Positions 1-64,000 of a stretch of DNA of 64,000 nucleotides are shown here, one piece after another (position 1 is the first letter of the stretch; each line of letters begins with the position of its first letter). A model generated the notes under the pieces. The model was not told where the DNA came from. It did not search any database and worked only from the letters and a program-made list of their open reading frames with translations. The translations under genes were made by a program, and so were the position numbers. The DNA is taken from assembly GCA_964433815.1 (NCBI GenBank), contig CAYSSP010000006.1:18822-82821 (forward strand), read 5' to 3'. This DNA is from an uncultured Candidatus Cloacimonadota bacterium (GTDB taxonomy: Bacteria > Cloacimonadota > Cloacimonadia > Cloacimonadales > Cloacimonadaceae).

Positions 1-914
1 AAGAGATGAGCTACATCAGCGCAAACAATACCCGCGCAACCGCAAGCACCACCCAGACTCTGCCTTCCAGAGCTATGCAGAATGGTAGCCTGCGTGGTGA
101 GCCCGCTCTTCCCAGAGTGATCCGTGATGACAACGACAGCACACGTGCCCTTACCGGTTACAAAGTCTGGCGTCTCACATCCGGCAACGAAGCAAATCCG
201 GATAGCTGGACTCTGCTGACCGCTCAAGACATCACTCTTACCGAACTCACCGATCCGGGCTGGGGAACCTTGGTCAATGGAGATTACCGCTGGGCAGTGA
301 AAGCCGTCTATACAAACAACGTGCTTTCCGCACCCGCCTTCAGTAATATCCTGCACAAAGAGACCCTCACCGGTATGATCAGCGGTTTGGTGCGCCAGAC
401 CAATAATCAGCCGATTCCCGGTGCAACCGTGACAGCAGGAACCTACACCGCCACAACCAACAACTCCGGTGCTTATGTCCTGATCGTTCCGACCGGTGTC
501 TATACGGTTACCGCATCTGCCGCAAACTACCAGACCGGTAGCCAGGCTGATGTTGTCGTAAACCACAACCAAACCACAACGGTCAACTTCAATCTGATCC
601 CCGGATCCGATGCAGATGATCCCAATACTCCTGTCGCTACAACCGCCCTGGTTGGCAATTACCCCAATCCTTTCAATCCCAGAACCACCCTCAGATACGA
701 CCTCAAGGATAATGCTCACGTCCGCATAGATATCTATAACTATCGTGGACAGTTGATCAAGACCTTGATCAATTCTGACAAGGCAGCCGGACGCCACAGC
801 GTCGATTGGGATGGAACGGATCAACAGGGTATGCCTGTTTCCAGCGGTGTTTACTACTACAAGATGTTCTCCGGTAGCTATAGCAGCACCCGGAAGATGG
901 TCTTGATGAAGTAA
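1..914 (+). CDS. C-terminal part of a large secreted protein (5' end outside the window): FN3-like segment, carboxypeptidase-regulatory-like beta-sandwich, T9SS/FlgD-Ig-like C-terminal sorting domain
   Basis: The frame is open to the window edge. 'GMISGLVRQTNNQPIPGATVTAGTYTATTNNSGAYVLIVPTGVYTVTASAANYQT' fits the CarboxypepD_reg pattern. The terminal 'NYPNPFNPRTTLRYDL..IDIYNYRGQLIKTL..WDGTDQQGMPVSSGVYYYKM' is the typical FCB-group sorting domain. A hairpin terminator follows. Confidence 0.8.
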   Translation, partial: EMSYISANNTRATASTTQTLPSRAMQNGSLRGEPALPRVIRDDNDSTRALTGYKVWRLTSGNEANPDSWTLLTAQDITLTELTDPGWGTLVNGDYRWAVKAVYTNNVLSAPAFSNILHKETLTGMISGLVRQTNNQPIPGATVTAGTYTATTNNSGAYVLIVPTGVYTVTASAANYQTGSQADVVVNHNQTTTVNFNLIPGSDADDPNTPVATTALVGNYPNPFNPRTTLRYDLKDNAHVRIDIYNYRGQLIKTLINSDKAAGRHSVDWDGTDQQGMPVSSGVYYYKMFSGSYSSTRKMVLMK

Positions 915-934
915 TCTAATCTAAACAGATAGAT

Positions 935-965
935 AGCGGGATGCCTTTGGGTGTCCCGCTTTTTA
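935..965 (+). terminator. Rho-independent terminator
   Basis: Stem agcggga (935-941) pairs with tcccgct (954-960). A TTTT run follows, 21 nt after the TAA at 912-914. Confidence 0.7.
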
Positions 966-1077
966 TTGGGGATACTAATCCGATGGTGCCTGCTGCAGAT
1001 GCCTCCTGACTCTTTGGAGACAAGGAAGCCCCCCCTATCGAGCCACCCGGTAAAAGCCGGGTATTGGTCTGGAGATT

Positions 1078-1111
1078 CCCGGGCGTTCACCCGGGGATCA
1101 CCCGGGCATCA
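1078..1111. repeat. Three tandem 11-12 nt units, each starting CCCGGG
   Basis: cccgggcgttca / cccggggatca / cccgggcatca, read directly. The period is about one helical turn. Confidence 0.7.
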
Positions 1112-1216
1112 CCTGAGGATTGCCAGAGCATTCTATAGGATAGCGGGGGCGAAGCGCCGGGAGATTCCTGCCTACACGACTCATCAAAGCATGCGCTTTG
1201 CTGATTCGTTCGCAGG

Positions 1217-1362
1217 AATGACGGAGGGTGTTAGGGATTGGTGAATGGGTGCCTTTATAGAATTACGGATAGGGATAGGGTTGGGGTTTGGGGAGTGGGT
1301 GGTTGATATGTGTAACGGATGGTGTTCGGGATTGGGAATAGATGCCTTTTTAGAATGACGGA
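1217..1362. repeat. Two direct copies of a ~53-bp repeat separated by a G-tract block
   Basis: 1217-1269 'aatgacggagggtgttagggattggtgaatgggtgcctttatagaattacgga' against 1311-1362 'tgtaacggatggtgttcgggattgggaatagatgcctttttagaatgacgga'. Most positions match. The spacer 1272-1299 has five G3-4 runs. Confidence 0.65.
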
Positions 1363-1403
1363 CAGGTTCGTGATGAGAAGAAACCTCGAACCATGCGCAG
1401 CGC

Positions 1404-1430
1404 TAACTGCCTAACTACTAACTACTAACT
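1404..1430. repeat. Tandem heptamer (TAACTAC-like) array abutting the phnC stop codon
   Basis: taactgcc taactac taactac taact, read directly. Confidence 0.6.
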
Positions 1431-1432
1431 CG

Positions 1433-2176
1433 CTATATAATCTGCGCGTCTTCTCCATAGATCTGCTTGAAGCGGCTTTCATCGATATCCCCGGGCTCTC
1501 CTTCAAAGGCGCAGATGCCATCCTTGAGAGCATAGACACGATTTCCGTATCTGCGAGCAAGGCTAAGGAAATGCAGGCTGCAGATCACGCTGATGCCATC
1601 GCGTCGGTTGATCTCGCCCAGGTATTGCATTATCGAATCTGCAGTTGCCGGATCCAGGCTTGCCACTGGTTCGTCTGCCAAGATCAATTCCGGTTCTTGC
1701 ATCAGAGCGCGGGCAATTGCCACTCGTTGTTGCTGCCCACCGGAGAGCTGTTTTACAATCCGCTTGCTATAATTTGCCAAGCCCACCCGTTCCAGATTGT
1801 GCTGTGCCAGCTCGAGATCGTGCTTGTTAAATCCTGATGCCACAGAGTGATATCCCAGGCGTCCGGTCAGCACATTGGTCATCACAGTCAGGTTTTTTAC
1901 CAGGTTAAACTGCTGAAAGACCATCGCTATTTTGCGCCGGTAGGCTCGGAGTTCCTGTCCCTTGAGGTCGATTATGGAGCGTCCCTCGTAGATAATGTCT
2001 CCACCGGTAGGCTCAATCAGGCGGTTGATACAGCGCAAGAGTGTTGATTTTCCGGAGCCGGATAGACCTAATAGAATCACAAAATCACTTCTATTGAGCT
2101 CTAGGGAGATCTCGTTGACAGCCTTGTAACTGCCATCGTAGCTTTTGACTAAGTTCTTTACTTCTAATTGCTTCAT
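1433..2176 (-). CDS. phnC: Phosphonate/phosphite-type ABC transporter ATP-binding protein
   Basis: Walker A '[17 protein letters not shown]', signature '[15 protein letters not shown]', Walker B 'LILADEP'. The PhnC-like N-terminus is '[12 protein letters not shown]'. It overlaps the phnD stop in a TAATG junction. Confidence 0.8.
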
Positions 2177-3102
2177 TACTTCAACATATCGGCAGGATCC
2201 ATATCCATTGATTTCAGGGTCTGCCTTACGACGTCGTAATCCTTGTCAGTGGCAGGCACCAATCCATCAATATCATAGAGAGCCATCAGGGTCTGAACTC
2301 CGGCTTCGGAAGCGGCAAACTTTGCCAATGCGGCTGTGACCTTGGCGCTGAGCTCTGCGGGAAGGTCTTTGCGGAAAGTGACTGTGTCGTTCGGAATCCA
2401 ATCTGAGAAGCCGATGATGGCAACTTTATCGATCACATCGGGATGAGTTTCGAGTAGTTTCTCGCGAGCATCTTTGGGACGGCCGGTCTTGTCGTCCGGA
2501 GACCAGTAGGAACAGGCTACATCAGCACGTCCGGTATAGACTGCGAGTATGGCTTGGGTGTGTCCGCCGGCAAAGATCATGTCGCGAGGTTTGATTCCGC
2601 GCTGCTTCAGGATGGCAGAAGGATAGATATAGCCGGAGGTTGAGGCTGCATCGGTATAGGCAATCACCTTGCCTTCGATATCTTCGATGCTTTTGATATT
2701 GCTGTCTTTGAGCGCAACAAACTGTCCGCGGTAGTTCTTCAGACCATTACGTACGGTCATAAACTGCACCTGGGCATCATACTTTTCGTGAGCCAGGATG
2801 TAAGCATAAGTGGCAAGCCAGGCTATATCAGCCTGATTGGAGCCAAGAGCCTCGATCACGGCTGCGTAGCTGGTGGGAACAGCGACCTTGAAATGATAAC
2901 CTGTCTCCTGCTGCAGAAAATCCGCGATGGCTTCTCCACTGGCAACGACCTTGCCGGCTTCCAGGGAAGGTACAAAGTACATCTTTATCGGGTTGCGTTT
3001 GCTACCCAAATCGCGGTTAGCCCGTTCCAAGCGAGATTGCTCTGTGCCGCAGGAACTCAATACCACAGCCAAAATCAGCAAAAATAATATCCTGAATTTC
3101 AT
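2176..3102 (-). CDS. phnD: Phosphate/phosphite/phosphonate ABC transporter substrate-binding lipoprotein
   Basis: PhnD-family pattern ('YFVPS', 'GKVIAYTDAASTSGYIYP'). The start is set at MKFRILFLLILAVVLSSCG (lipobox), with GAAGGAG 6 nt upstream of the ATG at 3102. Confidence 0.75.
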   Translation of the reverse strand: MKFRILFLLILAVVLSSCGTEQSRLERANRDLGSKRNPIKMYFVPSLEAGKVVASGEAIADFLQQETGYHFKVAVPTSYAAVIEALGSNQADIAWLATYAYILAHEKYDAQVQFMTVRNGLKNYRGQFVALKDSNIKSIEDIEGKVIAYTDAASTSGYIYPSAILKQRGIKPRDMIFAGGHTQAILAVYTGRADVACSYWSPDDKTGRPKDAREKLLETHPDVIDKVAIIGFSDWIPNDTVTFRKDLPAELSAKVTAALAKFAASEAGVQTLMALYDIDGLVPATDKDYDVVRQTLKSMDMDPADMLK

Positions 3103-3128
3103 CTTTACTCCTTCATAAAAGCTATAAA

Positions 3129-4400
3129 TCACTGCCAATCCCAGTCTTCAAAGAACTGATCGACAATTAATAAGTTACGCTGCCACAGCTCTTTCATCTC
3201 GATTGGACTTGCTCCGTCGAGAGTTTTGTTTTCATAATTGAACATAGCCGAGCTGAGGATGGGAATCTCGTTTGCCTCCAAGACAAGCTGATCCTTGAGA
3301 TCACTGAAACTAAGCAATCCTGCCACGCTGATCTGGGGGCCGCAGAAACGGTTTTCGATCATCTGGACGCGTACCTTTTGACCCTCCAGCTTGCTGTTCA
3401 GGTATTCGGCAATCTTGGTAATCTCCGTTAAGGCTGATCTGCCGGTAAGCATCACGTAATCAGCAGGATGCTTGCGAAGTTCCTTGAGGAATCTGGCTTT
3501 CTTGCCATTGAACTTGCTCTTGAGCAGCCTGAGCATCCCAATGCCGTTTTCTATCTGGGGAAAATCATTGTAATAAGATGCTTTGGGGATGGGAAGCTCC
3601 GCCAGGACATAGAACTCGTCCGCCGCGTAAACATTTGGCACATCAAGCTCTTGACGGATAGAGTCTATCCTTTGTAAGCAGTCCATAGCCAGCGCTTTAT
3701 CAAAAGCTCTCAGTTCCGGCAGTCCGTCTCTGTACGCAGTGAGACCTACGGGTACGATTCCTACGGAGATTACTTGTTCACCCAGATTTGCCAGATCTCT
3801 CAAGCTGCGGCTCAGCTCTTCCCCATCATTGTAGCCGGGCACACAGACAATCTGGATGTTCATCTCTATGCGGTGCTTTGCCAATGTTTTGAGCGCTTGC
3901 AGGATGTCAAAATCCCTGCGGTAGCCCATCATCTTGCGGCGAAGTCTGCTATCGGTGGTATGAACGGAGATATAGAGAGGGCTGATACGCTGCGTTACTA
4001 TCCTGCGAAGATCATCCTCGCTAAGGTTTGTAAGCGAGATGTAGTTGCCAAAGACAAAGGAATATACAAAGTCGTCGTCTTTAACATAGAGACTATCACG
4101 CAAGCCTGGAGGCATCTGATCGATAAAGCAAAAGACACAGCGGTTGTGACACCTGCGGCACTCATAGGCTACCGGCTCGATTCCCAAGGCTCTATTGAGC
4201 TCCCTGATAACCTGCACCTCACGTTCCTTACCCGCCTTATCCTCAAGCTTGATCAAAAGCTCCGGCTGGCTGGAATAGAACTGCAGATCAAGAAAATCCC
4301 TGATGGGATTGCCATTGATACTCAGTATGGTCTCACCTGCTTTGATGCCATGCTTGGCAGCAGATGAACGGCTTAGGATTTGAGCTATCTCAAGAGGCAT
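3129..4400 (-). CDS. DUF512-family protein (PDZ plus radical-SAM-like Fe-S domain)
   Basis: N-terminal PDZ-like 'GIKAGETILSINGNPIRD'. Cys cluster 'CRRCHNRCVFCFIDQ'. Length and layout are typical of DUF512/TIGR03279-type proteins. Confidence 0.65.
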   Translation of the reverse strand: MPLEIAQILSRSSAAKHGIKAGETILSINGNPIRDFLDLQFYSSQPELLIKLEDKAGKEREVQVIRELNRALGIEPVAYECRRCHNRCVFCFIDQMPPGLRDSLYVKDDDFVYSFVFGNYISLTNLSEDDLRRIVTQRISPLYISVHTTDSRLRRKMMGYRRDFDILQALKTLAKHRIEMNIQIVCVPGYNDGEELSRSLRDLANLGEQVISVGIVPVGLTAYRDGLPELRAFDKALAMDCLQRIDSIRQELDVPNVYAADEFYVLAELPIPKASYYNDFPQIENGIGMLRLLKSKFNGKKARFLKELRKHPADYVMLTGRSALTEITKIAEYLNSKLEGQKVRVQMIENRFCGPQISVAGLLSFSDLKDQLVLEANEIPILSSAMFNYENKTLDGASPIEMKELWQRNLLIVDQFFEDWDWQ

Positions 4401-5524
4401 TAGGTATTCCTGATCCTGTCATAGCGGTACTTGAAGCGCTTCAACCCTTCAAATATGGTGCGGGCAAGGCGATTCTGGTATTGAGGATTAACCAGCTTTG
4501 CTTCCTCGTCTTCGTTTGAGATAAAGCCCAGCTCAATGAGGATAGCCGGCATGAAGGCTCCACGCAGCACAAAGAAATTTGCCTGACGCACACCTCGGTC
4601 CTGTCCCCGGGTACCGGCCACGAGGTTTTGATGCACCAAGGTCGCAAGAGTATTGCTGTTTTCAAGATGTTCGGTCTGGCTCAGGTCACTCAGGATAAAG
4701 GCCAGCGCATCATACTGCTGGCGTGCTCCTGCCTCTTCATAGAGCTCCACAACATTGTTTTCAAGAGCTTCGACCGCTCTGGAATCAGATGTCCCTGCTG
4801 TGGAAAGGTAGTAAGTCTCGATCCCGTTCCCTGCTCTTCCGGTGGCTGAATTGGTATGGATAGAGACAAAGAGATCAGCCCGGTTGTCGTTTGCAAAGCG
4901 AGTGCGAGCCCCCAAAGACATAAATTCATCATTATCCCGAGTTATCAGCACACGCACGCCCAGTTCCCGTTCCAACATTGCTTTGAGCTGTCTGGCAACT
5001 GCAAGATTGATATCCTTTTCCTTGGCCCTGAGCGTCCTGCCGACCGCTCCCGGATCTCTCCCGCCATGCCCCGGATCCAGCACTATTGTCTGTACAGAGC
5101 GATCCGGCGGAACGTCCACCTGCAGGCCATTACCGCTCCTGGTGATCTTTCCGGAAAGCCTTTGGGGCAGATGTTCACGGATAAAGACCGCCGGCAGCCA
5201 GGTCTTGGATTGCCTTAACAGGATGGGGTACTGCATATTGTAATGCTCGTTTCCAAAGGTATAATAAGGGGTGTCCACGAGAAAGATAAACTGCTCGCCA
5301 TAGATATAGAGAAAGACCTTATTATCGCTATACTCGTGCTTTAGCATAGATTTGAAGACAGGATTGATGACCTCTGTATCGATATAATCGATCCCATCGA
5401 TGCTCTGCGTGCGTAGATTGTGAGGACGCGTCGTACCCCTGATCTGAACCGAGATATCCGCAAACAGCGAGCCGTAAAGAACGACCAGCAAGATGGACAA
5501 AACAAGTCTGACTTTTTTATTCAT
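4400..5524 (-). CDS. N-acetylmuramoyl-L-alanine amidase (Amidase_3 family)
   Basis: 'IVLDPGHGGRDPGAVG...KEKDINLAVARQL...LITRDNDEFMSLGARTRFANDNRADLFVSIHTNS'. The start is set at MNKKVRLVLSILLVV (signal peptide), where it forms an ATGA overlap with the upstream gene at 5521-5524. Confidence 0.85.
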   Translation of the reverse strand: MNKKVRLVLSILLVVLYGSLFADISVQIRGTTRPHNLRTQSIDGIDYIDTEVINPVFKSMLKHEYSDNKVFLYIYGEQFIFLVDTPYYTFGNEHYNMQYPILLRQSKTWLPAVFIREHLPQRLSGKITRSGNGLQVDVPPDRSVQTIVLDPGHGGRDPGAVGRTLRAKEKDINLAVARQLKAMLERELGVRVLITRDNDEFMSLGARTRFANDNRADLFVSIHTNSATGRAGNGIETYYLSTAGTSDSRAVEALENNVVELYEEAGARQQYDALAFILSDLSQTEHLENSNTLATLVHQNLVAGTRGQDRGVRQANFFVLRGAFMPAILIELGFISNEDEEAKLVNPQYQNRLARTIFEGLKRFKYRYDRIRNT

Positions 5525-6447
5525 AAACCGATTGATTCCCTGTTTTCGTGAGTGTTTGGGGCGATGAAGTCCGGAGTCCAATCCGAACTACAGGATAGCT
5601 CCTGAATCCAGACATTCCGAAATCCCCTGGCTTGGACAGCCTCCACAGCTTGTTCGTATTCCAGAGCCGTGATACCCCGGTTAAGCTCCGGATACTCTGC
5701 TGCCTTGTTAGTAGGATAATACTGCGCCATCAGGCTAAGCTGTACTTCTGTTCCCACTACCTCCACGATAGTATCCAGAATGCGTGATATACCGGCAAGA
5801 TTATTTGGTAAGACCAGTATTCTGATGATCAGACCCCGCTGAGCAATGCCATCCTGATCCGGTGAAAGGTGCCCTAATTGTCTCTGCATCTCCGAGATTG
5901 CCTTGGCCGCCACTTCCGGATAATCCCTCGCCGAGCTGTACTTCTTGCTAAAAGCCGCAAAAGCATACTTGTAATCCGGCATATAGATATCAACCAAGCC
6001 TTCCAAAGCCCTGATTGATTCCTGATGCTCATAACCGTTTGAGTTCCAGACTATGGGTATTACCAAGCCCTGCCCTTTGGCAAGCTTGATGGCTTGGACT
6101 ATCTGGATTTGATAGTGAGTGGGGCTTACGAAGTTTATATTGTGCGCTCCCTGTGCCTGTAGCTTCAGCATCATTTGTGCAAGCTCTTCCTCCGTACAAT
6201 ACTCTCCCCAGCCCAAGGAAGATATTTCGTAATTCTGACAAAAGACACAGTTTAAGTTGCAATGGGACAGAAAGATCGTTCCACTGCCACGAGTTCCGCT
6301 GATGACCGGCTCCTCGCCAAAATGTAGCTGAGCCAGATTGACTTTGAGCTTTGCCCCTGCCTTGCAAAAGCCCAAGCTCGTATAGCGATCCACCCCGCAA
6401 TTTCTGGGGCAGATACGGCAAGCAGTGAGCTCGGTATAATGCTTCAT
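5521..6447 (-). CDS. Radical SAM protein, PflX-like (COG1313-type activase)
   Basis: 'CRICPRNCGVDR' plus the CX3CX2C motif 'CNLNCVFCQNYEIS'. Confidence 0.7.
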   Translation of the reverse strand: MKHYTELTACRICPRNCGVDRYTSLGFCKAGAKLKVNLAQLHFGEEPVISGTRGSGTIFLSHCNLNCVFCQNYEISSLGWGEYCTEEELAQMMLKLQAQGAHNINFVSPTHYQIQIVQAIKLAKGQGLVIPIVWNSNGYEHQESIRALEGLVDIYMPDYKYAFAAFSKKYSSARDYPEVAAKAISEMQRQLGHLSPDQDGIAQRGLIIRILVLPNNLAGISRILDTIVEVVGTEVQLSLMAQYYPTNKAAEYPELNRGITALEYEQAVEAVQARGFRNVWIQELSCSSDWTPDFIAPNTHENRESIGL

Positions 6448-6836
6448 CAGAGCTTGAACTGACCCGGTAACAAAGTCTTCAGATCGGTTACCTGAAAACC
6501 GTTTAAATTGGCATAGATCACTTTGAGATCCGGGCTAAATTCTGCCATTACCTGGCGGCAAGCACCACAGGGCGGAAAATCCCGGTCGCTATCGACATAG
6601 ATGGCAATCGCCGAAAACTCTTTGTAGCCGGCGTTTACTGCCTTGAAGATCGCACTACGCTCGGCACAAATAGTTAGGGAATATGAGGCATTTTCGACGT
6701 TTGCACCCGTGAAGATCTCACCTGAAGCCGTTAATATAGCTGATCCCACACGATATCCCGAATAGGGGGCATAAGCATTGATTGCTGCTTCTTTGGCAAG
6801 TGCGAGCAACTTCTGATCTGTATTATCCAGATTCAT
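6447..6836 (-). CDS. cdd: Cytidine deaminase
   Basis: 129 aa. 'APYSGYRVGSAIL..G.NVENASY..T.CAERSAIF' and the zinc motif 'PCGACRQVMAEF'. Confidence 0.9.
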   Translation of the reverse strand: MNLDNTDQKLLALAKEAAINAYAPYSGYRVGSAILTASGEIFTGANVENASYSLTICAERSAIFKAVNAGYKEFSAIAIYVDSDRDFPPCGACRQVMAEFSPDLKVIYANLNGFQVTDLKTLLPGQFKL

Positions 6837-6837
6837 T

Positions 6838-7938
6838 TTATCCTACCAAAGCCAGTATCAGACCACCAGCGATAACGCTGCCAATTTGACCGCCGACATT
6901 GACGCTTACTGCAGGCATCAACAGGAAGTTGAAAGGATCTTCTTTCTGCCCCATCTGGTGAATCACCCGGGCAGACATCGGGAAGGCTGAAATCCCGCAG
7001 GCACCGATCATCGGATTGATCTTGTGTTTGCGGAAGATATTCAATAGCTTGGCAAAAAGCACCCCGCCGGCTGTATCAAAGACGAAGGCCACTATGCCCA
7101 AAAGCATTATATAAAGAGTCTGTGGCTTCAGGAAGGCAGGACCCTGCATCGTAGATGCGATCGTGATGCCCAATAGAATCGTCACGATATTGCCCAGTTC
7201 TCCCTGTGCTGTCTTGGAAAGCCCTTCCAATACCCCGCATTCGCGGATCAGATTGCCAAACATCAAAAAGCCAATCAGCGCCACAGAGGAAGGCACAAAG
7301 ATCCCCGCTATCAGGGTTATAGCTATAGGAAAGATGATCTTGATGATCTTGGGAACGTCATCAGCGTGGTAATCCATATGGATCAGGCGCTCTTTTTTGG
7401 ATGTAAGCAGCTTGATGATGGGAGGCTGGATCAGTGGTACCAGCGCCATATAAGAATATGCCGCGACAGATATCGGACCCAAGAGATTGGGAGCGAATTT
7501 ATTAGCAACATAGATCGATGTAGGCCCATCCGCTGCTCCGATGATGCCGATTGAGGCTGCTTCCTTGAGATCAAATCCCAAAAGGGTCGCGCCGATTATC
7601 GTGACAAAGATGCCCAATTGCGCAGCCGCTCCAAAAAGCAGCATAAAAGGATTCTTGAGTAGTGGTGAGAAATCTATCATAGCGCCAATAGCGATGAAGA
7701 TCAAAAGCGGAAACAATTCCGTGCTGATGCCTGCCTTGAAGAGGACTGTCAGAGCTCCGTGCTCGCCAACAGCGGCAGAGCCGGGTATATTGGTCAAAAT
7801 CGTGCCAAAACCTATTGGTAAAAGCAATGCCGGCTCGTATTTCTTGCTGATTGCCAGCCAGATCAGGACGAGCCCGACAACGATCATTATCAGTTCTTGA
7901 TAGGGGAAGCCGGAGGCTCCCGCAAAGCTTATACCCAT
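6838..7938 (-). CDS. Sodium-ion-translocating decarboxylase beta subunit (OadB/GcdB/MmdB family)
   Basis: Polytopic 366-aa protein with family-typical 'LLLPIGFGTILTNIPG' and 'GIIGAADGPTSIYV'. No alpha, gamma or delta subunit genes are adjacent. Confidence 0.8.
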   Translation of the reverse strand: MGISFAGASGFPYQELIMIVVGLVLIWLAISKKYEPALLLPIGFGTILTNIPGSAAVGEHGALTVLFKAGISTELFPLLIFIAIGAMIDFSPLLKNPFMLLFGAAAQLGIFVTIIGATLLGFDLKEAASIGIIGAADGPTSIYVANKFAPNLLGPISVAAYSYMALVPLIQPPIIKLLTSKKERLIHMDYHADDVPKIIKIIFPIAITLIAGIFVPSSVALIGFLMFGNLIRECGVLEGLSKTAQGELGNIVTILLGITIASTMQGPAFLKPQTLYIMLLGIVAFVFDTAGGVLFAKLLNIFRKHKINPMIGACGISAFPMSARVIHQMGQKEDPFNFLLMPAVSVNVGGQIGSVIAGGLILALVG

Positions 7939-8126
7939 CGTATAAACTCCTTCTTTTAGTATGAAGGCAATTCAAATACAAGTCTTGTCTGTGTCAATTC
8001 TTTTCCTGAATACAGCCACCAATTATCCTCTCTCTCACTGTTTACACACGTAAAAGTAGAGATATTACGCCGCGCTGTATGTGCAGAATGTGTGCCTTGC
8101 GACTGAAGTTATTCCCCATTTTCCCT

Positions 8127-8217
8127 ATTGATCTACAGCATATCAAGAGCAAATCAAGAGCAAATCACCTCGAACCCGGTTCGACTTGATTTGCTCTTGA
8201 TTTGCTCTTGATATCCA
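8127..8217. repeat. Palindromic dispersed repeat, family A, copy 1
   Basis: atcaagagcaaatcaagagcaaatca-cctcgaacccggttcgac-ttgatttgctcttgatttgctcttgat. The arms are ~26 bp and each contains a tandem 'atcaagagcaa' duplication. The second copy is at 30450-30535. Confidence 0.85.
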
Positions 8218-8369
8218 GTTGACTAAGCTGAGAGTATAGAGAGAGAACAGTCATCCTGGCTGATAGGAAATTTGTCCATAGACGGATGGACATTATGGAC
8301 GTGATGGACTACAAGCTGGACGCTCACACCATCTCGTCACTTGTATCAGCGCTACTGATCACTGATCAC

Positions 8370-10829
8370 TTATCTAATAATTGCTATTTTGCCACGCTTG
8401 GTATTGCCTTGGGAATCGGTCACTACAAAGAAATAGATCCCGCTGGAAACGTTTGAACCTCCGGCAGATTTGCCGTCCCACTCAAAGCGGGCAAATTCGT
8501 TTTCCCTGAGTTCTATCACGATCGCTCCACTGCTATCGTAGATACGGCAGCGATTGTCCCCTTGGGGCATACTATCGGCAGGCAAATTGACGATCGAAAC
8601 ACTGCCATCACGCTCCGGACGGAAGGGGTTGGGGAAGGCTTTGACCTGCTCCAGATTGGTCTCCGGCTTGATGTATCTGCCAATTTTGAGGGTATTTAAG
8701 CCATCGGGAGTACCGATGTAGAGCAAGCCCTGCACCGGCTCGTAACCCAGAGCTGTTACATAGTTTGAAACCAGGGGATTCTTTGGTAGATAGTAGTTTG
8801 TAAATCTATCCGTATCAGGATCATACATCGTGACACCTGCAGAGAGGCTGCCGATCCAGACCCTGCCAAAGGGATCAAGATAGAGGCTGGCAGGTAAGGT
8901 GCGAACGCTGCCATAGAGACGCTCTTCATCCACGTAGTAAAGCTGGTCTTGAGCCCAGCTCATCGTAATGGTATTATAGCGATATCGCTTGATTGAGGTG
9001 TCATAACGATACCAACCGCTACCACCATCCCACATATAGAGTCCATTGCTGGCAGCAATCCAGTGCTGAGTGCCTTCGTATCTAGTATTGATGGTCGCAA
9101 CTCCGTAAATAACGCAGTTTCTCAGCTCCGGCACAGGTATGTTTACCCAATGAGATCCACCGGTGGTAGGAATGGAAGAATCATTCCAGATCGCCAGGCC
9201 GGGATCGTTGTTTGTGCCAAAGAAATACCGCTCTCCATCGTGATAGGAATAGATCACACGCTGGTGAGTACTGCTGGGGATTGTGAACTGCCCCAGGAGT
9301 GTGTAATCCGGAGCTATAACGTTGTAGCCTCTGTCGTATGTAGCCACAAAGACGTTGCCGTGTTTATCCGTATCGAGACCGCCGATGGTATTTCCGCTAA
9401 GCGCTGCCTTACCCGGTAAAAGTGGGCCATATACTTCTGCATCAGGATCCCATTCCCGCATCCCGGAACTATTGAGATACCACCACTTGTCTTCATCGAG
9501 ATCATAGATCGTGATGCCATGAGCCCAGCCCTGGGGGTTGTTAATTCCAACGTCCCAAGCACCAAACCAGACACGGTTGTTTGCATCTACTGTAAGACTG
9601 TGGGCAGAATCATTGTGCAAAGGGCTGTTTTCGACTGTTCTGGTCTCCCAAACCCCATCATCCAAAAAGCTGATCCCGAGGCTGCCTTTCTTGACCGGTA
9701 GAGGGTTTATATAACCGCTTACAAACCACATATTGCTATCTTGATCAGTAGCAATCTCCGTGATTTTGGGGAAGGCTATGCTATTTGTGATCACCTGGCT
9801 AAAGCTATCTTGATACTCCTGATAAAAGCCGTTGCCCCAGGAGCCAAGATAGGTCTTGCCATCGATAAAGCGGATCGCTGTGATAGTTTTATTGCCCAGT
9901 CCACCCTGGTCTTTATAAAATTGTGTCTGCGTGCCATCACTCTCGAAGCGGGAAATCAGGATATTGCCTGTGGTGCTGAATGCTGATAAATCCTCGTTCC
10001 ATTTACCATAAGCCACCCAGGGACGATTCTGTTCATCCAGTGCTATGGCAGAAATATCCAGCAAGCCAGAGGTGTAATAGGCAGCCCAGCCGTTGTTGAA
10101 AGGTACTCCTGCATCACTGACCCAGATCGTCAAGCCAGTTTGAAGCATCAAAGAACCGGAGTTTGACGCCAGCTTGATCGGTGAACCCAGTGAGAAAGGA
10201 ATATCTGCAGATGTCCAGCTACGCCAGGATGTATCGACATCCAGCGAGTCCTGATGCACATAGCTGATGCCGTTTTCAGAAGCCAGGAAAAGGTAGTCGT
10301 TGACCAATTGCATTGAAGAGATATGATCGCTGAGCATACCACCGCTGGTATTGGCGCTGTTGTAAAGATGTAAGAGCAGCGGGAAATTAACTCCCGGAAG
10401 ATAGTAATACTCTGCCAGGCCGATGGTTGTGGAGACTAGTATGCGCGAGCCCAGCTCCTTTATTCCGGTAATCTCCAGAGATGGATAAGCCGATCCAAAA
10501 CCAAAGGTTTGGATACCTGCGGGATTGACCACACTGATACTATCAGCACAGCTAAGCCAGATCTTATCCCCTATTGAGACGACATGGCGGACATCGTTTG
10601 AGAGGATGCCATCGCCGGTAGTCCACGTACGATAAAGCTCGTAAGCAGTGGGATTTGTATCAGACACAGGATCAAGCTCCACCACTCCGCCCCAGGTACT
10701 GAATATAATCCTGCCTTCGTGACTGCCAATATCATAGATATGGCTGGTATTGGTGATCGTATCCCACATTGCGGCACTGAGTCCGATGGATAGGCACAGC
10801 AGCATTACTGATATATTTATAATCTTCAT
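8370..10829 (-). CDS. Secreted beta-propeller protein (two-component-regulator-propeller-like repeats) with a T9SS/FlgD-Ig-like C-terminal domain
   Basis: Signal peptide 'MKIINISVMLLCLSIGLSAA'. Repeated 'W.G(T/S)..G(L/V)..(Y/F)D' blades. The terminal sequence is 'AFPNPFRPERDG...SSGIYFFVVTD..G.TKRGKIAIIR'. Confidence 0.7.
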   Translation of the reverse strand: MKIINISVMLLCLSIGLSAAMWDTITNTSHIYDIGSHEGRIIFSTWGGVVELDPVSDTNPTAYELYRTWTTGDGILSNDVRHVVSIGDKIWLSCADSISVVNPAGIQTFGFGSAYPSLEITGIKELGSRILVSTTIGLAEYYYLPGVNFPLLLHLYNSANTSGGMLSDHISSMQLVNDYLFLASENGISYVHQDSLDVDTSWRSWTSADIPFSLGSPIKLASNSGSLMLQTGLTIWVSDAGVPFNNGWAAYYTSGLLDISAIALDEQNRPWVAYGKWNEDLSAFSTTGNILISRFESDGTQTQFYKDQGGLGNKTITAIRFIDGKTYLGSWGNGFYQEYQDSFSQVITNSIAFPKITEIATDQDSNMWFVSGYINPLPVKKGSLGISFLDDGVWETRTVENSPLHNDSAHSLTVDANNRVWFGAWDVGINNPQGWAHGITIYDLDEDKWWYLNSSGMREWDPDAEVYGPLLPGKAALSGNTIGGLDTDKHGNVFVATYDRGYNVIAPDYTLLGQFTIPSSTHQRVIYSYHDGERYFFGTNNDPGLAIWNDSSIPTTGGSHWVNIPVPELRNCVIYGVATINTRYEGTQHWIAASNGLYMWDGGSGWYRYDTSIKRYRYNTITMSWAQDQLYYVDEERLYGSVRTLPASLYLDPFGRVWIGSLSAGVTMYDPDTDRFTNYYLPKNPLVSNYVTALGYEPVQGLLYIGTPDGLNTLKIGRYIKPETNLEQVKAFPNPFRPERDGSVSIVNLPADSMPQGDNRCRIYDSSGAIVIELRENEFARFEWDGKSAGGSNVSSGIYFFVVTDSQGNTKRGKIAIIR

Positions 10830-11860
10830 TTCTTTAGCTCCAGACGCATCAGGATGTAGGCCAGGATCACCATCAGGCAGAGCGCTCCCATGAGAACAAG
10901 AAAGAGGATCTTCTTGTCTGTAAAGGAAAAGCCGATTGCAATCAAGCCGAAAAGCAGCGTCACTACATATACAATAATCGAGATCGCTCTTTGAGAAAGT
11001 CCCATTCCCAACATTGTGTGATGGATATGAGCTTTATCCGCGGTAAAGACCTTTCCCTTGGAGATCCGGCGGACTATAGCAAAGGCTACGTCCAGCAAGG
11101 GAATCGCCATCACTGCCAGAGGTATGATCAAGGTCATCGATGTGATACCCTTGAACTGAGCATCACCTGCAGTTGTGATCGCGGCAAGATTCAAGCCGAT
11201 AAAAGTAGCCCCGGTATCTCCCATAAAGATCCTGGCAGGATGAAAGTTATAACGCAAGAAACCCAGATTGCCCATCATCAGCATTGCAGAGACCAGGATT
11301 ACCAGAGGGTTGCTGCCTTTGATGCCTACTACCAACAGCACTGCAGAGGTGATCACTGTGATCCCGGCTGCCAGTCCATCCACTCCGTCTATCAGATTTA
11401 TAGCGTTGATAATGGCTAAGAACCAGAATATTGTCACCGGGAATGAGAGCCAGGAAAGGCTTATCTCAGTGCCAAAAGGATTGGTGAGATTCAGAACTCG
11501 GAAGCCCAAAAGATACATCAGCAAAGCCAAGCCGAGGTAACCCAAGAGTTTGGGCAAAGGCTTGAGCTCGTATCTGTCATCCAGGATCCCGAAGATAATG
11601 GCAAACAAACCTGCCAGAGCCAAGCCGGGAAGCTGACTGCCATAGACATCTCTGTAAAACAGGCCCACAACGAGTTGCAGGATAATCATCGGCAAAGCGA
11701 ATGAGAGTCCGCCAGCCTCGGGTGTCTGCACCGTGTGTATCCTGCGGGGATCAGGATCGGCAACGAGTTTCCAGCGGGTTGAGAGCTTCATATTAAGCGG
11801 CAGTAGCGCCAGGGTCAGCGTGAGAGTCAAAAGCGCTGCCAATATTACAATCAGATTCAC
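10826..11860 (-). CDS. MraY/WecA-family polyprenyl-phosphate N-acetylhexosamine-1-phosphate transferase
   Basis: 'LDDRYELKP', 'NAINLIDGVDGLAAG', 'FMGDTGATFIG'. About 10 TM segments. ATGA overlap with the downstream gene. Confidence 0.8.
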   Translation of the reverse strand: MNLIVILAALLTLTLTLALLPLNMKLSTRWKLVADPDPRRIHTVQTPEAGGLSFALPMIILQLVVGLFYRDVYGSQLPGLALAGLFAIIFGILDDRYELKPLPKLLGYLGLALLMYLLGFRVLNLTNPFGTEISLSWLSFPVTIFWFLAIINAINLIDGVDGLAAGITVITSAVLLVVGIKGSNPLVILVSAMLMMGNLGFLRYNFHPARIFMGDTGATFIGLNLAAITTAGDAQFKGITSMTLIIPLAVMAIPLLDVAFAIVRRISKGKVFTADKAHIHHTMLGMGLSQRAISIIVYVVTLLFGLIAIGFSFTDKKILFLVLMGALCLMVILAYILMRLELKK

Positions 11861-12981
11861 CTACCAGCCTCCGTATCGTAGATAGCTTGATAAGCCGAGA
11901 CCATCGTCTGATAGTCCGACTTCAGTTTGATCTTTTCTGCTCCCCGCTTGCCTTTGGCATAGGCCTTGGTGAAATCTTCACCGAGCTGTACGAGGAGATC
12001 TTCCAATGCGGCAAGATTGTCCAGGGGAACTATGTAGCCGGTCTCGTCGTCCACCAGCTCACAGATCGAGGGGATATCACTCCCGATCACCGGCAGTCCG
12101 CTTTGCATTGCTTCGATAATGCTGAAAGGCATTGCTTCCCACCTCGAATAGAGAATAAAGGCATCAAAAAGCTCCAGCCAGGGCTCAATATTCCTATCCC
12201 AGCCGGGGAAGAGAATGCGTCCGCTTAAGCCATGGCTTTGGACCATAGCCCTGCAAAGCTGAAGGTCTTCACCTTCTCCCAATAGGGCAAACTTCAGCCT
12301 GGAGCAACGCTTGCAAGCAGCAATGGCTGCCCGGGTGAGATCAAGGACGTTCTTCTGTCGCGAGAAACGCAGGGTAGAACCAATCAAGACTTCGCCCTCA
12401 GGGGGAAGCTTTCGGCTCTCATTGATTTTGGACAAATTGAGAGACAAGTCGGGGGGAATGGCGTTGTAAACAGTCTTTGCCTGCACTTGACTGACCAAGC
12501 CCAGCTCCAGGCTGCGGATGCGGTCTGAATCATTAACATAGACCGCATAGTCGCACCATTTATTCCCGAGCTTTTCCAGGAACATATAGAACTTGTATGC
12601 CAGGCGGGATTGTCCCTCTTGAAAAGGCATACCATGGCTGGTATGAATCACCAAGGGGATATTCATGAGCATTGCTGCCAGCCTTCCCAATAGACCGGCC
12701 TTGGAGGTGTGAGTGTGTACTACATCGTATTTCCCACGCTTCAGGATGATGAGTATCTGCAGGAAAGCATAAAGATCGTGAAGACCAAGCTCCCGCTTCA
12801 TCGCGCGGATAGGGAGGTGTTTTATACCAAGCTTTGCGCATTCTGCGACCAGTGGACCGTGTGGAGATGAAGCCAGTACCTTCTGATATTCTGTATCGGG
12901 CAAGCCTTTCAGAAGGTGCAGGCTAAAGTTTTGTACTCCACTGAGTAGAGCCAGGGTCTGCAGATGCAGAATCTTCTTCAT
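11857..12981 (-). CDS. Glycosyltransferase, GT4 (group 1) family
   Basis: C-terminal 'EAMPFSIIEAMQSGLPVIGSDIPSICELV' matches the GT4 E-x7-E region. There are 4-bp overlaps with both neighbours. Confidence 0.8.
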   Translation of the reverse strand: MKKILHLQTLALLSGVQNFSLHLLKGLPDTEYQKVLASSPHGPLVAECAKLGIKHLPIRAMKRELGLHDLYAFLQILIILKRGKYDVVHTHTSKAGLLGRLAAMLMNIPLVIHTSHGMPFQEGQSRLAYKFYMFLEKLGNKWCDYAVYVNDSDRIRSLELGLVSQVQAKTVYNAIPPDLSLNLSKINESRKLPPEGEVLIGSTLRFSRQKNVLDLTRAAIAACKRCSRLKFALLGEGEDLQLCRAMVQSHGLSGRILFPGWDRNIEPWLELFDAFILYSRWEAMPFSIIEAMQSGLPVIGSDIPSICELVDDETGYIVPLDNLAALEDLLVQLGEDFTKAYAKGKRGAEKIKLKSDYQTMVSAYQAIYDTEAGR

Positions 12982-14645
12982 CGGTTGTGATCGAGCCTGA
13001 TCACGGCAACGGACTCCGCCTTAACATTGGAAAAGCGGATCTGATTGCCATCAATCTTGGCGGCTACCCCATCTATCTCGACGATCTTGACATCGCCATT
13101 TACTTGCAGACTGAGGCTTTCAAGGTCATCAGGGAAGAAAACGCTGAATTCGTACTCGCTTTCATCGACGACCACACGGCCTCGTTTGCGCCACCAATTT
13201 GCCAGTTCTCCAGCTTTGCAGACCCAGCTTTTATGGCTCTTGATCAGCGCTAAGATATAAGCATATAGCTTTTCACAGTAATAGATATCTGTGTAGGAAG
13301 CGATCCTGAAATCCAGAGCAAAGACGCCATGGGTCCGGGAGGCATTCTGCAGGAATCTTCGCACCTGGTGCTTGGCATCTTCCAGTCCCATCAGCTTGTA
13401 GCGGTTTAGCTTTAGGAATTTGTCCCGATAAACGGTCGGAATCTCTGTATAGACTGCTTTCCCTGAGCTGATCCAGGGATTGTAAGGCATCCCGGTGCCG
13501 CATTTGTACCCGGGATTTGTCTGCAGGGAGTTACTCATCGAATACTGTGGATTGATTGCATTGTGCAGATCCATCAGCTTAAGATCGAGCAGGTAATCAA
13601 GCTGACGGCAGCCTGCATCAGGACATTTGGTCTGATGTAATAGTATCTGTTTGCGCGTCATCTGCTCATCACGATTGAGCTTGTCCTCGGTGATTAGCAG
13701 GCCTATTTCGTTGCCTTCTTTGACCAGATCCTTGATTTCTTCTGCCAAATCCGGATCGTCCAGGCTGTAATCGATCTCCTTGGAATTATGAGCCGCGATA
13801 AAGAAGTTACTGCGCATTCCGGCATCCCGTTCCAGCTTCCTGAACTCGTCGAAGTTCCAATTGAGCTCATAATTGGTAAAGACATACTTGAGCTTACCGC
13901 TGAGTTGATGCCAAAATTGCTTCCAGGAAAAGCTCAGGATCATCATGATATCATCAGCTATCGAAAGCACCATCGATCCCAGATCCCATTTCTGCAAGTC
14001 ATCTACACTGTGAGTCAAGACCACGGCAGATTCCTGTCCCAGGGGCCAGGCCATCTTCTGGATACTATACTGATTTCTCGCCTTGCCGTGTTCACGCAGC
14101 ATGCTATCCATCAACCAGAGCAGATTGTCCACATAAGGGATCTCTCTGTATTTGTAAAAAGCGCTGGAGCTTTCCGGGTAGAATCCTGCTTCATTACGGG
14201 TGGAATCTATCTTCTCTTCCATACCGCTAAGGTGGAAGAAGACGTTTCCGACCAAGTCAAAGCTAAACTTGCCGGCATTGATCTCCTGATCGGAGTAATT
14301 TGACGCAGGATAGCTAAAGACTCTGGCTGAGATCACAGGGGTTGGCGACAAAAGCTTCACTTCCTTGATATTGCGGCGCAGCTTGTCCGGGGTGTACGCT
14401 TTGTGATCGTAAAGCTCTATATCCGCCGGTATATACAGGGTAACGAAACGCTTTGCAAGAGCTCGCAGATCATCAATCGTGGGCTCTGAATGTGCATAGA
14501 TCACCAAGATGTCTTGCGGTCGCAATTGATCCGTATCTGTAATAAAATTATAGCTATAGCCCAAGCTTTGAAACACGAATCCCAAAGCGTAGCGAATCTC
14601 TTTTTTCAGGTTCTCCAAATCGGAGCTAATAAGTATTGATATCAT
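12978..14645 (-). CDS. Hypothetical protein, possibly a divergent polysaccharide-deacetylase-like enzyme
   Basis: First gene of the glycan operon. 'FDLVGNVFFHLSGMEE' and 'AVVLTHSVDDL' resemble the N-terminal and NodB-like 'LTHDVD' regions of deacetylase-family proteins. The match is weak and made by eye only. Confidence 0.35.
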   Translation of the reverse strand: MISILISSDLENLKKEIRYALGFVFQSLGYSYNFITDTDQLRPQDILVIYAHSEPTIDDLRALAKRFVTLYIPADIELYDHKAYTPDKLRRNIKEVKLLSPTPVISARVFSYPASNYSDQEINAGKFSFDLVGNVFFHLSGMEEKIDSTRNEAGFYPESSSAFYKYREIPYVDNLLWLMDSMLREHGKARNQYSIQKMAWPLGQESAVVLTHSVDDLQKWDLGSMVLSIADDIMMILSFSWKQFWHQLSGKLKYVFTNYELNWNFDEFRKLERDAGMRSNFFIAAHNSKEIDYSLDDPDLAEEIKDLVKEGNEIGLLITEDKLNRDEQMTRKQILLHQTKCPDAGCRQLDYLLDLKLMDLHNAINPQYSMSNSLQTNPGYKCGTGMPYNPWISSGKAVYTEIPTVYRDKFLKLNRYKLMGLEDAKHQVRRFLQNASRTHGVFALDFRIASYTDIYYCEKLYAYILALIKSHKSWVCKAGELANWWRKRGRVVVDESEYEFSVFFPDDLESLSLQVNGDVKIVEIDGVAAKIDGNQIRFSNVKAESVAVIRLDHNR

Positions 14646-14872
14646 CCTCTATCTAGTCCTTTTCCATTAGTACCGATCAAATTCCTCCTTTGGCAATGTC
14701 AAGAAAAAGATTGCTCTGATTCACAATCGCTCTCTCCCCGATGGCTGTTTTTTCAGTGACTACTCCCAAATGGATGGCATTTTTGCATACAAAGCCAAGC
14801 ACTTGCATTTTATATTGACATAATATTCGCTATCTGTGGAGCTTGCATTATTGGAAAAATTGCTAATGCGAG

Positions 14873-17800
14873 GTGGAAATGCCCCAATGCCACAAACTTT
14901 GTAAATATGGATTCTTACTGCTCTTTGTCCTGTTGACAGTGACTATCCAGGCGGCTGTAATTCGCGGTATTGAGATGACTGTCAAGCAACCTGATGGTAG
15001 CTCTCTCAATCTCTTTGCCACAGGTGACGAATACCACAACTGGCTGCATGACGAGAACAACTTCACCATCATCCAGGATAAACAAACCGGATACTACTGC
15101 TATGCAATGCGGGATGGTGAAGGAGTTACCGCCAGTCCTCTGATAGTTGGCAAGGGTGATCCCCGCTCGATAGGTCTTGAGCCCGGCATTAATATCAGCA
15201 GCTCCCTCTATCGCCAAATGCGCAGCGAAAAGTTCTACATGCCGGCAGAAAGGGATGCTCCCACCACGGGCACCATCAACAACCTCGTAATCTATATCCG
15301 CTTTTCTGATGAGACAGAATTTGGGCAATCCAACAGCATATATGATGGCTGGTTCAATACGGGGACCAGTTCCCAAAAGGGCTACTTCCTGGAAGCCAGC
15401 TACAACCAGTTGACAGTCAATACTCACTTCTATCCTGCTCCGGCGGGAGGCTATGTAGTATCCTGGCAAGACAGCCATCCCAGAGCCTATTACCAGCCTT
15501 ACAATGCCAGCACTAATCCAAGCGGATATGATGGCGATACTGAGCGCAGAAACAGAGAGTTTTCCCTCCTTCAGAGCGCTTGTAACGCCGTGGGATCAAG
15601 TGTTCCATCCAATCTTACCATAGACTCGGACAACGACGGCAGAGTCGATAACGTTGTCTTCATCGTCAAAGGCAGCGCCGGGGCTTGGAGCAGCCTGCTG
15701 TGGCCGCATCGCTGGTCGCTCTATGATCGCTATGTTTATATCCAAGGCAAGCGAGTGTACGACTTCAACTTCCAGCTCCAGAATTTCCTCTCCAGCCGCG
15801 GAGTAGGTGTGATCTGCCACGAGTTTTTCCATACCCTCGGTGCTCCTGATCTTTATCATTACACAGATAACGGCATCGATCCGGCAGGTAGCTGGGACTT
15901 GATGGAAAGCGACCAAAATCCGCCTCAGCACATGACTGCATTTATGAAGTGGAAGTATGGTGATTGGATCGCCAGCATTCCCACAATCAGCGCAGATGGC
16001 ATCTACAGTCTCAATCCGCTGACCTCCCCCACCGGTCAGGCATATCGCATCAATTCAAACAATGCCAACCAGTACTATATGGTGGAATTCCGCAAGAAGA
16101 CAGGCACCTACGAGAGCTCCATACCAAATTCCGGGATGCTGATCTACAGGATCGATACTTCCTGCGGCAACGGCAATGCCGATGGACCTCCGGACGAGCT
16201 TTATATCTACCGCCTTAATGGTACTACCACTACCAATGGTTCTCTTAGTTCGGCTCATTTCAGTACCGAATCCGGTCGCATCAAGATCGATAACACAACC
16301 AATCCTGCGCCTTTCCTACAGGATGGCTCCGCAGGTAATCTCTATCTCTGCGAGATTGGCTCTTCCTCCGGGACTACGATGACTTTCCGCAAAGGTGCTC
16401 CCCAGATAGACTTTGGGATCAATCCCTATACTCAGGGCTTCGACGCGACCAGCTATCCACCCGATGGATGGCTCAATCCGGTACTGGTTGGTACGGAGAC
16501 AATGAATAGAGTCACTTCCGGCACCAATCCTACTTGCAGTCCCCAATCAGGAGGCGGAATGGTGAAATACAACAGCGATACCTCCGCTTCCGGTAGTTCA
16601 GCGCTACTGATCAGCCCCAAGATCGTATGTTCAGATGCAGTCAATTCCAGATACTCGGTGTCTTTCTGGATGTACCGCGATGGCAACTACACCACATCCT
16701 TGGACAGGATGGAGTTCTATCTCAATTCCAGCGCTGATCTGAGCGGTAGCCCGGTCTTGCTGGGAACCATTCACCGCAATCGCAATCAAAGCCCAAGTGT
16801 CAGCACCCCCGGCTGGAAGAACTATAGCTTTGAACTCCCCATGCCTTCCACCGGTAATTACTATCTGCTTGCCAAAGCCATCAGCGCCGGTGGATACAAT
16901 ATGTATCTGGATAGTTTCAGCATTGCCAAGCTACCGGCTCCTGCTACTAATCCCATTCCTGCTGATCTTTCTACGGGTCAAAACCCCTCCACAAATCTTG
17001 GCTGGACTGCATCAACCGGCAGCCCAGCAGGTTACAAGCTCTATCTGGGCACAGACAATCCACCCACAAATCTGGTCAATGGCATAGATCTGGGACTGGT
17101 CACGAACTATAATCCCAGCACCGACTTGCTGCCTCTTACGACCTATTACTGGCAGCTTGTGCCTTATAACGCCGGAGGACAGACACCCAATTGCCCGATT
17201 TGGAGCTTTAGTACTCTTAGCGCTGTCAATCTCCCCTTTACCGAGAGCTTTGGTACTACCGGAACCACATTCCCGCCTTTGGATTGGACTCGTTATAGCG
17301 GCGTTTTGGCAAATCCCAGTACCATCGTCACAAATACTTCGTACTGGATTCAGGACGACTGGCTCAATCTGAGCACCAATCCCGCCAACAAATCTGCCAG
17401 AATGAATATCTATGGCAGCACCCGCTACGGATGGATGATCAGCCCGCTCATCAATCTTCAGGCTGGTACGCTGCTCGAATTTGACCTGGGTTTAACCGAC
17501 TATTCAAACAGCAATCCGATCGGCAGCGACACAACAGGCTTAACCGGTACAGACGATAGCTTTGCCGTATTGATCTCGGATGGATCAAGCTGGAGCCCTG
17601 CCAATATAATCAGGCTTTGGGACAACGCAGGCTCACCCTATGTATACAATCAGATATCCCATCTGGGCCAAAGGGTGATAATTGATCTCAGCGCTCACTC
17701 CGGCTATAAGTATCTTGCTTTTTACGGAGCATCCAGCACCGCCAATGCCGACAACGATCTTTTTGTGGATAATATCTCCCTGCGCCTTGCCAATCCCGCT

Positions 17801-19768
17801 CCTGAGATAGCCCTCAGTCCTCAAAACTGGAATGCCGGCACAATCGAGATCAATGGCACCTCTTCCCAGGTGATCAATATCTACAATACGGGGCTCTCTC
17901 CCTTGATCATCAATAGCATCAGCCTGGGTGGCGATTCTGCCTTAAGCTTGAGCGGTGTGCCCAGCCTCCCCGCAGTGCTCTCCTTGGGACAAAGCCGCAG
18001 CTTCACGGTCAATTTCAATCCGCAAACCGCAGGGCAAAAGACAGCGACAATCACTATCAACGACAATCGGGCACTCTCAATCATCAGCCTGAGCGGCACT
18101 TGTGTAGATCCACGCATCTCCAGCCTGACCTTTACGGAAGAATTCGACAACGTCGTAAGCCCTGCCCTACCCATCGGCTGGACTACCTATAGCTCCACGA
18201 CCTCCACCGGTTACGTAAGGAGCTCCACCAGCTACTACTCATCCTTCCCAAACAGCATTACCTTTTACAACAGCTCTGATGTCATCGCCGATTTGCGCCT
18301 GATCAGCCCCCAGGTACTGGTTCCGTTGAACGGCACAAGGCTCAGCTTCAAAGCCAAAGGCAGCAGTGCCGGATACTTGCTTTTGGTAGGCACAATGCCA
18401 AATCCCACCGGAGCTTTTACCCAATTGGCCAGCTTCACCCTCAGTGCCGATTTCGCCTCTTACGAGCTCAATATCAACTATACCGGCAGCGACAACTACT
18501 TGGTCTTCAAGCATGGTCTGGGCGGCACCAGCAACCGCACCCTCTACCTTGATGACCTGAAGCTGGAGGGCCTTTACAATACCGAGCTAATGGCGCTGAG
18601 CCTCGATGGACCCGCCTATGGCCAGACTTCTGAACTGCTGAGCTATACTACAACCGTCAAAAACAACGGTTTGCAGACTCAGAATAGCTACACAGTCCGG
18701 CTGATGCTGGATTCCGGACGCACTGAGCTTGCCTCGATCGCCGTTAATCAGCCTCTCGCCCCCGGTGAAAGCAGACAGCACAGCCTCTCCTGGACTCCTC
18801 TTACTACCGGTAGTTTTGAGCTTTACAGCAATGTAGAGGTTCCCGGCGACAGTTACATAGCAAATAACCAGAGCCAAAGCTACGCATCCCAAATCTTCGA
18901 TATCACAAATCTCGTTTCAGCTGTTGGCAACGACCAGGAAGCACTCACCACTAATGTGCTTCCGCTAAACTTCTTTTACAAAAACAGCATCACCGAAACC
19001 ATCTACCTGCCTTCAGATCTACAGATGTCGAGTGGCACCATCACTCATCTCGGCTATGTAAACAGCTTTGTCCAAAACCTGCTTGCCATGCCTGTCAAGA
19101 TCTGGATGAAAAACACAGCTTCAGCCAATCTAAGCAGTGGTTGGGAGGATTTTACCGGATACAGCCTGGTCTTTGACGGAACGGTCGATTTCCCTCAAGG
19201 AGTGAATAGTATCTTGATCGCACTTAGCAGTCCTTTCACCTATACCGGCGGGAATCTGGCAGTTCGGGTCAACCGCCCTATGGATGCTGTTTATTACAAT
19301 ACCGCCAATCACTTCTATTACAATGTATCTGGTGCCGTTCCAGATCGCTCCCGCTACCTCTATAGCGATAGCACTGTATATGATCCCACCGCCCCTGCTG
19401 CCACCGGAACTCTCTCCAGCAATATACCCATGAGCGTGTTTATCTCGCAAAACGCATCACCTTATACTCTCGAAGCACCTCAGGCCTCTGTAAGCATAGG
19501 CGCTGGATTGATGCAACTTAGTTGGACCCAGGCACCCGGCCATTATGGATACGATATCTATGAAACTGATGATCCCAGTCTCTGGCCGGGCAATCCCACT
19601 GCCACTGTCTATACTCCCGGCTACAGCTCATCGCTGGCACCTCGCAAATTCTTCAAGATAAAAGCCTTTAGCTATAGCTTTGATCCCCGTATGCTTGTCC
19701 AAAGCAGTCTCCGATCCGGCTTACCCAAACCCATGGAAGCTATCGGCGAGATTCAAAACAAGGATTAA
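14873..19768 (+). CDS. Giant secreted M6-family (immune inhibitor A-like) zinc metalloprotease with multiple Ig/FN3/jelly-roll modules
   Basis: The signal peptide is followed by 'VKQPDGSSLNLFATGDEYHNWLHDENNFTI', typical of the M6 N-terminal domain. HEXXH 'CHEFFHTLG' lies at 15818-15832. The start is GTG at 14873 or ATG at 14879. Confidence 0.8.
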   Translation: MEMPQCHKLCKYGFLLLFVLLTVTIQAAVIRGIEMTVKQPDGSSLNLFATGDEYHNWLHDENNFTIIQDKQTGYYCYAMRDGEGVTASPLIVGKGDPRSIGLEPGINISSSLYRQMRSEKFYMPAERDAPTTGTINNLVIYIRFSDETEFGQSNSIYDGWFNTGTSSQKGYFLEASYNQLTVNTHFYPAPAGGYVVSWQDSHPRAYYQPYNASTNPSGYDGDTERRNREFSLLQSACNAVGSSVPSNLTIDSDNDGRVDNVVFIVKGSAGAWSSLLWPHRWSLYDRYVYIQGKRVYDFNFQLQNFLSSRGVGVICHEFFHTLGAPDLYHYTDNGIDPAGSWDLMESDQNPPQHMTAFMKWKYGDWIASIPTISADGIYSLNPLTSPTGQAYRINSNNANQYYMVEFRKKTGTYESSIPNSGMLIYRIDTSCGNGNADGPPDELYIYRLNGTTTTNGSLSSAHFSTESGRIKIDNTTNPAPFLQDGSAGNLYLCEIGSSSGTTMTFRKGAPQIDFGINPYTQGFDATSYPPDGWLNPVLVGTETMNRVTSGTNPTCSPQSGGGMVKYNSDTSASGSSALLISPKIVCSDAVNSRYSVSFWMYRDGNYTTSLDRMEFYLNSSADLSGSPVLLGTIHRNRNQSPSVSTPGWKNYSFELPMPSTGNYYLLAKAISAGGYNMYLDSFSIAKLPAPATNPIPADLSTGQNPSTNLGWTASTGSPAGYKLYLGTDNPPTNLVNGIDLGLVTNYNPSTDLLPLTTYYWQLVPYNAGGQTPNCPIWSFSTLSAVNLPFTESFGTTGTTFPPLDWTRYSGVLANPSTIVTNTSYWIQDDWLNLSTNPANKSARMNIYGSTRYGWMISPLINLQAGTLLEFDLGLTDYSNSNPIGSDTTGLTGTDDSFAVLISDGSSWSPANIIRLWDNAGSPYVYNQISHLGQRVIIDLSAHSGYKYLAFYGASSTANADNDLFVDNISLRLANPAPEIALSPQNWNAGTIEINGTSSQVINIYNTGLSPLIINSISLGGDSALSLSGVPSLPAVLSLGQSRSFTVNFNPQTAGQKTATITINDNRALSIISLSGTCVDPRISSLTFTEEFDNVVSPALPIGWTTYSSTTSTGYVRSSTSYYSSFPNSITFYNSSDVIADLRLISPQVLVPLNGTRLSFKAKGSSAGYLLLVGTMPNPTGAFTQLASFTLSADFASYELNINYTGSDNYLVFKHGLGGTSNRTLYLDDLKLEGLYNTELMALSLDGPAYGQTSELLSYTTTVKNNGLQTQNSYTVRLMLDSGRTELASIAVNQPLAPGESRQHSLSWTPLTTGSFELYSNVEVPGDSYIANNQSQSYASQIFDITNLVSAVGNDQEALTTNVLPLNFFYKNSITETIYLPSDLQMSSGTITHLGYVNSFVQNLLAMPVKIWMKNTASANLSSGWEDFTGYSLVFDGTVDFPQGVNSILIALSSPFTYTGGNLAVRVNRPMDAVYYNTANHFYYNVSGAVPDRSRYLYSDSTVYDPTAPAATGTLSSNIPMSVFISQNASPYTLEAPQASVSIGAGLMQLSWTQAPGHYGYDIYETDDPSLWPGNPTATVYTPGYSSSLAPRKFFKIKAFSYSFDPRMLVQSSLRSGLPKPMEAIGEIQNKD

Positions 19769-19785
19769 AACCCCGCATTATGAAC

Positions 19786-19815
19786 CAAACCGCCGGAGTG
19801 GCTTCCGGCGGTTTG
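19786..19815. terminator. Shared hairpin between convergent genes
   Basis: The 12-bp perfect stem caaaccgccgga (19786-19797) pairs with tccggcggtttg (19804-19815). The T-run is weak (cgtgtctttt). Confidence 0.55.
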
Positions 19816-19845
19816 CGTGTCTTTTATATCAGGATGTATGAAGGG

Positions 19846-20715
19846 CTAGGAGATTTCTCTACGGCTATAGAACCAATAACCCACCGCAAAGAAGATGATA
19901 CTGAAGACTATTCGCTGCAAGGTAAACTCATCGAGCAGCATCGGCCAGACGCTGTTGATGGTGGCGTCCGCAGTTGCATTGCCCAAGCTGCCGATCTTGT
20001 TATCCGCCAGGCTGATATTCACACCGGAACCCAATCCCCCAAGTTTACCAAGATAGGATACAAGGGACGGGAAGTGAAAGCCGGTGGCTTTGTTCAGGAT
20101 ATTACGTGCTATCTCGATGCCGGCAACGATAGCCACTGATTTCATAAAGGAGCCATTCTTGAAGATCCCTGCGAACATCCAAAAGAAACTGACCACGAAC
20201 AGGAACGGGAAGAACATACTGATCAGAGTTTGCAGCATCCCTGTGTAGGCGTAGGCAACGCTGAGACCAAGCTTGATCGCAAGATAAGAGCCCGCAACAG
20301 TCACGCCTAAGAGGCTGATGATCACGATCTGGAGATAGAGCCCGAGAGTGACCAAACCGAATTTGACACCTATTATCTTGGGGAGTGAGACCGGCTGGGA
20401 GAGGTGAAAAATCTCGCAGTGTTTCTTGAAGCCGCTATTGAGCATTGTATCCGCCATCCCGACTCCGGTAAGCATCGCCAGAAAAGCAAGCATTGCGGGT
20501 CCGGCTAAGCCCAATCCCCAGAGCACAATCTTATCGTATTCATTGCCAAAGCTTTTCATATTCACAAAGAAATTCAGATCTGCGCCTTGGATCAGTGCCC
20601 AAATCAGGCCGGTGATAAAGGTTGCAATCACTCCCAGAGTAAACCAGGAAGGGAGCATCATAGTAGCCCAGTGCGTCCACCATTCTTTCTTGATTAAAGC
20701 TTTAATCTGTTTCAT
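19846..20715 (-). CDS. ABC-2-type transporter permease-like membrane protein
   Basis: Polytopic 289-aa protein. It is translationally coupled (ATGA) to the upstream ABC ATPase. Confidence 0.6.
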   Translation of the reverse strand: MKQIKALIKKEWWTHWATMMLPSWFTLGVIATFITGLIWALIQGADLNFFVNMKSFGNEYDKIVLWGLGLAGPAMLAFLAMLTGVGMADTMLNSGFKKHCEIFHLSQPVSLPKIIGVKFGLVTLGLYLQIVIISLLGVTVAGSYLAIKLGLSVAYAYTGMLQTLISMFFPFLFVVSFFWMFAGIFKNGSFMKSVAIVAGIEIARNILNKATGFHFPSLVSYLGKLGGLGSGVNISLADNKIGSLGNATADATINSVWPMLLDEFTLQRIVFSIIFFAVGYWFYSRREIS

Positions 20716-21590
20716 CGGGCACCTCCTACGACTGCCAGGAAGATATCTGCCAGATTGGGTCTGCCGTAGCTGGCTCCTTCGATCTCTACTGTTGAGGATA
20801 ATACTGCGCTTACAAAGCCCAGGCTGTGCCCCATCGCCTTGGGAGAATGAGCCTTAAGTTCCTCCGCCCTGTCTTGAGGCAGGCTTACGATCCTAAAGCG
20901 GCTCTTCAAGCTCTCAACTTCCTCGTGTAGCAGGATGCGTCCCTCATCGATGATCACTATTTCCTGCAGGATATCCTCCACTTCCTCCACTTGATGCGTG
21001 GAGATCAGGATGCTCTTGTTTTCATCGAAAAACTCACCCAGGATGTTGCTAAAGAATTCTTTTCTAAAGGAGATATCGAGTCCCAGTGTAGGCTCGTCCA
21101 ATAGCAGGAAGCGGACATCCAGCGACAAGGTAATCAGCAGATAGAGCTTTGTCTTCATCCCTTTGGAAAGCTTGGAAACCTTCTTTTTCATAGGCAGATC
21201 GCTGATCTCGAGCAAGTGACTGGCAATCTCATCGTTCCATCTGGGATTGACTCCCTTGATATAATCTATGGTCTGCTTTACGGTGAGTCGGTCATCGAGG
21301 CCGCTGACGTCCGGGATAAAAGCAACTTCTTCAAAAACCCATTTGTCGCGGTGCTTGATCGGACGGTCATTGAGGCTTACCTCACCCGTAAAGGCGAGAA
21401 AACCCAGCATACAGCGCATCAGAGTCGATTTTCCTGCACCATTCTTTCCCAAAAGGCCGATTATCTTGCCTTCGCCCAGGTTCAGATCGACCCCATCCAG
21501 AGCCCGGAACTTTCCATAGTCTTTGGTGACGCCTTTCAAGCGGTAGGCGGCATCCTGATTTGTGAGCTGATTAGTCACGAGGACCTCCAT
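20712..21590 (-). CDS. ABC transporter ATP-binding protein
   Basis: Walker A 'GKNGAGKSTLMRC', signature 'LSKGMKTKL', Walker B 'LLLDEPTLGLD'. Confidence 0.85.
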   Translation of the reverse strand: MEVLVTNQLTNQDAAYRLKGVTKDYGKFRALDGVDLNLGEGKIIGLLGKNGAGKSTLMRCMLGFLAFTGEVSLNDRPIKHRDKWVFEEVAFIPDVSGLDDRLTVKQTIDYIKGVNPRWNDEIASHLLEISDLPMKKKVSKLSKGMKTKLYLLITLSLDVRFLLLDEPTLGLDISFRKEFFSNILGEFFDENKSILISTHQVEEVEDILQEIVIIDEGRILLHEEVESLKSRFRIVSLPQDRAEELKAHSPKAMGHSLGFVSAVLSSTVEIEGASYGRPNLADIFLAVVGGAR

Positions 21591-21945
21591 ATATCTTCTT
21601 TATCTTATCATGCAATTCGCTCTCTGTGATCTCCAGTTGCCTGGCTTTTTGGAGGGCAGGTTCCAATATCTCGTTCTCGAAAGATTCACGGCGGGATTCT
21701 ATGATCTTGCGCCTGGCATCGGGAGCCACATAGATTCCCAGCCCCCGCTTCTTATAAAGGATCACTTCCTCTATCAGTGCACTCAGCGCATTGGCCACGG
21801 TGATCGGATTGAGACTGTAATCCTTTGCCATGGTCCTGAGTGATGGGATGGCATCCTCTTCCTTGAGTGCCCCCTCCAGGATCTTCTCTTCGATGTGCTT
21901 TCGCAATTGAAGATAAATCGGCGATTCATCGTTAAAGATCTTCAT
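21571..21945 (-). CDS. GntR-family (YtrA-like) transcriptional regulator
   Basis: 'PIYLQLRKHIEEKILEG..L...IPSLRTMAKDYSLNPITVANALSAL' is a winged HTH. The start is set at MKIFND, with AGAGG upstream of the ATG at 21945. Confidence 0.8.
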   Translation of the reverse strand: MKIFNDESPIYLQLRKHIEEKILEGALKEEDAIPSLRTMAKDYSLNPITVANALSALIEEVILYKKRGLGIYVAPDARRKIIESRRESFENEILEPALQKARQLEITESELHDKIKKIYGGPRD

Positions 21946-22189
21946 TCTGTTTACCTCTTTGCAGCAACGCGTCCGGCATTGCTTTGGTGTTGTAGTCAAC
22001 TAAAACAGTAATACAATTTCTGTCAATCTAAATCTTCAGATTTTTTTTGTTTCAGGAGCGGAAACGCTTGTAACAAATACAGATATAAATACACTCATCC
22101 GATACGATAGAACCAATGAGCGCCACCGTAGGCATAGATTTACAGCCTTTTTCTTAATTCACACTATCGCTGTTTCAAAGATCAAGCTC

Positions 22190-22234
22190 TCACTATTCTA
22201 TGGGGGACAGATCTGCCAAATTGGGGACAGATCC
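22190..22234 (+). repeat. Dispersed repeat, family B, copy 1 (two direct GGGACAGAT sites 20 bp apart)
   Basis: tcactattctatgggggacagatctgccaaattggggacagatccc. The inverted copy is at 44347-44391. Confidence 0.75.
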
Positions 22235-22394
22235 CAAGATTTTCACCAAAAAGTGGAAGATCCCTTGGGGCTGCCCTCCGAGCCCTGCGAGATCCCTCCA
22301 TTTATACTGCGAAGCCTATCTGCCGCTTGTTTCTGTCTTCAAAACTGCCCTCACTTGGACAAATGGTGAAAAGAGCATATAGGGTGGGAGATAG

Positions 22395-23065
22395 GTCGTA
22401 GCACTGGTCAATGAACCCGCCAAGAAGGTATTTGAGCGCTTTGTGCGGCTCGGTCTCGAGGACTCCCAAGTGCAAGCCCCGACCAAGACCAGCATCGGGC
22501 TCCGGGGCATCGAGGATCACCACTTATCTTACAACATCCTGCAGCAGCAGTTATTTTGGTCGGCAATCACTTTGAAGCCGATGTCCTGCAGGACGTTGCT
22601 GACACCCTCTCCAAAGCTATTGAGCAGGGCTATGCCAAAGAGATGCTTGCGGATACCCTCAAAGATCAGTTCAATGATCTCGCCAACAAGTCATCCCACT
22701 ACTGGCAGGGACTGGCAGAGCATACGGCTCTCAGAATCAGGGAGTTCGGAAGGCTGCAAGGCTACAAGAAAGCCAACGTCAGATACTATAAGCTCGTGGT
22801 GATCCTTAATGAACGTACCAGTGATATCTGTAGGGCGTTAGCTGCTCAGGATAAGATCTACCCCCGAAACGATGCCGTAGAGGTGATGGACAATCTAATG
22901 GCTCTGGATACCAAATCCAATAGCCTCGATGATGCCCGAGACTATATCAAAGCCCTTGCACCTGGGATTAAAGACGATCAGATCGAGTACGACTCAGAGA
23001 TGAATCCTGTAGGCGTATCCGGAGCGCATACTCCATTCCCTCCATTTCATTGGAAATCTGAGTAA
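22395..23065 (+). pseudogene. Truncated and probably frameshifted phage head-morphogenesis gene (Mu F / SPP1 gp7-like)
   Basis: 'LNERTSDICRALAAQDKIY' resembles the conserved 'LDeRTc.iC..ldGk.y' core of Phage_Mu_F. No credible start or N-terminal half exists. Two overlapping open frames (22395- and 22556-) switch near the TTATTTTGG tract at 22551-22559. Confidence 0.4.
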
Positions 23066-23133
23066 ATGTCTCTTTTAAATAATATCTTCCTCCTCTGGGT
23101 TTAATAGCTTCATGTCATTTCAAATATAGTATC

Positions 23134-24045
23134 TTAGTACTTGCCGTATTTTCTGCCAGCTTCAGCCACAGCAATATAGATACCACCGCTTACCTGTCTG
23201 CCGAAATCATCTCTACCATCCCATTGGAAAGTGTGATCGTCTGCCGCATTGCTATTGCCGGACTGGGATCTGATCAACTGGCCCTTGAGGTTATAGATAC
23301 TGAGCTTGCAGATGCAAGGCTCAGATGCTTTGATAGAAATAGTGTTTTTATCAGAAAATGGGTTGGGATAACATGAAATGATCAGGTTGGGTTGAGGAAA
23401 TGTCGGATCGTCAACAGAAGTGCCATCTGATAAAGTGAAAACAATTTTAGGAGCGTAGGGATTATATGGACTACTATCTGTGGTTGTTGCGATATTATCA
23501 TCCCTGTTGTCCCAATCTGAGAACCCATTCAAATAGATGCGATATTGTGTGCATGCTCTATTATCTGCAAAGTCCATCAATAAGCAATCTGTTACGTCGT
23601 GACTTACCCAACTGGGAATTGTAAGTGTCTCATTGGTAAAGAAAGTGTAGGTGCCATAAAAACTGGATGGAATTACATCATTTGAATTGAAAGAATCTCC
23701 ATAATCAATATGTTCCAGTATTCCCTCTGGATAGACAGAATTATCGCCACTATTGAATATCGGATATACACTTGAAGTAGAATTTCCTTCCATCGCACCT
23801 ATATACATCATAAGATAGGCTGATTGCAAATGATAGCCATCCGGAATCATGGGTAGTTCAAATGATAGATACCCAATGCTGGCAAAATGAACCATCCAGG
23901 CCCAACTGTAATAATCCCCAATCCATGTTTCCCCCTCTTGCCAATTTGCATCTACTGTAAGGTAGTTTTGCTGATAGTAGATAGACCCGCTCAACTCATC
24001 AACTGCAAGAAGTGAGTCTACAATTTCATTTTTGGAGTCACCCAT
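23134..24045 (-). CDS. AT-rich secreted protein with a T9SS C-terminal sorting domain, apparently disrupted at its 5' end
   Basis: Terminal 'CYPNPFSDKNTISIK...LSIYNLKGQLIRS...WDGRDDFGRQVSGGIYIAV'. An in-frame signal peptide (NTIVLVILILLAIILHG) lies upstream at 24046-24120. It is cut off from its RBS and ATG (24124-24126) by a TAA at 24121-24123. Confidence 0.6.
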   Translation of the reverse strand: MGDSKNEIVDSLLAVDELSGSIYYQQNYLTVDANWQEGETWIGDYYSWAWMVHFASIGYLSFELPMIPDGYHLQSAYLMMYIGAMEGNSTSSVYPIFNSGDNSVYPEGILEHIDYGDSFNSNDVIPSSFYGTYTFFTNETLTIPSWVSHDVTDCLLMDFADNRACTQYRIYLNGFSDWDNRDDNIATTTDSSPYNPYAPKIVFTLSDGTSVDDPTFPQPNLIISCYPNPFSDKNTISIKASEPCICKLSIYNLKGQLIRSQSGNSNAADDHTFQWDGRDDFGRQVSGGIYIAVAEAGRKYGKY

Positions 24046-24481
24046 TATCTCAGAGAATTGAAGTGTTTCTCCATGTAAGATTATTGCGAGCAGGATAAGA
24101 ATAACAAGTACAATCGTGTTTTACATGTATTCTCCGACCATAAAGAAGGTACCCTTGATACTCCAAAGGCTACCGTGACCTCTTTCCACTTTTTCCAAAA
24201 TCTAATCATGAGTAACATCTTGGATCACATACCCTTAATCCAACAACCATGACTTTCCCTTTCACTTAACAAAACCGTTCTTCCCTTTTTTCAGCGTCGA
24301 TGCTGACTATTGTACGGGCTATTATATTCCGTTTACCCACATTATATAGACTAGTATAATCCTTAATAATCACAATGCAAACATTTTTCTGTCTCATCCT
24401 TACTCATCCTGATTTGTCAGCGGACAGGGTAGTGACTTCCTGGCTCTGGATCAATGATCACAACTGGAACAAGGAGATAGC

Positions 24482-24907
24482 ATGACCGAAGCGTTGATGA
24501 ACCGAATCAAAGAACAATTAGTCAGACACGAAGGTCTGCGACTTAAGCCATACCACTGCACGGCAGGAAAGCTGACTATCGGGTATGGTCGCAATCTCGA
24601 TGATTGTGGTATCTCTCAGACCGAAGCCTATGTACTCTTGAAGAATGATATCCAGAACTGCGAGAAGCAGCTTTTGGATGAGATTCCAGAGATATATAAT
24701 GGTTTGGATGAAGTCCGCCAGTCGGTGCTGATCAATATGTGCTTCAACCTTGGCATCAAAGGCCTCCTGGACTTCAACAACACCTTGGCTTTTATCAAAG
24801 CCGGAGACTGGGAACGGGCTGCAAATAACATGCTGGCCTCCAAGTGGGCGAAGCAGGTGGGAATGAGAGCAATAGAGCTTTCTGAGCTGATGGGGAAAGG
24901 TAAGTAA
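24482..24907 (+). CDS. Phage-type lysozyme (GH24, T4-lysozyme-like)
   Basis: 'LVRHEGLRLKPYHCTAGKLTIGYGRNL' is the catalytic Glu region of GH24. AAGGAGA lies 4 nt upstream of the ATG. Confidence 0.85.
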   Translation: MTEALMNRIKEQLVRHEGLRLKPYHCTAGKLTIGYGRNLDDCGISQTEAYVLLKNDIQNCEKQLLDEIPEIYNGLDEVRQSVLINMCFNLGIKGLLDFNNTLAFIKAGDWERAANNMLASKWAKQVGMRAIELSELMGKGK

Positions 24908-25354
24908 TACCGATCCCGGTCGAAACGGATGCCATGCTCGCCATCATCAACCTGCCCAAGGAGATGGGTAATAATGGCATCTTCAAGGAGCATCAGGGAC
25001 TGGTAATGGAGACTATCCACTCACTGGTTCTGCAAGAGCACTACGATCATGCAACTCACGATGACCTGCCGAAAGAGGAGCCGTATTTCCGATGCTCTGA
25101 AACTGGTAGGGATTGCTGAGACTCTCTACAACAAAGACAATATCCCCAAGTATCAGTGTTACATTCTTACTATTGAACGTTTTCAATAGTGACCATAACC
25201 GTAAGATCAGCCAATTTTGTTTGACCGAATAGCACGACTCAGGAGCTAAAAAGACTTTTCGGTGCTTGACATCATTAGCACTGTAAAAAAACTCTCTTCG
25301 ATATGGTATTATCATCAGTCTTGGTGAAATAAAGCCCATAAATACAGAGGAGTA

Positions 25355-27034
25355 ATGGAAGAAAACAAGGTAATCTATTCGATGTCCGGGGTCGGAAAGG
25401 TCGTGGACGACAAAAAATACATACTAAAAGACATATACTTAGGCTACTACTACGGTGCAAAAATAGGAGTAGTAGGCCTGAACGGCTCCGGGAAAAGTAC
25501 TCTGCTCAAGATTATGGCAGGCTTGGACAAGGATTTCATCGGAGAAGTAGCTATGTCCAAGGGCTATACTATCGGCTATCTGGAGCAGGATCCCCAGCTT
25601 GATCCGAATAAAACAGTGCTTGAAGCAGTTCAGGAAGCCGTGAGTGAACCGGTAAAACTGCTGCAGCGTTTTGAAGAGATAAATCTGCAGTTTATGGAGC
25701 CTATGACTGATGATGAGATGAATGCGCTCATGGAAGAACAGGGCAAAGTGCAAGACAAGCTGGAAGCGCTCAATGCCTGGGATCTGGATAGCAGGCTGGA
25801 GCTGGCGATGGATGCTCTGCGCTGTCCTCCCCCGGATCTGCCCATCAGGGTAATTTCCGGCGGGGAAAAACGCCGGGTAGCCCTCTGCTGCTTGCTCTTG
25901 CAAGAGCCGGATATCCTCCTGCTGGACGAGCCTACAAACCATCTCGATGCAGAGACGATACTCTGGCTGGAGCATCACCTCAAGCAGTATAAAGGTACAG
26001 TTATCGCCATCACTCACGATCGATATTTCCTGGATAATGTCGCAGGCTGGATCCTGGAGCTGGATCGAGGCGAAGGAATACCCTACAAGGGAAATTACTC
26101 CTCCTGGCTGGAACAGAAGCAGGCTCGCCTGGCAAACGAAAAGAAAGCGGAAAGCAAAAGGCAAAAAGCTCTTGCAGACGAATTGGAGTGGATCCGGAGC
26201 AGCCCCAAAGCACGTCAGGCCAAGAGTAAGGCTCGCATCCAGAACTATGAAAAACTGGCTTCCGAGCAGTATAAAAAAGAAAATACAACCGATCAGATCA
26301 CGATCTTCCCCGGCCCCAAGCTGGGCACCAATGTGATCCGAGCCAGTGGCGTCTCCAAGGGTTACGAAGATAAGCTGCTCTATGAAAATCTAGAATTTAA
26401 CCTTCCTGCCGGCGGTATTGTCGGCGTGATCGGTCCCAATGGAGCAGGCAAAACCACTCTCTTTGAAATGATCGTGGGAAACATCACCCCAGATAGCGGC
26501 AGCATAGAGATCGGTGAGACGGTGAAACTATCCTATATCAACCAATCCAGAATGATGCAATCCGACAAAACCTTGCTGGAACTGATCGGCGAGGGCAGAG
26601 ACGTCCTAAAGATCGGAGATCGTGAGATCAACGTACGGGAATACATCAGCAAGTTCAATTTCTCCAGCAAAGAGCACATCAAACCGATCAATATCCTCAG
26701 CGGTGGAGAGAAAAACCGGGCATACCTGGCACTCTCACTGCAAGCCGGCGGTAATGTGCTGCTACTTGACGAACCCACAAACGATCTGGATGTCTATACC
26801 ATCCATGCACTGGAAGAAGCTCTGCTGGATTTTGCCGGATGCGCTGTAGTAATCAGCCATGATCGTTACTTTTTGGATCGGGTCTGCACTCATATCCTGG
26901 CATTTGAAGGCGAAAGCACTGCACAGTGGTATGAAGGAAACTTCAGCGATTACGAGGAGAACAAGCTCCAGCGCCTGGGTGAAAAAGCCCTGATCCCCAA
27001 AAGGATTACCTACAGGAAGCTGACCAGAGTCTAA
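25355..27034 (+). CDS. ettA: Energy-dependent translational throttle protein EttA (ABC-F)
   Basis: 559 aa with two ABC cassettes. The N-terminus '[51 protein letters not shown]' is collinear with E. coli EttA. Confidence 0.9.
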   Translation: MEENKVIYSMSGVGKVVDDKKYILKDIYLGYYYGAKIGVVGLNGSGKSTLLKIMAGLDKDFIGEVAMSKGYTIGYLEQDPQLDPNKTVLEAVQEAVSEPVKLLQRFEEINLQFMEPMTDDEMNALMEEQGKVQDKLEALNAWDLDSRLELAMDALRCPPPDLPIRVISGGEKRRVALCCLLLQEPDILLLDEPTNHLDAETILWLEHHLKQYKGTVIAITHDRYFLDNVAGWILELDRGEGIPYKGNYSSWLEQKQARLANEKKAESKRQKALADELEWIRSSPKARQAKSKARIQNYEKLASEQYKKENTTDQITIFPGPKLGTNVIRASGVSKGYEDKLLYENLEFNLPAGGIVGVIGPNGAGKTTLFEMIVGNITPDSGSIEIGETVKLSYINQSRMMQSDKTLLELIGEGRDVLKIGDREINVREYISKFNFSSKEHIKPINILSGGEKNRAYLALSLQAGGNVLLLDEPTNDLDVYTIHALEEALLDFAGCAVVISHDRYFLDRVCTHILAFEGESTAQWYEGNFSDYEENKLQRLGEKALIPKRITYRKLTRV

Positions 27035-27162
27035 AGCCGTGATCTCCCTGCTCCGTCTGCCCGTCCACCCAACTGTCACCCACGGGGGGGGGCAAGGAAA
27101 AGTCTTGACTCTGAGAGCTTGCCGAATTTAAGAGAGAAAATTTCTAAACTCAAGGAATGATC

Positions 27163-28563
27163 ATGGAGAATATCCGCATCGGAATCGTGGGAAACATTGG
27201 AGTGGGTAAATCCACATTTATAGAAGCGGCAAGTTCCGCACCTCTGAATAAAGTACTGACCTCGGTTTATCCCAAGGCAAACGGCACGGAAGGTGTATAT
27301 GCCTTTCCGGAGAAGTTCAATCCCATCGTATTGGATTCATTTTATCAAGATCCTGTCGCCAATGCCTTTATGGCACAGATAGAATTTTTCAATGGCAGAT
27401 TAGACCGCCAAAAGCTGATTCATTCCTGCCGGGGGATAGTCCTCGAAGATCGCACTCTGGCAGAGGATTACCATATCTTTGGCAAAGCACAGCGCATCCT
27501 CCAGAATATGTCCGAACCGGAATTTATCGCTTACCAGCGCACCTACAGGCTGATGACAGAACAGATCAAAGAGCCTGACCTCCTCGTTTATTTCAAAGCT
27601 GATGTCCCCACCCTCCTGGAACGGATCAGGGAGCGTGGCAGGGCGAGCGAACTGGCAATCGCCCCGGAATATCTGGAACTGCTGAATAATCTCTACGAAG
27701 ATTTTGTAGCGCATCACGTGCAATGCCCTGTGCTGGTAATCGACGCTGACAAAGCCGTGGACAAGGCGGAGTGGCAACGGCGCACTGTCAATCTGGTCAC
27801 GGAGCAGGTCAAAGCCCTTGGTCTCCGTGTATCCAGCCCCGGCATCAGCGAATGGGTCACCCTGCCTCAGACCGAAGCCACGCTCAGAGCCATTGATGTG
27901 GAGCGCAATCTGGAGGAGTATCTGGCTCTTCACCCAAAACTGATCACCATAGCTGGAAACGTTGGCCTCGGCAAATCCACCCTTACAGCCATTATGGGAC
28001 GCAGCCTAAAGATTAATACCCTTTACGAAAAACCGGAAGAAAACCCCCTACTGGAGAAATTCCTGGGTGATAAAAAGAGCTATTGCTACGATCTGCAATT
28101 GCACTTTCTACAGATGCGGGCGCAGCAACGCCGTCTCGGGAAATGCGGAGATGCCAGCTATGTAAAAGATCGCTCCCTCCCGGAAGATCTACTGGTCTTT
28201 TGCAATCAGTTCCACGCGGACGGATTGCTGACCGATGACGAACTGGACAACCTGGTGACCCAGTTTCAGACAGTCAACCGCGAACTCCCCTCCTCCGATC
28301 TGATCATCCTCTTGCAAGGCAGCCCTTCCCTAGCTTGGGAACGCATCCAGCAGCGTGGCAGAGAGATGGAGATCGAAGGCGGCTGGCAATATAACGAGAT
28401 CAAAAACCTGAATCATTGGTACAAGAGCTATGGCACGAACGTTGTCAAGCTGGGCTTTCACAATGGCCCCGTCCTGGAGATCGACGTCGAAAAGCTGGAT
28501 CTCACAAACCGTATCCACGTTGGCTATATCTTCGAACGAGTGCTGGAGATATTGAAAGGGTAA
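27163..28563 (+). CDS. Fused tandem deoxynucleoside kinase (two complete dNK domains)
   Basis: Domain 1 has P-loop 'GNIGVGKST', 'EDRTLAEDYHIF' and lid 'RERGRASE'. Domain 2 has 'GNVGLGKST', 'KDRSLPEDLLVF' and 'QQRGREME'. The start is set at the second ATG (27163), 6 nt after AAGGA. The ATG at 27157 is also possible. Confidence 0.8.
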   Translation: MENIRIGIVGNIGVGKSTFIEAASSAPLNKVLTSVYPKANGTEGVYAFPEKFNPIVLDSFYQDPVANAFMAQIEFFNGRLDRQKLIHSCRGIVLEDRTLAEDYHIFGKAQRILQNMSEPEFIAYQRTYRLMTEQIKEPDLLVYFKADVPTLLERIRERGRASELAIAPEYLELLNNLYEDFVAHHVQCPVLVIDADKAVDKAEWQRRTVNLVTEQVKALGLRVSSPGISEWVTLPQTEATLRAIDVERNLEEYLALHPKLITIAGNVGLGKSTLTAIMGRSLKINTLYEKPEENPLLEKFLGDKKSYCYDLQLHFLQMRAQQRRLGKCGDASYVKDRSLPEDLLVFCNQFHADGLLTDDELDNLVTQFQTVNRELPSSDLIILLQGSPSLAWERIQQRGREMEIEGGWQYNEIKNLNHWYKSYGTNVVKLGFHNGPVLEIDVEKLDLTNRIHVGYIFERVLEILKG

Positions 28564-28669
28564 AGAAAGGATAAACGAAGTCACCTCACAAGACTTACTA
28601 TAGCCCTTGCACCTATAGTATGGAGTGATAAGTACCTACCTCAAGTAGGTAGCCGTCTAGGGAAAAGAT

Positions 28670-29416
28670 CTACCCTACATCATCGCTTGAGGAATTATAC
28701 TTCACGACTTTTTCCCAATCAATCGATCCATTCTTCTTGCAGAAGTCCCGAATAAACTCTTGGGACAATTTATTAACTAATGAATTGTAATTTTCCAAGA
28801 ACGCATCATTCTGAGCTTTGGCCCCTGTGCCCAGCGGTTTGATTATATCTACGTACAAGCTTTCTTCGCCTGAGATAAACTCCCAGAACTTTTGTCCACA
28901 ATACTTATAGTAATTGCCGGTCTTTAGTGATTTTCCAGATTTCCCATAGCAGCATCCGTTTACTACCTCAACGATTTGCTTTGAGTTTGAGGTTTTTATT
29001 GTCTTAATGGCTTTTTCGAAGTTCAACATCATTTTTTTGATCTGGTCTGAGTTTCCCCAGTTAGGGCCCGACTTTATACTGACAAGATATCTAATGCCAT
29101 CTCTATCAAACTCTAGATCAATACCAAGAGTAGAAGACTTCTTCCCAGAGTACACTTTCTGGTTCACAAAAATTGCCAGCCCTTCCAACCAATCTCCAAA
29201 TATTGTTTCTTCACTAGAACTCAAATGAGCGTCTAAAACACACTTCACGAAATCAGTTGCAATGCCAATGTTCTTTACCTTGTATAAGTATGGATTCTTG
29301 CGACTTAAGAGCTTTTTTAAATTAACACTTTGTAAACTGCTTAGTCGGCTAGTATGATAATTCTTGATATTGTCCTTTACGTACTTTTCAATTTCCTTAA
29401 TTAATGATGGATTCAT
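28670..29416 (-). CDS. Candidate type II restriction endonuclease
   Basis: It lies immediately downstream of the methyltransferase and overlaps it by 20 nt. It shares the same AT-rich composition. 'GIDLEF..DGIRYLVSIKSG' is a PD-(D/E)xK-like arrangement. I cannot assign the family by eye. The start is at MNPSLIKE, with GAGGGG upstream. Confidence 0.5.
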   Translation of the reverse strand: MNPSLIKEIEKYVKDNIKNYHTSRLSSLQSVNLKKLLSRKNPYLYKVKNIGIATDFVKCVLDAHLSSSEETIFGDWLEGLAIFVNQKVYSGKKSSTLGIDLEFDRDGIRYLVSIKSGPNWGNSDQIKKMMLNFEKAIKTIKTSNSKQIVEVVNGCCYGKSGKSLKTGNYYKYCGQKFWEFISGEESLYVDIIKPLGTGAKAQNDAFLENYNSLVNKLSQEFIRDFCKKNGSIDWEKVVKYNSSSDDVG

Positions 29417-30299
29417 AACACCCCTCAATTTCGTTATATAACAACCCGATATCCTCAAGTTTTTTCTTTGTCATTTCAACATACTCAGGTATCAAATCTA
29501 TCCCTATGCAACTACGGCCCAATCTTTCGGCTGCATATATAGTAGTACCTGATCCCATAAAAGGATCAAGGACCATACCTTTTTCGTGGGTAAATAGCTT
29601 GATAAACCACAATGGCAATTCCTGAGGATAAGCGGCGCTGTGGTTTCTGTTATAACATTCTGTAGCCATAGTAAGTACGTTACTTGGATACACATAATCT
29701 CTACCAATCCAATTTGATACGTTCTTTCCAAAGCCGCTGTTGTTCTTTGCGTTATCTCTTATCATATCTGTATTTGAGAGTTTCTTCAGCCTACTTTGCG
29801 CCCAGTCCCCCACTGGAACCTTTACTGCTTCTTGATCCATATAGAACTTCCGACTCTTGTTAAATTGTAGTAATCTCTCCCAGCTATCGCGAAATCTATT
29901 TGGCCATTTTCCGGGATAGCTATTCTTCTTGTTCCATATAAACTCTTCGGTCCACAACCACCCTATCTTCCTCATCTCCAGAATAAGATTTAGTACATAG
30001 ACACTCCGTTCTCCATTGACTACTTTCTCTTTGATGTTCAAGATGAATGTCCCTGATGGTTTTAACACTCTAAGCAGCTCGATGGCAATTGGCATAAACC
30101 AATCTACATAATCGTCAGCTTTAATTCCTCCGTATGTGCCTTTTCTTTGATCAGAATAGGGCGGTGACGTTATTATCAGGTCAATAGAGCTATCTGGAAT
30201 ACTCTTCAATACCTCCCTAGAGTCACCCAATAGAATGCTATACTTAGTTCTTTGCCTATTCAAAGATAGCTCATTTAAACTTCTTACTGGCATAGACAT
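29397..30299 (-). CDS. Beta-class amino DNA methyltransferase (N4-cytosine or N6-adenine)
   Basis: Motif IV 'DLIITSPPY' is N-terminal and motif I 'VLDPFMGSGTT' is C-terminal. SPPY is more typical of N4-cytosine enzymes. Confidence 0.85.
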   Translation of the reverse strand: MSMPVRSLNELSLNRQRTKYSILLGDSREVLKSIPDSSIDLIITSPPYSDQRKGTYGGIKADDYVDWFMPIAIELLRVLKPSGTFILNIKEKVVNGERSVYVLNLILEMRKIGWLWTEEFIWNKKNSYPGKWPNRFRDSWERLLQFNKSRKFYMDQEAVKVPVGDWAQSRLKKLSNTDMIRDNAKNNSGFGKNVSNWIGRDYVYPSNVLTMATECYNRNHSAAYPQELPLWFIKLFTHEKGMVLDPFMGSGTTIYAAERLGRSCIGIDLIPEYVEMTKKKLEDIGLLYNEIEGCYESIIN

Positions 30300-30449
30300 A
30301 ACAATTTCCCCCTTTGATAGGTATCTGTTGTTCCAATAGAAGGCGATTACTTTCCAATGTCAAGTAGAATTTTATTAGATCCGTTGCAGTGATCTCTGTC
30401 AATGATTAAGGAAAGTCTATCCAGTCAACGAGTACCATGCTTACATCAC

Positions 30450-30535
30450 ATTGATCTACAGGATATCACCAGCAAATCAAGAGCAAATCAAGTCGAACCG
30501 GGTTCGAGGTGATTTGCTCTTGATTTGCTCTTGAT
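30450..30535. repeat. Palindromic dispersed repeat, family A, copy 2
   Basis: Near-identical to 8127-8217, but the asymmetric centre is inverted (agtcgaaccgggttcgagg against cctcgaacccggttcgact). Confidence 0.85.
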
Positions 30536-30846
30536 CTGCTTTAAACCACCCACAGGAAAGCTGAAGGATCCGTGCGCGTGTGTTTCACAAGGAGAGTGCA
30601 AAACCCTGTGGTAAACCACGACTCTACAACTATTAACAGCCACAGTACCAATATAAACTTGACAGTGCAGACATAAATCGCACACTATACCGTCAGCGAG
30701 ATTGGGTAAGAGAGTAAGCTCGAAAAGTCCTGGATTGCACACCAACAGTCTCGTATGTTTAGTATCTGAAACCAGATATTAACAAACGAGGAGCTTATGA
30801 AGACTAAGGTAATCGTCCAGTCAAATAAAAAGGATCAGATAGATAT

Positions 30847-31641
30847 TTGGAAAAAAACATATACATTAGCTTGAGAGCGATCAGCCCTAATGCCGAAGAA
30901 TTTGTCCGGCATTGTGGCGCAGATGTCTTGTGGAAAGACTCCTCCGATCAAAGCTCCAGCTGCATCATCACAACAAGAACTGACAGGCTGGGAATCGTCT
31001 TTGCCAGCATCGAACCCCCCTGTCCGGAGAAAGCTCGATTTATCTTATGCAAGGCTTTAGACGATCTCTGTACCGAGCCTGATCTCACAGAACGCTGCTT
31101 CAATTGCCGTGGTAACGACCAACTGTCACGCGATCTGGCACAAATAATGGGGTTCAAGCTGGAAATGGCGGGCTATTTCCTGACCCGCAGAAATCCACCG
31201 GAGCAAGTCCCCAAATTGAGCGGATTGCGAGCCTATCAAGCTTCTGATCAGGATAGCTGGGTTGAACTGAGCCACCTCAGTTACAGGAAACTCTGCCAGG
31301 TGAATGGCTGGAATACGCAAATCATCCACGATCCAAAAGTGTTTGGGCAAGATATGCTGCAACGGGTGACTAGAAACGAAGCTTGGTCTTATCTTGAACA
31401 AGGCAAACTGATAGGTGGATACAGGTTGAATGGCAGTTTTATAGAAGATATCCTTGTGCTGCCGGAGCATCAGAACCGCGGCTTGGGTTCCCAACTGCTC
31501 GAGTATGCAGTGGCACGGGTGATGCAGAATGGCTTTGCAGAGGTCAATCTGCGTGTCGCGGAAAGCAACACTGCCGCATTAAGGCTATACCAACGAAGGC
31601 AGTTTGTTCTGGTCAGCCACTTTGCGGAGCATTGCTATTAA
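30847..31641 (+). CDS. GNAT-family N-acetyltransferase (5' end uncertain)
   Basis: C-terminal 'EHQNRGLGSQLLEYAVARVMQNGFAEVNLRVAESNTAALRLYQRRQF'. Only a TTG start without an RBS is available in this frame. See the A7-tract finding. Confidence 0.7.
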   Translation: MEKNIYISLRAISPNAEEFVRHCGADVLWKDSSDQSSSCIITTRTDRLGIVFASIEPPCPEKARFILCKALDDLCTEPDLTERCFNCRGNDQLSRDLAQIMGFKLEMAGYFLTRRNPPEQVPKLSGLRAYQASDQDSWVELSHLSYRKLCQVNGWNTQIIHDPKVFGQDMLQRVTRNEAWSYLEQGKLIGGYRLNGSFIEDILVLPEHQNRGLGSQLLEYAVARVMQNGFAEVNLRVAESNTAALRLYQRRQFVLVSHFAEHCY

Positions 31642-31673
31642 GATTTGCTAAGGGGATGTATTAAAGGCCAATC

Positions 31674-32426
31674 TCAGTGTATCACGTCTGGGAAAGCCTG
31701 ATCCAGTCTGTCGAGATCTATAGTCCGAACCTCATCGGAGTGTTTTTGTGGTAAATCAACAAATTGGATGATCTGAGGATCCGCCGTGCCGGAGGCATCT
31801 TCGCTGAGGCTTACGATACAATTACTCGTTTTCATAGGTCTCACCGGGATTCCCTTTACAAGCGTAGCCCGGAATCCAGCTCTACTGATCTTTAGAATAT
31901 AAATCCCTGTTTTTAAATTCGCTAAAACGATCATACCCCTTGGATTTACCGTGCCCGAAAGAACCAACAGACTGTCTTGAAAGAGTTCATAAGTGCAATC
32001 AGCAAGACCTTGACCTGTTTGATCACAGACTTTCAGCGCAATTCTTCCGAGCGTCTCCCGAGGTGGATCGATGGCTGGACTGTCAGTGGGTATTATGTAA
32101 ATACCTCCACTTTTCATAATTACCGGAACTTTGGTTCTCTTACCAGCTCTAACCTCCACAAACAGCGAATCCACCCTCCAGTAAGCTATGAGTGAGACCT
32201 TCAATCTATAAGTCCCGGCAGGAACTCTGATCATAGCTTTCCCCCGGGCATTGGTCTGCCCACCGGTAATCCGTTGATCTCCCCGGAATACTGATATATT
32301 GGCATACTGAAGCGGCTCTCCGGATTCATTCTTCACTTTTACTGCTAATACTCCCAGATCAGTCGTATCGGCAACCGCGATTCCTACGATTAAGAGCAGA
32401 AGACACAACATAGCCTTAGCTTTCAT
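31674..32426 (-). CDS. Secreted protein with two carboxypeptidase-regulatory-like domains
   Basis: Signal peptide 'MKAKAMLCLLLLIVGIAVA'. There are two copies of the 'V.V.d..G.pl..a.v.l.........t...G......l..G.Y.l.vs..gy' pattern. Confidence 0.55.
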   Translation of the reverse strand: MKAKAMLCLLLLIVGIAVADTTDLGVLAVKVKNESGEPLQYANISVFRGDQRITGGQTNARGKAMIRVPAGTYRLKVSLIAYWRVDSLFVEVRAGKRTKVPVIMKSGGIYIIPTDSPAIDPPRETLGRIALKVCDQTGQGLADCTYELFQDSLLVLSGTVNPRGMIVLANLKTGIYILKISRAGFRATLVKGIPVRPMKTSNCIVSLSEDASGTADPQIIQFVDLPQKHSDEVRTIDLDRLDQAFPDVIH

Positions 32427-32657
32427 AAATCTGAACTCCTTGTTGTTTCACAAGCTACTGCAAGACAAAATTCTGTCAAGCATTTAGAGTGATCCTAAAC
32501 GGGGCAAACGGCCTGTAGATAAAGTGCCGCAGAGATTGCCAAAGGAAATATGTAATAACTATTGACATCCGTTGAGCTCTTGGCAGGGATGTTACAATCC
32601 CATATTTGTATCCACGATATTGTATGTAAATGATTAAACGTATATAGAGGAGACCCT

Positions 32658-35600
32658 ATGAAACGTGTATGGATTCTAATGATTCTCGTTTTCGCAATTG
32701 GCTTGGCAAATGCCGAAGTGCTGAGAGTGGGGCCGGGAGAAAACTCCCTTTGGGTGCTGAGTTCGAGCAGTACCGAGACAGTTTTGCAGTATCGGATCAG
32801 CAATTTCGAGCGTCAGCGGATTGAGATCAACGGCGAGGAATGGAACCGGATTCGCCTGCCCAAAGAGGGTATTTCACAGGACAAGGGAATGCCGGAATTG
32901 CCGGTCTATAACCGCAGCATCATCATCGATGGCGCCAGCCGTATGAAGCTGGAAGTGTATGACCTGGAGTATCTGGATATGCAGCTTGCGGTCGCTCCCT
33001 CCAAGGGCGTGATCACCAGAGACATCAATCCGGAGACGGTGCCTTACACCTTTGCTCCCGTCTATGGTGAAAGCGGATTTTATCCCAGGCAGATAGCCGA
33101 ACTCTCCGAGCCCTATATCCTGAGAGATTTCCGCGGAATCACAATCAAGACAGCACCCTTTGCCTATGATCCCCAGAGCGGGACTTTGAGGATTTATACG
33201 GGCTACAAAGTGCGCGTCTATGCGGATGGAATCGACAATCTGAATACACTTTCCGGCAGTCGCGGCGCGATCTCGCGGGATTTTGCACCTCTATACGAAA
33301 ATCACTTTGTAAATTGGAACAGCTACCGATACACTCCGGTAAGCGATAACTATGGCAAGCTTTTGGTGATCTGCCACACGAACTATCTCACCCAGATATT
33401 GCCTTATGTAAATTGGAAGAAGCAAAAGGGGATCCAAACCGAGCTGGTGGAATGGAGCACGATCGGAACCACCGCCGCTCACTTGCAGACCTATATCCAA
33501 AACCGGTATAATGCAGATAATACGATTGCCTATGTGCAATTGGTGGGTGACGCGCCCCAGATTCCGAGCTTGTCTTCGGGAGGCGGAGGCAGCGATCCCA
33601 GCTTCTCGCTGGTGGCGGGTAGCGATATGTATCCGGATATCTTTATCGGAAGATTCTCTGCGGAGACTGCAGCGCAGGTAACCGCTCAGATCAACAAAGC
33701 AATCGTCTATGAGCGTGATCTGACCACAACCGATAACTGGTTGAGCAAGGCTCTGGGCATTGCCTCCGCTGAAGGTGGAGGTACGCAGGGTGATAACGGC
33801 GAAAGCGATATTGCTCATATGAATCTGATCAGGACGGATCTCTTGAATTATGGCTATACGAGCGTGGATCAGGTCTATGATCCGGGTGCCAGCGCCAGCA
33901 CAGTGACCACAAATGTCAATGCAGGACGTGGCTTTATCAATTACGTCGGGCATGGCTCCGATACCTCCTGGGTTACGACGGGCTTTAGCTCCACCAATGC
34001 CAGCGCTCTCACCAATGGCAACAAGACTCCCTTTATTATGGATGTTGCCTGCGTGAATGGCAATTTTGTCTCGCTGACCTGCTTTGCCGAGGCTTGGATG
34101 CGCAATGCCAATGGCGGAGCAGTTGCGATCTATGCCAGCTCGATCAATCAGAGCTGGAACTCGCCGATGCGGGCTCAGGACGAAGCAACTGATCTCTTGA
34201 TTGCTGAATCAAAGACCACTACAGGCGGTCTGTATTACAACGCCTCCTGCAAGATGATGGATATTTATGGCAATACATCAGGTTCTGATGGCGTCAATAT
34301 GTTTAAGACCTGGCATATCTTTGGCGATGCTTCGCTGAAGATACGCACCAAGACGCCGCTTGCGATGACGGTTACGCATCCTGCCACGATCACGATCGGG
34401 ACGATGAGCGTTACGGTCAATACAGGCGTTGCCAACGCGATGGTGGCGATCACCTATAACAATACGATCTATGGGGTCGCCAATGCCAATAGCAGCGGAG
34501 TGGCAAGCGTTAGCCTCAGTAATCCGCCCTCGGGTGTGATCAACTATACGGTTACGGCTACAGCTTTTAACCGGGTTTCATACGTTGGGACGATCCAGCA
34601 GATCGCAGCCAGCGGACCCTATATGGGAGTGGAGACCGTTAGCTATACCGATGGCAACAACAGCATCGCTGAGTACAATGAGAACGGTGGCTTCAGTGTA
34701 TCTTTCAAGAATCTGGGCACCAGCACTGCCAGCAATGTGACGGCTACTCTCACTTGCAGTAGTCCCGGGATCACGATCACCGATAATTCCGAGACAATAG
34801 CCAGCCTGGCAGCCGGTGCATCCATCTTGAGAACCAATGCCTTTGGAATCAGCGTTGCGAATAATATCGCCAATGGCATGAGCGCCAGCTTTACGATCAC
34901 TATGACCAGCGGTACGGAAAACTGGACGCATAACTTTAGCCAGGTCTTTGCCGCACCTGCTCTTGCATTTGGCTCGATGATGGTAAGCGATCCCACCGGC
35001 AACAATAATGGCAGGATCGATCCGGGCGAGACAGTCACCATCACTATTCCTTTGAACAACACAGGCGCCGCATTGAGTCCTGCGGGAACAGCCAGCTTGA
35101 GCTCTGCCACGCAGGGTATTACCATCAATACCGGGAGTACAGGATTTACCGCTATCTCTGCCGGCGGAGCAACCAGCCTGAGCTTTGGCGTATCTGCGGC
35201 ATCCGGTATGACGCTGGGCACTGTGGCAAGCTTTAGCTTTACAGCAACTGCCGGGGCTTATACTGCAGCCAAGAATGAGACTCACGCAGTTGGTTTGATC
35301 CAGGAAGACTTTGAGACGGGTAATTTTACCGGCTATCCTTGGGTTTTGGGCGGTAATCTGCCTTGGACAGTCGCCAATACCGGAGCGCATGGCGGAACAT
35401 ATACAGCCAAGAGCGGAGTTATCACGCACAGTCAGGAATCCTCAATGGAGACCACGCGCATTCTCACCGGCTCCGGTAACCTGAGCTTCTGGTACAAAGT
35501 ATCATCCGAATCCACTTATGACTTCCTGAAGTTCTACATAGACGGAGTGGTGCAGGGATCGTGGTCCGGCACAGTGGATTGGACACAAGCAAACTATACT

Positions 35601-38600
35601 CTGGATGCCGGGACAAGAGTGTTGAAATGGGTTTATAGCAAGGATGGCAGCGTTTCCAGCGGCAGTGACTGCGCCTGGGTCGATGATATCGTCTTCCCTG
35701 CCTCTACGGCTCCCAACTCATACTTTCCGCCTCAAAACTTAACTGCCACACCGGGAAATGGCTTGGTGACGCTCAATTGGCAAGCTCCTGCCTCTGGTAC
35801 TCCGACCGGATACAAGGTATTCAGGAATAGCAACCTGCTTGCCTCCGTTACAGGGCTTACTTATGCGGATAATGCCGTGGTGAATGAAACAACTTACAGC
35901 TATTATCTCAAAGCAGTCTATGCCGGCGGAGAATCTGATCCTACTGCTACGGTCAACGCCACACCCTCTGCCAATCCTACCGTAGAGGTTGTGATTGGGG
36001 CAGGAACTACGACGACCGGGACATCCGAGGCTTCACCAATCAACATCTATTATGAAAGCTTGCACGGACAGAGCGTTTACACTGCGGCTGAGATGGCTGC
36101 GGCGGGAGTAAGCGGTCCCTGCACCATCACCCAGCTTGGCTTCTATGTTGCTTCCTCTCCGACCCTCTCATTGCCCAACTTCTTAGTCCGCATGAAGCAT
36201 ACCAGCGCGACAAACGTCTCCTCCTGGCAAAGTTCGGCTAATATGCAGACAGTATTTAGCTCCGGGTCTTACACGCCTGTTGCAGGTGGATTCCATATGC
36301 TGACACTGACCACGCCATTCCAATGGAACGGAGTGGATAACATTGTAGTGGATACAGCTTTTGACGTAGTCAGTCCATGGAGCTCTACCGGCACTGTCCG
36401 CTATAGCTCCGTCACCAGCGGCTATCGCTATATCAGGGCGGATGATAATGATCAGACCAGTATCTTCTCGGGTGGCTACACATCCAGCTACCGTCCCAAT
36501 ATCAAGTTTGTCCTTTCTCCTGTACAGACTGATGCGGCTCTCATTGCAGTGGATCCGGCCAGCATCAGCAAGACAGTCAATACTGGAGCTTCCACGACAG
36601 CTCAGCTTACCATCTCCAATAGTGGTAATCTGCCGCTTACCTGGACAATCTCGGATCGCTCCAGAAGCGAGGAACTCGACGAACTGATCCGTACGGGATG
36701 GCTGAGCTTTAGCCCTGCATCAGGAACCATTCAGGCAGGTGCCAGCCAGGTGATCGAGCTTGTGCTCAATTCTGCCGGTCTTGCTAATGCTACCTACAAC
36801 AAGAACCTGGTGATTGCTTCAAACGCTTCAAACACGCCTTCCCTTTCTGTGCCGGTCAGCTTCATAGTGAGCGATCTGGTACCGAATAACCCCCGCTTTG
36901 TAGCTGAATGGGAACCTGCCAAGGGTGCTATCATTGCATACCCCTTTGGACAGCCATACAGCCTGATCCGTGATCTCTCCAATCACGGCCTGCTCTACGT
37001 CGTTGTGAGTAGCTCCCAACAATCTACCTGCGCCAGCAGCCTCAGCAGCAATAGCGTCAATATGACCAATGTACGCTACATCAATGCAATTACAGATTCT
37101 TACTGGGTAAGGGATTACGGCCCGTGGACGATCTTTGATGCAAACCGCAATATGAAGATCGTCGATTTCACTTACAACCGTCCCCGTCCCAATGATAATG
37201 CTGCCAATACAACGATCGCTACGTACTTGGGATATAACCGTTATCTGATGGAAATGAGCCACACCGGAGGCAATATTATGACCGATGGTATGGGCAAAGC
37301 GATGAGCACAGAGCTGGTTTTGGAAGAGAATACCAGCCTTACTCAAAGCCAGATCAACAACCTGATGCAGACCTATCTCGGTATCAGCGAGTACCAGCTC
37401 TATCCTGATCCAAACAACACATATATCGATCACATAGATTGCTGGGCAAAGCTGCTGGACGTGGACAAAGTGATCATCCGCAGCGTCCCCAGTTCTCACG
37501 CCCAATATGCAGCGATCGAAGCTGAAGTAGCCCGCTGGCAAAGCAAAACCAGCAGCTATGGCACACCTTACAAGATCTATCGGGTTTACACACCCAATGA
37601 TGAGCCCTACTCCAATTCCTATATAATGAACAAGCGTATCTACGTGCCCCAGATGGGCACTGCAAATGATGCTGCGGCTCTGGCTGTGTATCGCAATGCT
37701 ATGCCCGGCTACACAGTGATCGGTTACACTCATACGAATTATGAGAGCACCGATGCTCTGCATTGCCGTGTAAACACCGTTTACGACGATCAAATGATCG
37801 CACTCAGGCACACACCTCCCACCAGCGCGACAGCCACCCAAGCACTGCCGCTTGGCGTGACGATCTCCCACGGAAATCCTCTGAGCAGTACCTATGTCGC
37901 CTGGAAGAATGGTTACAATGGCACTTGGCAAAACAGCAACCTCAGCCTTGCCGGAGCAACCTGGAGCACCACCATCATCAGCCCTGCCCTGGGAGATACG
38001 ATCTATTACTGGATCAACGCCTCAGATACTACCGGCAGAAGCACCACCCTCCCGCTTTGCGCTGCCTCTGATCCTTTCAAGCTGGTCGTCAATATCCCCG
38101 CTCCCAATTCTGCCCCTACGATTGACCTGCCCCCAGGCTGGGCATTTGACAAGAACTCCAGCCTTTCAGAGAGCTTCGCAGCCTACATCAGCGATCCGGA
38201 CAACGATCCGCTGGTGCTGACTGCAAGTGGCAACAGCAATATTATCGTCCAGATCAATGGTCATAATATCAGTTTCAGCGCTGTCGCAAACTGGATTGGC
38301 AGCGAGCTGATCACCTTCACAGTGAGTGATGGTGAGTTCAGCGCAGAGGATCAGATATTGATCACTGTCAATCCGGTAAATCTGCCTGTCTGGCTGCCGG
38401 TAAATCACGGAAGCACACCTGCAACGCTCTTTGCTGTTGTTACCATCAACAATATCCCTGCACAGATCAACGACTTGGTCGCCGCCTTTGTCGGTGATGA
38501 ATGTCGCGGAATCGGCACTATCAATCTGATCGAACGCAGCATTGCCCGCACGACTCTGGATGTCAATCTGGCATCTGCAGGTGAGCTTGTGACCTTCAAG

Positions 38601-38954
38601 ATTTATGCCTTTGCGGAAGACACTATCTATCTGGTGCCCGAGGTGATGCCAATGGATCCCGGAACCACCTATGGCGCAACTGATCCAGTTCCTTTGAATG
38701 GCACAGGAGACGTCATCATTCAAAGCCCTGTCGCCAATATCCAGAGCCTCAGCGGAATCACCCGTCTATCCTGGAACGCCGTTCCCTTCGCCGGCACCTA
38801 CAAGATCTATGCCTGTAGCGAGCCGTTTGGCACGTACAACCTCCTGGGAACCACCAATACCCTCACCTGGGAGATCAATCCCAACCAAGAAAGAATGTTC
38901 TACAAGGTCGTAGCTGTCCAGCCCCTGCCGGATAACCGCAGCCCCAGAAACTAA
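32658..38954 (+). CDS. Giant secreted fusion protein: gingipain-like propeptide plus C25 cysteine peptidase, Ig/MAM/FN3 modules, and a Porphyromonas-type peptidylarginine deiminase (PAD_porph) domain
   Basis: C25 motifs are 'INYVGHGSDTSW' (His432) and 'FIMDVACVNGNF' (Cys465). PAD motifs at aa ~1412-1715 are 'FVAEWEPAKG', 'YWVRDYGPW', 'YNRPRPNDN', 'HTGGNIMTDGMG', 'IDHIDCW' and 'TDALHCRVN'. AGAGGAGA RBS, signal peptide, hairpin terminator. Confidence 0.85.
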   Translation: MKRVWILMILVFAIGLANAEVLRVGPGENSLWVLSSSSTETVLQYRISNFERQRIEINGEEWNRIRLPKEGISQDKGMPELPVYNRSIIIDGASRMKLEVYDLEYLDMQLAVAPSKGVITRDINPETVPYTFAPVYGESGFYPRQIAELSEPYILRDFRGITIKTAPFAYDPQSGTLRIYTGYKVRVYADGIDNLNTLSGSRGAISRDFAPLYENHFVNWNSYRYTPVSDNYGKLLVICHTNYLTQILPYVNWKKQKGIQTELVEWSTIGTTAAHLQTYIQNRYNADNTIAYVQLVGDAPQIPSLSSGGGGSDPSFSLVAGSDMYPDIFIGRFSAETAAQVTAQINKAIVYERDLTTTDNWLSKALGIASAEGGGTQGDNGESDIAHMNLIRTDLLNYGYTSVDQVYDPGASASTVTTNVNAGRGFINYVGHGSDTSWVTTGFSSTNASALTNGNKTPFIMDVACVNGNFVSLTCFAEAWMRNANGGAVAIYASSINQSWNSPMRAQDEATDLLIAESKTTTGGLYYNASCKMMDIYGNTSGSDGVNMFKTWHIFGDASLKIRTKTPLAMTVTHPATITIGTMSVTVNTGVANAMVAITYNNTIYGVANANSSGVASVSLSNPPSGVINYTVTATAFNRVSYVGTIQQIAASGPYMGVETVSYTDGNNSIAEYNENGGFSVSFKNLGTSTASNVTATLTCSSPGITITDNSETIASLAAGASILRTNAFGISVANNIANGMSASFTITMTSGTENWTHNFSQVFAAPALAFGSMMVSDPTGNNNGRIDPGETVTITIPLNNTGAALSPAGTASLSSATQGITINTGSTGFTAISAGGATSLSFGVSAASGMTLGTVASFSFTATAGAYTAAKNETHAVGLIQEDFETGNFTGYPWVLGGNLPWTVANTGAHGGTYTAKSGVITHSQESSMETTRILTGSGNLSFWYKVSSESTYDFLKFYIDGVVQGSWSGTVDWTQANYTLDAGTRVLKWVYSKDGSVSSGSDCAWVDDIVFPASTAPNSYFPPQNLTATPGNGLVTLNWQAPASGTPTGYKVFRNSNLLASVTGLTYADNAVVNETTYSYYLKAVYAGGESDPTATVNATPSANPTVEVVIGAGTTTTGTSEASPINIYYESLHGQSVYTAAEMAAAGVSGPCTITQLGFYVASSPTLSLPNFLVRMKHTSATNVSSWQSSANMQTVFSSGSYTPVAGGFHMLTLTTPFQWNGVDNIVVDTAFDVVSPWSSTGTVRYSSVTSGYRYIRADDNDQTSIFSGGYTSSYRPNIKFVLSPVQTDAALIAVDPASISKTVNTGASTTAQLTISNSGNLPLTWTISDRSRSEELDELIRTGWLSFSPASGTIQAGASQVIELVLNSAGLANATYNKNLVIASNASNTPSLSVPVSFIVSDLVPNNPRFVAEWEPAKGAIIAYPFGQPYSLIRDLSNHGLLYVVVSSSQQSTCASSLSSNSVNMTNVRYINAITDSYWVRDYGPWTIFDANRNMKIVDFTYNRPRPNDNAANTTIATYLGYNRYLMEMSHTGGNIMTDGMGKAMSTELVLEENTSLTQSQINNLMQTYLGISEYQLYPDPNNTYIDHIDCWAKLLDVDKVIIRSVPSSHAQYAAIEAEVARWQSKTSSYGTPYKIYRVYTPNDEPYSNSYIMNKRIYVPQMGTANDAAALAVYRNAMPGYTVIGYTHTNYESTDALHCRVNTVYDDQMIALRHTPPTSATATQALPLGVTISHGNPLSSTYVAWKNGYNGTWQNSNLSLAGATWSTTIISPALGDTIYYWINASDTTGRSTTLPLCAASDPFKLVVNIPAPNSAPTIDLPPGWAFDKNSSLSESFAAYISDPDNDPLVLTASGNSNIIVQINGHNISFSAVANWIGSELITFTVSDGEFSAEDQILITVNPVNLPVWLPVNHGSTPATLFAVVTINNIPAQINDLVAAFVGDECRGIGTINLIERSIARTTLDVNLASAGELVTFKIYAFAEDTIYLVPEVMPMDPGTTYGATDPVPLNGTGDVIIQSPVANIQSLSGITRLSWNAVPFAGTYKIYACSEPFGTYNLLGTTNTLTWEINPNQERMFYKVVAVQPLPDNRSPRN

Positions 38955-38966
38955 TCATATACCTAT

Positions 38967-38997
38967 AGCGGGATGGTGCCAAGCGTGCCATCCCGCT
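38967..38997 (+). terminator. Rho-independent terminator
   Basis: Stem agcgggatgg (38967-38976) pairs with ccatcccgct (38988-38997), followed by ttgctttg. The stem sequence is related to the terminator at 935-965. Confidence 0.6.
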
Positions 38998-39109
38998 TTG
39001 CTTTGCCAAAAACCAGCCAAACCCGGGCATCTATAGCAGGCTCACACATATCCCTTTTCAATCTGAGTGAATCGATTAGCTTATACTTATAAAGAACTTA
39101 GGAGCTATA

Positions 39110-39541
39110 ATGATTACTATCAATCCTTACCTCAATTTCAATGGCAATTGCCTGGAAGCATTTGAATTCTATAAATCCGTCTTTGGCGGAGATTTCCCCT
39201 ATGTCGGCCGCTACAAAGACATGCCCACAGACGCAGACCATCCCCTACCGGAAGAGATGCACAATCTTATTCTGCATATGAGCCTCCCAATCAGCAAAGA
39301 GACTGTCCTGATGGGTGCCGATACTAACGAGATCTGGGCTCAGAAAGCCGGATTTGATGGCAATGTCGAGCTGATGATCAATGCCGAAACCCGTGCCGAA
39401 GCCGATGCAATCTGGGCAAAACTCTCCGTCGGAGCCACCATTACAATGCCCCTGGCGGATGCTTTTTGGGGTGATTACTTCGGCGGACTCACCGATAAAT
39501 TCGGAGTGCGTTGGATGATCACCGCTCCGACTGAATCCTGA
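39110..39541 (+). CDS. VOC-superfamily protein, PhnB-like (3-demethylubiquinone-9 3-methyltransferase-domain family)
   Basis: 'INPYLNFNGNCLEAFEFYKSVFGG' and 'WGDYFGGLTDKFGVRWMI' are characteristic of this family. Confidence 0.75.
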   Translation: MITINPYLNFNGNCLEAFEFYKSVFGGDFPYVGRYKDMPTDADHPLPEEMHNLILHMSLPISKETVLMGADTNEIWAQKAGFDGNVELMINAETRAEADAIWAKLSVGATITMPLADAFWGDYFGGLTDKFGVRWMITAPTES

Positions 39542-39563
39542 TAATCCACCCAGTTGGTCAAAG

Positions 39564-39950
39564 ATGATAATGTCCGAAATCGACAAACAACTCTACAAAG
39601 AGCTGGGATCTGCCAATCATGCCCGGCTGGAGCCCTACATCAAGCTCTTTGAAGAGACCGTCCCGGAAGCCGGCATCAGTTTTTACAATCCCACTGTGCT
39701 TTACCTCACCGTAAAAGGACAGGTCAGCCTCGGTTTATCTCCCAGAAAGCAATACATCAGCCTCTACATGGGCTCGATGGAGACAATGAAGATCTTTCGG
39801 GAATTGCTCCCCAGGCTTGGCAAAGTAAAGACCGGCGTCGGTTGCATCAATATCCGCAAACACAGCGATCTAAACGAGGAAGTGCTCAAAGAAGCCTTCA
39901 TAAAAATCGGCAATAGCGATCACACCGGAGCCTATGGCTTTGGTGGCTGA
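39564..39950 (+). CDS. Small hypothetical protein, possibly DUF1801/YdhG-like
   Basis: 128-aa ORF in an operon-like position. The resemblance is weak ('KQYISLYMG', 'GVGCINIRKHSDL'). No clear RBS. Confidence 0.35.
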   Translation: MIMSEIDKQLYKELGSANHARLEPYIKLFEETVPEAGISFYNPTVLYLTVKGQVSLGLSPRKQYISLYMGSMETMKIFRELLPRLGKVKTGVGCINIRKHSDLNEEVLKEAFIKIGNSDHTGAYGFGG

Positions 39951-40047
39951 TCTATCAATAAATAGAGAAAGATATGCCGGGGATACACCTCTCCGGCATT
40001 TCTATATAGATTGCAATCACTTGACTTATCCTGCAGGGAAATAAGTC

Positions 40048-40076
40048 TTGACGTTTTTAACAAAGCTCTCATAATT
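40048..40076 (+). promoter_or_regulatory. Candidate sigma70-type promoter for the HerA-like gene
   Basis: TTGACG (40048-40053), a 17-nt spacer, then ATAATT (40071-40076), about 50 nt upstream of the ATG at 40127. A palindrome gacttat-N11-ataagtc lies directly upstream at 40023-40047. Confidence 0.4.
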
Positions 40077-40126
40077 GCAGAACTGTACCCGAATACAAGG
40101 CGAGCGCAGATATCCATGGAGGTTTT

Positions 40127-41608
40127 ATGAATCAGATTTTGATTGGCAAAGGTGAGCATCAGGTCTTTCTGGATCCGGCCTATGGCAATCGACACGGGCT
40201 GATCGCGGGTGCCACAGGCACCGGCAAGACTGTCACCCTGCTTGTTTTGGCAGAAGGCTTTTCACGCCTGGGCGTACCCGTATTTATGGCTGATGTCAAA
40301 GGTGATGTTGCAGGGCTGGCTATGCCGGGCACGATGAGTGAAAAGCTCTCTTCCCGCATTACTCAGATCGGCGTCGATAACTTCAGCACAGAAGGCAGCC
40401 CGGTGGTCTTTTGGGATGTTTTCGGAGCATCCGGACACCCACTCCGAACCACCATCAGCGAGATCGGCCCCGCCCTCTTATCCCGCATTCTTGATCTGAA
40501 CGACGTCCAAAGTGGCACTCTCGAGATCGCTTTCAAGCTTGCAGATGACGAAGGACTGCTTCTGCTGGATCTGGACGACCTCCGATCCCTCCTCAGTTTT
40601 GTTGCTGATAACAAAACAGAAATCTCAAAGCAATACGGCCTCGTAAGCCCCGCCTCGATCGCCGCAATCCAGAGATCTCTTTTGAGCTTGGAGCGCGAAG
40701 GAGCGGAACAGCTCTTTGGCGAGACTGCTCTCGAACTCGCAGACCTGATGCGGACAGACCTCAGCGGACGAGGTATCATCAGCATCCTGGCTGCAAACAA
40801 ACTGGTGCTGAGTCCCAAGCTCTACTCCAGCCTGTTGCTCTGGTTACTCTCCGAGCTCTACGAAAACCTCCCCGAAGTGGGCGATCTGGACAAACCCAGG
40901 ATGGTCTTTTTCTTTGATGAAGCGCATCTGCTCTTTGACGATACCCAGCCCGCATTGGTAAAGAAAGTGGAACAAGTGGTGCGCCTGATCCGCTCCAAGG
41001 GCGTAGGCGTTTACTTCTGCAGCCAGTTCCCCGACGACATCCCTTCGGAGATTCTGGGACAGCTCGGCAACCGTTTTCAACACGCACTTCGCGCTTACAC
41101 TCCCCGGGATCAGAAAGCAGTCAGGACTGCCGCAGAGACCTTTGTACCAAATCCCAAGCTCGATGTGGCGGATGTGATCTCCCGGCTTGGCACCGGCGAA
41201 GCTTTGGTCTCGACTCTGGCAGCCAAAGGAGTTCCTTCCCCGGTCGAGCAGACCATCATCTGTCCTCCCCGCTGCCGTATGGGCAGCATCACGGATGCAG
41301 AACGCCTTACCGTCATCAACCGCAGCCCGCTCGGGATCAAATACGATAAGCTCATCAATCGTGAATCTGCCCATGAAATCCTTTCACAGAGGGCAATAGG
41401 TCGCGTAGCCGAACAAAGCGCAAAGCCAGCCGAACAGGCAAAGCCGGAGGAGAAACAGAGTGCGGTCAGCGAGCTGCTGTGGGGAACCAAGAAGCGACAG
41501 GGACTGGTGGAAACAATGGCAAAGCAGACCGCCCGCACCATGGGCAGTCAAGTAGGCAGAACCATCATCCGTGGTATCCTGGGAGGTATTTTCGGAGGGA
41601 AAAAGTAA
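40127..41608 (+). CDS. HerA-like / DUF853 (YjgR-type) P-loop ATPase
   Basis: 'NRHGLIAGATGTGKTVTLLVLAEGFSRLGVPVFMADVKGD' (Walker A) and 'MVFFFDEAHLLF' (Walker B). The C-terminal tail is basic and rich in Gly/Arg. Confidence 0.8.
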   Translation: MNQILIGKGEHQVFLDPAYGNRHGLIAGATGTGKTVTLLVLAEGFSRLGVPVFMADVKGDVAGLAMPGTMSEKLSSRITQIGVDNFSTEGSPVVFWDVFGASGHPLRTTISEIGPALLSRILDLNDVQSGTLEIAFKLADDEGLLLLDLDDLRSLLSFVADNKTEISKQYGLVSPASIAAIQRSLLSLEREGAEQLFGETALELADLMRTDLSGRGIISILAANKLVLSPKLYSSLLLWLLSELYENLPEVGDLDKPRMVFFFDEAHLLFDDTQPALVKKVEQVVRLIRSKGVGVYFCSQFPDDIPSEILGQLGNRFQHALRAYTPRDQKAVRTAAETFVPNPKLDVADVISRLGTGEALVSTLAAKGVPSPVEQTIICPPRCRMGSITDAERLTVINRSPLGIKYDKLINRESAHEILSQRAIGRVAEQSAKPAEQAKPEEKQSAVSELLWGTKKRQGLVETMAKQTARTMGSQVGRTIIRGILGGIFGGKK

Positions 41609-41614
41609 GGCCTA

Positions 41615-43114
41615 ATGCTGATTGCCGCACTGGTACTGCTGACCCTGGTCTTGATCGCGAGCATCTCGCACAAGATAAATATCCCCGTGATCATCCTTTC
41701 GTTGGTGATCGGGATCATCTTCGGCAGCGATGTCTTGGGGCTGATCTACTTTGATAATGCTATACTTGCCAAAGAAGTAGCCAATATTGCTCTGATGTTC
41801 ATCCTCTTCATCGGCGGATTCGGCACCAAAAAGCACGCCTTTAGAGCAGTGATCAAGCCTGTTTCGCTCTTGGCGACTCTGGGGATCGTTACGACTGCCG
41901 GAATTACCGGCTGGATCTTCCATCTGATATCCGGCTGGCCACTGATTAATAGCCTGTTGATCGGCTCCATCCTTGCCTCGACCGATGCCGCCGCAGTATT
42001 TTCGGTGCTAAAAAACCGCAGTCTGGACAGCCGGATCAAAAGCATCACAGAGCTCGAATCAGTATCAAACGACCCGATGGCGGTAGTGCTAACGATGTTT
42101 GTGATAGATCAGATGCTGGGAACGCAGGGAAGCCTGCCGATGGCAATCCTGAGATTCCTCTGGCAACTCGGTGGTGGAATCGGGATCGGCATCTTGATCG
42201 GCAATTTGGCAGCCTTTGTAATTAGAAGAATCCGCCAAAACGAGCCTGAGTTCTTCTTCGTTTATCTGATTGCCATCGTGATGCTTAGCTATAGCATTGC
42301 CAATATCTTGGGAGCCAGCGGAATGTTATCGGCATTCTTTGCCGGCTTTGTGATGGGTAATAAAAACATCCCTTACAAAAAGGGACTGCTGTCCATTAAC
42401 AACACGCTTTCTTTCATTACAAACGTTGGACTTTTCATTTTGCTGGGTCTCTTGGTCTTCCCCGGAAAGTTTTACCTGATCTGGGATAAGGGCGTAATCA
42501 TCTTCCTGATCCTCAGCCTGATTGCAAGGCCCATCACGGTATATCTATTCACTTTTTTCAGCCGGCTCAATCTCAAAGAAAAGAGTTTTCTCTCCGCAGC
42601 CGGGATCCGAGGCGCTGTCCCCATCGTGCTAGCCACCTATCCGGCAGCTATGGGGCTCGATCCCGAACATGAGATTTTTAACATAGTCTTTTTCGTGGTA
42701 ACCCTCTCGATGATCGTGCAAGGGACCTCGCTGATCCCCCTTGCCAAGAAGCTGAAGCTGCTCTCCAAAAGCAAAAACAGCTCTTCCCGCGTATTGGAAC
42801 TGGTCTCCGTACAGGATACCAATTACGAGATTGTGGAGGTCTATATCGATGAAGAATACTACCACGGCTCGATTCGCATCTCCGAGATGAAACTGCCAAA
42901 GGGCACCCTGATCACCTTCGTTCGCCGCGGTGATCAGATAATGACGCCCACCGGTTCGATGGAAATCTTTCCCAAGGATACACTTACAGTCCTGGTCGAG
43001 AATCAGTACATCGATATGATCGCGGTCGATATCATGCGCAGCTTTGTGCTCAAGAAACTGGACGAACACAAAAAGGATAAGATCGAAGAGCCAACCACTC
43101 CCAGTGCCGACTGA
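41615..43114 (+). CDS. K+/H+ (cation/proton) antiporter, NhaP2/CvrA-type, with a C-terminal TrkA-C domain
   Basis: About 12 TM segments. 'ESVSNDPMAVVLT' is the CPA1 signature. The C-terminal soluble domain contains 'EIVEVYIDEEYYHGSIRISEMKLPKGTLITFVRRG'. Confidence 0.8.
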   Translation: MLIAALVLLTLVLIASISHKINIPVIILSLVIGIIFGSDVLGLIYFDNAILAKEVANIALMFILFIGGFGTKKHAFRAVIKPVSLLATLGIVTTAGITGWIFHLISGWPLINSLLIGSILASTDAAAVFSVLKNRSLDSRIKSITELESVSNDPMAVVLTMFVIDQMLGTQGSLPMAILRFLWQLGGGIGIGILIGNLAAFVIRRIRQNEPEFFFVYLIAIVMLSYSIANILGASGMLSAFFAGFVMGNKNIPYKKGLLSINNTLSFITNVGLFILLGLLVFPGKFYLIWDKGVIIFLILSLIARPITVYLFTFFSRLNLKEKSFLSAAGIRGAVPIVLATYPAAMGLDPEHEIFNIVFFVVTLSMIVQGTSLIPLAKKLKLLSKSKNSSSRVLELVSVQDTNYEIVEVYIDEEYYHGSIRISEMKLPKGTLITFVRRGDQIMTPTGSMEIFPKDTLTVLVENQYIDMIAVDIMRSFVLKKLDEHKKDKIEEPTTPSAD

Positions 43115-43345
43115 TACAGCTCCCGTGGATAGTTTGCGGGAGTTCACATGCTGTATCAAGCCCCATATTTTGACCATTTTACTATCCCCCGGCAGATAAC
43201 CCAAGTCAGATAATCCAATTGCAACAGAATATTCCTTGACTTATTTAGCCCGCGTGTTAGAGATCGCTTGTGCGATAAATCGCTACCTGATGCCTAATAT
43301 CCCGGGTGGCAGAGTAAACCGCAACCTTATGAAAAGGAGTACATT

Positions 43346-44044
43346 ATGCCGAGCTTGGTAAAACGCATGATTGCGGAAACTTTTGGTACTTTTTGGTTGG
43401 TTTTGGGCGGTTGTGGCAGCGCTGTATTGGCTGCGAACTTCCCCAATATCGGAATTGGACTGGTAGGCGTATCCTTTGCCTTTGGTCTCACAGTTCTTAC
43501 GATGGCCTATGCGATCGGTCATATCTCGGGTTGCCACCTCAATCCGGCGGTTTCGCTGGGACTGTGGGCAGGTGGCAGATTCCCTGCCAAAGACCTTTTA
43601 CCCTACATCCTGGCTCAGGTAGTTGGCGGAATCGTAGCTGGCGGAGTGCTCTTTATCATAGCCAGCGGAGCCGCGGGCTTTAATGTGGCGGATGGCTTTG
43701 CGGCAAATGGAGTGGGCTCGCACTCTCCGGGACATTTCCGGGTAATCCCCGGCATCCTTTGCGAAGTCGTGATGACAGGGATGTTCCTGATGATCATCAT
43801 GGGCGCTACTTCAAAAAAAGCTCCCGCCGGTTTTGCACCAATCGCGATCGGTCTGGCGCTTACTTTGATCCATCTGATCAGCATTCCGGTAACCAATACC
43901 TCGGTCAATCCGGCACGCAGCACAGGCGTTGCAGTTTTCGTAGGCGATTGGGCTATTCAACAGCTTTGGATCTTTTGGGTGGCTCCGATCATCGGTGCCA
44001 TCGGCGGAGGCTTGATCTACCGCTTCCTGGAGGACAAGGAGTAA
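43346..44044 (+). CDS. aqpZ: Aquaporin Z
   Basis: Two NPA boxes ('HLNPAVS', 'SVNPARS'). Collinear with E. coli AqpZ. AAGGAG RBS. Confidence 0.9.
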
Positions 44045-44215
44045 GTAAGTTTATTCAGTGATTGATCCAGTTTAACTTGAGCAACCCCTCTCCCGGTGCA
44101 GGCTGGGGGAGGGGTACTGGCTTAGGGATAAACCTCTGCTGTTCTCCGCTTTCTCTGTGGTTAAAACCTCCTTACTCCTTTACTCCTTGTTTGAAACAAA
44201 GTCCCCCATTGAATA

Positions 44216-44281
44216 CTGCCACGCTCCTGCCGCGCTGAAGCCGCGATCATGCCGCGACCGCGGCAGTAGCGCGGCATGATC
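44216..44281. repeat. GC-rich palindromic repeat, family C, copy 1 (rearranged)
   Basis: ctgccacgctcctgccgcgctgaagccgcgatcatgccgcgaccgcggcagtagcgcggcatgatc. It shares the gccgcgatcatgccgcg / cgcggcatgatc arms with 57212-57285. Confidence 0.75.
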
Positions 44282-44346
44282 TCCCCATGTTCGTGGCATA
44301 AATCTATAGGCGGGCAGGTGATAGCAATAGATTCTAACTAATCTCC

Positions 44347-44391
44347 ATATCTGTCCCAAAAACGTCAGATCTGTCCCCCATATAATAGTGA
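44347..44391 (-). repeat. Dispersed repeat, family B, copy 2 (inverted relative to 22190-22234)
   Basis: The reverse complement reads tcactattatatgggggacagatctgacgtttttgggacagatat. The spacing of the two GGGACAGAT sites is the same 20 bp. Confidence 0.75.
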
Positions 44392-44548
44392 AGGCACTTT
44401 TTTGTAGCACTCGAAGGATATGATTGAAACAGAGTGCTTATCATAGGCCCGGAAATTGCATTATAGAGTGAGGGTACTAAGTAGTGTTTTTTATTGACAC
44501 ACTATACCATGCCATGATTTTGGCAGAAACAGGAATAATCGAGGAATT

Positions 44549-45730
44549 ATGCGCAAGAAATGGTTCATCTGGATAGGTATTGCATTGGTACTGGTAGTTT
44601 TGATGAGCTTGGGGATCAAGCAATGCACAAAGGCTCAACGCTCGATGCTGGCCTCCCTGAGTGGTGGTAACGAGACATATACCGTTGCGCGAGGAGACAT
44701 CATCAACAAGATCGAAATCACCGGGGAAATCCAACCCCAGACTGTGGTTTCGCTCAAATCCCGCGTCTCCGGCAAGATAGTTCGCTTTTATGCAAACGAA
44801 AATGATTACGTTCGCAGCGGCCAGATTATTGCCGATATCGAGCCTGATTACAACCAGGCAAATACCTTGTTTAGCACCCGGGCTCAGCTCGAACAAGCCG
44901 AGATCAGGCTGCGTAATGCGAGACAGGATCTGGATGCCAAGCGTCAATTGCTGGAGAATGACTATATCTCGAGAGAAGTATTCGAAGCGGCAGAAGACGA
45001 ACTGCAAAGCGCACAGATAGCGCATCAGCAAGCCAGTTCGCAGTATGAAATGATACGTGATCTCGATACCGGAGGCAGAGTGACGCATGTCTATGCCACT
45101 TCCTCAGGCGTCTGCATCGAGCGCAAGATCAATGAAGGCGAGATGGTGCAATCCAGCATTACTTCCTACGGTGAAGGTACCGTGATAATGAAAATCGCGG
45201 ATCTGAGCCATATGATCGTAAAATCCAATATCAATGAGGTTGATATAGCCAAGTTTTCGGTGGGGCAGGAAGCGGAGATTTCTCTGGATGCTCTGCCTTA
45301 TGAGAACTTTGTGGGCCAGGTGGTAAAGATCGCACCACAGGCTATTACGGAAAACAATGCCAAGGTCTTCCCGGTGGAGATCAGTATAAATGCCACAGGT
45401 GAAAAGGTAAAGCCGGGTATGACGGCCAATGTCTCCATCCTGGGCGAAAAGCGCGAAGATGTATTAGTCGTACCGATACGCGCTATCTTTAGCAATGAAA
45501 ACAATGAAGACATCGTCTATGTGGCCCCGGCGAAAGCTGACAGCACTGCCAAAGCCGCTCCCAAAGCAACGCCAATGGGCATGCCAAAGGCAACCGGAAC
45601 ACCACGGGTGGTGAAGCTGGGCTCAAACGATATGCAGCAGGTGGAGATTATCAGCGGCCTCAAAGAAGGCGAAGTGATCCTGCTCAATGATCCCAATGCC
45701 GCGGTCAATCCATTCCAGATGATGATGTAA
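44549..45730 (+). CDS. HlyD/MacA-family periplasmic adaptor (membrane fusion) protein
   Basis: N-terminal TM segment, barrel-sandwich 'TGEIQPQTVVSLKSRVSGKIVRFYANENDYVRSGQIIADI', a coiled-coil stretch, and the C-terminal 'VVKLGSNDMQQVEIISGLKEGEVI'. Confidence 0.8.
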   Translation: MRKKWFIWIGIALVLVVLMSLGIKQCTKAQRSMLASLSGGNETYTVARGDIINKIEITGEIQPQTVVSLKSRVSGKIVRFYANENDYVRSGQIIADIEPDYNQANTLFSTRAQLEQAEIRLRNARQDLDAKRQLLENDYISREVFEAAEDELQSAQIAHQQASSQYEMIRDLDTGGRVTHVYATSSGVCIERKINEGEMVQSSITSYGEGTVIMKIADLSHMIVKSNINEVDIAKFSVGQEAEISLDALPYENFVGQVVKIAPQAITENNAKVFPVEISINATGEKVKPGMTANVSILGEKREDVLVVPIRAIFSNENNEDIVYVAPAKADSTAKAAPKATPMGMPKATGTPRVVKLGSNDMQQVEIISGLKEGEVILLNDPNAAVNPFQMMM

Positions 45731-45742
45731 TAAGGAGAACCA

Positions 45743-46720
45743 ATGATTGAGATAAAGGGACTGAGCCGTCATTTCGGCTCGATCAAAGCTGTGGACAAGA
45801 TCAGCTTTGAGATTGCGCCCGGAGAAATTGTGGGCTTCTTGGGACCAAACGGAGCCGGAAAGACAACCACAATGAGGATGATGGTGGGCTATTTACAGCC
45901 GACTGATGGTGGAATCCTGATCGATGGCGAGAGCATCTTTAGCGATCCGATCAAGACCAGCCACAATATCGGGTATCTACCTGAAAACAATCCTCTCTAC
46001 AACGACCTGAGCGTCTATGAATTCTTAAAGTTTATCTCCGCTTTGCGGGGTATGTCCGCTGAGAGATTTGCCCAAAGGCTGGAATTTGTGGGACAAAACT
46101 GCGGACTCAAAGCTGTAATGCATCAGAAGATCGGGACTCTTTCAAAAGGTTACCGACAGAGAACCGGCCTGGCACAGGCGATCCTGCACGATCCCAAGAT
46201 ATTGATTCTGGACGAGCCTACCAGCGGACTCGATCCAAACCAGATCATCGAGATCAGAGATCTGATCCGTGAACTGGGCAGGGAAAAGACCTTGATTCTC
46301 TCCAGCCACATAATGCAGGAAGTGCAAGCACTTTGCGACCGCATCATCATTATTTCCAACGGCGTGATAGTTGCCAATGCGGCTCAGGATGAGCTGGTTA
46401 AGCAATTGGACAAAGATCAGGAAATCAGGCTGGTCTTTGAAGCGGAGAATCCGCTCGAAGAAGACCTGTTGGCGGCGATTCCCGACCTGAAAATGCTGAT
46501 GAAAGAAGATACCGGCAACAAGCACGTCTGGATTTGTGCAGCTCCGGGAGAACGGGATGTGCATAGGGAATTGGCGCAATACGCACAGAAGAATTCCTGG
46601 CTGATCCTCGAACTGAGCAGCCGGAAAAAGAGTCTGGAAGATGTGTTTGTGAATCTTACCAAGACTGAGCCAAGCGGACCCGCAGTAGCGGTTACGGAAG
46701 AAGAAGGGGGAGAAAAGTGA
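45743..46720 (+). CDS. ABC transporter ATP-binding protein, GldA-like
   Basis: 'GFLGPNGAGKTTTMRMM', 'LSKGYRQRTGLAQA', 'ILILDEPTSGLD'. AAGGAG RBS. Confidence 0.85.
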   Translation: MIEIKGLSRHFGSIKAVDKISFEIAPGEIVGFLGPNGAGKTTTMRMMVGYLQPTDGGILIDGESIFSDPIKTSHNIGYLPENNPLYNDLSVYEFLKFISALRGMSAERFAQRLEFVGQNCGLKAVMHQKIGTLSKGYRQRTGLAQAILHDPKILILDEPTSGLDPNQIIEIRDLIRELGREKTLILSSHIMQEVQALCDRIIIISNGVIVANAAQDELVKQLDKDQEIRLVFEAENPLEEDLLAAIPDLKMLMKEDTGNKHVWICAAPGERDVHRELAQYAQKNSWLILELSSRKKSLEDVFVNLTKTEPSGPAVAVTEEEGGEK

Positions 46721-47439
46721 AAGCCAGTCTCGTGATAGCTAAAAAAGAGCTGAGCACTGCAGTAAGATCGGTGAGCTACTACATTGTATTCATCATCTTC
46801 CTGGTGATAGCAGGGCTCTTCTTCTCCAATACAGTCTTCAAATTTGGTCAGGCAGACATGCGTATCAGCTTTGGCATACTGCATGCCTTGTTCCTGTTTT
46901 TCATTCCGGCAATAACCATGACCAGCGTTGCGGGGGAAACATCCATCGGTACTTTTGAGCTTTTGGCAACGATGCCGATCAAGCTAAATAGCATCCTCTG
47001 GGGTAAATTCCTTGCTGCCCTGGCAATCCTGAAATCTGTGATAATATGCACACTAATCTACTTTGTGATCATCATGGTCCTGGGCAGGGGAGTGGATATC
47101 GGCGCTGTAATTACGGGATATATAGGCTTGATTATCGCAGGATGCGCCTATATCGCAATCGGAATCTTTGCCTCGAGCCTGCCATCAAACCAGATTCTGG
47201 CTTTTATCATTGGTGTTGTGATCAGCGCTTTCTTCTTCGGAATCACATATATCATCGGGATGTTGCCTTTAGGGTTGATGGAGTTCTTTCAGTTCTTTAG
47301 CTTTGACTTCCATCTGCAAAACTTCTTCAAAGGTGTAATCGACCTGAGAGACATCCTGTTCTTTGGCGTTGTCACACTAAGTTTTATGTTGCTGGCGGAG
47401 TTTGTTCTTCGCACGCGTAATTTGATGCAGGAGAAGTAA
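46717..47439 (+). CDS. ABC-2 permease, GldF-like
   Basis: Six-TM 240-aa protein. The GTG start overlaps the upstream TGA (GTGA). Confidence 0.65.
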   Translation: MKASLVIAKKELSTAVRSVSYYIVFIIFLVIAGLFFSNTVFKFGQADMRISFGILHALFLFFIPAITMTSVAGETSIGTFELLATMPIKLNSILWGKFLAALAILKSVIICTLIYFVIIMVLGRGVDIGAVITGYIGLIIAGCAYIAIGIFASSLPSNQILAFIIGVVISAFFFGITYIIGMLPLGLMEFFQFFSFDFHLQNFFKGVIDLRDILFFGVVTLSFMLLAEFVLRTRNLMQEK

Positions 47440-47440
47440 G

Positions 47441-49024
47441 ATGGCTATCAGCAAATCACAACAAAGTCTCCTGAACCTGTTGCTATACAAGCTGATCACG
47501 ATCGGCATTCTGATCTTTCTCTTGCTCTTATCGTATTACCTGCCGCTGAGATTGGATCTCTCCAAGGGAAGGATCTACAGCTTGTCGGAAGCGAGTAAAG
47601 ATGCCGTCCGCCAGCTCAAAGACAGGCTGATCATCAAGATATATGCCTCGGAGGAACTACCTCCAAACCTGGTGAGTCTCGATCGATATCTCAAAGATAT
47701 CTTGGCTGAGTACAAGCTGAGAGGCGGAGGAAACTTTGTCTATCAGTATGTCAAAGCGGAATCTCCGGAGCAATTGAGAGCTCTGGCTCAGCAAAACAGA
47801 CTCCAGTATATGATCTTTCAGTCTTTTGAAAACGATCAGGTAACCCAAAAGGAAGTGATCTACGGGCTTACATTGGAGTATCAGGGCCGGACAGAATCCG
47901 TTACATTGCCTCCGGATATGGAAAGTAAGCTGGAGTATGTACTTACCAATCACATCAGGAAGCTTAGCGGAATCAGGCTGCCGGAACTGGTGGTCTTTCG
48001 CGATAGCACCTATCAGTATTATCCCACCGATATGCTGGAGATAGGGCTGGATGAGAACTATCTTCTGGGGTCCACTGATCTTAATACTCCACCCCGGCAG
48101 ACGCCGGTCTTACTTTTCACAGGAACTACGGATTCGCTCTCAACAGAGCAGCTCTACAACCTGGATCAGTATATCATGAAAGGCGGTAAGGTGGTGTTTT
48201 TGCAGGATAGGATGGACACGGATGGCCAGTCTGTCCACAATGTAGATTCAAACCTATTTACGATGCTGGCCTCTTACGGAGTCGGAATCGGGAAAGAGAT
48301 GGTCTTGGATCGGATCTGCGATTACCGCAGGCTGGGGGGATCTAATGAGGTGCCTTATCCGATCTACCCGGTGGTCAGAGGTAGCGAAAGCCATGTCACG
48401 ACTCAGAACATAGGAAATATAGTGCTCTACCTGGCATCAGAAATAGCCAATCTGGATACCTTGGGATTGGAATTTACGCCGATACTCAAGACCTCTGCCA
48501 ATTCCGCCAAGCTGAGCGGACCGGTATTTGATCTGCAACCGGTGCTGTACAACCGTCCAAGTTTGGAGTATTTCTCGCATCCGCCTATCGTGGTAGGAGC
48601 AGCCATCAAGGGACCTATGCAGAGCTATTTTGCAGCAGATGAGGCTTATAATCGCAGACCCGGATTCACGGCTCAAAACGCCAATGCCGAAATGGTGGTT
48701 TACGGAGATCGTGAACTGATGATGGATCCCGACAATCTCATGTATTCTGATCGCAACTTCATAGTATTCAATGCGATTGACTATCTGAGAGGAGACGAAT
48801 CAATGATTCGTATCCGTTCCAGAAGTATCCAGACCAGCTTCCTGGATGTTAGGGAGTATATGGAACGCAAGAACATGCTTTGGGGAGATCCCGGCAAGAC
48901 AGAAAGAACCATCAAACGAACCGTCGCAATCGTGAGCGTTGTAATACCACCCATGCTATTGATGGCGGCAATCGCAGCCTACTTGGCAGTGAGAAAGAGG
49001 AAACTACGGGAGTCTAAGATATGA
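47441..49024 (+). CDS. GldG-like auxiliary subunit of an ABC-2 transporter
   Basis: N- and C-terminal TM anchors. 'RLDLSKGRIYSLSEASKDAVRQLKDRLIIKIYASEELPP' is typical of GldG-family proteins. Confidence 0.7.
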   Translation: MAISKSQQSLLNLLLYKLITIGILIFLLLLSYYLPLRLDLSKGRIYSLSEASKDAVRQLKDRLIIKIYASEELPPNLVSLDRYLKDILAEYKLRGGGNFVYQYVKAESPEQLRALAQQNRLQYMIFQSFENDQVTQKEVIYGLTLEYQGRTESVTLPPDMESKLEYVLTNHIRKLSGIRLPELVVFRDSTYQYYPTDMLEIGLDENYLLGSTDLNTPPRQTPVLLFTGTTDSLSTEQLYNLDQYIMKGGKVVFLQDRMDTDGQSVHNVDSNLFTMLASYGVGIGKEMVLDRICDYRRLGGSNEVPYPIYPVVRGSESHVTTQNIGNIVLYLASEIANLDTLGLEFTPILKTSANSAKLSGPVFDLQPVLYNRPSLEYFSHPPIVVGAAIKGPMQSYFAADEAYNRRPGFTAQNANAEMVVYGDRELMMDPDNLMYSDRNFIVFNAIDYLRGDESMIRIRSRSIQTSFLDVREYMERKNMLWGDPGKTERTIKRTVAIVSVVIPPMLLMAAIAAYLAVRKRKLRESKI

Positions 49025-49977
49025 AACGCAGAATCCTGATCTTTGGAATCATCCTGTTGGCTTTGATCGCAGCGTACTTGGTGCTGAGCAGAAACAGCAA
49101 TAAGGATAATAAACAGAGGGTGTTTAGCGCGGATTCACTCGATATTGGCAAGATCGTCGTGATGGATATCAGTGATACATTGCAACTGCAACAGACAGAC
49201 AGCGGCTGGAGACTGACTGATCCGGTGGATTGGGAAGCCAATATTGACCATATGAAGAACTTCTTTAAGTTCGTCATCAATGCAAAGTATCCCAAGACAG
49301 AGATGACCACCAGCGAAGATGCAATCGAGCGTTATGGACTTACGCCGGACAAAGCCCTGCAGGTGGTTACTTACGATAAGAAGGGCAGAAAGAAGGACCA
49401 CGTTTACTTCAACAACTTTGGTAACAACTGGGACTACTTCAGGTATGAAGGTGATTCCAAGATTTATCAGATCTACGATTCGGTATCAATGACCTATCGC
49501 CCTGTATTGGCAAATTGGAGATCACCGGTCTTGGTAAGAGTCTGGGAAGACGAGCTAAAGAGTATCGAGGTCACTTACCCGCAGAATAGCTATACATTGG
49601 TTCATGAGCCAAAACGCTGGGTTTATCGAGATAAGAATGTTGCATTTGAGATCCCCGCAGAAAACAGACCGCTGCTGAGAATCCTCAACCTCCTGATTAA
49701 TCTCGATACGATGTCCTTTTTCGATGGAGACAACAGCCGGTTGATGCCCGCCTTCAACAGCCCTTTGGCAGTGGTCAAGCTGAACAAGACAGACGATACC
49801 GTTACTAAGCTTAGCTTTGCCTTTACCGAAGAAACCCGGCATATTATGATGATTGATGATAAGAGCGACCCACTTTATGGAGTGGTTAACGATTCAATCC
49901 TGCGCTTTACCATTAATGCGGATTACTTCAGGCAGTTACCCTATGGGCAGACACCTCCCCCACCCCTGGATGAATGA
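49021..49977 (+). CDS. DUF4340-like protein (usual partner downstream of gldG-like genes)
   Basis: N-terminal TM anchor. The position and size are typical of this family. ATGA coupling at both ends. Confidence 0.45.
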   Translation: MKRRILIFGIILLALIAAYLVLSRNSNKDNKQRVFSADSLDIGKIVVMDISDTLQLQQTDSGWRLTDPVDWEANIDHMKNFFKFVINAKYPKTEMTTSEDAIERYGLTPDKALQVVTYDKKGRKKDHVYFNNFGNNWDYFRYEGDSKIYQIYDSVSMTYRPVLANWRSPVLVRVWEDELKSIEVTYPQNSYTLVHEPKRWVYRDKNVAFEIPAENRPLLRILNLLINLDTMSFFDGDNSRLMPAFNSPLAVVKLNKTDDTVTKLSFAFTEETRHIMMIDDKSDPLYGVVNDSILRFTINADYFRQLPYGQTPPPPLDE

Positions 49978-50393
49978 AGATTAGCCGCTGTTACGATATT
50001 GACCAAGTACTCTTTGAAGAGATAATGCAGATCTGGGTAGAGACAGGCTTGGCATCACCGGCCAGGGCGGACGATCTATCCACGATCCAAGGCAGTATCC
50101 GTCATGGTGCTTGTGTCCTGATTGCTACAGAAAGCAGTGAGCTTATCGGTACAGCTTGGTTAACGCATGACTTCAGACGGCTTTATATCCATCATATGGG
50201 AGTAATGGCAGCCTACCAGAATCAAGGTATTGGCAGAGCACTACTTAGCGAAGCCTTGCTGATAGCAAAGGAACTGGGCTACCAAGCCAAGCTGGAAGTA
50301 CACAAGGACAATCCTGCTGCTTTGCACCTGTATGAAAGCATGGGGTTCAAACCCCTCCAAGGCTATTATTCAATGATCAAGCGTGATCTATGA
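49974..50393 (+). CDS. GNAT-family N-acetyltransferase
   Basis: 'YQNQGIGRALLSEALLIAKELGYQAKLEVHKDNPAALHLYESMGF'. Confidence 0.8.
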   Translation: MKISRCYDIDQVLFEEIMQIWVETGLASPARADDLSTIQGSIRHGACVLIATESSELIGTAWLTHDFRRLYIHHMGVMAAYQNQGIGRALLSEALLIAKELGYQAKLEVHKDNPAALHLYESMGFKPLQGYYSMIKRDL

Positions 50394-50426
50394 TATGATC
50401 TGTATCAAAGACCGCAGACTTTGTGC

Positions 50427-50456
50427 TTGACAAATATGCTAAAGCAAAGACATTAT
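50427..50456 (+). promoter_or_regulatory. Candidate promoter for the rubrerythrin-like gene
   Basis: TTGACA (50427-50432), an 18-nt spacer, then CATTAT (50451-50456), 35 nt before the ATG at 50491. Confidence 0.3.
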
Positions 50457-50490
50457 AAAAAGAGAAATGAGTATCCAACAGGAGGATAAA

Positions 50491-50976
50491 ATGGCAGTAT
50501 ATTCCGTGAATGAAATTATCGAATTGGCAGTGCAAATCGAGCGTAATGGCTATGCTTTTTACCATGAAGCTACCAAACGTAAGGGGCTGGACGCCAGATC
50601 ACTCGACTTTCTGACCCTCTTGAGAGATCAAGAACTAAACCACGAAAAGACCTTCCTCAACCTACGTGACGATATGGATTCCACCATGCTTGAGCTGAGC
50701 CAGGATTGGGATATGGTCTCCAGCTACCTAAAGACTATTGTCGAATCTCGCATCTTTGATAGCGAAAATTCAGCAATCAGAATGGCTACCGAAGCCAGTG
50801 ACCTGCGGAGCATCGTAGATTTTGCCATCACCTTCGAGAAAGACACCCTGCTGTTCTTCCACGCATTGAACGATGCCATCACCAATCCCAAAGCCAGACA
50901 AGCTTTGGCTCGTATCATCAATGAAGAAGTCTCACACGTTTTGAGACTGAACGACTTCAAAAAAACCATTATCTGA
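50491..50976 (+). CDS. Ferritin-like diiron protein, rubrerythrin family (no rubredoxin domain)
   Basis: Four E/ExxH helices ('IERNGYAFY', 'QELNHEKTF', 'FEKDTLLFF', 'NEEVSHV'). The start is set at MAVYSV, with GGAGG 5 nt upstream. Confidence 0.7.
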   Translation: MAVYSVNEIIELAVQIERNGYAFYHEATKRKGLDARSLDFLTLLRDQELNHEKTFLNLRDDMDSTMLELSQDWDMVSSYLKTIVESRIFDSENSAIRMATEASDLRSIVDFAITFEKDTLLFFHALNDAITNPKARQALARIINEEVSHVLRLNDFKKTII

Positions 50977-51032
50977 GCAATCTTGATACAGACCGGAAGT
51001 AGGGAAACCTGCTTCCGGTATTTTTTATCAGA

Positions 51033-51551
51033 ATGAAGCGCAAGAAGGGGATAAAAAAGCCAGGGCTTACTTGGCTGATAGCAGCCTGCCTGCTGATCCT
51101 GATAGTCGTAATCTACAATCCCATCTCGGTGCGGTTGATGACGATCGGAGTAGCGTTGTACTACCGGCTTGATCCGGTGATATTCTACCGTCAGATTAGA
51201 GCAGAGAGCGCATTCAGAAGCCTTGCAGTATCCCATAGGCAGGCTATAGGCTTGGGACAAGTAAGACAGAGTACAGCGGGCTATATTGAGGAAGAGCACG
51301 ATCCTGAGCTCCTTTACACCCCTCTGTACAATCTTAAGGTTTCAGCAAAGTACGACCTCTACCTCAAAAAGCGCTTCAATGGCAATTGGAGCCTGATTCT
51401 TGCCGGATACAACTGGGGTGAGACGGCAGTAGCCCGCCGGATGAGAGGTATAGTGATAGATCCCAAAGAGGACTATAGAAAGCACTTCCGAGATATCCCC
51501 GAGACTTACAATTACATCGAAAAAATACTCGGACCTCTAAAAAAGGCTTGA
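51033..51551 (+). CDS. Lytic transglycosylase (SLT domain) with an N-terminal membrane anchor
   Basis: 'IRAESAFRSLAVSHRQAIGLGQV' (catalytic E-S motif) and 'LILAGYNWGE'. Confidence 0.75.
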   Translation: MKRKKGIKKPGLTWLIAACLLILIVVIYNPISVRLMTIGVALYYRLDPVIFYRQIRAESAFRSLAVSHRQAIGLGQVRQSTAGYIEEEHDPELLYTPLYNLKVSAKYDLYLKKRFNGNWSLILAGYNWGETAVARRMRGIVIDPKEDYRKHFRDIPETYNYIEKILGPLKKA

Positions 51552-51605
51552 CGAGATTTGGCTTCCCAAAAAGGATAATAGCATAAATTTATTCAGGAGT
51601 TTATT

Positions 51606-52262
51606 ATGTTGCGTAACCAGAACGGAATCTCTGTTTATACAGTCCTCAGCGTGATTCTGATGATCGCCTTGGTGGTGGTCTTGGCTATCCCGCACTTCTT
51701 TAATTTGGACAAAGAAAAGAACGTGGATGACTGTATCAACAACATGAAAGAGCTGTGGGTTGCTACGACTGATTATATTAAAGACAACAATGCAGATTTT
51801 GGCGGTGACATCAACGTCCTTCTCAAGACCCGCAAGAAGTCTGATCCCTCCAAAACATACCTTGGTGATAGAGGTTACTGCCCGGAAACCACCCGCCAAA
51901 AGACCGATTACATCGTCTTTGGCAAGTATGCACAGGATATGGTGGGCACAGAAGTTCGTCACAATATCGGGGTGATCGTCTATTGCCCAAACCTCAGTTC
52001 CTACCACAAGCACTATCTGCCCAAAACTTTCTACGAAAATATGGATCCCACTCAGCTCCAGAACATGATGACAGAAGATTTGGATTTCATCGACGAACAG
52101 ACCGGTTCCAGCGGTGCGAGAAAGCTTGAAGCTCTGCAAAAGTACATCGATATCTGGAAGACCAATCCCCAGGCCTACGAGCTTAGAAAAGCTGATTCCA
52201 CAGCCCTCAGAGCCATGATTTTCCCGGATATGTTCCAAGCTGCTCCGGCTATTCCTGAATAA
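51606..52262 (+). CDS. Hypothetical protein with a pilin/pseudopilin-like N-terminal helix
   Basis: 'NGISVYTVLSVILMIALVVVLAIPHFFN....CINNMKEL' resembles a prepilin N-terminus plus the 'C.NN(L/M)K' segment. It lacks the canonical G-F-T-L-I-E. AGGAG RBS. Confidence 0.4.
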   Translation: MLRNQNGISVYTVLSVILMIALVVVLAIPHFFNLDKEKNVDDCINNMKELWVATTDYIKDNNADFGGDINVLLKTRKKSDPSKTYLGDRGYCPETTRQKTDYIVFGKYAQDMVGTEVRHNIGVIVYCPNLSSYHKHYLPKTFYENMDPTQLQNMMTEDLDFIDEQTGSSGARKLEALQKYIDIWKTNPQAYELRKADSTALRAMIFPDMFQAAPAIPE

Positions 52263-52304
52263 ATACCGCTTCACTCGTGTGAAGTAAAGATAAGAACAAT
52301 GAAA

Positions 52305-52327
52305 GTCGTCCCCGGACGGCTTTTTTT
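52305..52327 (+). terminator. Rho-independent terminator
   Basis: gtcgtcc-cc-ggacggc followed by T7 (52321-52327). Confidence 0.6.
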
Positions 52328-52345
52328 CTAGGACAGGAGATTAGA

Positions 52346-53620
52346 ATGCAATACAGAGAATTTCTCGACCACATATATCAGAAATACTCCGGCAACGTCA
52401 AGCTGGAGCTCGACAGGATGCAAGGTGTGCTAAGCGATCTGGGCAATCCCCAAAATGACCTGCGAGGTTTTCACATCGCCGGGACCAACGGCAAAGGCAG
52501 TGTGTGCGCCAGCTTGGAAGCTCTGTGCCTGGAGCTCGATCCCAATGTCGGGTTAAACACTTCTCCCCATCTGATCAACTATACCGAACGCTTTAGGATT
52601 GGTGGCAGAGATATCCCCTTTGAAGACATTCTGGATTGCTTCAATCGTCACGAAAGCATCTTTGAGAAATGGGATGCTTCTTTCTTTGAAATCACCACCT
52701 CGATAGCTTTCCTTCTGTTCTCAGAGCGCAAGCTCCGGCACAATGTGATAGAGGTAGGCCTTGGCGGCAGACTGGATGCTACAAACCTTTGGACTCCCGA
52801 TATTACTGCCATCACCACCATTGGGCTGGATCATATCAAAACTCTGGGTGGCACCCTGGAGATCATCGCCAGGGAAAAAGCCGGCATCATAAAGCCTGAG
52901 ATTCCTGTAGTATTGGGTAGTATTCCCAGTTCACCGCGTAGTGAAATCGTCTCAATAGCCCATGATCGTAATGCCCCCATATACCAATACGACAAGGATT
53001 ACACTGTTTCCAATGTCAAGCTCGCCATAGATGGAACCAGTTGGGACTACAGCTTCCAAAAGTACGATTTCAAATCTCTCAAAGCCAATCTGATCGGAAA
53101 GCATCAAGCTGATAACATCAGTATTGCAGTTACAGCTTTCATCCTCTACCTGCAGAAGCTGGGACTTCCTGTGGATGAAGCCCTGATCCGCCATGCTCTT
53201 GGCAAGATCAATTGGCAGGGCAGAATGCAGGTTATCAACCGCCAACCCGCAGTTATCCTGGATGGTGCCCACAATGTCCAAGGGATTACCGCTCTGATCG
53301 AAAGCCTCGAGCAGATCTATCCTGAGAAGAAAGTCAAGTTTGTACTCTCGATCCTCGCTGATAAAAACTATTCTGAGATGATACGGCTGATCTGTTCCAA
53401 AGCCGGGCTGATCTATATCGCCCAAAACGAATCAGACAGGGCTGCTACAGTAGCAGAACAAGCCAGAGAAGTCTCCCTGCACAATGTTCCCTATAAAGAG
53501 GCATCAAGCGTCCAGCAGGCTTATCTGATGGCATTGGAAGAAGCAGATCCGGATGATCTGATTGTCGGCGGAGGTTCCCTTTACACCGTAGGAGAAATCC
53601 TCGCTCTCAGCAGGAGCTAA
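52346..53620 (+). CDS. folC: Bifunctional folylpolyglutamate synthase / dihydrofolate synthase
   Basis: 'HIAGTNGKGSVCA' P-loop, 'LDGAHN', and Mur-ligase-like length. Confidence 0.85.
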   Translation: MQYREFLDHIYQKYSGNVKLELDRMQGVLSDLGNPQNDLRGFHIAGTNGKGSVCASLEALCLELDPNVGLNTSPHLINYTERFRIGGRDIPFEDILDCFNRHESIFEKWDASFFEITTSIAFLLFSERKLRHNVIEVGLGGRLDATNLWTPDITAITTIGLDHIKTLGGTLEIIAREKAGIIKPEIPVVLGSIPSSPRSEIVSIAHDRNAPIYQYDKDYTVSNVKLAIDGTSWDYSFQKYDFKSLKANLIGKHQADNISIAVTAFILYLQKLGLPVDEALIRHALGKINWQGRMQVINRQPAVILDGAHNVQGITALIESLEQIYPEKKVKFVLSILADKNYSEMIRLICSKAGLIYIAQNESDRAATVAEQAREVSLHNVPYKEASSVQQAYLMALEEADPDDLIVGGGSLYTVGEILALSRS

Positions 53621-56082
53621 GACACCGGAATTCCCCAGATTTCAGAGGCATAACGCTTAATCGTCTCATCCGAAGAGAAATCTCTCATTCCGATGATATT
53701 TGCCAGTGAACTGCGATTCCAAGCCAGCGGATCGTTGTAGAGATGGTCAATATCCTTCATGACTCTGGCGTAATCTGGCAAATCCGCTATCAGGCAATAC
53801 TGATCCCCCTTGTGTAAGAGACTTTCTATGATCGGATCAAATAGTCCCGGCTGCATCGGACATAGCAGGTCACTACCCAAAAAGTCGAATATCTCTCTCA
53901 GCATTTCGCTGCTGTGCATTAACTGGTAAGGATGATAATCTCCTGCCTTCAATTCCGCAACCTCCTGAGCAGTCATCCCAAAGATAAAGAAGTGATCCTC
54001 TCCGACCTTCTCCCTCATCTCGATGTTTGCTCCATCCAAAGTCCCAACCGTTAAAGCACCATTCAACGCAAACTTCATATTCCCCGTGCCACTCGCCTCC
54101 GTCCCTGCCAATGATATCTGTTGAGATAGCTCAGCCGCAGGCATGATGCTTTCTGCAAGGCTCACCCGGTAATTTGGCAAGAAATACACTCTAATAAGCT
54201 TTGAGACATCCTTTTCCCGCTCTATCCATGCAGCCAAGGCATTGACCAGCCGGATGATCAGCTTTGCCTGATAGTATCCCGGAGCAGCCTTGCCCGCAAA
54301 GAAGAAGCTGTGGGGCTGGATCCCGTGGTAATCACCGCTTTTAATTCTCAGAGCAAGGTGGATAATGTGCAGTACATTAAGCAATTGCCTCTTGTATTCG
54401 TGGATTCGCTTTGCCTGAAAATCAAAGATCGTATTGGGATTGAGCTTCCATCCGTGTACTTTCTCCAGATGCCCGGCAAAGTCCTGTTTGTTCATCCGCT
54501 TAACTGTCTCCAGCTCCTCCAGGAAGCTGTTATCCTTCATAAACTTATGCAGCTTTTCAAGCTTGCTGATCTTGATCTGCCAATCCGTCCCCAGAGCTTT
54601 ATTGATCAATTCCGTAAGCCTGGGATTGGCAAGCATCAGCCAGCGACGCGGCGTAATACCATTGGTCTTGTTGTTAAATCTCTGCGGATATTGCCTGTAG
54701 AAATGAGGAAAAACCTGCTCTCTGAGCAATTGACTATGCAACTCACTGACTCCGTTTATGCTATGTGAACCCACGATAGCCAGATTGGCCATTCTCACCG
54801 AGCGCACCGGCTCCTCCTCGATCAATGAAAGCTCTTTGATCTCATCATCACTGGCACAGCTGATCCTGATCGCATCGAGAAAGCGCTGGTTAATCTCATA
54901 GATAATCTGCAGATGCCGGGGCAGCAATCTTCCAAACAGCTCTACTTGCCAGCGCTCCAAAGCCTCCGGCAAGATGGTGTGATTTGTGTAGGCAAAGACT
55001 CCCTGGCAGATCTCCCACGCTTTCTCCCAGGCCAAGCCCTTCTCATCAACCAATACTCGCATCAATTCAGCTACTGCCACCGCCGGATGAGTATCATTCA
55101 GTTGAATCGCCACCTTGTGCGGCAAGAGACTCAGATCTTCATTTTGTTTGAGGAATCTTCGGATGATATCGGCAATTGTAGCGCTTACAAAGAAGTACTC
55201 CTGCTTCAGCCGCAGCTCTCTGCCCTGCATATTGTTATCGTTTGGATAGAGCACTTTGGAGATGATCTCGGAGTGATTCTTCTGCTCCACGGCGCCTATG
55301 TAATCCCCTTCGTTAAAGTAGTTCAATTGGAAATCACGCGTAGATTTTGCAGACCACAACCGCAAAGTATTGATATAGTCGTTTTTGTATCCCGGCACCA
55401 GATAATCATAAGCCATTGCCATCACCTGTTCCTCCGGTTGCCAAAAGAGCTTTTTCTTACCTTTGTGATCGGTATGCTCGCTCACCTTCCCGCCGAACGA
55501 TACCGGGAAGAGGTGCTCAGGATGCGGAATCTCCCAGATTGAGCCATACCTGAGCCAGTTGTCCGGACTTTCCACCTGCTCTCCATTCTTGATATGTTGA
55601 AAGAAGATGCCAAATTCATAGCGTATCCCATATCCATAAGCAGGTATTTTTAGCGAAGCCAGGGAGTCCATAAAGCAGGCAGCCAACCTTCCCAATCCGC
55701 CATTGCCAAGCCCCGCGTCCCATTCCAATTCCTTTACGATCTCCATCTCAAAGCCCATCTCTTCAAGTGCTTTGATACTCTGCTTTTGGAGATCGAGATT
55801 GAGGATGGCATTCTCCAAGCTGCGTCCGATCAGGTATTCTAATGAGAGATAGTACACTCTCTTGTGATCCGAGGCATACTCCCGCGGTTGTGTGCGCAAC
55901 CACTTATCGAGCAGGAGATCGCGGATTGCCCCTGCAAAGCTGAGGTAGATATCAAAAGGAGTTGCCGAGAATTGATCTTTGCCTTGGATGTATTTCAAAT
56001 GATGGATGAAACCCTCGATAATACCCGCAACATTAGCGTCCGGATGTGCCGAAACCACCCGATCAGCCATAGTTTTATTCAT
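53617..56082 (-). CDS. glgP: Glycogen/alpha-glucan phosphorylase
   Basis: 'EAGLGNGGLGRLAACF', 'EASGTGNMKFALNGALTVGTLDGANIE' (PLP Lys region). The start is set at MNKTMADR, with GGGAGG 6 nt upstream. Confidence 0.9.
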   Translation of the reverse strand: MNKTMADRVVSAHPDANVAGIIEGFIHHLKYIQGKDQFSATPFDIYLSFAGAIRDLLLDKWLRTQPREYASDHKRVYYLSLEYLIGRSLENAILNLDLQKQSIKALEEMGFEMEIVKELEWDAGLGNGGLGRLAACFMDSLASLKIPAYGYGIRYEFGIFFQHIKNGEQVESPDNWLRYGSIWEIPHPEHLFPVSFGGKVSEHTDHKGKKKLFWQPEEQVMAMAYDYLVPGYKNDYINTLRLWSAKSTRDFQLNYFNEGDYIGAVEQKNHSEIISKVLYPNDNNMQGRELRLKQEYFFVSATIADIIRRFLKQNEDLSLLPHKVAIQLNDTHPAVAVAELMRVLVDEKGLAWEKAWEICQGVFAYTNHTILPEALERWQVELFGRLLPRHLQIIYEINQRFLDAIRISCASDDEIKELSLIEEEPVRSVRMANLAIVGSHSINGVSELHSQLLREQVFPHFYRQYPQRFNNKTNGITPRRWLMLANPRLTELINKALGTDWQIKISKLEKLHKFMKDNSFLEELETVKRMNKQDFAGHLEKVHGWKLNPNTIFDFQAKRIHEYKRQLLNVLHIIHLALRIKSGDYHGIQPHSFFFAGKAAPGYYQAKLIIRLVNALAAWIEREKDVSKLIRVYFLPNYRVSLAESIMPAAELSQQISLAGTEASGTGNMKFALNGALTVGTLDGANIEMREKVGEDHFFIFGMTAQEVAELKAGDYHPYQLMHSSEMLREIFDFLGSDLLCPMQPGLFDPIIESLLHKGDQYCLIADLPDYARVMKDIDHLYNDPLAWNRSSLANIIGMRDFSSDETIKRYASEIWGIPVS

Positions 56083-56172
56083 AACCAACCTCCCGTGTTG
56101 CACAGAGTCAGTATGAATATAAGATAAACAAAAACTACAAAAAGGCGAGCTAACTTACTATCGCTTCCCCTC

Positions 56173-57006
56173 TTATCCCAATCTCTTAATCAACATATTG
56201 GCAGCCACTTCCCGGCTCTCATCCCAAAAGAAAAAGCCACCGGAAAGCAGACGTGGAAGCTCTTGCTCAAAGCGGGTGGAACACACAATCCCGAGCCGTC
56301 TTTTTCTGCGGAAGAAATATCCGAAATAGGGCAGCTCAGCTTCCAGATCTTTGCACGGACTCTCCAGGAAAGTGATCGCCTTTTCACCCTTGCCGCCGAT
56401 CAGATAGATGCTTTGGGGGGTACGGAAGATAGTGGCATTGCGCTTGATAAAATCCAGGCTTTCGGGTTTGTTGCGTACACTCTGCCAGCCCAGCGGAATA
56501 TAGCGGGGATAGTTTTTGAAGATTTCCATCCCATAGTCTTCCACAATTTCCGGCACCATATAGCCGGGCTCTTTGTGATGATCCAGGCTATAAAACGATT
56601 CCACTTGGCAAAACCCAAGCTTCTCTGTCATCTTGAGGCTTTCATAATTCTTGTAATAAGTACAAAATTCAAAGCTCAATGCCCGGTTTTTTTCTTTTAA
56701 CCGATAGGCGAAATCCATAATGTAATCGTTTAGAAGTGTACCTATGCCCTTCCCTTGATACCGGGCGTGAACACGTAATCCTTCTATCCAGATCACATTA
56801 TCGGGAAACTGACTTAGCTTGATACAGGCGATGACCTTGCCGTGAAACTCGGCTACGAAGAGCCAGCGTTCTTTGATCCATTCCTCAATCACTTCCGGGA
56901 GATAGTCCGTTCCATCCCAGATCGTTTTGGAGATGGCGAGCAGGTCCCTTGTATCGCCTGATCTTGCTAGACGTACGATACATTCTCTTAAGTCAAAACT
57001 CATCAT
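56173..57006 (-). CDS. GNAT-family N-acetyltransferase with an extra C-terminal domain
   Basis: 'IEGLRVHARYQGKGIGTLLNDYIMDFA'. The start is set at MMSFDL, with AGGAG upstream. Confidence 0.7.
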   Translation of the reverse strand: MMSFDLRECIVRLARSGDTRDLLAISKTIWDGTDYLPEVIEEWIKERWLFVAEFHGKVIACIKLSQFPDNVIWIEGLRVHARYQGKGIGTLLNDYIMDFAYRLKEKNRALSFEFCTYYKNYESLKMTEKLGFCQVESFYSLDHHKEPGYMVPEIVEDYGMEIFKNYPRYIPLGWQSVRNKPESLDFIKRNATIFRTPQSIYLIGGKGEKAITFLESPCKDLEAELPYFGYFFRRKRRLGIVCSTRFEQELPRLLSGGFFFWDESREVAANMLIKRLG

Positions 57007-57211
57007 GATCTCCTGAAAAACACAATCAGAAATGCTGCTAAATCGTGTCAATAGTTTTATTTTGCACGTAGCCGCTGCAAACTGATCAATGATATCATAC
57101 ATCAACTCTCAACTTATCATGGGCAATCCACAGCCCACCTGCCTTGCAGGGTTTTCTGGTGATTGGCGATGGTTGTAATCGCTTTCACTCTCCTTGGATA
57201 CCACCGTACAG

Positions 57212-57285
57212 CTGCCGTGCTCTAGCCGCGATCATGCCGCGTTCGCGGCATGATCGCGGCAGCAGCGCGGCAAGAGCGCGGCAGG
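57212..57285. repeat. GC-rich palindromic repeat, family C, copy 2
   Basis: The perfect 17-bp stem gccgcgatcatgccgcg (57225-57241), loop tt, then cgcggcatgatcgcggc (57244-57260). It is nested in an outer stem ctgccgtgctct...agagcgcggcag. Confidence 0.8.
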
Positions 57286-57548
57286 ATCTAAGAGGAGAGC
57301 ATTGCGAATTAGAAGGATTGTCATAGCAAATTCAGCCTATATCATCCACCTTTTAACTGCAGCTATCTATCAGCCTTGCAGAGGAATACCTGCATACAAT
57401 GGCATATCCCTATGAGTTCAGGCGGAAGATCAGTTGCTAATAGAGGACAGAATCGCTGTGAACAGGATACCGGGCTATGATAATATCTTGACAATTATCG
57501 CTATTCCGATGCTTTAGCCAAAACTCAATTCCAAAGGAGAAGAGTATT

Positions 57549-59078
57549 ATGCCAAAAGCTTCAATCGCACCGGATGGCAAAGAGTATTTGTTGCCGACTC
57601 CGGAAGAGAACGAAAAAGAACGTCTTATTTTGGAACAAATCACTGCCGAACAGCGGGCTATGGGTCGCAAGATTGTGGCAGTACAGGGCTTGGGATTTGT
57701 GGGTTGTGTGATGGCGACCGTAGTTGCGGATGCCGTCGATGCCTCCGGCAATCCTGTTTATTATGTTCACGGTCATCAAAGAGCCTCCGCCCGTTCATAC
57801 TGGAAAGTTCCGGTGATCAATACCGGAGTGCCGCCGGTAAGCTCCTCCGATCCGGAAGTTCCGGAGATCTTCAAACGCTGTGTGCTGGAAAAGAAGAATT
57901 TCCGTGCTACCAGCGAAGACCATGTTTACACACTCGTCGATGTTGTCGTCGTAGATATACAGCTTGATGCCACCAAGCCCGCATTTGGCGAAGCCGAAAA
58001 GGGTTATTGCGATCTTACCGCATTCCGTGAAGGGATCCGCACTCTGGGCAAGCATATCCGTCCCGATTGCCTGGTCTTGGTAGAAACCACCGTCCCTCCC
58101 GGAACCTGTGACAAAGTAGTGCGTCCCATTCTGGAAGAAGAATTTATCAAGCGTGGAATCGACATCGTCGCCAATCCCCCCTTGGTAGCACATTCCTATG
58201 AAAGAGTGATGCCGGGAGCTAAGTATGTGGCTTCCATCCGCGATTTCTGGAGAGTTTTTTCCGGAGTAAACCAAAAGAGTATCGATCTCTGCCGCGAATT
58301 CCTCACCAATGTGCTCAATGTGAAGGAATACCCGCTTACTCAGCTTGATCACACCAATGCCAGCGAGCTTTCCAAAGTGATGGAAAACAGCTACCGGGCC
58401 ACCAATATCGCCCTTACCTTGGAATGGGCAAAATTCGCGGAGCAGATCGGCGTCGATCTCTTCAAAGTCCGCGAAGCAATCCGCAAACGCAAGGGTACCC
58501 ACGACAATCTGCTGCGTCCCAGCCTCGGGGTAGGCGGATATTGCCTTACCAAGGATCCCGTCCTGGCAAACTGGGCAATGGGAGCATTATTTGGGTTGGA
58601 AGGTTCGCTCGACGTAGCTATTCGCTCGGTAAATATCAATGATACTATGCCCCTGCACACGATAGAACTGATCAAAAAAGCCTATTCGGAACTACGCAAT
58701 CTGAAGATTACGGTGCTGGGAGTATCATACTTGGAGAATTTGGGCGATACCCGCCACTCCCCCTCCAAGACCCTGGTGGAATTCCTGCGCAAGGATTTTG
58801 CCATTGTCAAAACTCACGATCCTTACGTTGAGTCTTGGCCGGAACTGGAAGAGAGCTATGTGGAAAGCGACATAGACAAGGCCCTTGAAGGCGCGGAAGT
58901 AGTGGTTTTTGCGGTTGGACACGATCAATACCGCCATCTCACTCCTGCTGAACTGGTCACCAAAACCGGCAATAAACCTCTGATAGTGGATTGTTCTAAC
59001 TTCCTTACTGATCAGACCCTGGCCGAATACAAAGCTCTGGGCTGCGCTGTGAAAGGCGTGGGCAAAGGCCACGTTTAA
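57549..59078 (+). CDS. Nucleotide-sugar dehydrogenase (UDP-glucose/GDP-mannose dehydrogenase family)
   Basis: Rossmann 'VQGLGFVGCVMA', catalytic Cys 'GVGGYCLTKDP'. About 40 aa of N-terminal extension. Confidence 0.85.
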   Translation: MPKASIAPDGKEYLLPTPEENEKERLILEQITAEQRAMGRKIVAVQGLGFVGCVMATVVADAVDASGNPVYYVHGHQRASARSYWKVPVINTGVPPVSSSDPEVPEIFKRCVLEKKNFRATSEDHVYTLVDVVVVDIQLDATKPAFGEAEKGYCDLTAFREGIRTLGKHIRPDCLVLVETTVPPGTCDKVVRPILEEEFIKRGIDIVANPPLVAHSYERVMPGAKYVASIRDFWRVFSGVNQKSIDLCREFLTNVLNVKEYPLTQLDHTNASELSKVMENSYRATNIALTLEWAKFAEQIGVDLFKVREAIRKRKGTHDNLLRPSLGVGGYCLTKDPVLANWAMGALFGLEGSLDVAIRSVNINDTMPLHTIELIKKAYSELRNLKITVLGVSYLENLGDTRHSPSKTLVEFLRKDFAIVKTHDPYVESWPELEESYVESDIDKALEGAEVVVFAVGHDQYRHLTPAELVTKTGNKPLIVDCSNFLTDQTLAEYKALGCAVKGVGKGHV

Positions 59079-59123
59079 GAAACCCGTCAATTAGATCTAC
59101 AGAGTCTTGTAGGTTAAAGATAT

Positions 59124-59151
59124 AAGGGAGAACTTACGTTCTCCCTTTTTT
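59124..59151 (+). terminator. Rho-independent terminator
   Basis: aagggagaac-ttac-gttctccctt followed by a T-run through 59151. It lies between convergent genes. Confidence 0.75.
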
Positions 59152-59154
59152 ATG

Positions 59155-60603
59155 CTAACGCGTTTCGATCAATTCAGCGATAACCCTGTAAAAGGATCTT
59201 TCCTGCAAATCGACCAGAGGGATTGATACTATGGGCTCGGTGCTGTAGCTGTGTAATACGGGTACGGCAAAACCGGGCTCATCGGATAGCTCGATCCTAT
59301 ATCGGCTTACGCTGAGAGGAGTGCCTGCCAGGCTCTGTATCACAGGGCTCCAAGTGAGTAGCAGGTTACCACCCACCGCCTCTGCCTCCACTTGCTCGGG
59401 AGAATTCAGCCCGGTAATATAGGTATAGGTCTGGGGACTGGATGCCTCATAGAGATCGCCTCCCATACTGATTAATGTACTGCCCTCGGCTTGGAAGAAC
59501 TCAGGCATTATCCCAAAGAGATTTTCGCTGCGGTATTCGACCGTCTGGCTGTAATCTTGGCTTTGGGGAAAGAGCGGATAGGGATCAAAGCTTCCCAACT
59601 CAAAGTACATATCCATTGGGAAATAACCCAGATTGTGGGAGTAATTAGTGCGGAAGTAGTAATCATCCGGCTCGAGCACAAGCTCCGGGGCACCATATAC
59701 AGCCTCATTGAGAGGATCATAAAAGAGCTTGGTAAGGTTCACGGTGGCTCCGGCGCTATCGTCCTGCTTCGTAGTAGCAAAGGGAATTACTGTGGTTCGA
59801 TTGGTAATGGTCTGGGTTCCGATTACGGGGTTCTGGGGATTGAACCACGCAGCAAAATCCGGATCAGCTAAGAGATCTGAGAGGTTACAGCTCATGATCA
59901 GGATGTTGCTGGAACTAACTACCTGACTTTGGATATTGCCAATGCGGATCAAATCGCTGGTGCCTGTGCCGGTGATCTTGTAAAGACCGGGACTGATACC
60001 ACCAAGCGATACGTTCATATAGTTCATAGCCCAGACTATCGTATTGGGATCTGTGGGATCGGCAGCAGGATCTGCTATGATACTCATATAGGAGTTGTAA
60101 ACGGTCCCAAAACTACCGGTGGTGGGGAAGCCTCCGCCCCTGTTTTGTATTGCCATATATAGCTTGGTATCTGAAAACGATACATAATCTGCCACGATAT
60201 CATAGATATTGGTCAAGCTGGTGTTTTGCTCATCCTGCGAGGAAAGAGTGAGCTGGGCTAAGCCGGGTAGATTGGCTCCATCGTAATAAACCGGGAAGAT
60301 GTTGGTCTTGCCTGTGTTTGAAACCTGTTTGGAGCCCAGATAGCTGCGGGCATTGGTGCCGGGAATCTGCTTCTGATAGGTGTAGTAATCCGGATCATAG
60401 AGATCCAGCTCCGCTTCCATGATAGCGGTGGAACCGGGATAGAGCACTTTGTTTGATACTGTGGTACCGGGAACGATCTCCGTCCTCAAATAAAAGCGAT
60501 CCTCAGCATCTTGTCCGCTGTAGCGCAGATTCTGCCAGGCACCGGGGCTAAGCGCAGCCAGAGCGGTGCTAATCGACAACAATGATATCATGATTACTTT
60601 CAT
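59155..60603 (-). CDS. Secreted hypothetical protein ending in an FN3-like domain
   Basis: Signal peptide 'MKVIMISLLSISTALAA'. C-terminal 'LLLTWSP....YRIELSDEPGF....SFYRVIAE'. AGAGG RBS. Confidence 0.6.
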   Translation of the reverse strand: MKVIMISLLSISTALAALSPGAWQNLRYSGQDAEDRFYLRTEIVPGTTVSNKVLYPGSTAIMEAELDLYDPDYYTYQKQIPGTNARSYLGSKQVSNTGKTNIFPVYYDGANLPGLAQLTLSSQDEQNTSLTNIYDIVADYVSFSDTKLYMAIQNRGGGFPTTGSFGTVYNSYMSIIADPAADPTDPNTIVWAMNYMNVSLGGISPGLYKITGTGTSDLIRIGNIQSQVVSSSNILIMSCNLSDLLADPDFAAWFNPQNPVIGTQTITNRTTVIPFATTKQDDSAGATVNLTKLFYDPLNEAVYGAPELVLEPDDYYFRTNYSHNLGYFPMDMYFELGSFDPYPLFPQSQDYSQTVEYRSENLFGIMPEFFQAEGSTLISMGGDLYEASSPQTYTYITGLNSPEQVEAEAVGGNLLLTWSPVIQSLAGTPLSVSRYRIELSDEPGFAVPVLHSYSTEPIVSIPLVDLQERSFYRVIAELIETR

Positions 60604-60713
60604 AAAAACCTCTACAGCAAAGTATGGCGGAAGATCACTGCCGTGTCAAGCTGAGATATAGGGATTATTGGCTCGGTTTTGAGGTATTTTTTCCATAGCG
60701 GCTCAAGCCGGAC

Positions 60714-60742
60714 AAAAAAACCGGCTCAGCGAAATGAGCCGG
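60714..60742 (-). terminator. Rho-independent terminator of the nadB-tmk-protease-regulator operon
   Basis: On the minus strand: ccggctca-tttcgc-tgagccgg followed by T7 (60714-60720), 22 nt after the TAG. Confidence 0.75.
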
Positions 60743-60763
60743 CGAAAAGGCAATGGGAGAGGG

Positions 60764-61390
60764 CTACTTGTTCTTCAGCGATGCCATCTGGGGCTTTACG
60801 TGCACCTCGTAGCAAGTGGGGCAAATGGAGTGGGAAAACATCGTATCGGTGTGTTCCGAGATATAGACCTCCACTTCCTGCCAATAGTTTTTGTCGCTGC
60901 GAACCTTCTTGCAATAGGAGCAGATGGGCAGCAGCTTTTCCAACGAACGTATCTTCTCTACAGCTGTTTCCAGATCCTGGCGTTGCTTTTCCAGCCTAAG
61001 GGAAGATTTGACGCGCATCTCAAGCTCCACTGCAGCATAAGGTTTACTGATATAATCCGTGGCACCCAGCTCGAAGCTGCGACGCAGGGGACCCATATCC
61101 TCCTCAAGCGAGACTGCTGTAATCATAATCACCGGGATGTGGGCTGTTTTGCGGTTTTTTTGGAGCTGCTCCAGCAATTCATAGCCACTGATGCCCGGCA
61201 TAATGATATCCAAAAGGATCAGATCGGGATGCTCTGTCTTTAGACGTTCCAGAGCCTCTTCTCCGCTGATCAGGGAATGTACCCGGTTGAAGCCGGATTG
61301 ATGCAGGATGGCTGAAATCAGGCGCAAATTGTTGATGTCGTCGTCAACGACCCAGACGGTCATGGATTTCAGATCATCATCATAAATCAT
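60764..61390 (-). CDS. Response regulator (REC domain) with a C-terminal four-cysteine domain
   Basis: 'VWVVDDD...DLILLDIIMPGISG' is the REC domain. The C-terminus is 'LPICSYCKKVRSDKNYWQEVEVYISEHTDTMFSHSICPTCYE'. The start is set at MIYDDD, with AGGAGA upstream. Confidence 0.85.
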   Translation of the reverse strand: MIYDDDLKSMTVWVVDDDINNLRLISAILHQSGFNRVHSLISGEEALERLKTEHPDLILLDIIMPGISGYELLEQLQKNRKTAHIPVIMITAVSLEEDMGPLRRSFELGATDYISKPYAAVELEMRVKSSLRLEKQRQDLETAVEKIRSLEKLLPICSYCKKVRSDKNYWQEVEVYISEHTDTMFSHSICPTCYEVHVKPQMASLKNK

Positions 61391-61391
61391 C

Positions 61392-63005
61392 TTACTCTCC
61401 TGCGGTGGGAGGTGCTTGGTTACGGGCGGCATAATCAAACATTTCCTGCAAGGTGCGGAAACGATTGAAGAAATCGATGGCAGCCTGAAGCTGGACATCG
61501 CCACTGATGCTCACTTTGTAGGCTTCGAGATCTCCGTGCACCTTGCCGATCAATTCGCTGCGAATGGAATTGCGGATAAAGGTGGCAGCGCTATCGGCAT
61601 CGGCAGGGCTAAAGCTGATATTCTTGGAACGGGCATAGCCCAAGAACTCGTTGTAAAGGGCATTGGAGACCTGAAAATTGAGAGGAATGTCGTGGCCGTG
61701 ATCGACCAGGTAATCCACCGCAAAATCAAAGAAGACGTTGTTGCGACGTAGCTCGACACCCAGGTTGGTAAGCAGATCGGCATCGACCACCCAATCCGGA
61801 TTGATACCACCACCGCCATAGACTGTGCGTCCATTTACTGTTTGATAAACATGCTCGTGATTGCGCTCGTTTTCCTCGGCGATCTCGGCTTCGGTAAGCT
61901 CCTGGCCTTTGAGCAGCTTGTCATTGCTCATCTTGTGGATGCAGCGTCCGGACTTTATGTAGTAATATGAAGTCGTGACCTTGATTCCACCGCCATTACC
62001 GAGGCGTAAAAGCTGCTGGACACTGCCTTTGCCAAAGGTGGTCTTGCCCATCACCAAGCCTTTGTCCCAATCCTGCAGAGAACCGGCAAAGATCTCTGAA
62101 GCGCTGGCGGATGCTTCATTGACCAGGGCTATGATCGGGTAATTACGCTGAGGAGTGTTGTAACGTGTGTAAAGCGGACGGTTTTCACGGCGTCCGCGGG
62201 TTTCCACCACGAGCTTTCCAGCTCCGATAAATTCATTCACCGTATCTACTGCCTGATCCAGGAGTCCGCCGGGATTCCAGCGCAGATCAATGATCAATCC
62301 GCGGATGTTTTGGGATTCCAGAGTGCCAAGCGCGGTGCGCAGCTCCGAAGCTGTATTCTCGTTGAACTGGGAGATTCGGATATAGCCGACTCCATTGTCC
62401 AGCTTGAAGAAGTAGGGAATACTCTTGATCTGGATAACTTCGCGAATAATGGTAAATTCCAGGGGATCGGCTACGCCCGGACGACCGATGGTAATGCGGA
62501 CTTCGGTGCCGACATCACCACGCATTCTGCGGATCGCTTCATCGGTGCTGGAGCCAACCACGCTGGCACCATCGACCTTTAGAATGCGATCGCCTGCAGA
62601 TATCCCCATCCTAAAGGCAGGAGTGCCTTCTATCGGGGATACCACCGTGATGTAATCGCCCTTCTTATCTATCTGGATACCCAATCCGCCAAAGGAACCC
62701 TTGGTGCTGGTAGTAAAATCGGTAAATTCATCCGGTGTAAAGTAGTTTGTGTGAGGATCGGTGGAGCCCAGCATCCCGACTATTGCGGCTTTAATCAGTT
62801 CTTCATCGCTGAGATCGGTGACATAGGCATCCTTTAGCTTTACCAGTACTTCGCTAAAGAGCGAAATCTGGGAGTAAATGTCGCTGTTGTTGCGAGTGGT
62901 GGCAGTCTGCGCGTAAGCATCTGTTGCCACAAAAAGCAAGAGACCCATCAAGACCCAAATGCCTGCTATCGTAAACAGGGTAATGCGCTGTTTATTCTTT
63001 GTCAT
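61392..63005 (-). CDS. S41-family C-terminal processing (tail-specific) peptidase
   Basis: PDZ 'GGLGIQIDKKGDYITVVSPIEGTPAFRMGISAGDRILKVDG'. Catalytic region 'ALVNEASASASEIFAGSLQD' and 'TFGKGSVQ'. Confidence 0.85.
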   Translation of the reverse strand: MTKNKQRITLFTIAGIWVLMGLLLFVATDAYAQTATTRNNSDIYSQISLFSEVLVKLKDAYVTDLSDEELIKAAIVGMLGSTDPHTNYFTPDEFTDFTTSTKGSFGGLGIQIDKKGDYITVVSPIEGTPAFRMGISAGDRILKVDGASVVGSSTDEAIRRMRGDVGTEVRITIGRPGVADPLEFTIIREVIQIKSIPYFFKLDNGVGYIRISQFNENTASELRTALGTLESQNIRGLIIDLRWNPGGLLDQAVDTVNEFIGAGKLVVETRGRRENRPLYTRYNTPQRNYPIIALVNEASASASEIFAGSLQDWDKGLVMGKTTFGKGSVQQLLRLGNGGGIKVTTSYYYIKSGRCIHKMSNDKLLKGQELTEAEIAEENERNHEHVYQTVNGRTVYGGGGINPDWVVDADLLTNLGVELRRNNVFFDFAVDYLVDHGHDIPLNFQVSNALYNEFLGYARSKNISFSPADADSAATFIRNSIRSELIGKVHGDLEAYKVSISGDVQLQAAIDFFNRFRTLQEMFDYAARNQAPPTAGE

Positions 63006-63628
63006 TGTGCTGCTCCTATCAGTTTAAAAACGGCTGCAAGTATCTGCCGATGGAGAATATTGATATCCTCCAGTCCATTCAGGACAAGATATCGTGAGGC
63101 GTTATCTTTGGCAATAGATAAATACTGCTCTCTTACTTTTACATGAAAACTCAGGCTTTCCTGCTCCAATCTATCAAGCTCGCGATCCTGGATACGGGAT
63201 AGGCTCTGCTCTACCGGGAGATCAAGTAGGAATGTCCTGTCCGGATCAGTGGAATAGGTGGAGAATGCGGTTAAGATGCGGATAATCTCCTTGTCCAGGC
63301 TGCGGGCAGCACCTTGATAGGCATAGCTGCTATCGTAATAGCGATCGCAGATTACGTGGACACCGCTGGCAAGCGCCGGCAAGATCACTTCGGAAGTGTG
63401 TTGGGCCCTACTGGCGCAATAGAGCAGCAGTTCTGTTTCGGAGCTCATCTCTTTGTTTTGTGGATCCAGCAATAGCGCTCTGATACGCTCTGAAATCGGA
63501 GGACCACCCGGCTCACGGGTGAGTATGTATTTGATTCCCCGGGCTTTCAGGGCATCGGCCAGGAGGCGAATCTGGCTGCTTTTACCGCTGCCTTCGATGC
63601 CTTCAAAAGTGATGAATTTGCCTCTCAT
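63002..63628 (-). CDS. tmk: dTMP (thymidylate) kinase
   Basis: 'GKFITFEGIEGSGKSSQ...LTREPGG'. Confidence 0.9.
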   Translation of the reverse strand: MRGKFITFEGIEGSGKSSQIRLLADALKARGIKYILTREPGGPPISERIRALLLDPQNKEMSSETELLLYCASRAQHTSEVILPALASGVHVICDRYYDSSYAYQGAARSLDKEIIRILTAFSTYSTDPDRTFLLDLPVEQSLSRIQDRELDRLEQESLSFHVKVREQYLSIAKDNASRYLVLNGLEDINILHRQILAAVFKLIGAAQ

Positions 63629-63640
63629 CTGTCGTCCCCC

Positions 63641-64000
63641 TTAGATGATCGTATCAAGCTTGTATTTCAGGTCGTCCCGCTCGGGCGCATCGATAAGGAA
63701 GTGAGCGCCACGGCTTTCCTTGCGCATCAGAGCGCTGCGGATCACAGCCAGAGCGACCACCGCCATATTTCTGGTCTCGACGACTTCCTTGCGCACAGCA
63801 TTGTGCTGGTAGAAGTTATTAACTTCGTTATAGATATTCTCCAGACGGGAGAGAGCATATTTGAGGAGACGACGGCTGCGGCGAATGCCTACATAGCCGT
63901 GCATTATGGTGCCCAGAATCTCACGGTTGTGCGAAATGATCACCCACTCGTTTTCATTGAATTCCTCCAGCTGATGCCAGGGCGGAATGGGCGGAAAATC
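63641..64000 (-). CDS. nadB: L-aspartate oxidase, C-terminal part (5' end outside the window)
   Basis: 'VVETRNMAVVALAVIRSALMRKESRGAHFLIDAPERDD' matches the NadB / succinate-dehydrogenase-flavoprotein C-terminal helical domain. The frame is open to position 64000. Confidence 0.6.
   Translation of the reverse strand, partial: DFPPIPPWHQLEEFNENEWVIISHNREILGTIMHGYVGIRRSRRLLKYALSRLENIYNEVNNFYQHNAVRKEVVETRNMAVVALAVIRSALMRKESRGAHFLIDAPERDDLKYKLDTII

What the first reader, a model, noticed from the sequence alone, without database searches (positions are those of the whole stretch)
32658..38954. Gingipain-type C25 peptidase and PPAD-type peptidylarginine deiminase fused in one 2098-aa secreted protein
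Seen in sequence, N-terminal part:
- a signal peptide and a gingipain-like propeptide
- a C25 core with 'INYVGHGSDTSW' (His432, codon 33951-33953) and 'FIMDVACVNGNF' (Cys465, codon 34050-34052)
- a His-Cys spacing of 33 residues, which as I recall matches His211/Cys244 of RgpB

Seen in sequence, aa ~1412-1715 (nt ~36891-37800), a complete guanidino-group-modifying fold of the PAD_porph type:
- 'FVAEWEPAKGAIIAYP', 'DSYWVRDYGPW', 'YNRPRPNDN', 'HTGGNIMTDGMGKAMST'
- 'IDHIDCW' (an H-x-D pair, His1592/Asp1594)
- 'TDALHCRVN' (candidate nucleophile Cys1703)
- a His-to-Cys distance of ~111 aa, close to the 236/351 spacing in P. gingivalis PPAD

Established knowledge: in Porphyromonas gingivalis, Arg-gingipains and PPAD are separate T9SS cargo proteins that act in sequence. 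The gingipain exposes C-terminal Arg residues and PPAD citrullinates them.

Inference: placing both activities on one polypeptide is a Rosetta-stone-type fusion. It would hard-wire proteolysis to deimination (ammonia release) at the cell surface of a non-Porphyromonas organism. I am not aware that this architecture has been described.
Basis: partly seen in the sequence, partly recalled or inferred. Interest (0 to 1): 0.8.

Follow-up and report, generated by a model that had tools for sequence, protein, structure and literature searches.

The report
Gingipain–PPAD fusion enzyme of Cloacimonadota
One 2,098-residue exported protein of an uncultured Cloacimonadota bacterium carries both an arginine-cutting protease and the enzyme that converts a newly exposed end-arginine into citrulline; these two activities are known as separate partner enzymes in the gum pathogen Porphyromonas gingivalis, and the fusion is widespread in sequence databases, but I found no paper describing it.

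Summary
ORF 32658..38954 (+) encodes an intact 2,098-aa protein with these parts:
- a signal peptide
- a gingipain propeptide
- an RgpB-like C25 catalytic domain plus Ig domain (1e-92 to RgpB)
- about 750 aa of beta-sandwich spacers
- a PPAD-type deiminase plus IgSF domain (3e-86 to PPAD; agmatine deiminases only about 1e-8)
- a terminal Fn3 domain

Every residue that defines Arg-specific cleavage (E372, D384, H432, C465, Q498, W500) is present. So is every residue that defines C-terminal-arginine deimination (D1486, R1508, R1510, Y1589, H1592, D1594, N1653, C1703). All except E372 (kept in at least 90%) are invariant in 20 diverse fused homologues.

It is not an assembly chimera. 93 of the best 120 database clusters and 21 species-representative genome loci carry the same fusion, and every named one is Cloacimonadota. 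In 12 Bacteroidales/Bacteroidota MAGs the two genes are separate but adjacent, which is a true Rosetta-stone pattern.

PPAD-type enzymes are not Porphyromonas-specific: 531 clusters reach E<=1e-30.

The protein has no T9SS C-terminal domain, so surface display is not shown. Sequential cleave-then-deiminate action is inferred, not demonstrated. No paper describing the fusion was found. I rate it a new variant of a known kind.

The parts
32658..32714 (+). Sec signal peptide (aa 1-19, MKRVWILMILVFAIGLANA|E)
   Evidence: Read directly from the translation. The same N-terminal pattern is conserved in the homologue consensus. The cleavage site is inferred from the A-x-A motif and was not predicted with a dedicated tool.
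32715..33329 (+). Gingipain pro-domain (aa 20-224), ending at the invariant R224|Y225
   Evidence: Pfam Propeptide_C25, 83 bits. RgpB pro-domain 4ief_A, 6e-31. R224 and Y225 are invariant in 20 fused homologues and align with the RgpB autoprocessing site Arg229|Tyr. The segment aa 1-224 (signal peptide plus pro-domain) has 8% Arg against 3% for the whole protein.
33330..34352 (+). C25 catalytic domain of gingipain-R type (aa 225-565): E372, D384 (S1 pocket), H432, C465, Q498, W500
   Evidence: Pfam Peptidase_C25, 195.5 bits. RgpB 1.4e-92 against Kgp 1e-30. 42% identity over 413 columns, and all listed residues align with RgpB E152/D163/H211/C244/Q282/W284. D-H-C-W is kept at these positions in all 199 aligned C25 domains (Q in 197).
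34353..34607 (+). C25 C-terminal Ig-like domain (aa 566-650)
   Evidence: Pfam Peptidase_C25_C, 69 bits. It aligns with the RgpB IgSF domain to residue 429.
34608..36869 (+). Variable beta-sandwich spacer or binding modules (aa 651-1404): CARDB/DUF11-like, a lectin/MAM-like module, fn3 (aa 1024-1100), an unassigned module (aa 1106-1290), and a HYDIN/BACON-type Ig (aa 1296-1392)
   Evidence: Weak Pfam hits. The modules are present, absent or duplicated among homologues of 1132-2620 aa. Arg content is only 0.9-2.7%. The PDB sequence search found nothing informative beyond an fn3 hit.
36870..37817 (+). PPAD-type guanidino-modifying domain (aa 1405-1720): W1483, D1486, R1508, R1510, Y1589, H1592, D1594, C1595, N1653, C1703. 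A conserved Arg1413 (nt 36894-36896) lies at its N-terminal edge.
   Evidence: Pfam PAD_porph, 110.7 bits. PPAD 6i0x 3e-86 against agmatine deiminases >=4e-9. 44% identity over 307 columns, with W127/D130/R152/R154/Y233/H236/D238/N297/C351 all matched. These residues are invariant in A1. Gatekeeper C239 = C1595 is kept in 238 of 245 family members.
37818..38102 (+). Post-PAD IgSF-like domain (aa 1721-1815), counterpart of the PPAD IgSF domain
   Evidence: PPAD chains are the only PDB sequence hits, and they are weak (E=0.03, chain residues 378-418). In the AF2 model of the minimal homologue P0295, 419 of 422 PPAD residues (catalytic domain plus IgSF) superpose with TM 0.90.
38103..38687 (+). 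Big_9/cadherin-like Ig domain (aa 1816-1910) and an unassigned beta module (aa 1911-2010)
   Evidence: Pfam Big_9 1.4e-6 and Cadherin_5 1e-4. NCBIfam tandem-95 repeat 1.3e-8. The modules are dispensable in the short homologues.
38688..38951 (+). Conserved terminal Fn3-like domain with a short basic tail (aa 2011-2098). It occupies the position where RgpB and PPAD carry the T9SS C-terminal domain.
   Evidence: No Por_Secre_tail or other sorting-domain hit. It is conserved at the C-terminus of 111 homologues. AF2 pLDDT is 85.7 and the best Foldseek matches are Fn3 domains. There is a weak Pfam GH85_C hit in 14 of 33 members.
38967..38997 (+). Terminator-like hairpin (13-bp stem, 8 G-C pairs) 13 nt after the stop codon
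   Evidence: Consensus scan. The upstream neighbour 31674..32426 is on the opposite strand, so the gene looks monocistronic.

Best explanation
The gene encodes an exported, bifunctional 'cleave-then-deiminate' enzyme of a Cloacimonadota bacterium.

Shown by the sequence:
- A Sec signal peptide.
- An RgpB-type zymogen unit: pro-domain, C25 catalytic domain and Ig domain.
- A variable chain of beta-sandwich modules.
- A PPAD-type unit: catalytic domain plus IgSF domain.
- A terminal Fn3 domain.
- Both active sites are complete.

Inferred mechanism:
1. The pro-domain is removed at the conserved R224|Y225 site.
2. The gingipain-R-like domain cuts proteins after arginine. Its S1 pocket carries Asp384.
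3. The tethered PPAD-like domain has a carboxylate clamp (R1508/R1510/Y1589) suited to a free C-terminus. It converts the newly made C-terminal arginine to citrulline and releases ammonia.

In a protein- and amino-acid-fermenting anaerobe this is most likely nutritional. Possible benefits are ammonia release and removal of the charged product that would otherwise re-bind the protease S1 pocket or hinder uptake. A virulence role is unlikely.

The fusion is the fixed form of a partnership that exists in two other arrangements: as two adjacent T9SS-cargo genes in uncultured Bacteroidales, and as two unlinked genes in P. gingivalis.
For: - Domain identities and boundaries.
- All catalytic and specificity residues of RgpB and PPAD align. 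Their roles are taken from PMC4487231 and PMC4357240.
- The same residues are invariant (E372: at least 90%) across 20 diverse fused proteins.
- The PAD signature W-D-R-R-(Y/S/T)-H-D-N-C is kept in 109 of 112 fused domains, with one further variant at the Tyr233 position and two with a changed residue elsewhere; 131 of 133 stand-alone domains carry the Tyr form.
- The C25 signature is kept in all fused, adjacent and unlinked C25 domains.
- The fusion recurs in 93 of the best 120 clusters and in 21 genome loci.
- There are at least two strongly supported fused clades, with bootstrap 99 and 100. The C25 tree is congruent.
- Twelve Bacteroidales/Bacteroidota MAGs have the two genes adjacent on one strand. 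Gaps are 10-302 nt and both gene orders occur. Eleven of the 12 downstream genes start with a signal-peptide-like N-terminus, and each gene of the two C25->PAD pairs examined has its own T9SS C-terminal domain.
- The minimal 1132-1134-aa form is exactly RgpB(pro-CD-Ig) + ~10-aa linker + PPAD(CD-IgSF) + Fn3.
- The AF2 model of that form superposes on RgpB (TM 0.94), the RgpB pro-domain (0.89-0.91) and PPAD (0.90).
- In P. gingivalis, PPAD acts on C-termini made by Rgp, and gingipain-null mutants lack citrullination: PMC4487231.
Against: - No activity was measured. Arg specificity and exo-deiminase specificity rest on conserved residues only.
- No T9SS C-terminal domain or other known outer-membrane targeting signal is present. 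Extracellular or surface location is therefore not shown.
- The AF2 pTM of the minimal form is only 0.49. Nothing supports a fixed geometry or substrate channelling between the two sites.
- The window protein places about 840 residues between the end of the C25 catalytic domain and the start of the PAD domain.
- A conserved Arg (R1413) just before the PAD domain could be a self-cleavage site that separates the two enzymes after export.
- The physiological benefit of making C-terminal citrulline is unknown even in P. gingivalis.
Confidence: 0.7

Rival explanations
1. Polyprotein precursor. The fusion serves only co-expression and co-export. After activation the gingipain domain cuts the chain, for example at the conserved Arg1413 before the PAD domain. 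The protease and deiminase then act as separate or non-covalently associated enzymes, as RgpA and Kgp polyproteins are processed in P. gingivalis.
For: - The Arg immediately before the PAD domain is kept in >=90% of fused proteins. It is present in the short linker 'P-R|F/N/Q' of three of the four fused sequence groups.
- The pro-domain junction R224|Y225 shows that the protein is built for Arg-directed self-processing.
- Processing of RgpA and Kgp polyproteins is established knowledge, from my own memory.
Against: - The same Arg exists in mature PPAD (R55, inside the crystallised A44-A475 fragment). It may therefore be structural.
- Spacer modules are strongly depleted in Arg (0.9-2.7%; the later Big_9-like module has none), as expected if the chain must survive its own protease.
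- The sequential chemistry would be the same either way.
Confidence: 0.3
2. The PAD domain is a free-substrate enzyme, an agmatine or free L-arginine deiminase that scavenges small guanidino compounds. It would be unrelated to the products of the protease domain.
For: - Pfam PAD_porph covers both agmatine deiminases and PPAD.
- NCBI and JGI pipelines name many homologues 'agmatine deiminase family protein'.
- PPAD itself has low activity on free arginine.
Against: - NCBIfam AguA models score 59-63 bits against cut-offs of 382-483.
- PPAD scores 3e-86 against >=4e-9 for agmatine deiminases.
- Foldseek TM is 0.90 to PPAD including its IgSF domain, against 0.69-0.79 to agmatine deiminases.
- R152, R154 and Y233 bind the substrate C-terminal carboxylate and the preceding carbonyl in PPAD. 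They are conserved in the window protein, although Tyr233 is Ser/Thr/Asn in 48 of 112 fused domains.
- Agmatine has no carboxylate.
Confidence: 0.07
3. Self-directed maturation enzyme. The pair trims and citrullinates the bacterium's own envelope or surface proteins rather than feeding on external protein. In P. gingivalis, Rgp plus PPAD modify fimbrial and envelope proteins in this way.
For: PPAD citrullinates many Rgp-truncated bacterial cell-envelope proteins (PMC4487231). Nothing in the sequence specifies the substrate.
Against: - The modular spacers (lectin/MAM-like, CARDB, fn3, cadherin-like) resemble substrate-binding arms of secreted degradative enzymes. Some fused relatives end in dockerins.
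- Published genome analyses of Cloacimonadota infer use of extracellular polypeptides (PMC8542988).
- This reading is not exclusive of the main explanation.
Confidence: 0.15
4. Assembly or annotation artefact: two neighbouring genes were joined by a mis-assembly or a lost stop codon.
For: One Cloacimonadota MAG (L002) has an in-frame stop between the halves. Bacteroidales keep two separate genes.
Against: - The same continuous ORF occurs in 93 of the best 120 clusters from NCBI, JGI, ENA and Logan assemblies and in 21 species-representative genome loci.
- A 91%-identical full-length copy exists (P0001).
- GC is uniform across the ORF.
- No signal peptide or T9SS C-terminal domain remnant lies between the halves.
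Confidence: 0.01

Closest known systems
RgpB (Arg-gingipain B, peptidase family C25) of Porphyromonas gingivalis
   Same: - The order pro-domain, catalytic domain, IgSF domain.
- 42% identity over 413 columns.
- H211/C244 dyad, E152, and S1 residues D163/Q282/W284.
- An Arg|Tyr pro-domain junction.
- Foldseek TM 0.94 for a fused homologue.

   Different: - The T9SS C-terminal domain that follows the IgSF domain in RgpB is replaced by spacer modules plus a whole PPAD unit and an Fn3 domain.
- The host is a non-pathogenic environmental phylum.
PPAD (Porphyromonas peptidylarginine deiminase, PG1424; PDB 4YT9/4YTB/6I0X)
   Same: - 44% identity over 307 columns.
- Catalytic D130/H236/D238/N297/C351, gatekeeper C239, and carboxylate clamp R152/R154/Y233.
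- An IgSF domain follows the catalytic domain.
- Foldseek TM 0.90 over 419 of 422 residues.

   Different: - It has no signal peptide, pro-peptide or T9SS C-terminal domain of its own. It is an internal domain of a protease polypeptide.
- It carries N/T/D at positions 231/232/235, as in the hyperactive PPAD T2 variant, rather than the G/E/N of the laboratory strains.
RgpA and Kgp multidomain gingipain polyproteins
   Same: A long secreted C25 protease with non-catalytic modules C-terminal to the catalytic and Ig domains, probably matured by Arg-directed cleavage.
   Different: - The appended modules in RgpA and Kgp are haemagglutinin/adhesin (cleaved-adhesin) domains, not a second enzyme. No such domains were detected here.
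- Kgp is a much weaker match: 1e-30 and TM 0.80.
Adjacent C25 and PAD_porph gene pairs in uncultured Bacteroidales/Bacteroidota MAGs (found here: L041, L046, L048, L050, L052, L058, L059, L061, L063, L067, L069, L075)
   Same: The same two enzyme types with the same catalytic signatures, genetically linked on one strand with gaps of 10-302 nt.
   Different: - They are two separate proteins. Eleven of the 12 downstream genes begin with a signal-peptide-like N-terminus, and in the two C25->PAD pairs examined (L058, L069) each gene has its own Por_Secre_tail C-terminal domain.
- Both gene orders occur.
Agmatine deiminase (AguA; e.g. PDB 2JER, 3HVM)
   Same: The same guanidino-group-modifying alpha/beta-propeller fold and the same Cys/His/Asp chemistry.
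   Different: - Only about 20% identity.
- It scores below the NCBIfam cut-offs.
- It has no IgSF domain.
- Agmatine has no carboxylate, so the R152/R154 clamp has no equivalent role.

Membership tests
Peptidase family C25, gingipain-R type | Pfam Peptidase_C25 above the gathering score | tested here: met
   195.5 bits against a cut-off of 23.
Peptidase family C25, gingipain-R type | Catalytic His/Cys dyad aligned with RgpB H211/C244, plus E152 | tested here: met
   H432, C465 and E372. H and C are invariant in A1 and E372 is kept in >=90%.
Peptidase family C25, gingipain-R type | Arg-specific S1 pocket: D163 salt-bridges the P1 guanidinium, with Q282 and the W284 lid (PMC4357240) | tested here: met
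   D384, Q498 and W500. D, H, C and W are kept in all 199 aligned C25 domains and Q in 197. RgpB scores 1.4e-92 against Kgp 1e-30.
Peptidase family C25, gingipain-R type | N-terminal inhibitory pro-domain removed at an Arg site | tested here: met
   Propeptide_C25, 83 bits. 4ief_A, 6e-31. The invariant R224|Y225 aligns with the Arg229|Tyr site. Actual cleavage cannot be tested here.
Peptidase family C25, gingipain-R type | Arg-X endopeptidase activity | not testable with these tools
   Requires an enzyme assay.
PPAD-type peptidylarginine (exo)deiminase | Pfam PAD_porph above the gathering score, and closer to PPAD than to agmatine deiminases | tested here: met
   - 110.7 bits against a cut-off of 25.
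- PPAD 3e-86 against >=4e-9 for agmatine deiminases.
- AguA NCBIfam models far below their cut-offs.
- TM 0.90 against 0.69-0.79 in a fused homologue.
PPAD-type peptidylarginine (exo)deiminase | Catalytic D130, H236, D238, N297, C351 (Goulas 2015) | tested here: met
   D1486, H1592, D1594, N1653 and C1703. All are invariant in A1.
PPAD-type peptidylarginine (exo)deiminase | C-terminal-carboxylate clamp R152, R154, Y233, which gives exo-specificity | tested here: met
   R1508, R1510 and Y1589. R-R is kept in all but one of 245 family members. The Tyr is replaced by Ser, Thr or Asn in 48 of 112 fused domains.
PPAD-type peptidylarginine (exo)deiminase | IgSF domain following the catalytic domain | tested here: inconclusive
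   For the window protein there is only a weak, PPAD-specific sequence hit (E=0.03). For the 63%-identical minimal homologue P0295, the model covers 419 of 422 PPAD residues including the IgSF domain.
PPAD-type peptidylarginine (exo)deiminase | Deimination of peptide C-terminal Arg in preference to internal Arg, free Arg or agmatine | not testable with these tools
   Requires an enzyme assay.
Type IX secretion system cargo (as RgpB and PPAD are) | C-terminal sorting domain (Por_Secre_tail/TIGR04183, or type-B CHU_C/TIGR04131) | tested here: not met
   - No hit in the last 200 or 400 aa at E<=10 in Pfam or NCBIfam.
- None in the precomputed Pfam lists of the fused homologues.
- The terminal domain folds as Fn3.
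- Three other window ORFs do carry such domains, so the models do detect them in this organism.
Agmatine deiminase (AguA) | NCBIfam equivalog TIGR03380 or PRK13551 above cut-off | tested here: not met
   58.9 bits against 381.8, and 63 bits against 483.

The most novel reading that the evidence does not exclude
The Rgp-PPAD partnership is treated in the literature as a Porphyromonas-specific virulence trait. It may instead be an old, widespread extracellular protein-processing module of anaerobic FCB-group bacteria.

- It occurs as unlinked genes in Porphyromonas, as operon-like pairs in uncultured Bacteroidales, and as fusions that arose or diversified into at least two to four lineages in Cloacimonadota.
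- In the fused form the deiminase works on the protease's own products, so citrullination of C-termini would be a nutritional or ammonia-releasing step rather than an immune-evasion device.
- A second, smaller novelty: the conserved terminal Fn3 domain replaces the T9SS C-terminal domain and may be an undescribed sorting or anchoring signal of Cloacimonadota.
Probability: 0.45. Interest if true: 0.7.

Novelty: new variant of a known kind. Interest (0 to 1): 0.6.

Why it matters
PPAD is still described, including in a 2026 review (PMC13539308), as a unique citrullinating enzyme with homologues only in P. gulae and P. loveana. Its link to rheumatoid arthritis rests on its cooperation with Arg-gingipains.

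What this locus and its relatives show:
- PPAD-type exo-deiminases form a large environmental family, with 531 clusters at 50% identity reaching E<=1e-30.
- Evolution has repeatedly tied them to gingipain-R-type proteases, by gene adjacency and by fusion.

Why that is useful:
- It is independent, comparative evidence that the two activities are functionally coupled, and that the coupling predates host association.
- The compact 1134-aa single-chain Cloacimonas version is a natural construct for testing whether tethering improves cleave-then-citrullinate throughput.
- It would also allow a test of what C-terminal citrullination is for in bacterial physiology.
- The residue triple of the 'hyperactive' clinical PPAD T2 variant turns out to be the family consensus. 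The common laboratory-strain form may therefore be the derived, attenuated one.

Tried and rejected
- An exact look-up of the window protein in the contig index found nothing. The source sample is unknown. The nearest copy is 91% identical (P0001), and the best genome locus is about 72% identical.
- I searched for a T9SS or other sorting domain in the C-terminal 200-400 aa with Pfam and NCBIfam at E<=10 and found none. An AF2 model plus Foldseek of the last 95 aa gave only Fn3 folds, with no T9SS C-terminal domain structure among the matches.
- A PDB sequence search of the middle modules (aa 865-1294) gave only an fn3 hit.
- Full-length AF2 modelling of the 1134-aa homologue was used to look for a fixed arrangement of the two active sites. 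The domains are confident (pLDDT 84) but pTM is 0.49, so nothing can be said about geometry. No coordinates are available to measure distances.
- I looked for a single origin of the fusion. In NJ trees the main fused clade has bootstrap 99 and a second clade 100, but their union only 60. Two further fused sequence groups sit among stand-alone PADs. The number of fusion events is unresolved. NJ with midpoint rooting and no agmatine-deiminase outgroup is too weak to place P. gingivalis PPAD.
- Arg depletion as evidence of self-protease resistance is suggestive only. Other exported proteins of the window are similarly poor in Arg and Lys.
- Literature searches for the fusion found nothing. Only open-access full text was searched.
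- The RgpB zymogen paper PMC3656285 is not held. A review was used instead.

Full report
**The observation**

The window contains one uninterrupted ORF, 32658..38954 on the + strand, of 2098 codons. The gene upstream is divergent. A strong terminator-like hairpin (38967-38997) follows the stop codon. The gene therefore looks monocistronic.

GC content is even across the ORF.

**Domain content**

Pfam places these domains, all far above gathering scores:
- Propeptide_C25, aa 33-188
- Peptidase_C25, aa 236-561
- the C25 Ig domain, aa 567-647
- PAD_porph, aa 1414-1694

Weaker hits are fn3, a HYDIN/BACON-type Ig and Big_9.

Against solved structures:
- The N-terminal part matches mature RgpB at 1.4e-92 and the RgpB pro-domain at 6e-31. 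Kgp reaches only 1e-30.
- The PAD segment matches P. gingivalis PPAD at 3e-86. The best agmatine-deiminase-like chains reach only 4e-9.
- NCBIfam agmatine-deiminase models score 59-63 bits against cut-offs of 382-483.

**Active sites**

I mapped reference residues through pairwise alignment.

RgpB residues and their counterparts:
- E152, D163, H211, C244, Q282, W284
- correspond to E372, D384, H432, C465, Q498, W500.
- D163 makes the bidentate salt bridge with the P1 arginine and W284 is the pocket lid (PMC4357240).

PPAD residues and their counterparts:
- W127, D130, R152, R154, Y233, H236, D238, N297, C351
- correspond to W1483, D1486, R1508, R1510, Y1589, H1592, D1594, N1653, C1703.
- In PPAD, R152, R154 and Y233 hold the substrate's C-terminal carboxylate. 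They explain an exo-deiminase activity about 5,500 times higher than the endo-deiminase activity (PMC4487231).

The pro-domain ends at R224|Y225, aligned with the RgpB autoprocessing site Arg229|Tyr.

In an alignment of 20 diverse fused homologues (38-70% identical to the window protein), all of these residues are invariant except E372, which is kept in at least 90%. Both halves therefore look catalytically competent and are under selection.

**Not a chimera, and not rare**

- A full-length search returned 2298 relatives at E<=1e-10.
- 93 of the best 120 clusters (1231-2620 aa, from NCBI, JGI, ENA and Logan, on contigs up to 703 kb) contain both C25 and PAD_porph in one chain.
- A scan of one genome per GTDB species found 21 loci with a single ORF carrying both domains.
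- Every named source is Cloacimonadota (Cloacimonas, Cloacimonadaceae, Syntrophosphaera). The one unnamed locus (L049) belongs to a cluster whose named member is also Cloacimonetes.
- The window itself is therefore a Cloacimonadota genome fragment. Its exact protein is not on record.
- Sources name these proteins either 'C25 family cysteine peptidase' or 'agmatine deiminase family protein', never both.

**Modularity**

The spacer modules between the two enzymes come and go.

The shortest form is 1132-1134 aa, from Ca. Cloacimonas sp., with clusters of 161 and 115 members. Its order is signal peptide, pro-domain, C25, Ig, a linker of about 10 residues ending in Pro-Arg, PAD, IgSF, Fn3.

An AF2 model of this form has confident domains (mean pLDDT 84.4) but an unresolved domain arrangement (pTM 0.49). 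It superposes on the known structures as follows:
- mature RgpB: TM 0.94, rmsd 1.7 A
- RgpB pro-domain: TM 0.89-0.91
- whole PPAD including its IgSF domain: TM 0.90 over 419 of 422 residues
- agmatine deiminases: TM 0.69-0.79

The fusion is thus an RgpB unit joined to a PPAD unit at the point where RgpB would carry its secretion domain.

**The Rosetta-stone counterpart**

In 12 Bacteroidales/Bacteroidota MAGs the same two enzyme types are separate genes lying next to each other on one strand. Gaps are 10-302 nt. Eight pairs are in the order C25 then PAD, and four in the reverse order. Eleven of the 12 downstream genes begin with a signal-peptide-like N-terminus.

In the two C25-then-PAD pairs examined (L058, L069), each gene carries its own Por_Secre_tail domain. 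That is the RgpB and PPAD architecture, but with the genes genetically linked.

The catalytic signatures are kept in all of them. In NJ trees RgpB groups with these Bacteroidales C25 genes.

**How many fusions**

- The main fused clade, which contains the window protein, has bootstrap 99/100. A second fused clade has 100/100. Their union has only 60.
- The C25 tree shows the same groups.
- Two further fused sequence groups have nearest PAD relatives that include stand-alone enzymes. One of these groups carries a GEVED domain. The other includes a protein ending in a dockerin.
- The trees are simple NJ trees without an outgroup. I therefore claim only 'at least two well-supported fused clades'.

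**The wider PPAD-type family**

An exhaustive phmmer search of the PAD domain against 1.84 billion cluster representatives gave 531 clusters at E<=1e-30 and 1351 at E<=1e-10. At least 150 score as well as PPAD itself.

Many of the best matches are exported stand-alone proteins of about 500-700 aa (others run to about 1,400 aa), named by their sources as Marinimicrobia, Fermentibacteria, Fidelibacterota, Bacteroidota or Cloacimonadota. Some end in a dockerin or a T9SS C-terminal domain. Nearly all keep the full W-D-R-R-Y-H-D-N-C signature.

[quoted passage not shown] No paper mentioning a C25-PAD fusion was found.

**Export and location**

The protein has a typical Sec signal peptide but no T9SS C-terminal domain. 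Three other ORFs in the window do have one.

Instead, the last 88 residues form a conserved Fn3-fold domain with a short basic tail. The same domain ends two other exported proteins in the window and some stand-alone Cloacimonadota PADs. It may be a lineage-specific sorting or anchoring element, but this is speculation.

Surface or extracellular location of the enzyme is therefore inferred, not shown.

**Mechanism and its limits**

Shown: the domain identities, complete active sites, conservation, recurrence of the fusion, and gene adjacency elsewhere.

Inferred from established P. gingivalis biochemistry (PMC4487231): the protease creates C-terminal arginines and the deiminase converts them to citrulline with release of ammonia.

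Open points:
- whether the chain stays intact or is cut at the conserved Arg1413;
- whether tethering gives any kinetic advantage;
- what the organism gains.

Cloacimonadota are described as fermenters that use extracellular polypeptides (PMC8542988). A nutritional role is therefore more plausible than virulence.

**Verdict**

Both enzyme families and their cooperation are known. The single-chain form, its abundance in Cloacimonadota, the adjacent-gene form in Bacteroidales, and the size of the environmental PPAD-type family appear undescribed. I rate it a new variant of a known kind, with interest 0.6.

Noticed in passing
window 38688-38951 (+); also about 19412-19672 (+) at the C-terminus of ORF 14873..19768, and about 59173-59454 (-) at the C-terminus of ORF 59155..60603: An ~88-aa Fn3-fold domain with a short basic tail ends three different exported proteins in this window: the fusion, a 1631-aa M6/InhA-like peptidase, and a 482-aa protein with no Pfam hit. 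It also ends stand-alone Cloacimonadota PADs (P0122, P0200). It sits where Bacteroidota relatives carry the T9SS C-terminal domain, so it may be a lineage-specific sorting or anchoring signal.
   Followed up: partly
window 37416-37430 (aa N1587, T1588, D1591); PAD family alignment: The residue triple of the 'super-active' clinical PPAD T2 variant (G231N, E232T, N235D; PMC10991804) is the consensus of the environmental family. N-T-D occurs in 109 of 133 stand-alone domains and 39 of 112 fused domains, and N-S-D in a further 45 fused domains. The laboratory-strain G-E-N form therefore looks like the derived state.
   Followed up: partly
L041, L046, L048, L050, L052, L058, L059, L061, L063, L067, L069, L075 (genome-contig loci): Uncultured Bacteroidales/Bacteroidota MAGs carry a gingipain-like C25 gene and a PPAD-like gene side by side on one strand. 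Gaps are 10-302 nt and both orders occur. Eleven of the 12 downstream genes begin with a signal-peptide-like N-terminus, and in the two pairs examined (L058, L069) each gene also has its own T9SS C-terminal domain.
   Followed up: partly
proteins P0124-P0240 and P0300-P0440: There is a large family of exported stand-alone PPAD-type proteins (531 clusters at E<=1e-30). Sources name members as Marinimicrobia, Fermentibacteria, Fidelibacterota, Bacteroidota and Cloacimonadota. Many end in a dockerin (PF00404) and a few in a T9SS C-terminal domain. This contradicts the view that PPAD is restricted to Porphyromonas.
   Followed up: partly
window 28670..29458 (-) and 29397..30299 (-): An EcoO109I-type restriction endonuclease (Pfam 4e-81) overlaps an N6/N4 DNA methylase gene. 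They lie in a stretch of lower GC (0.41 against 0.49 for the window), about 2.4 kb upstream of the fusion gene. This is probably a mobile restriction-modification cassette.
   Followed up: no
window 14873..19768 (+): A 1631-aa exported protein with a weak M6/InhA-like metallopeptidase core, HYDIN-type Ig and CARDB modules, and the same terminal Fn3 domain. It is a second large modular protease in the neighbourhood.
   Followed up: no
window 6..914 (+), 8370..10829 (-), 23134..24045 (-): These three ORFs carry recognisable T9SS-type C-terminal domains (Por_Secre_tail/FlgD_ig, CHU_C). The organism therefore appears to have T9SS cargo even though the fusion protein lacks the signal.
   Followed up: no
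window 36894-36896 (Arg1413): A conserved Arg immediately precedes the PAD domain in >=90% of fused proteins, and in the short 'P-R' linker of minimal forms. It could be a self-processing site. The equivalent Arg is also inside mature PPAD, so it may be structural instead.
   Followed up: partly
L002:11607-11609: In one Cloacimonadota MAG the fused gene is interrupted by a single in-frame stop between the C25 half and the PAD half. There is no nearby restart codon. This is a sequencing error, a pseudogene or a recoding event.
   Followed up: no
protein P0403 (2195 aa) and relatives P0377, P0408: This is a further group of C25-PAD fusions in which the PAD follows the C25 Ig domain directly. P0403 ends in a type I dockerin, which suggests incorporation into a cellulosome-like scaffold as proposed for Ca. 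Stygibacter (PMC8542988).
   Followed up: no
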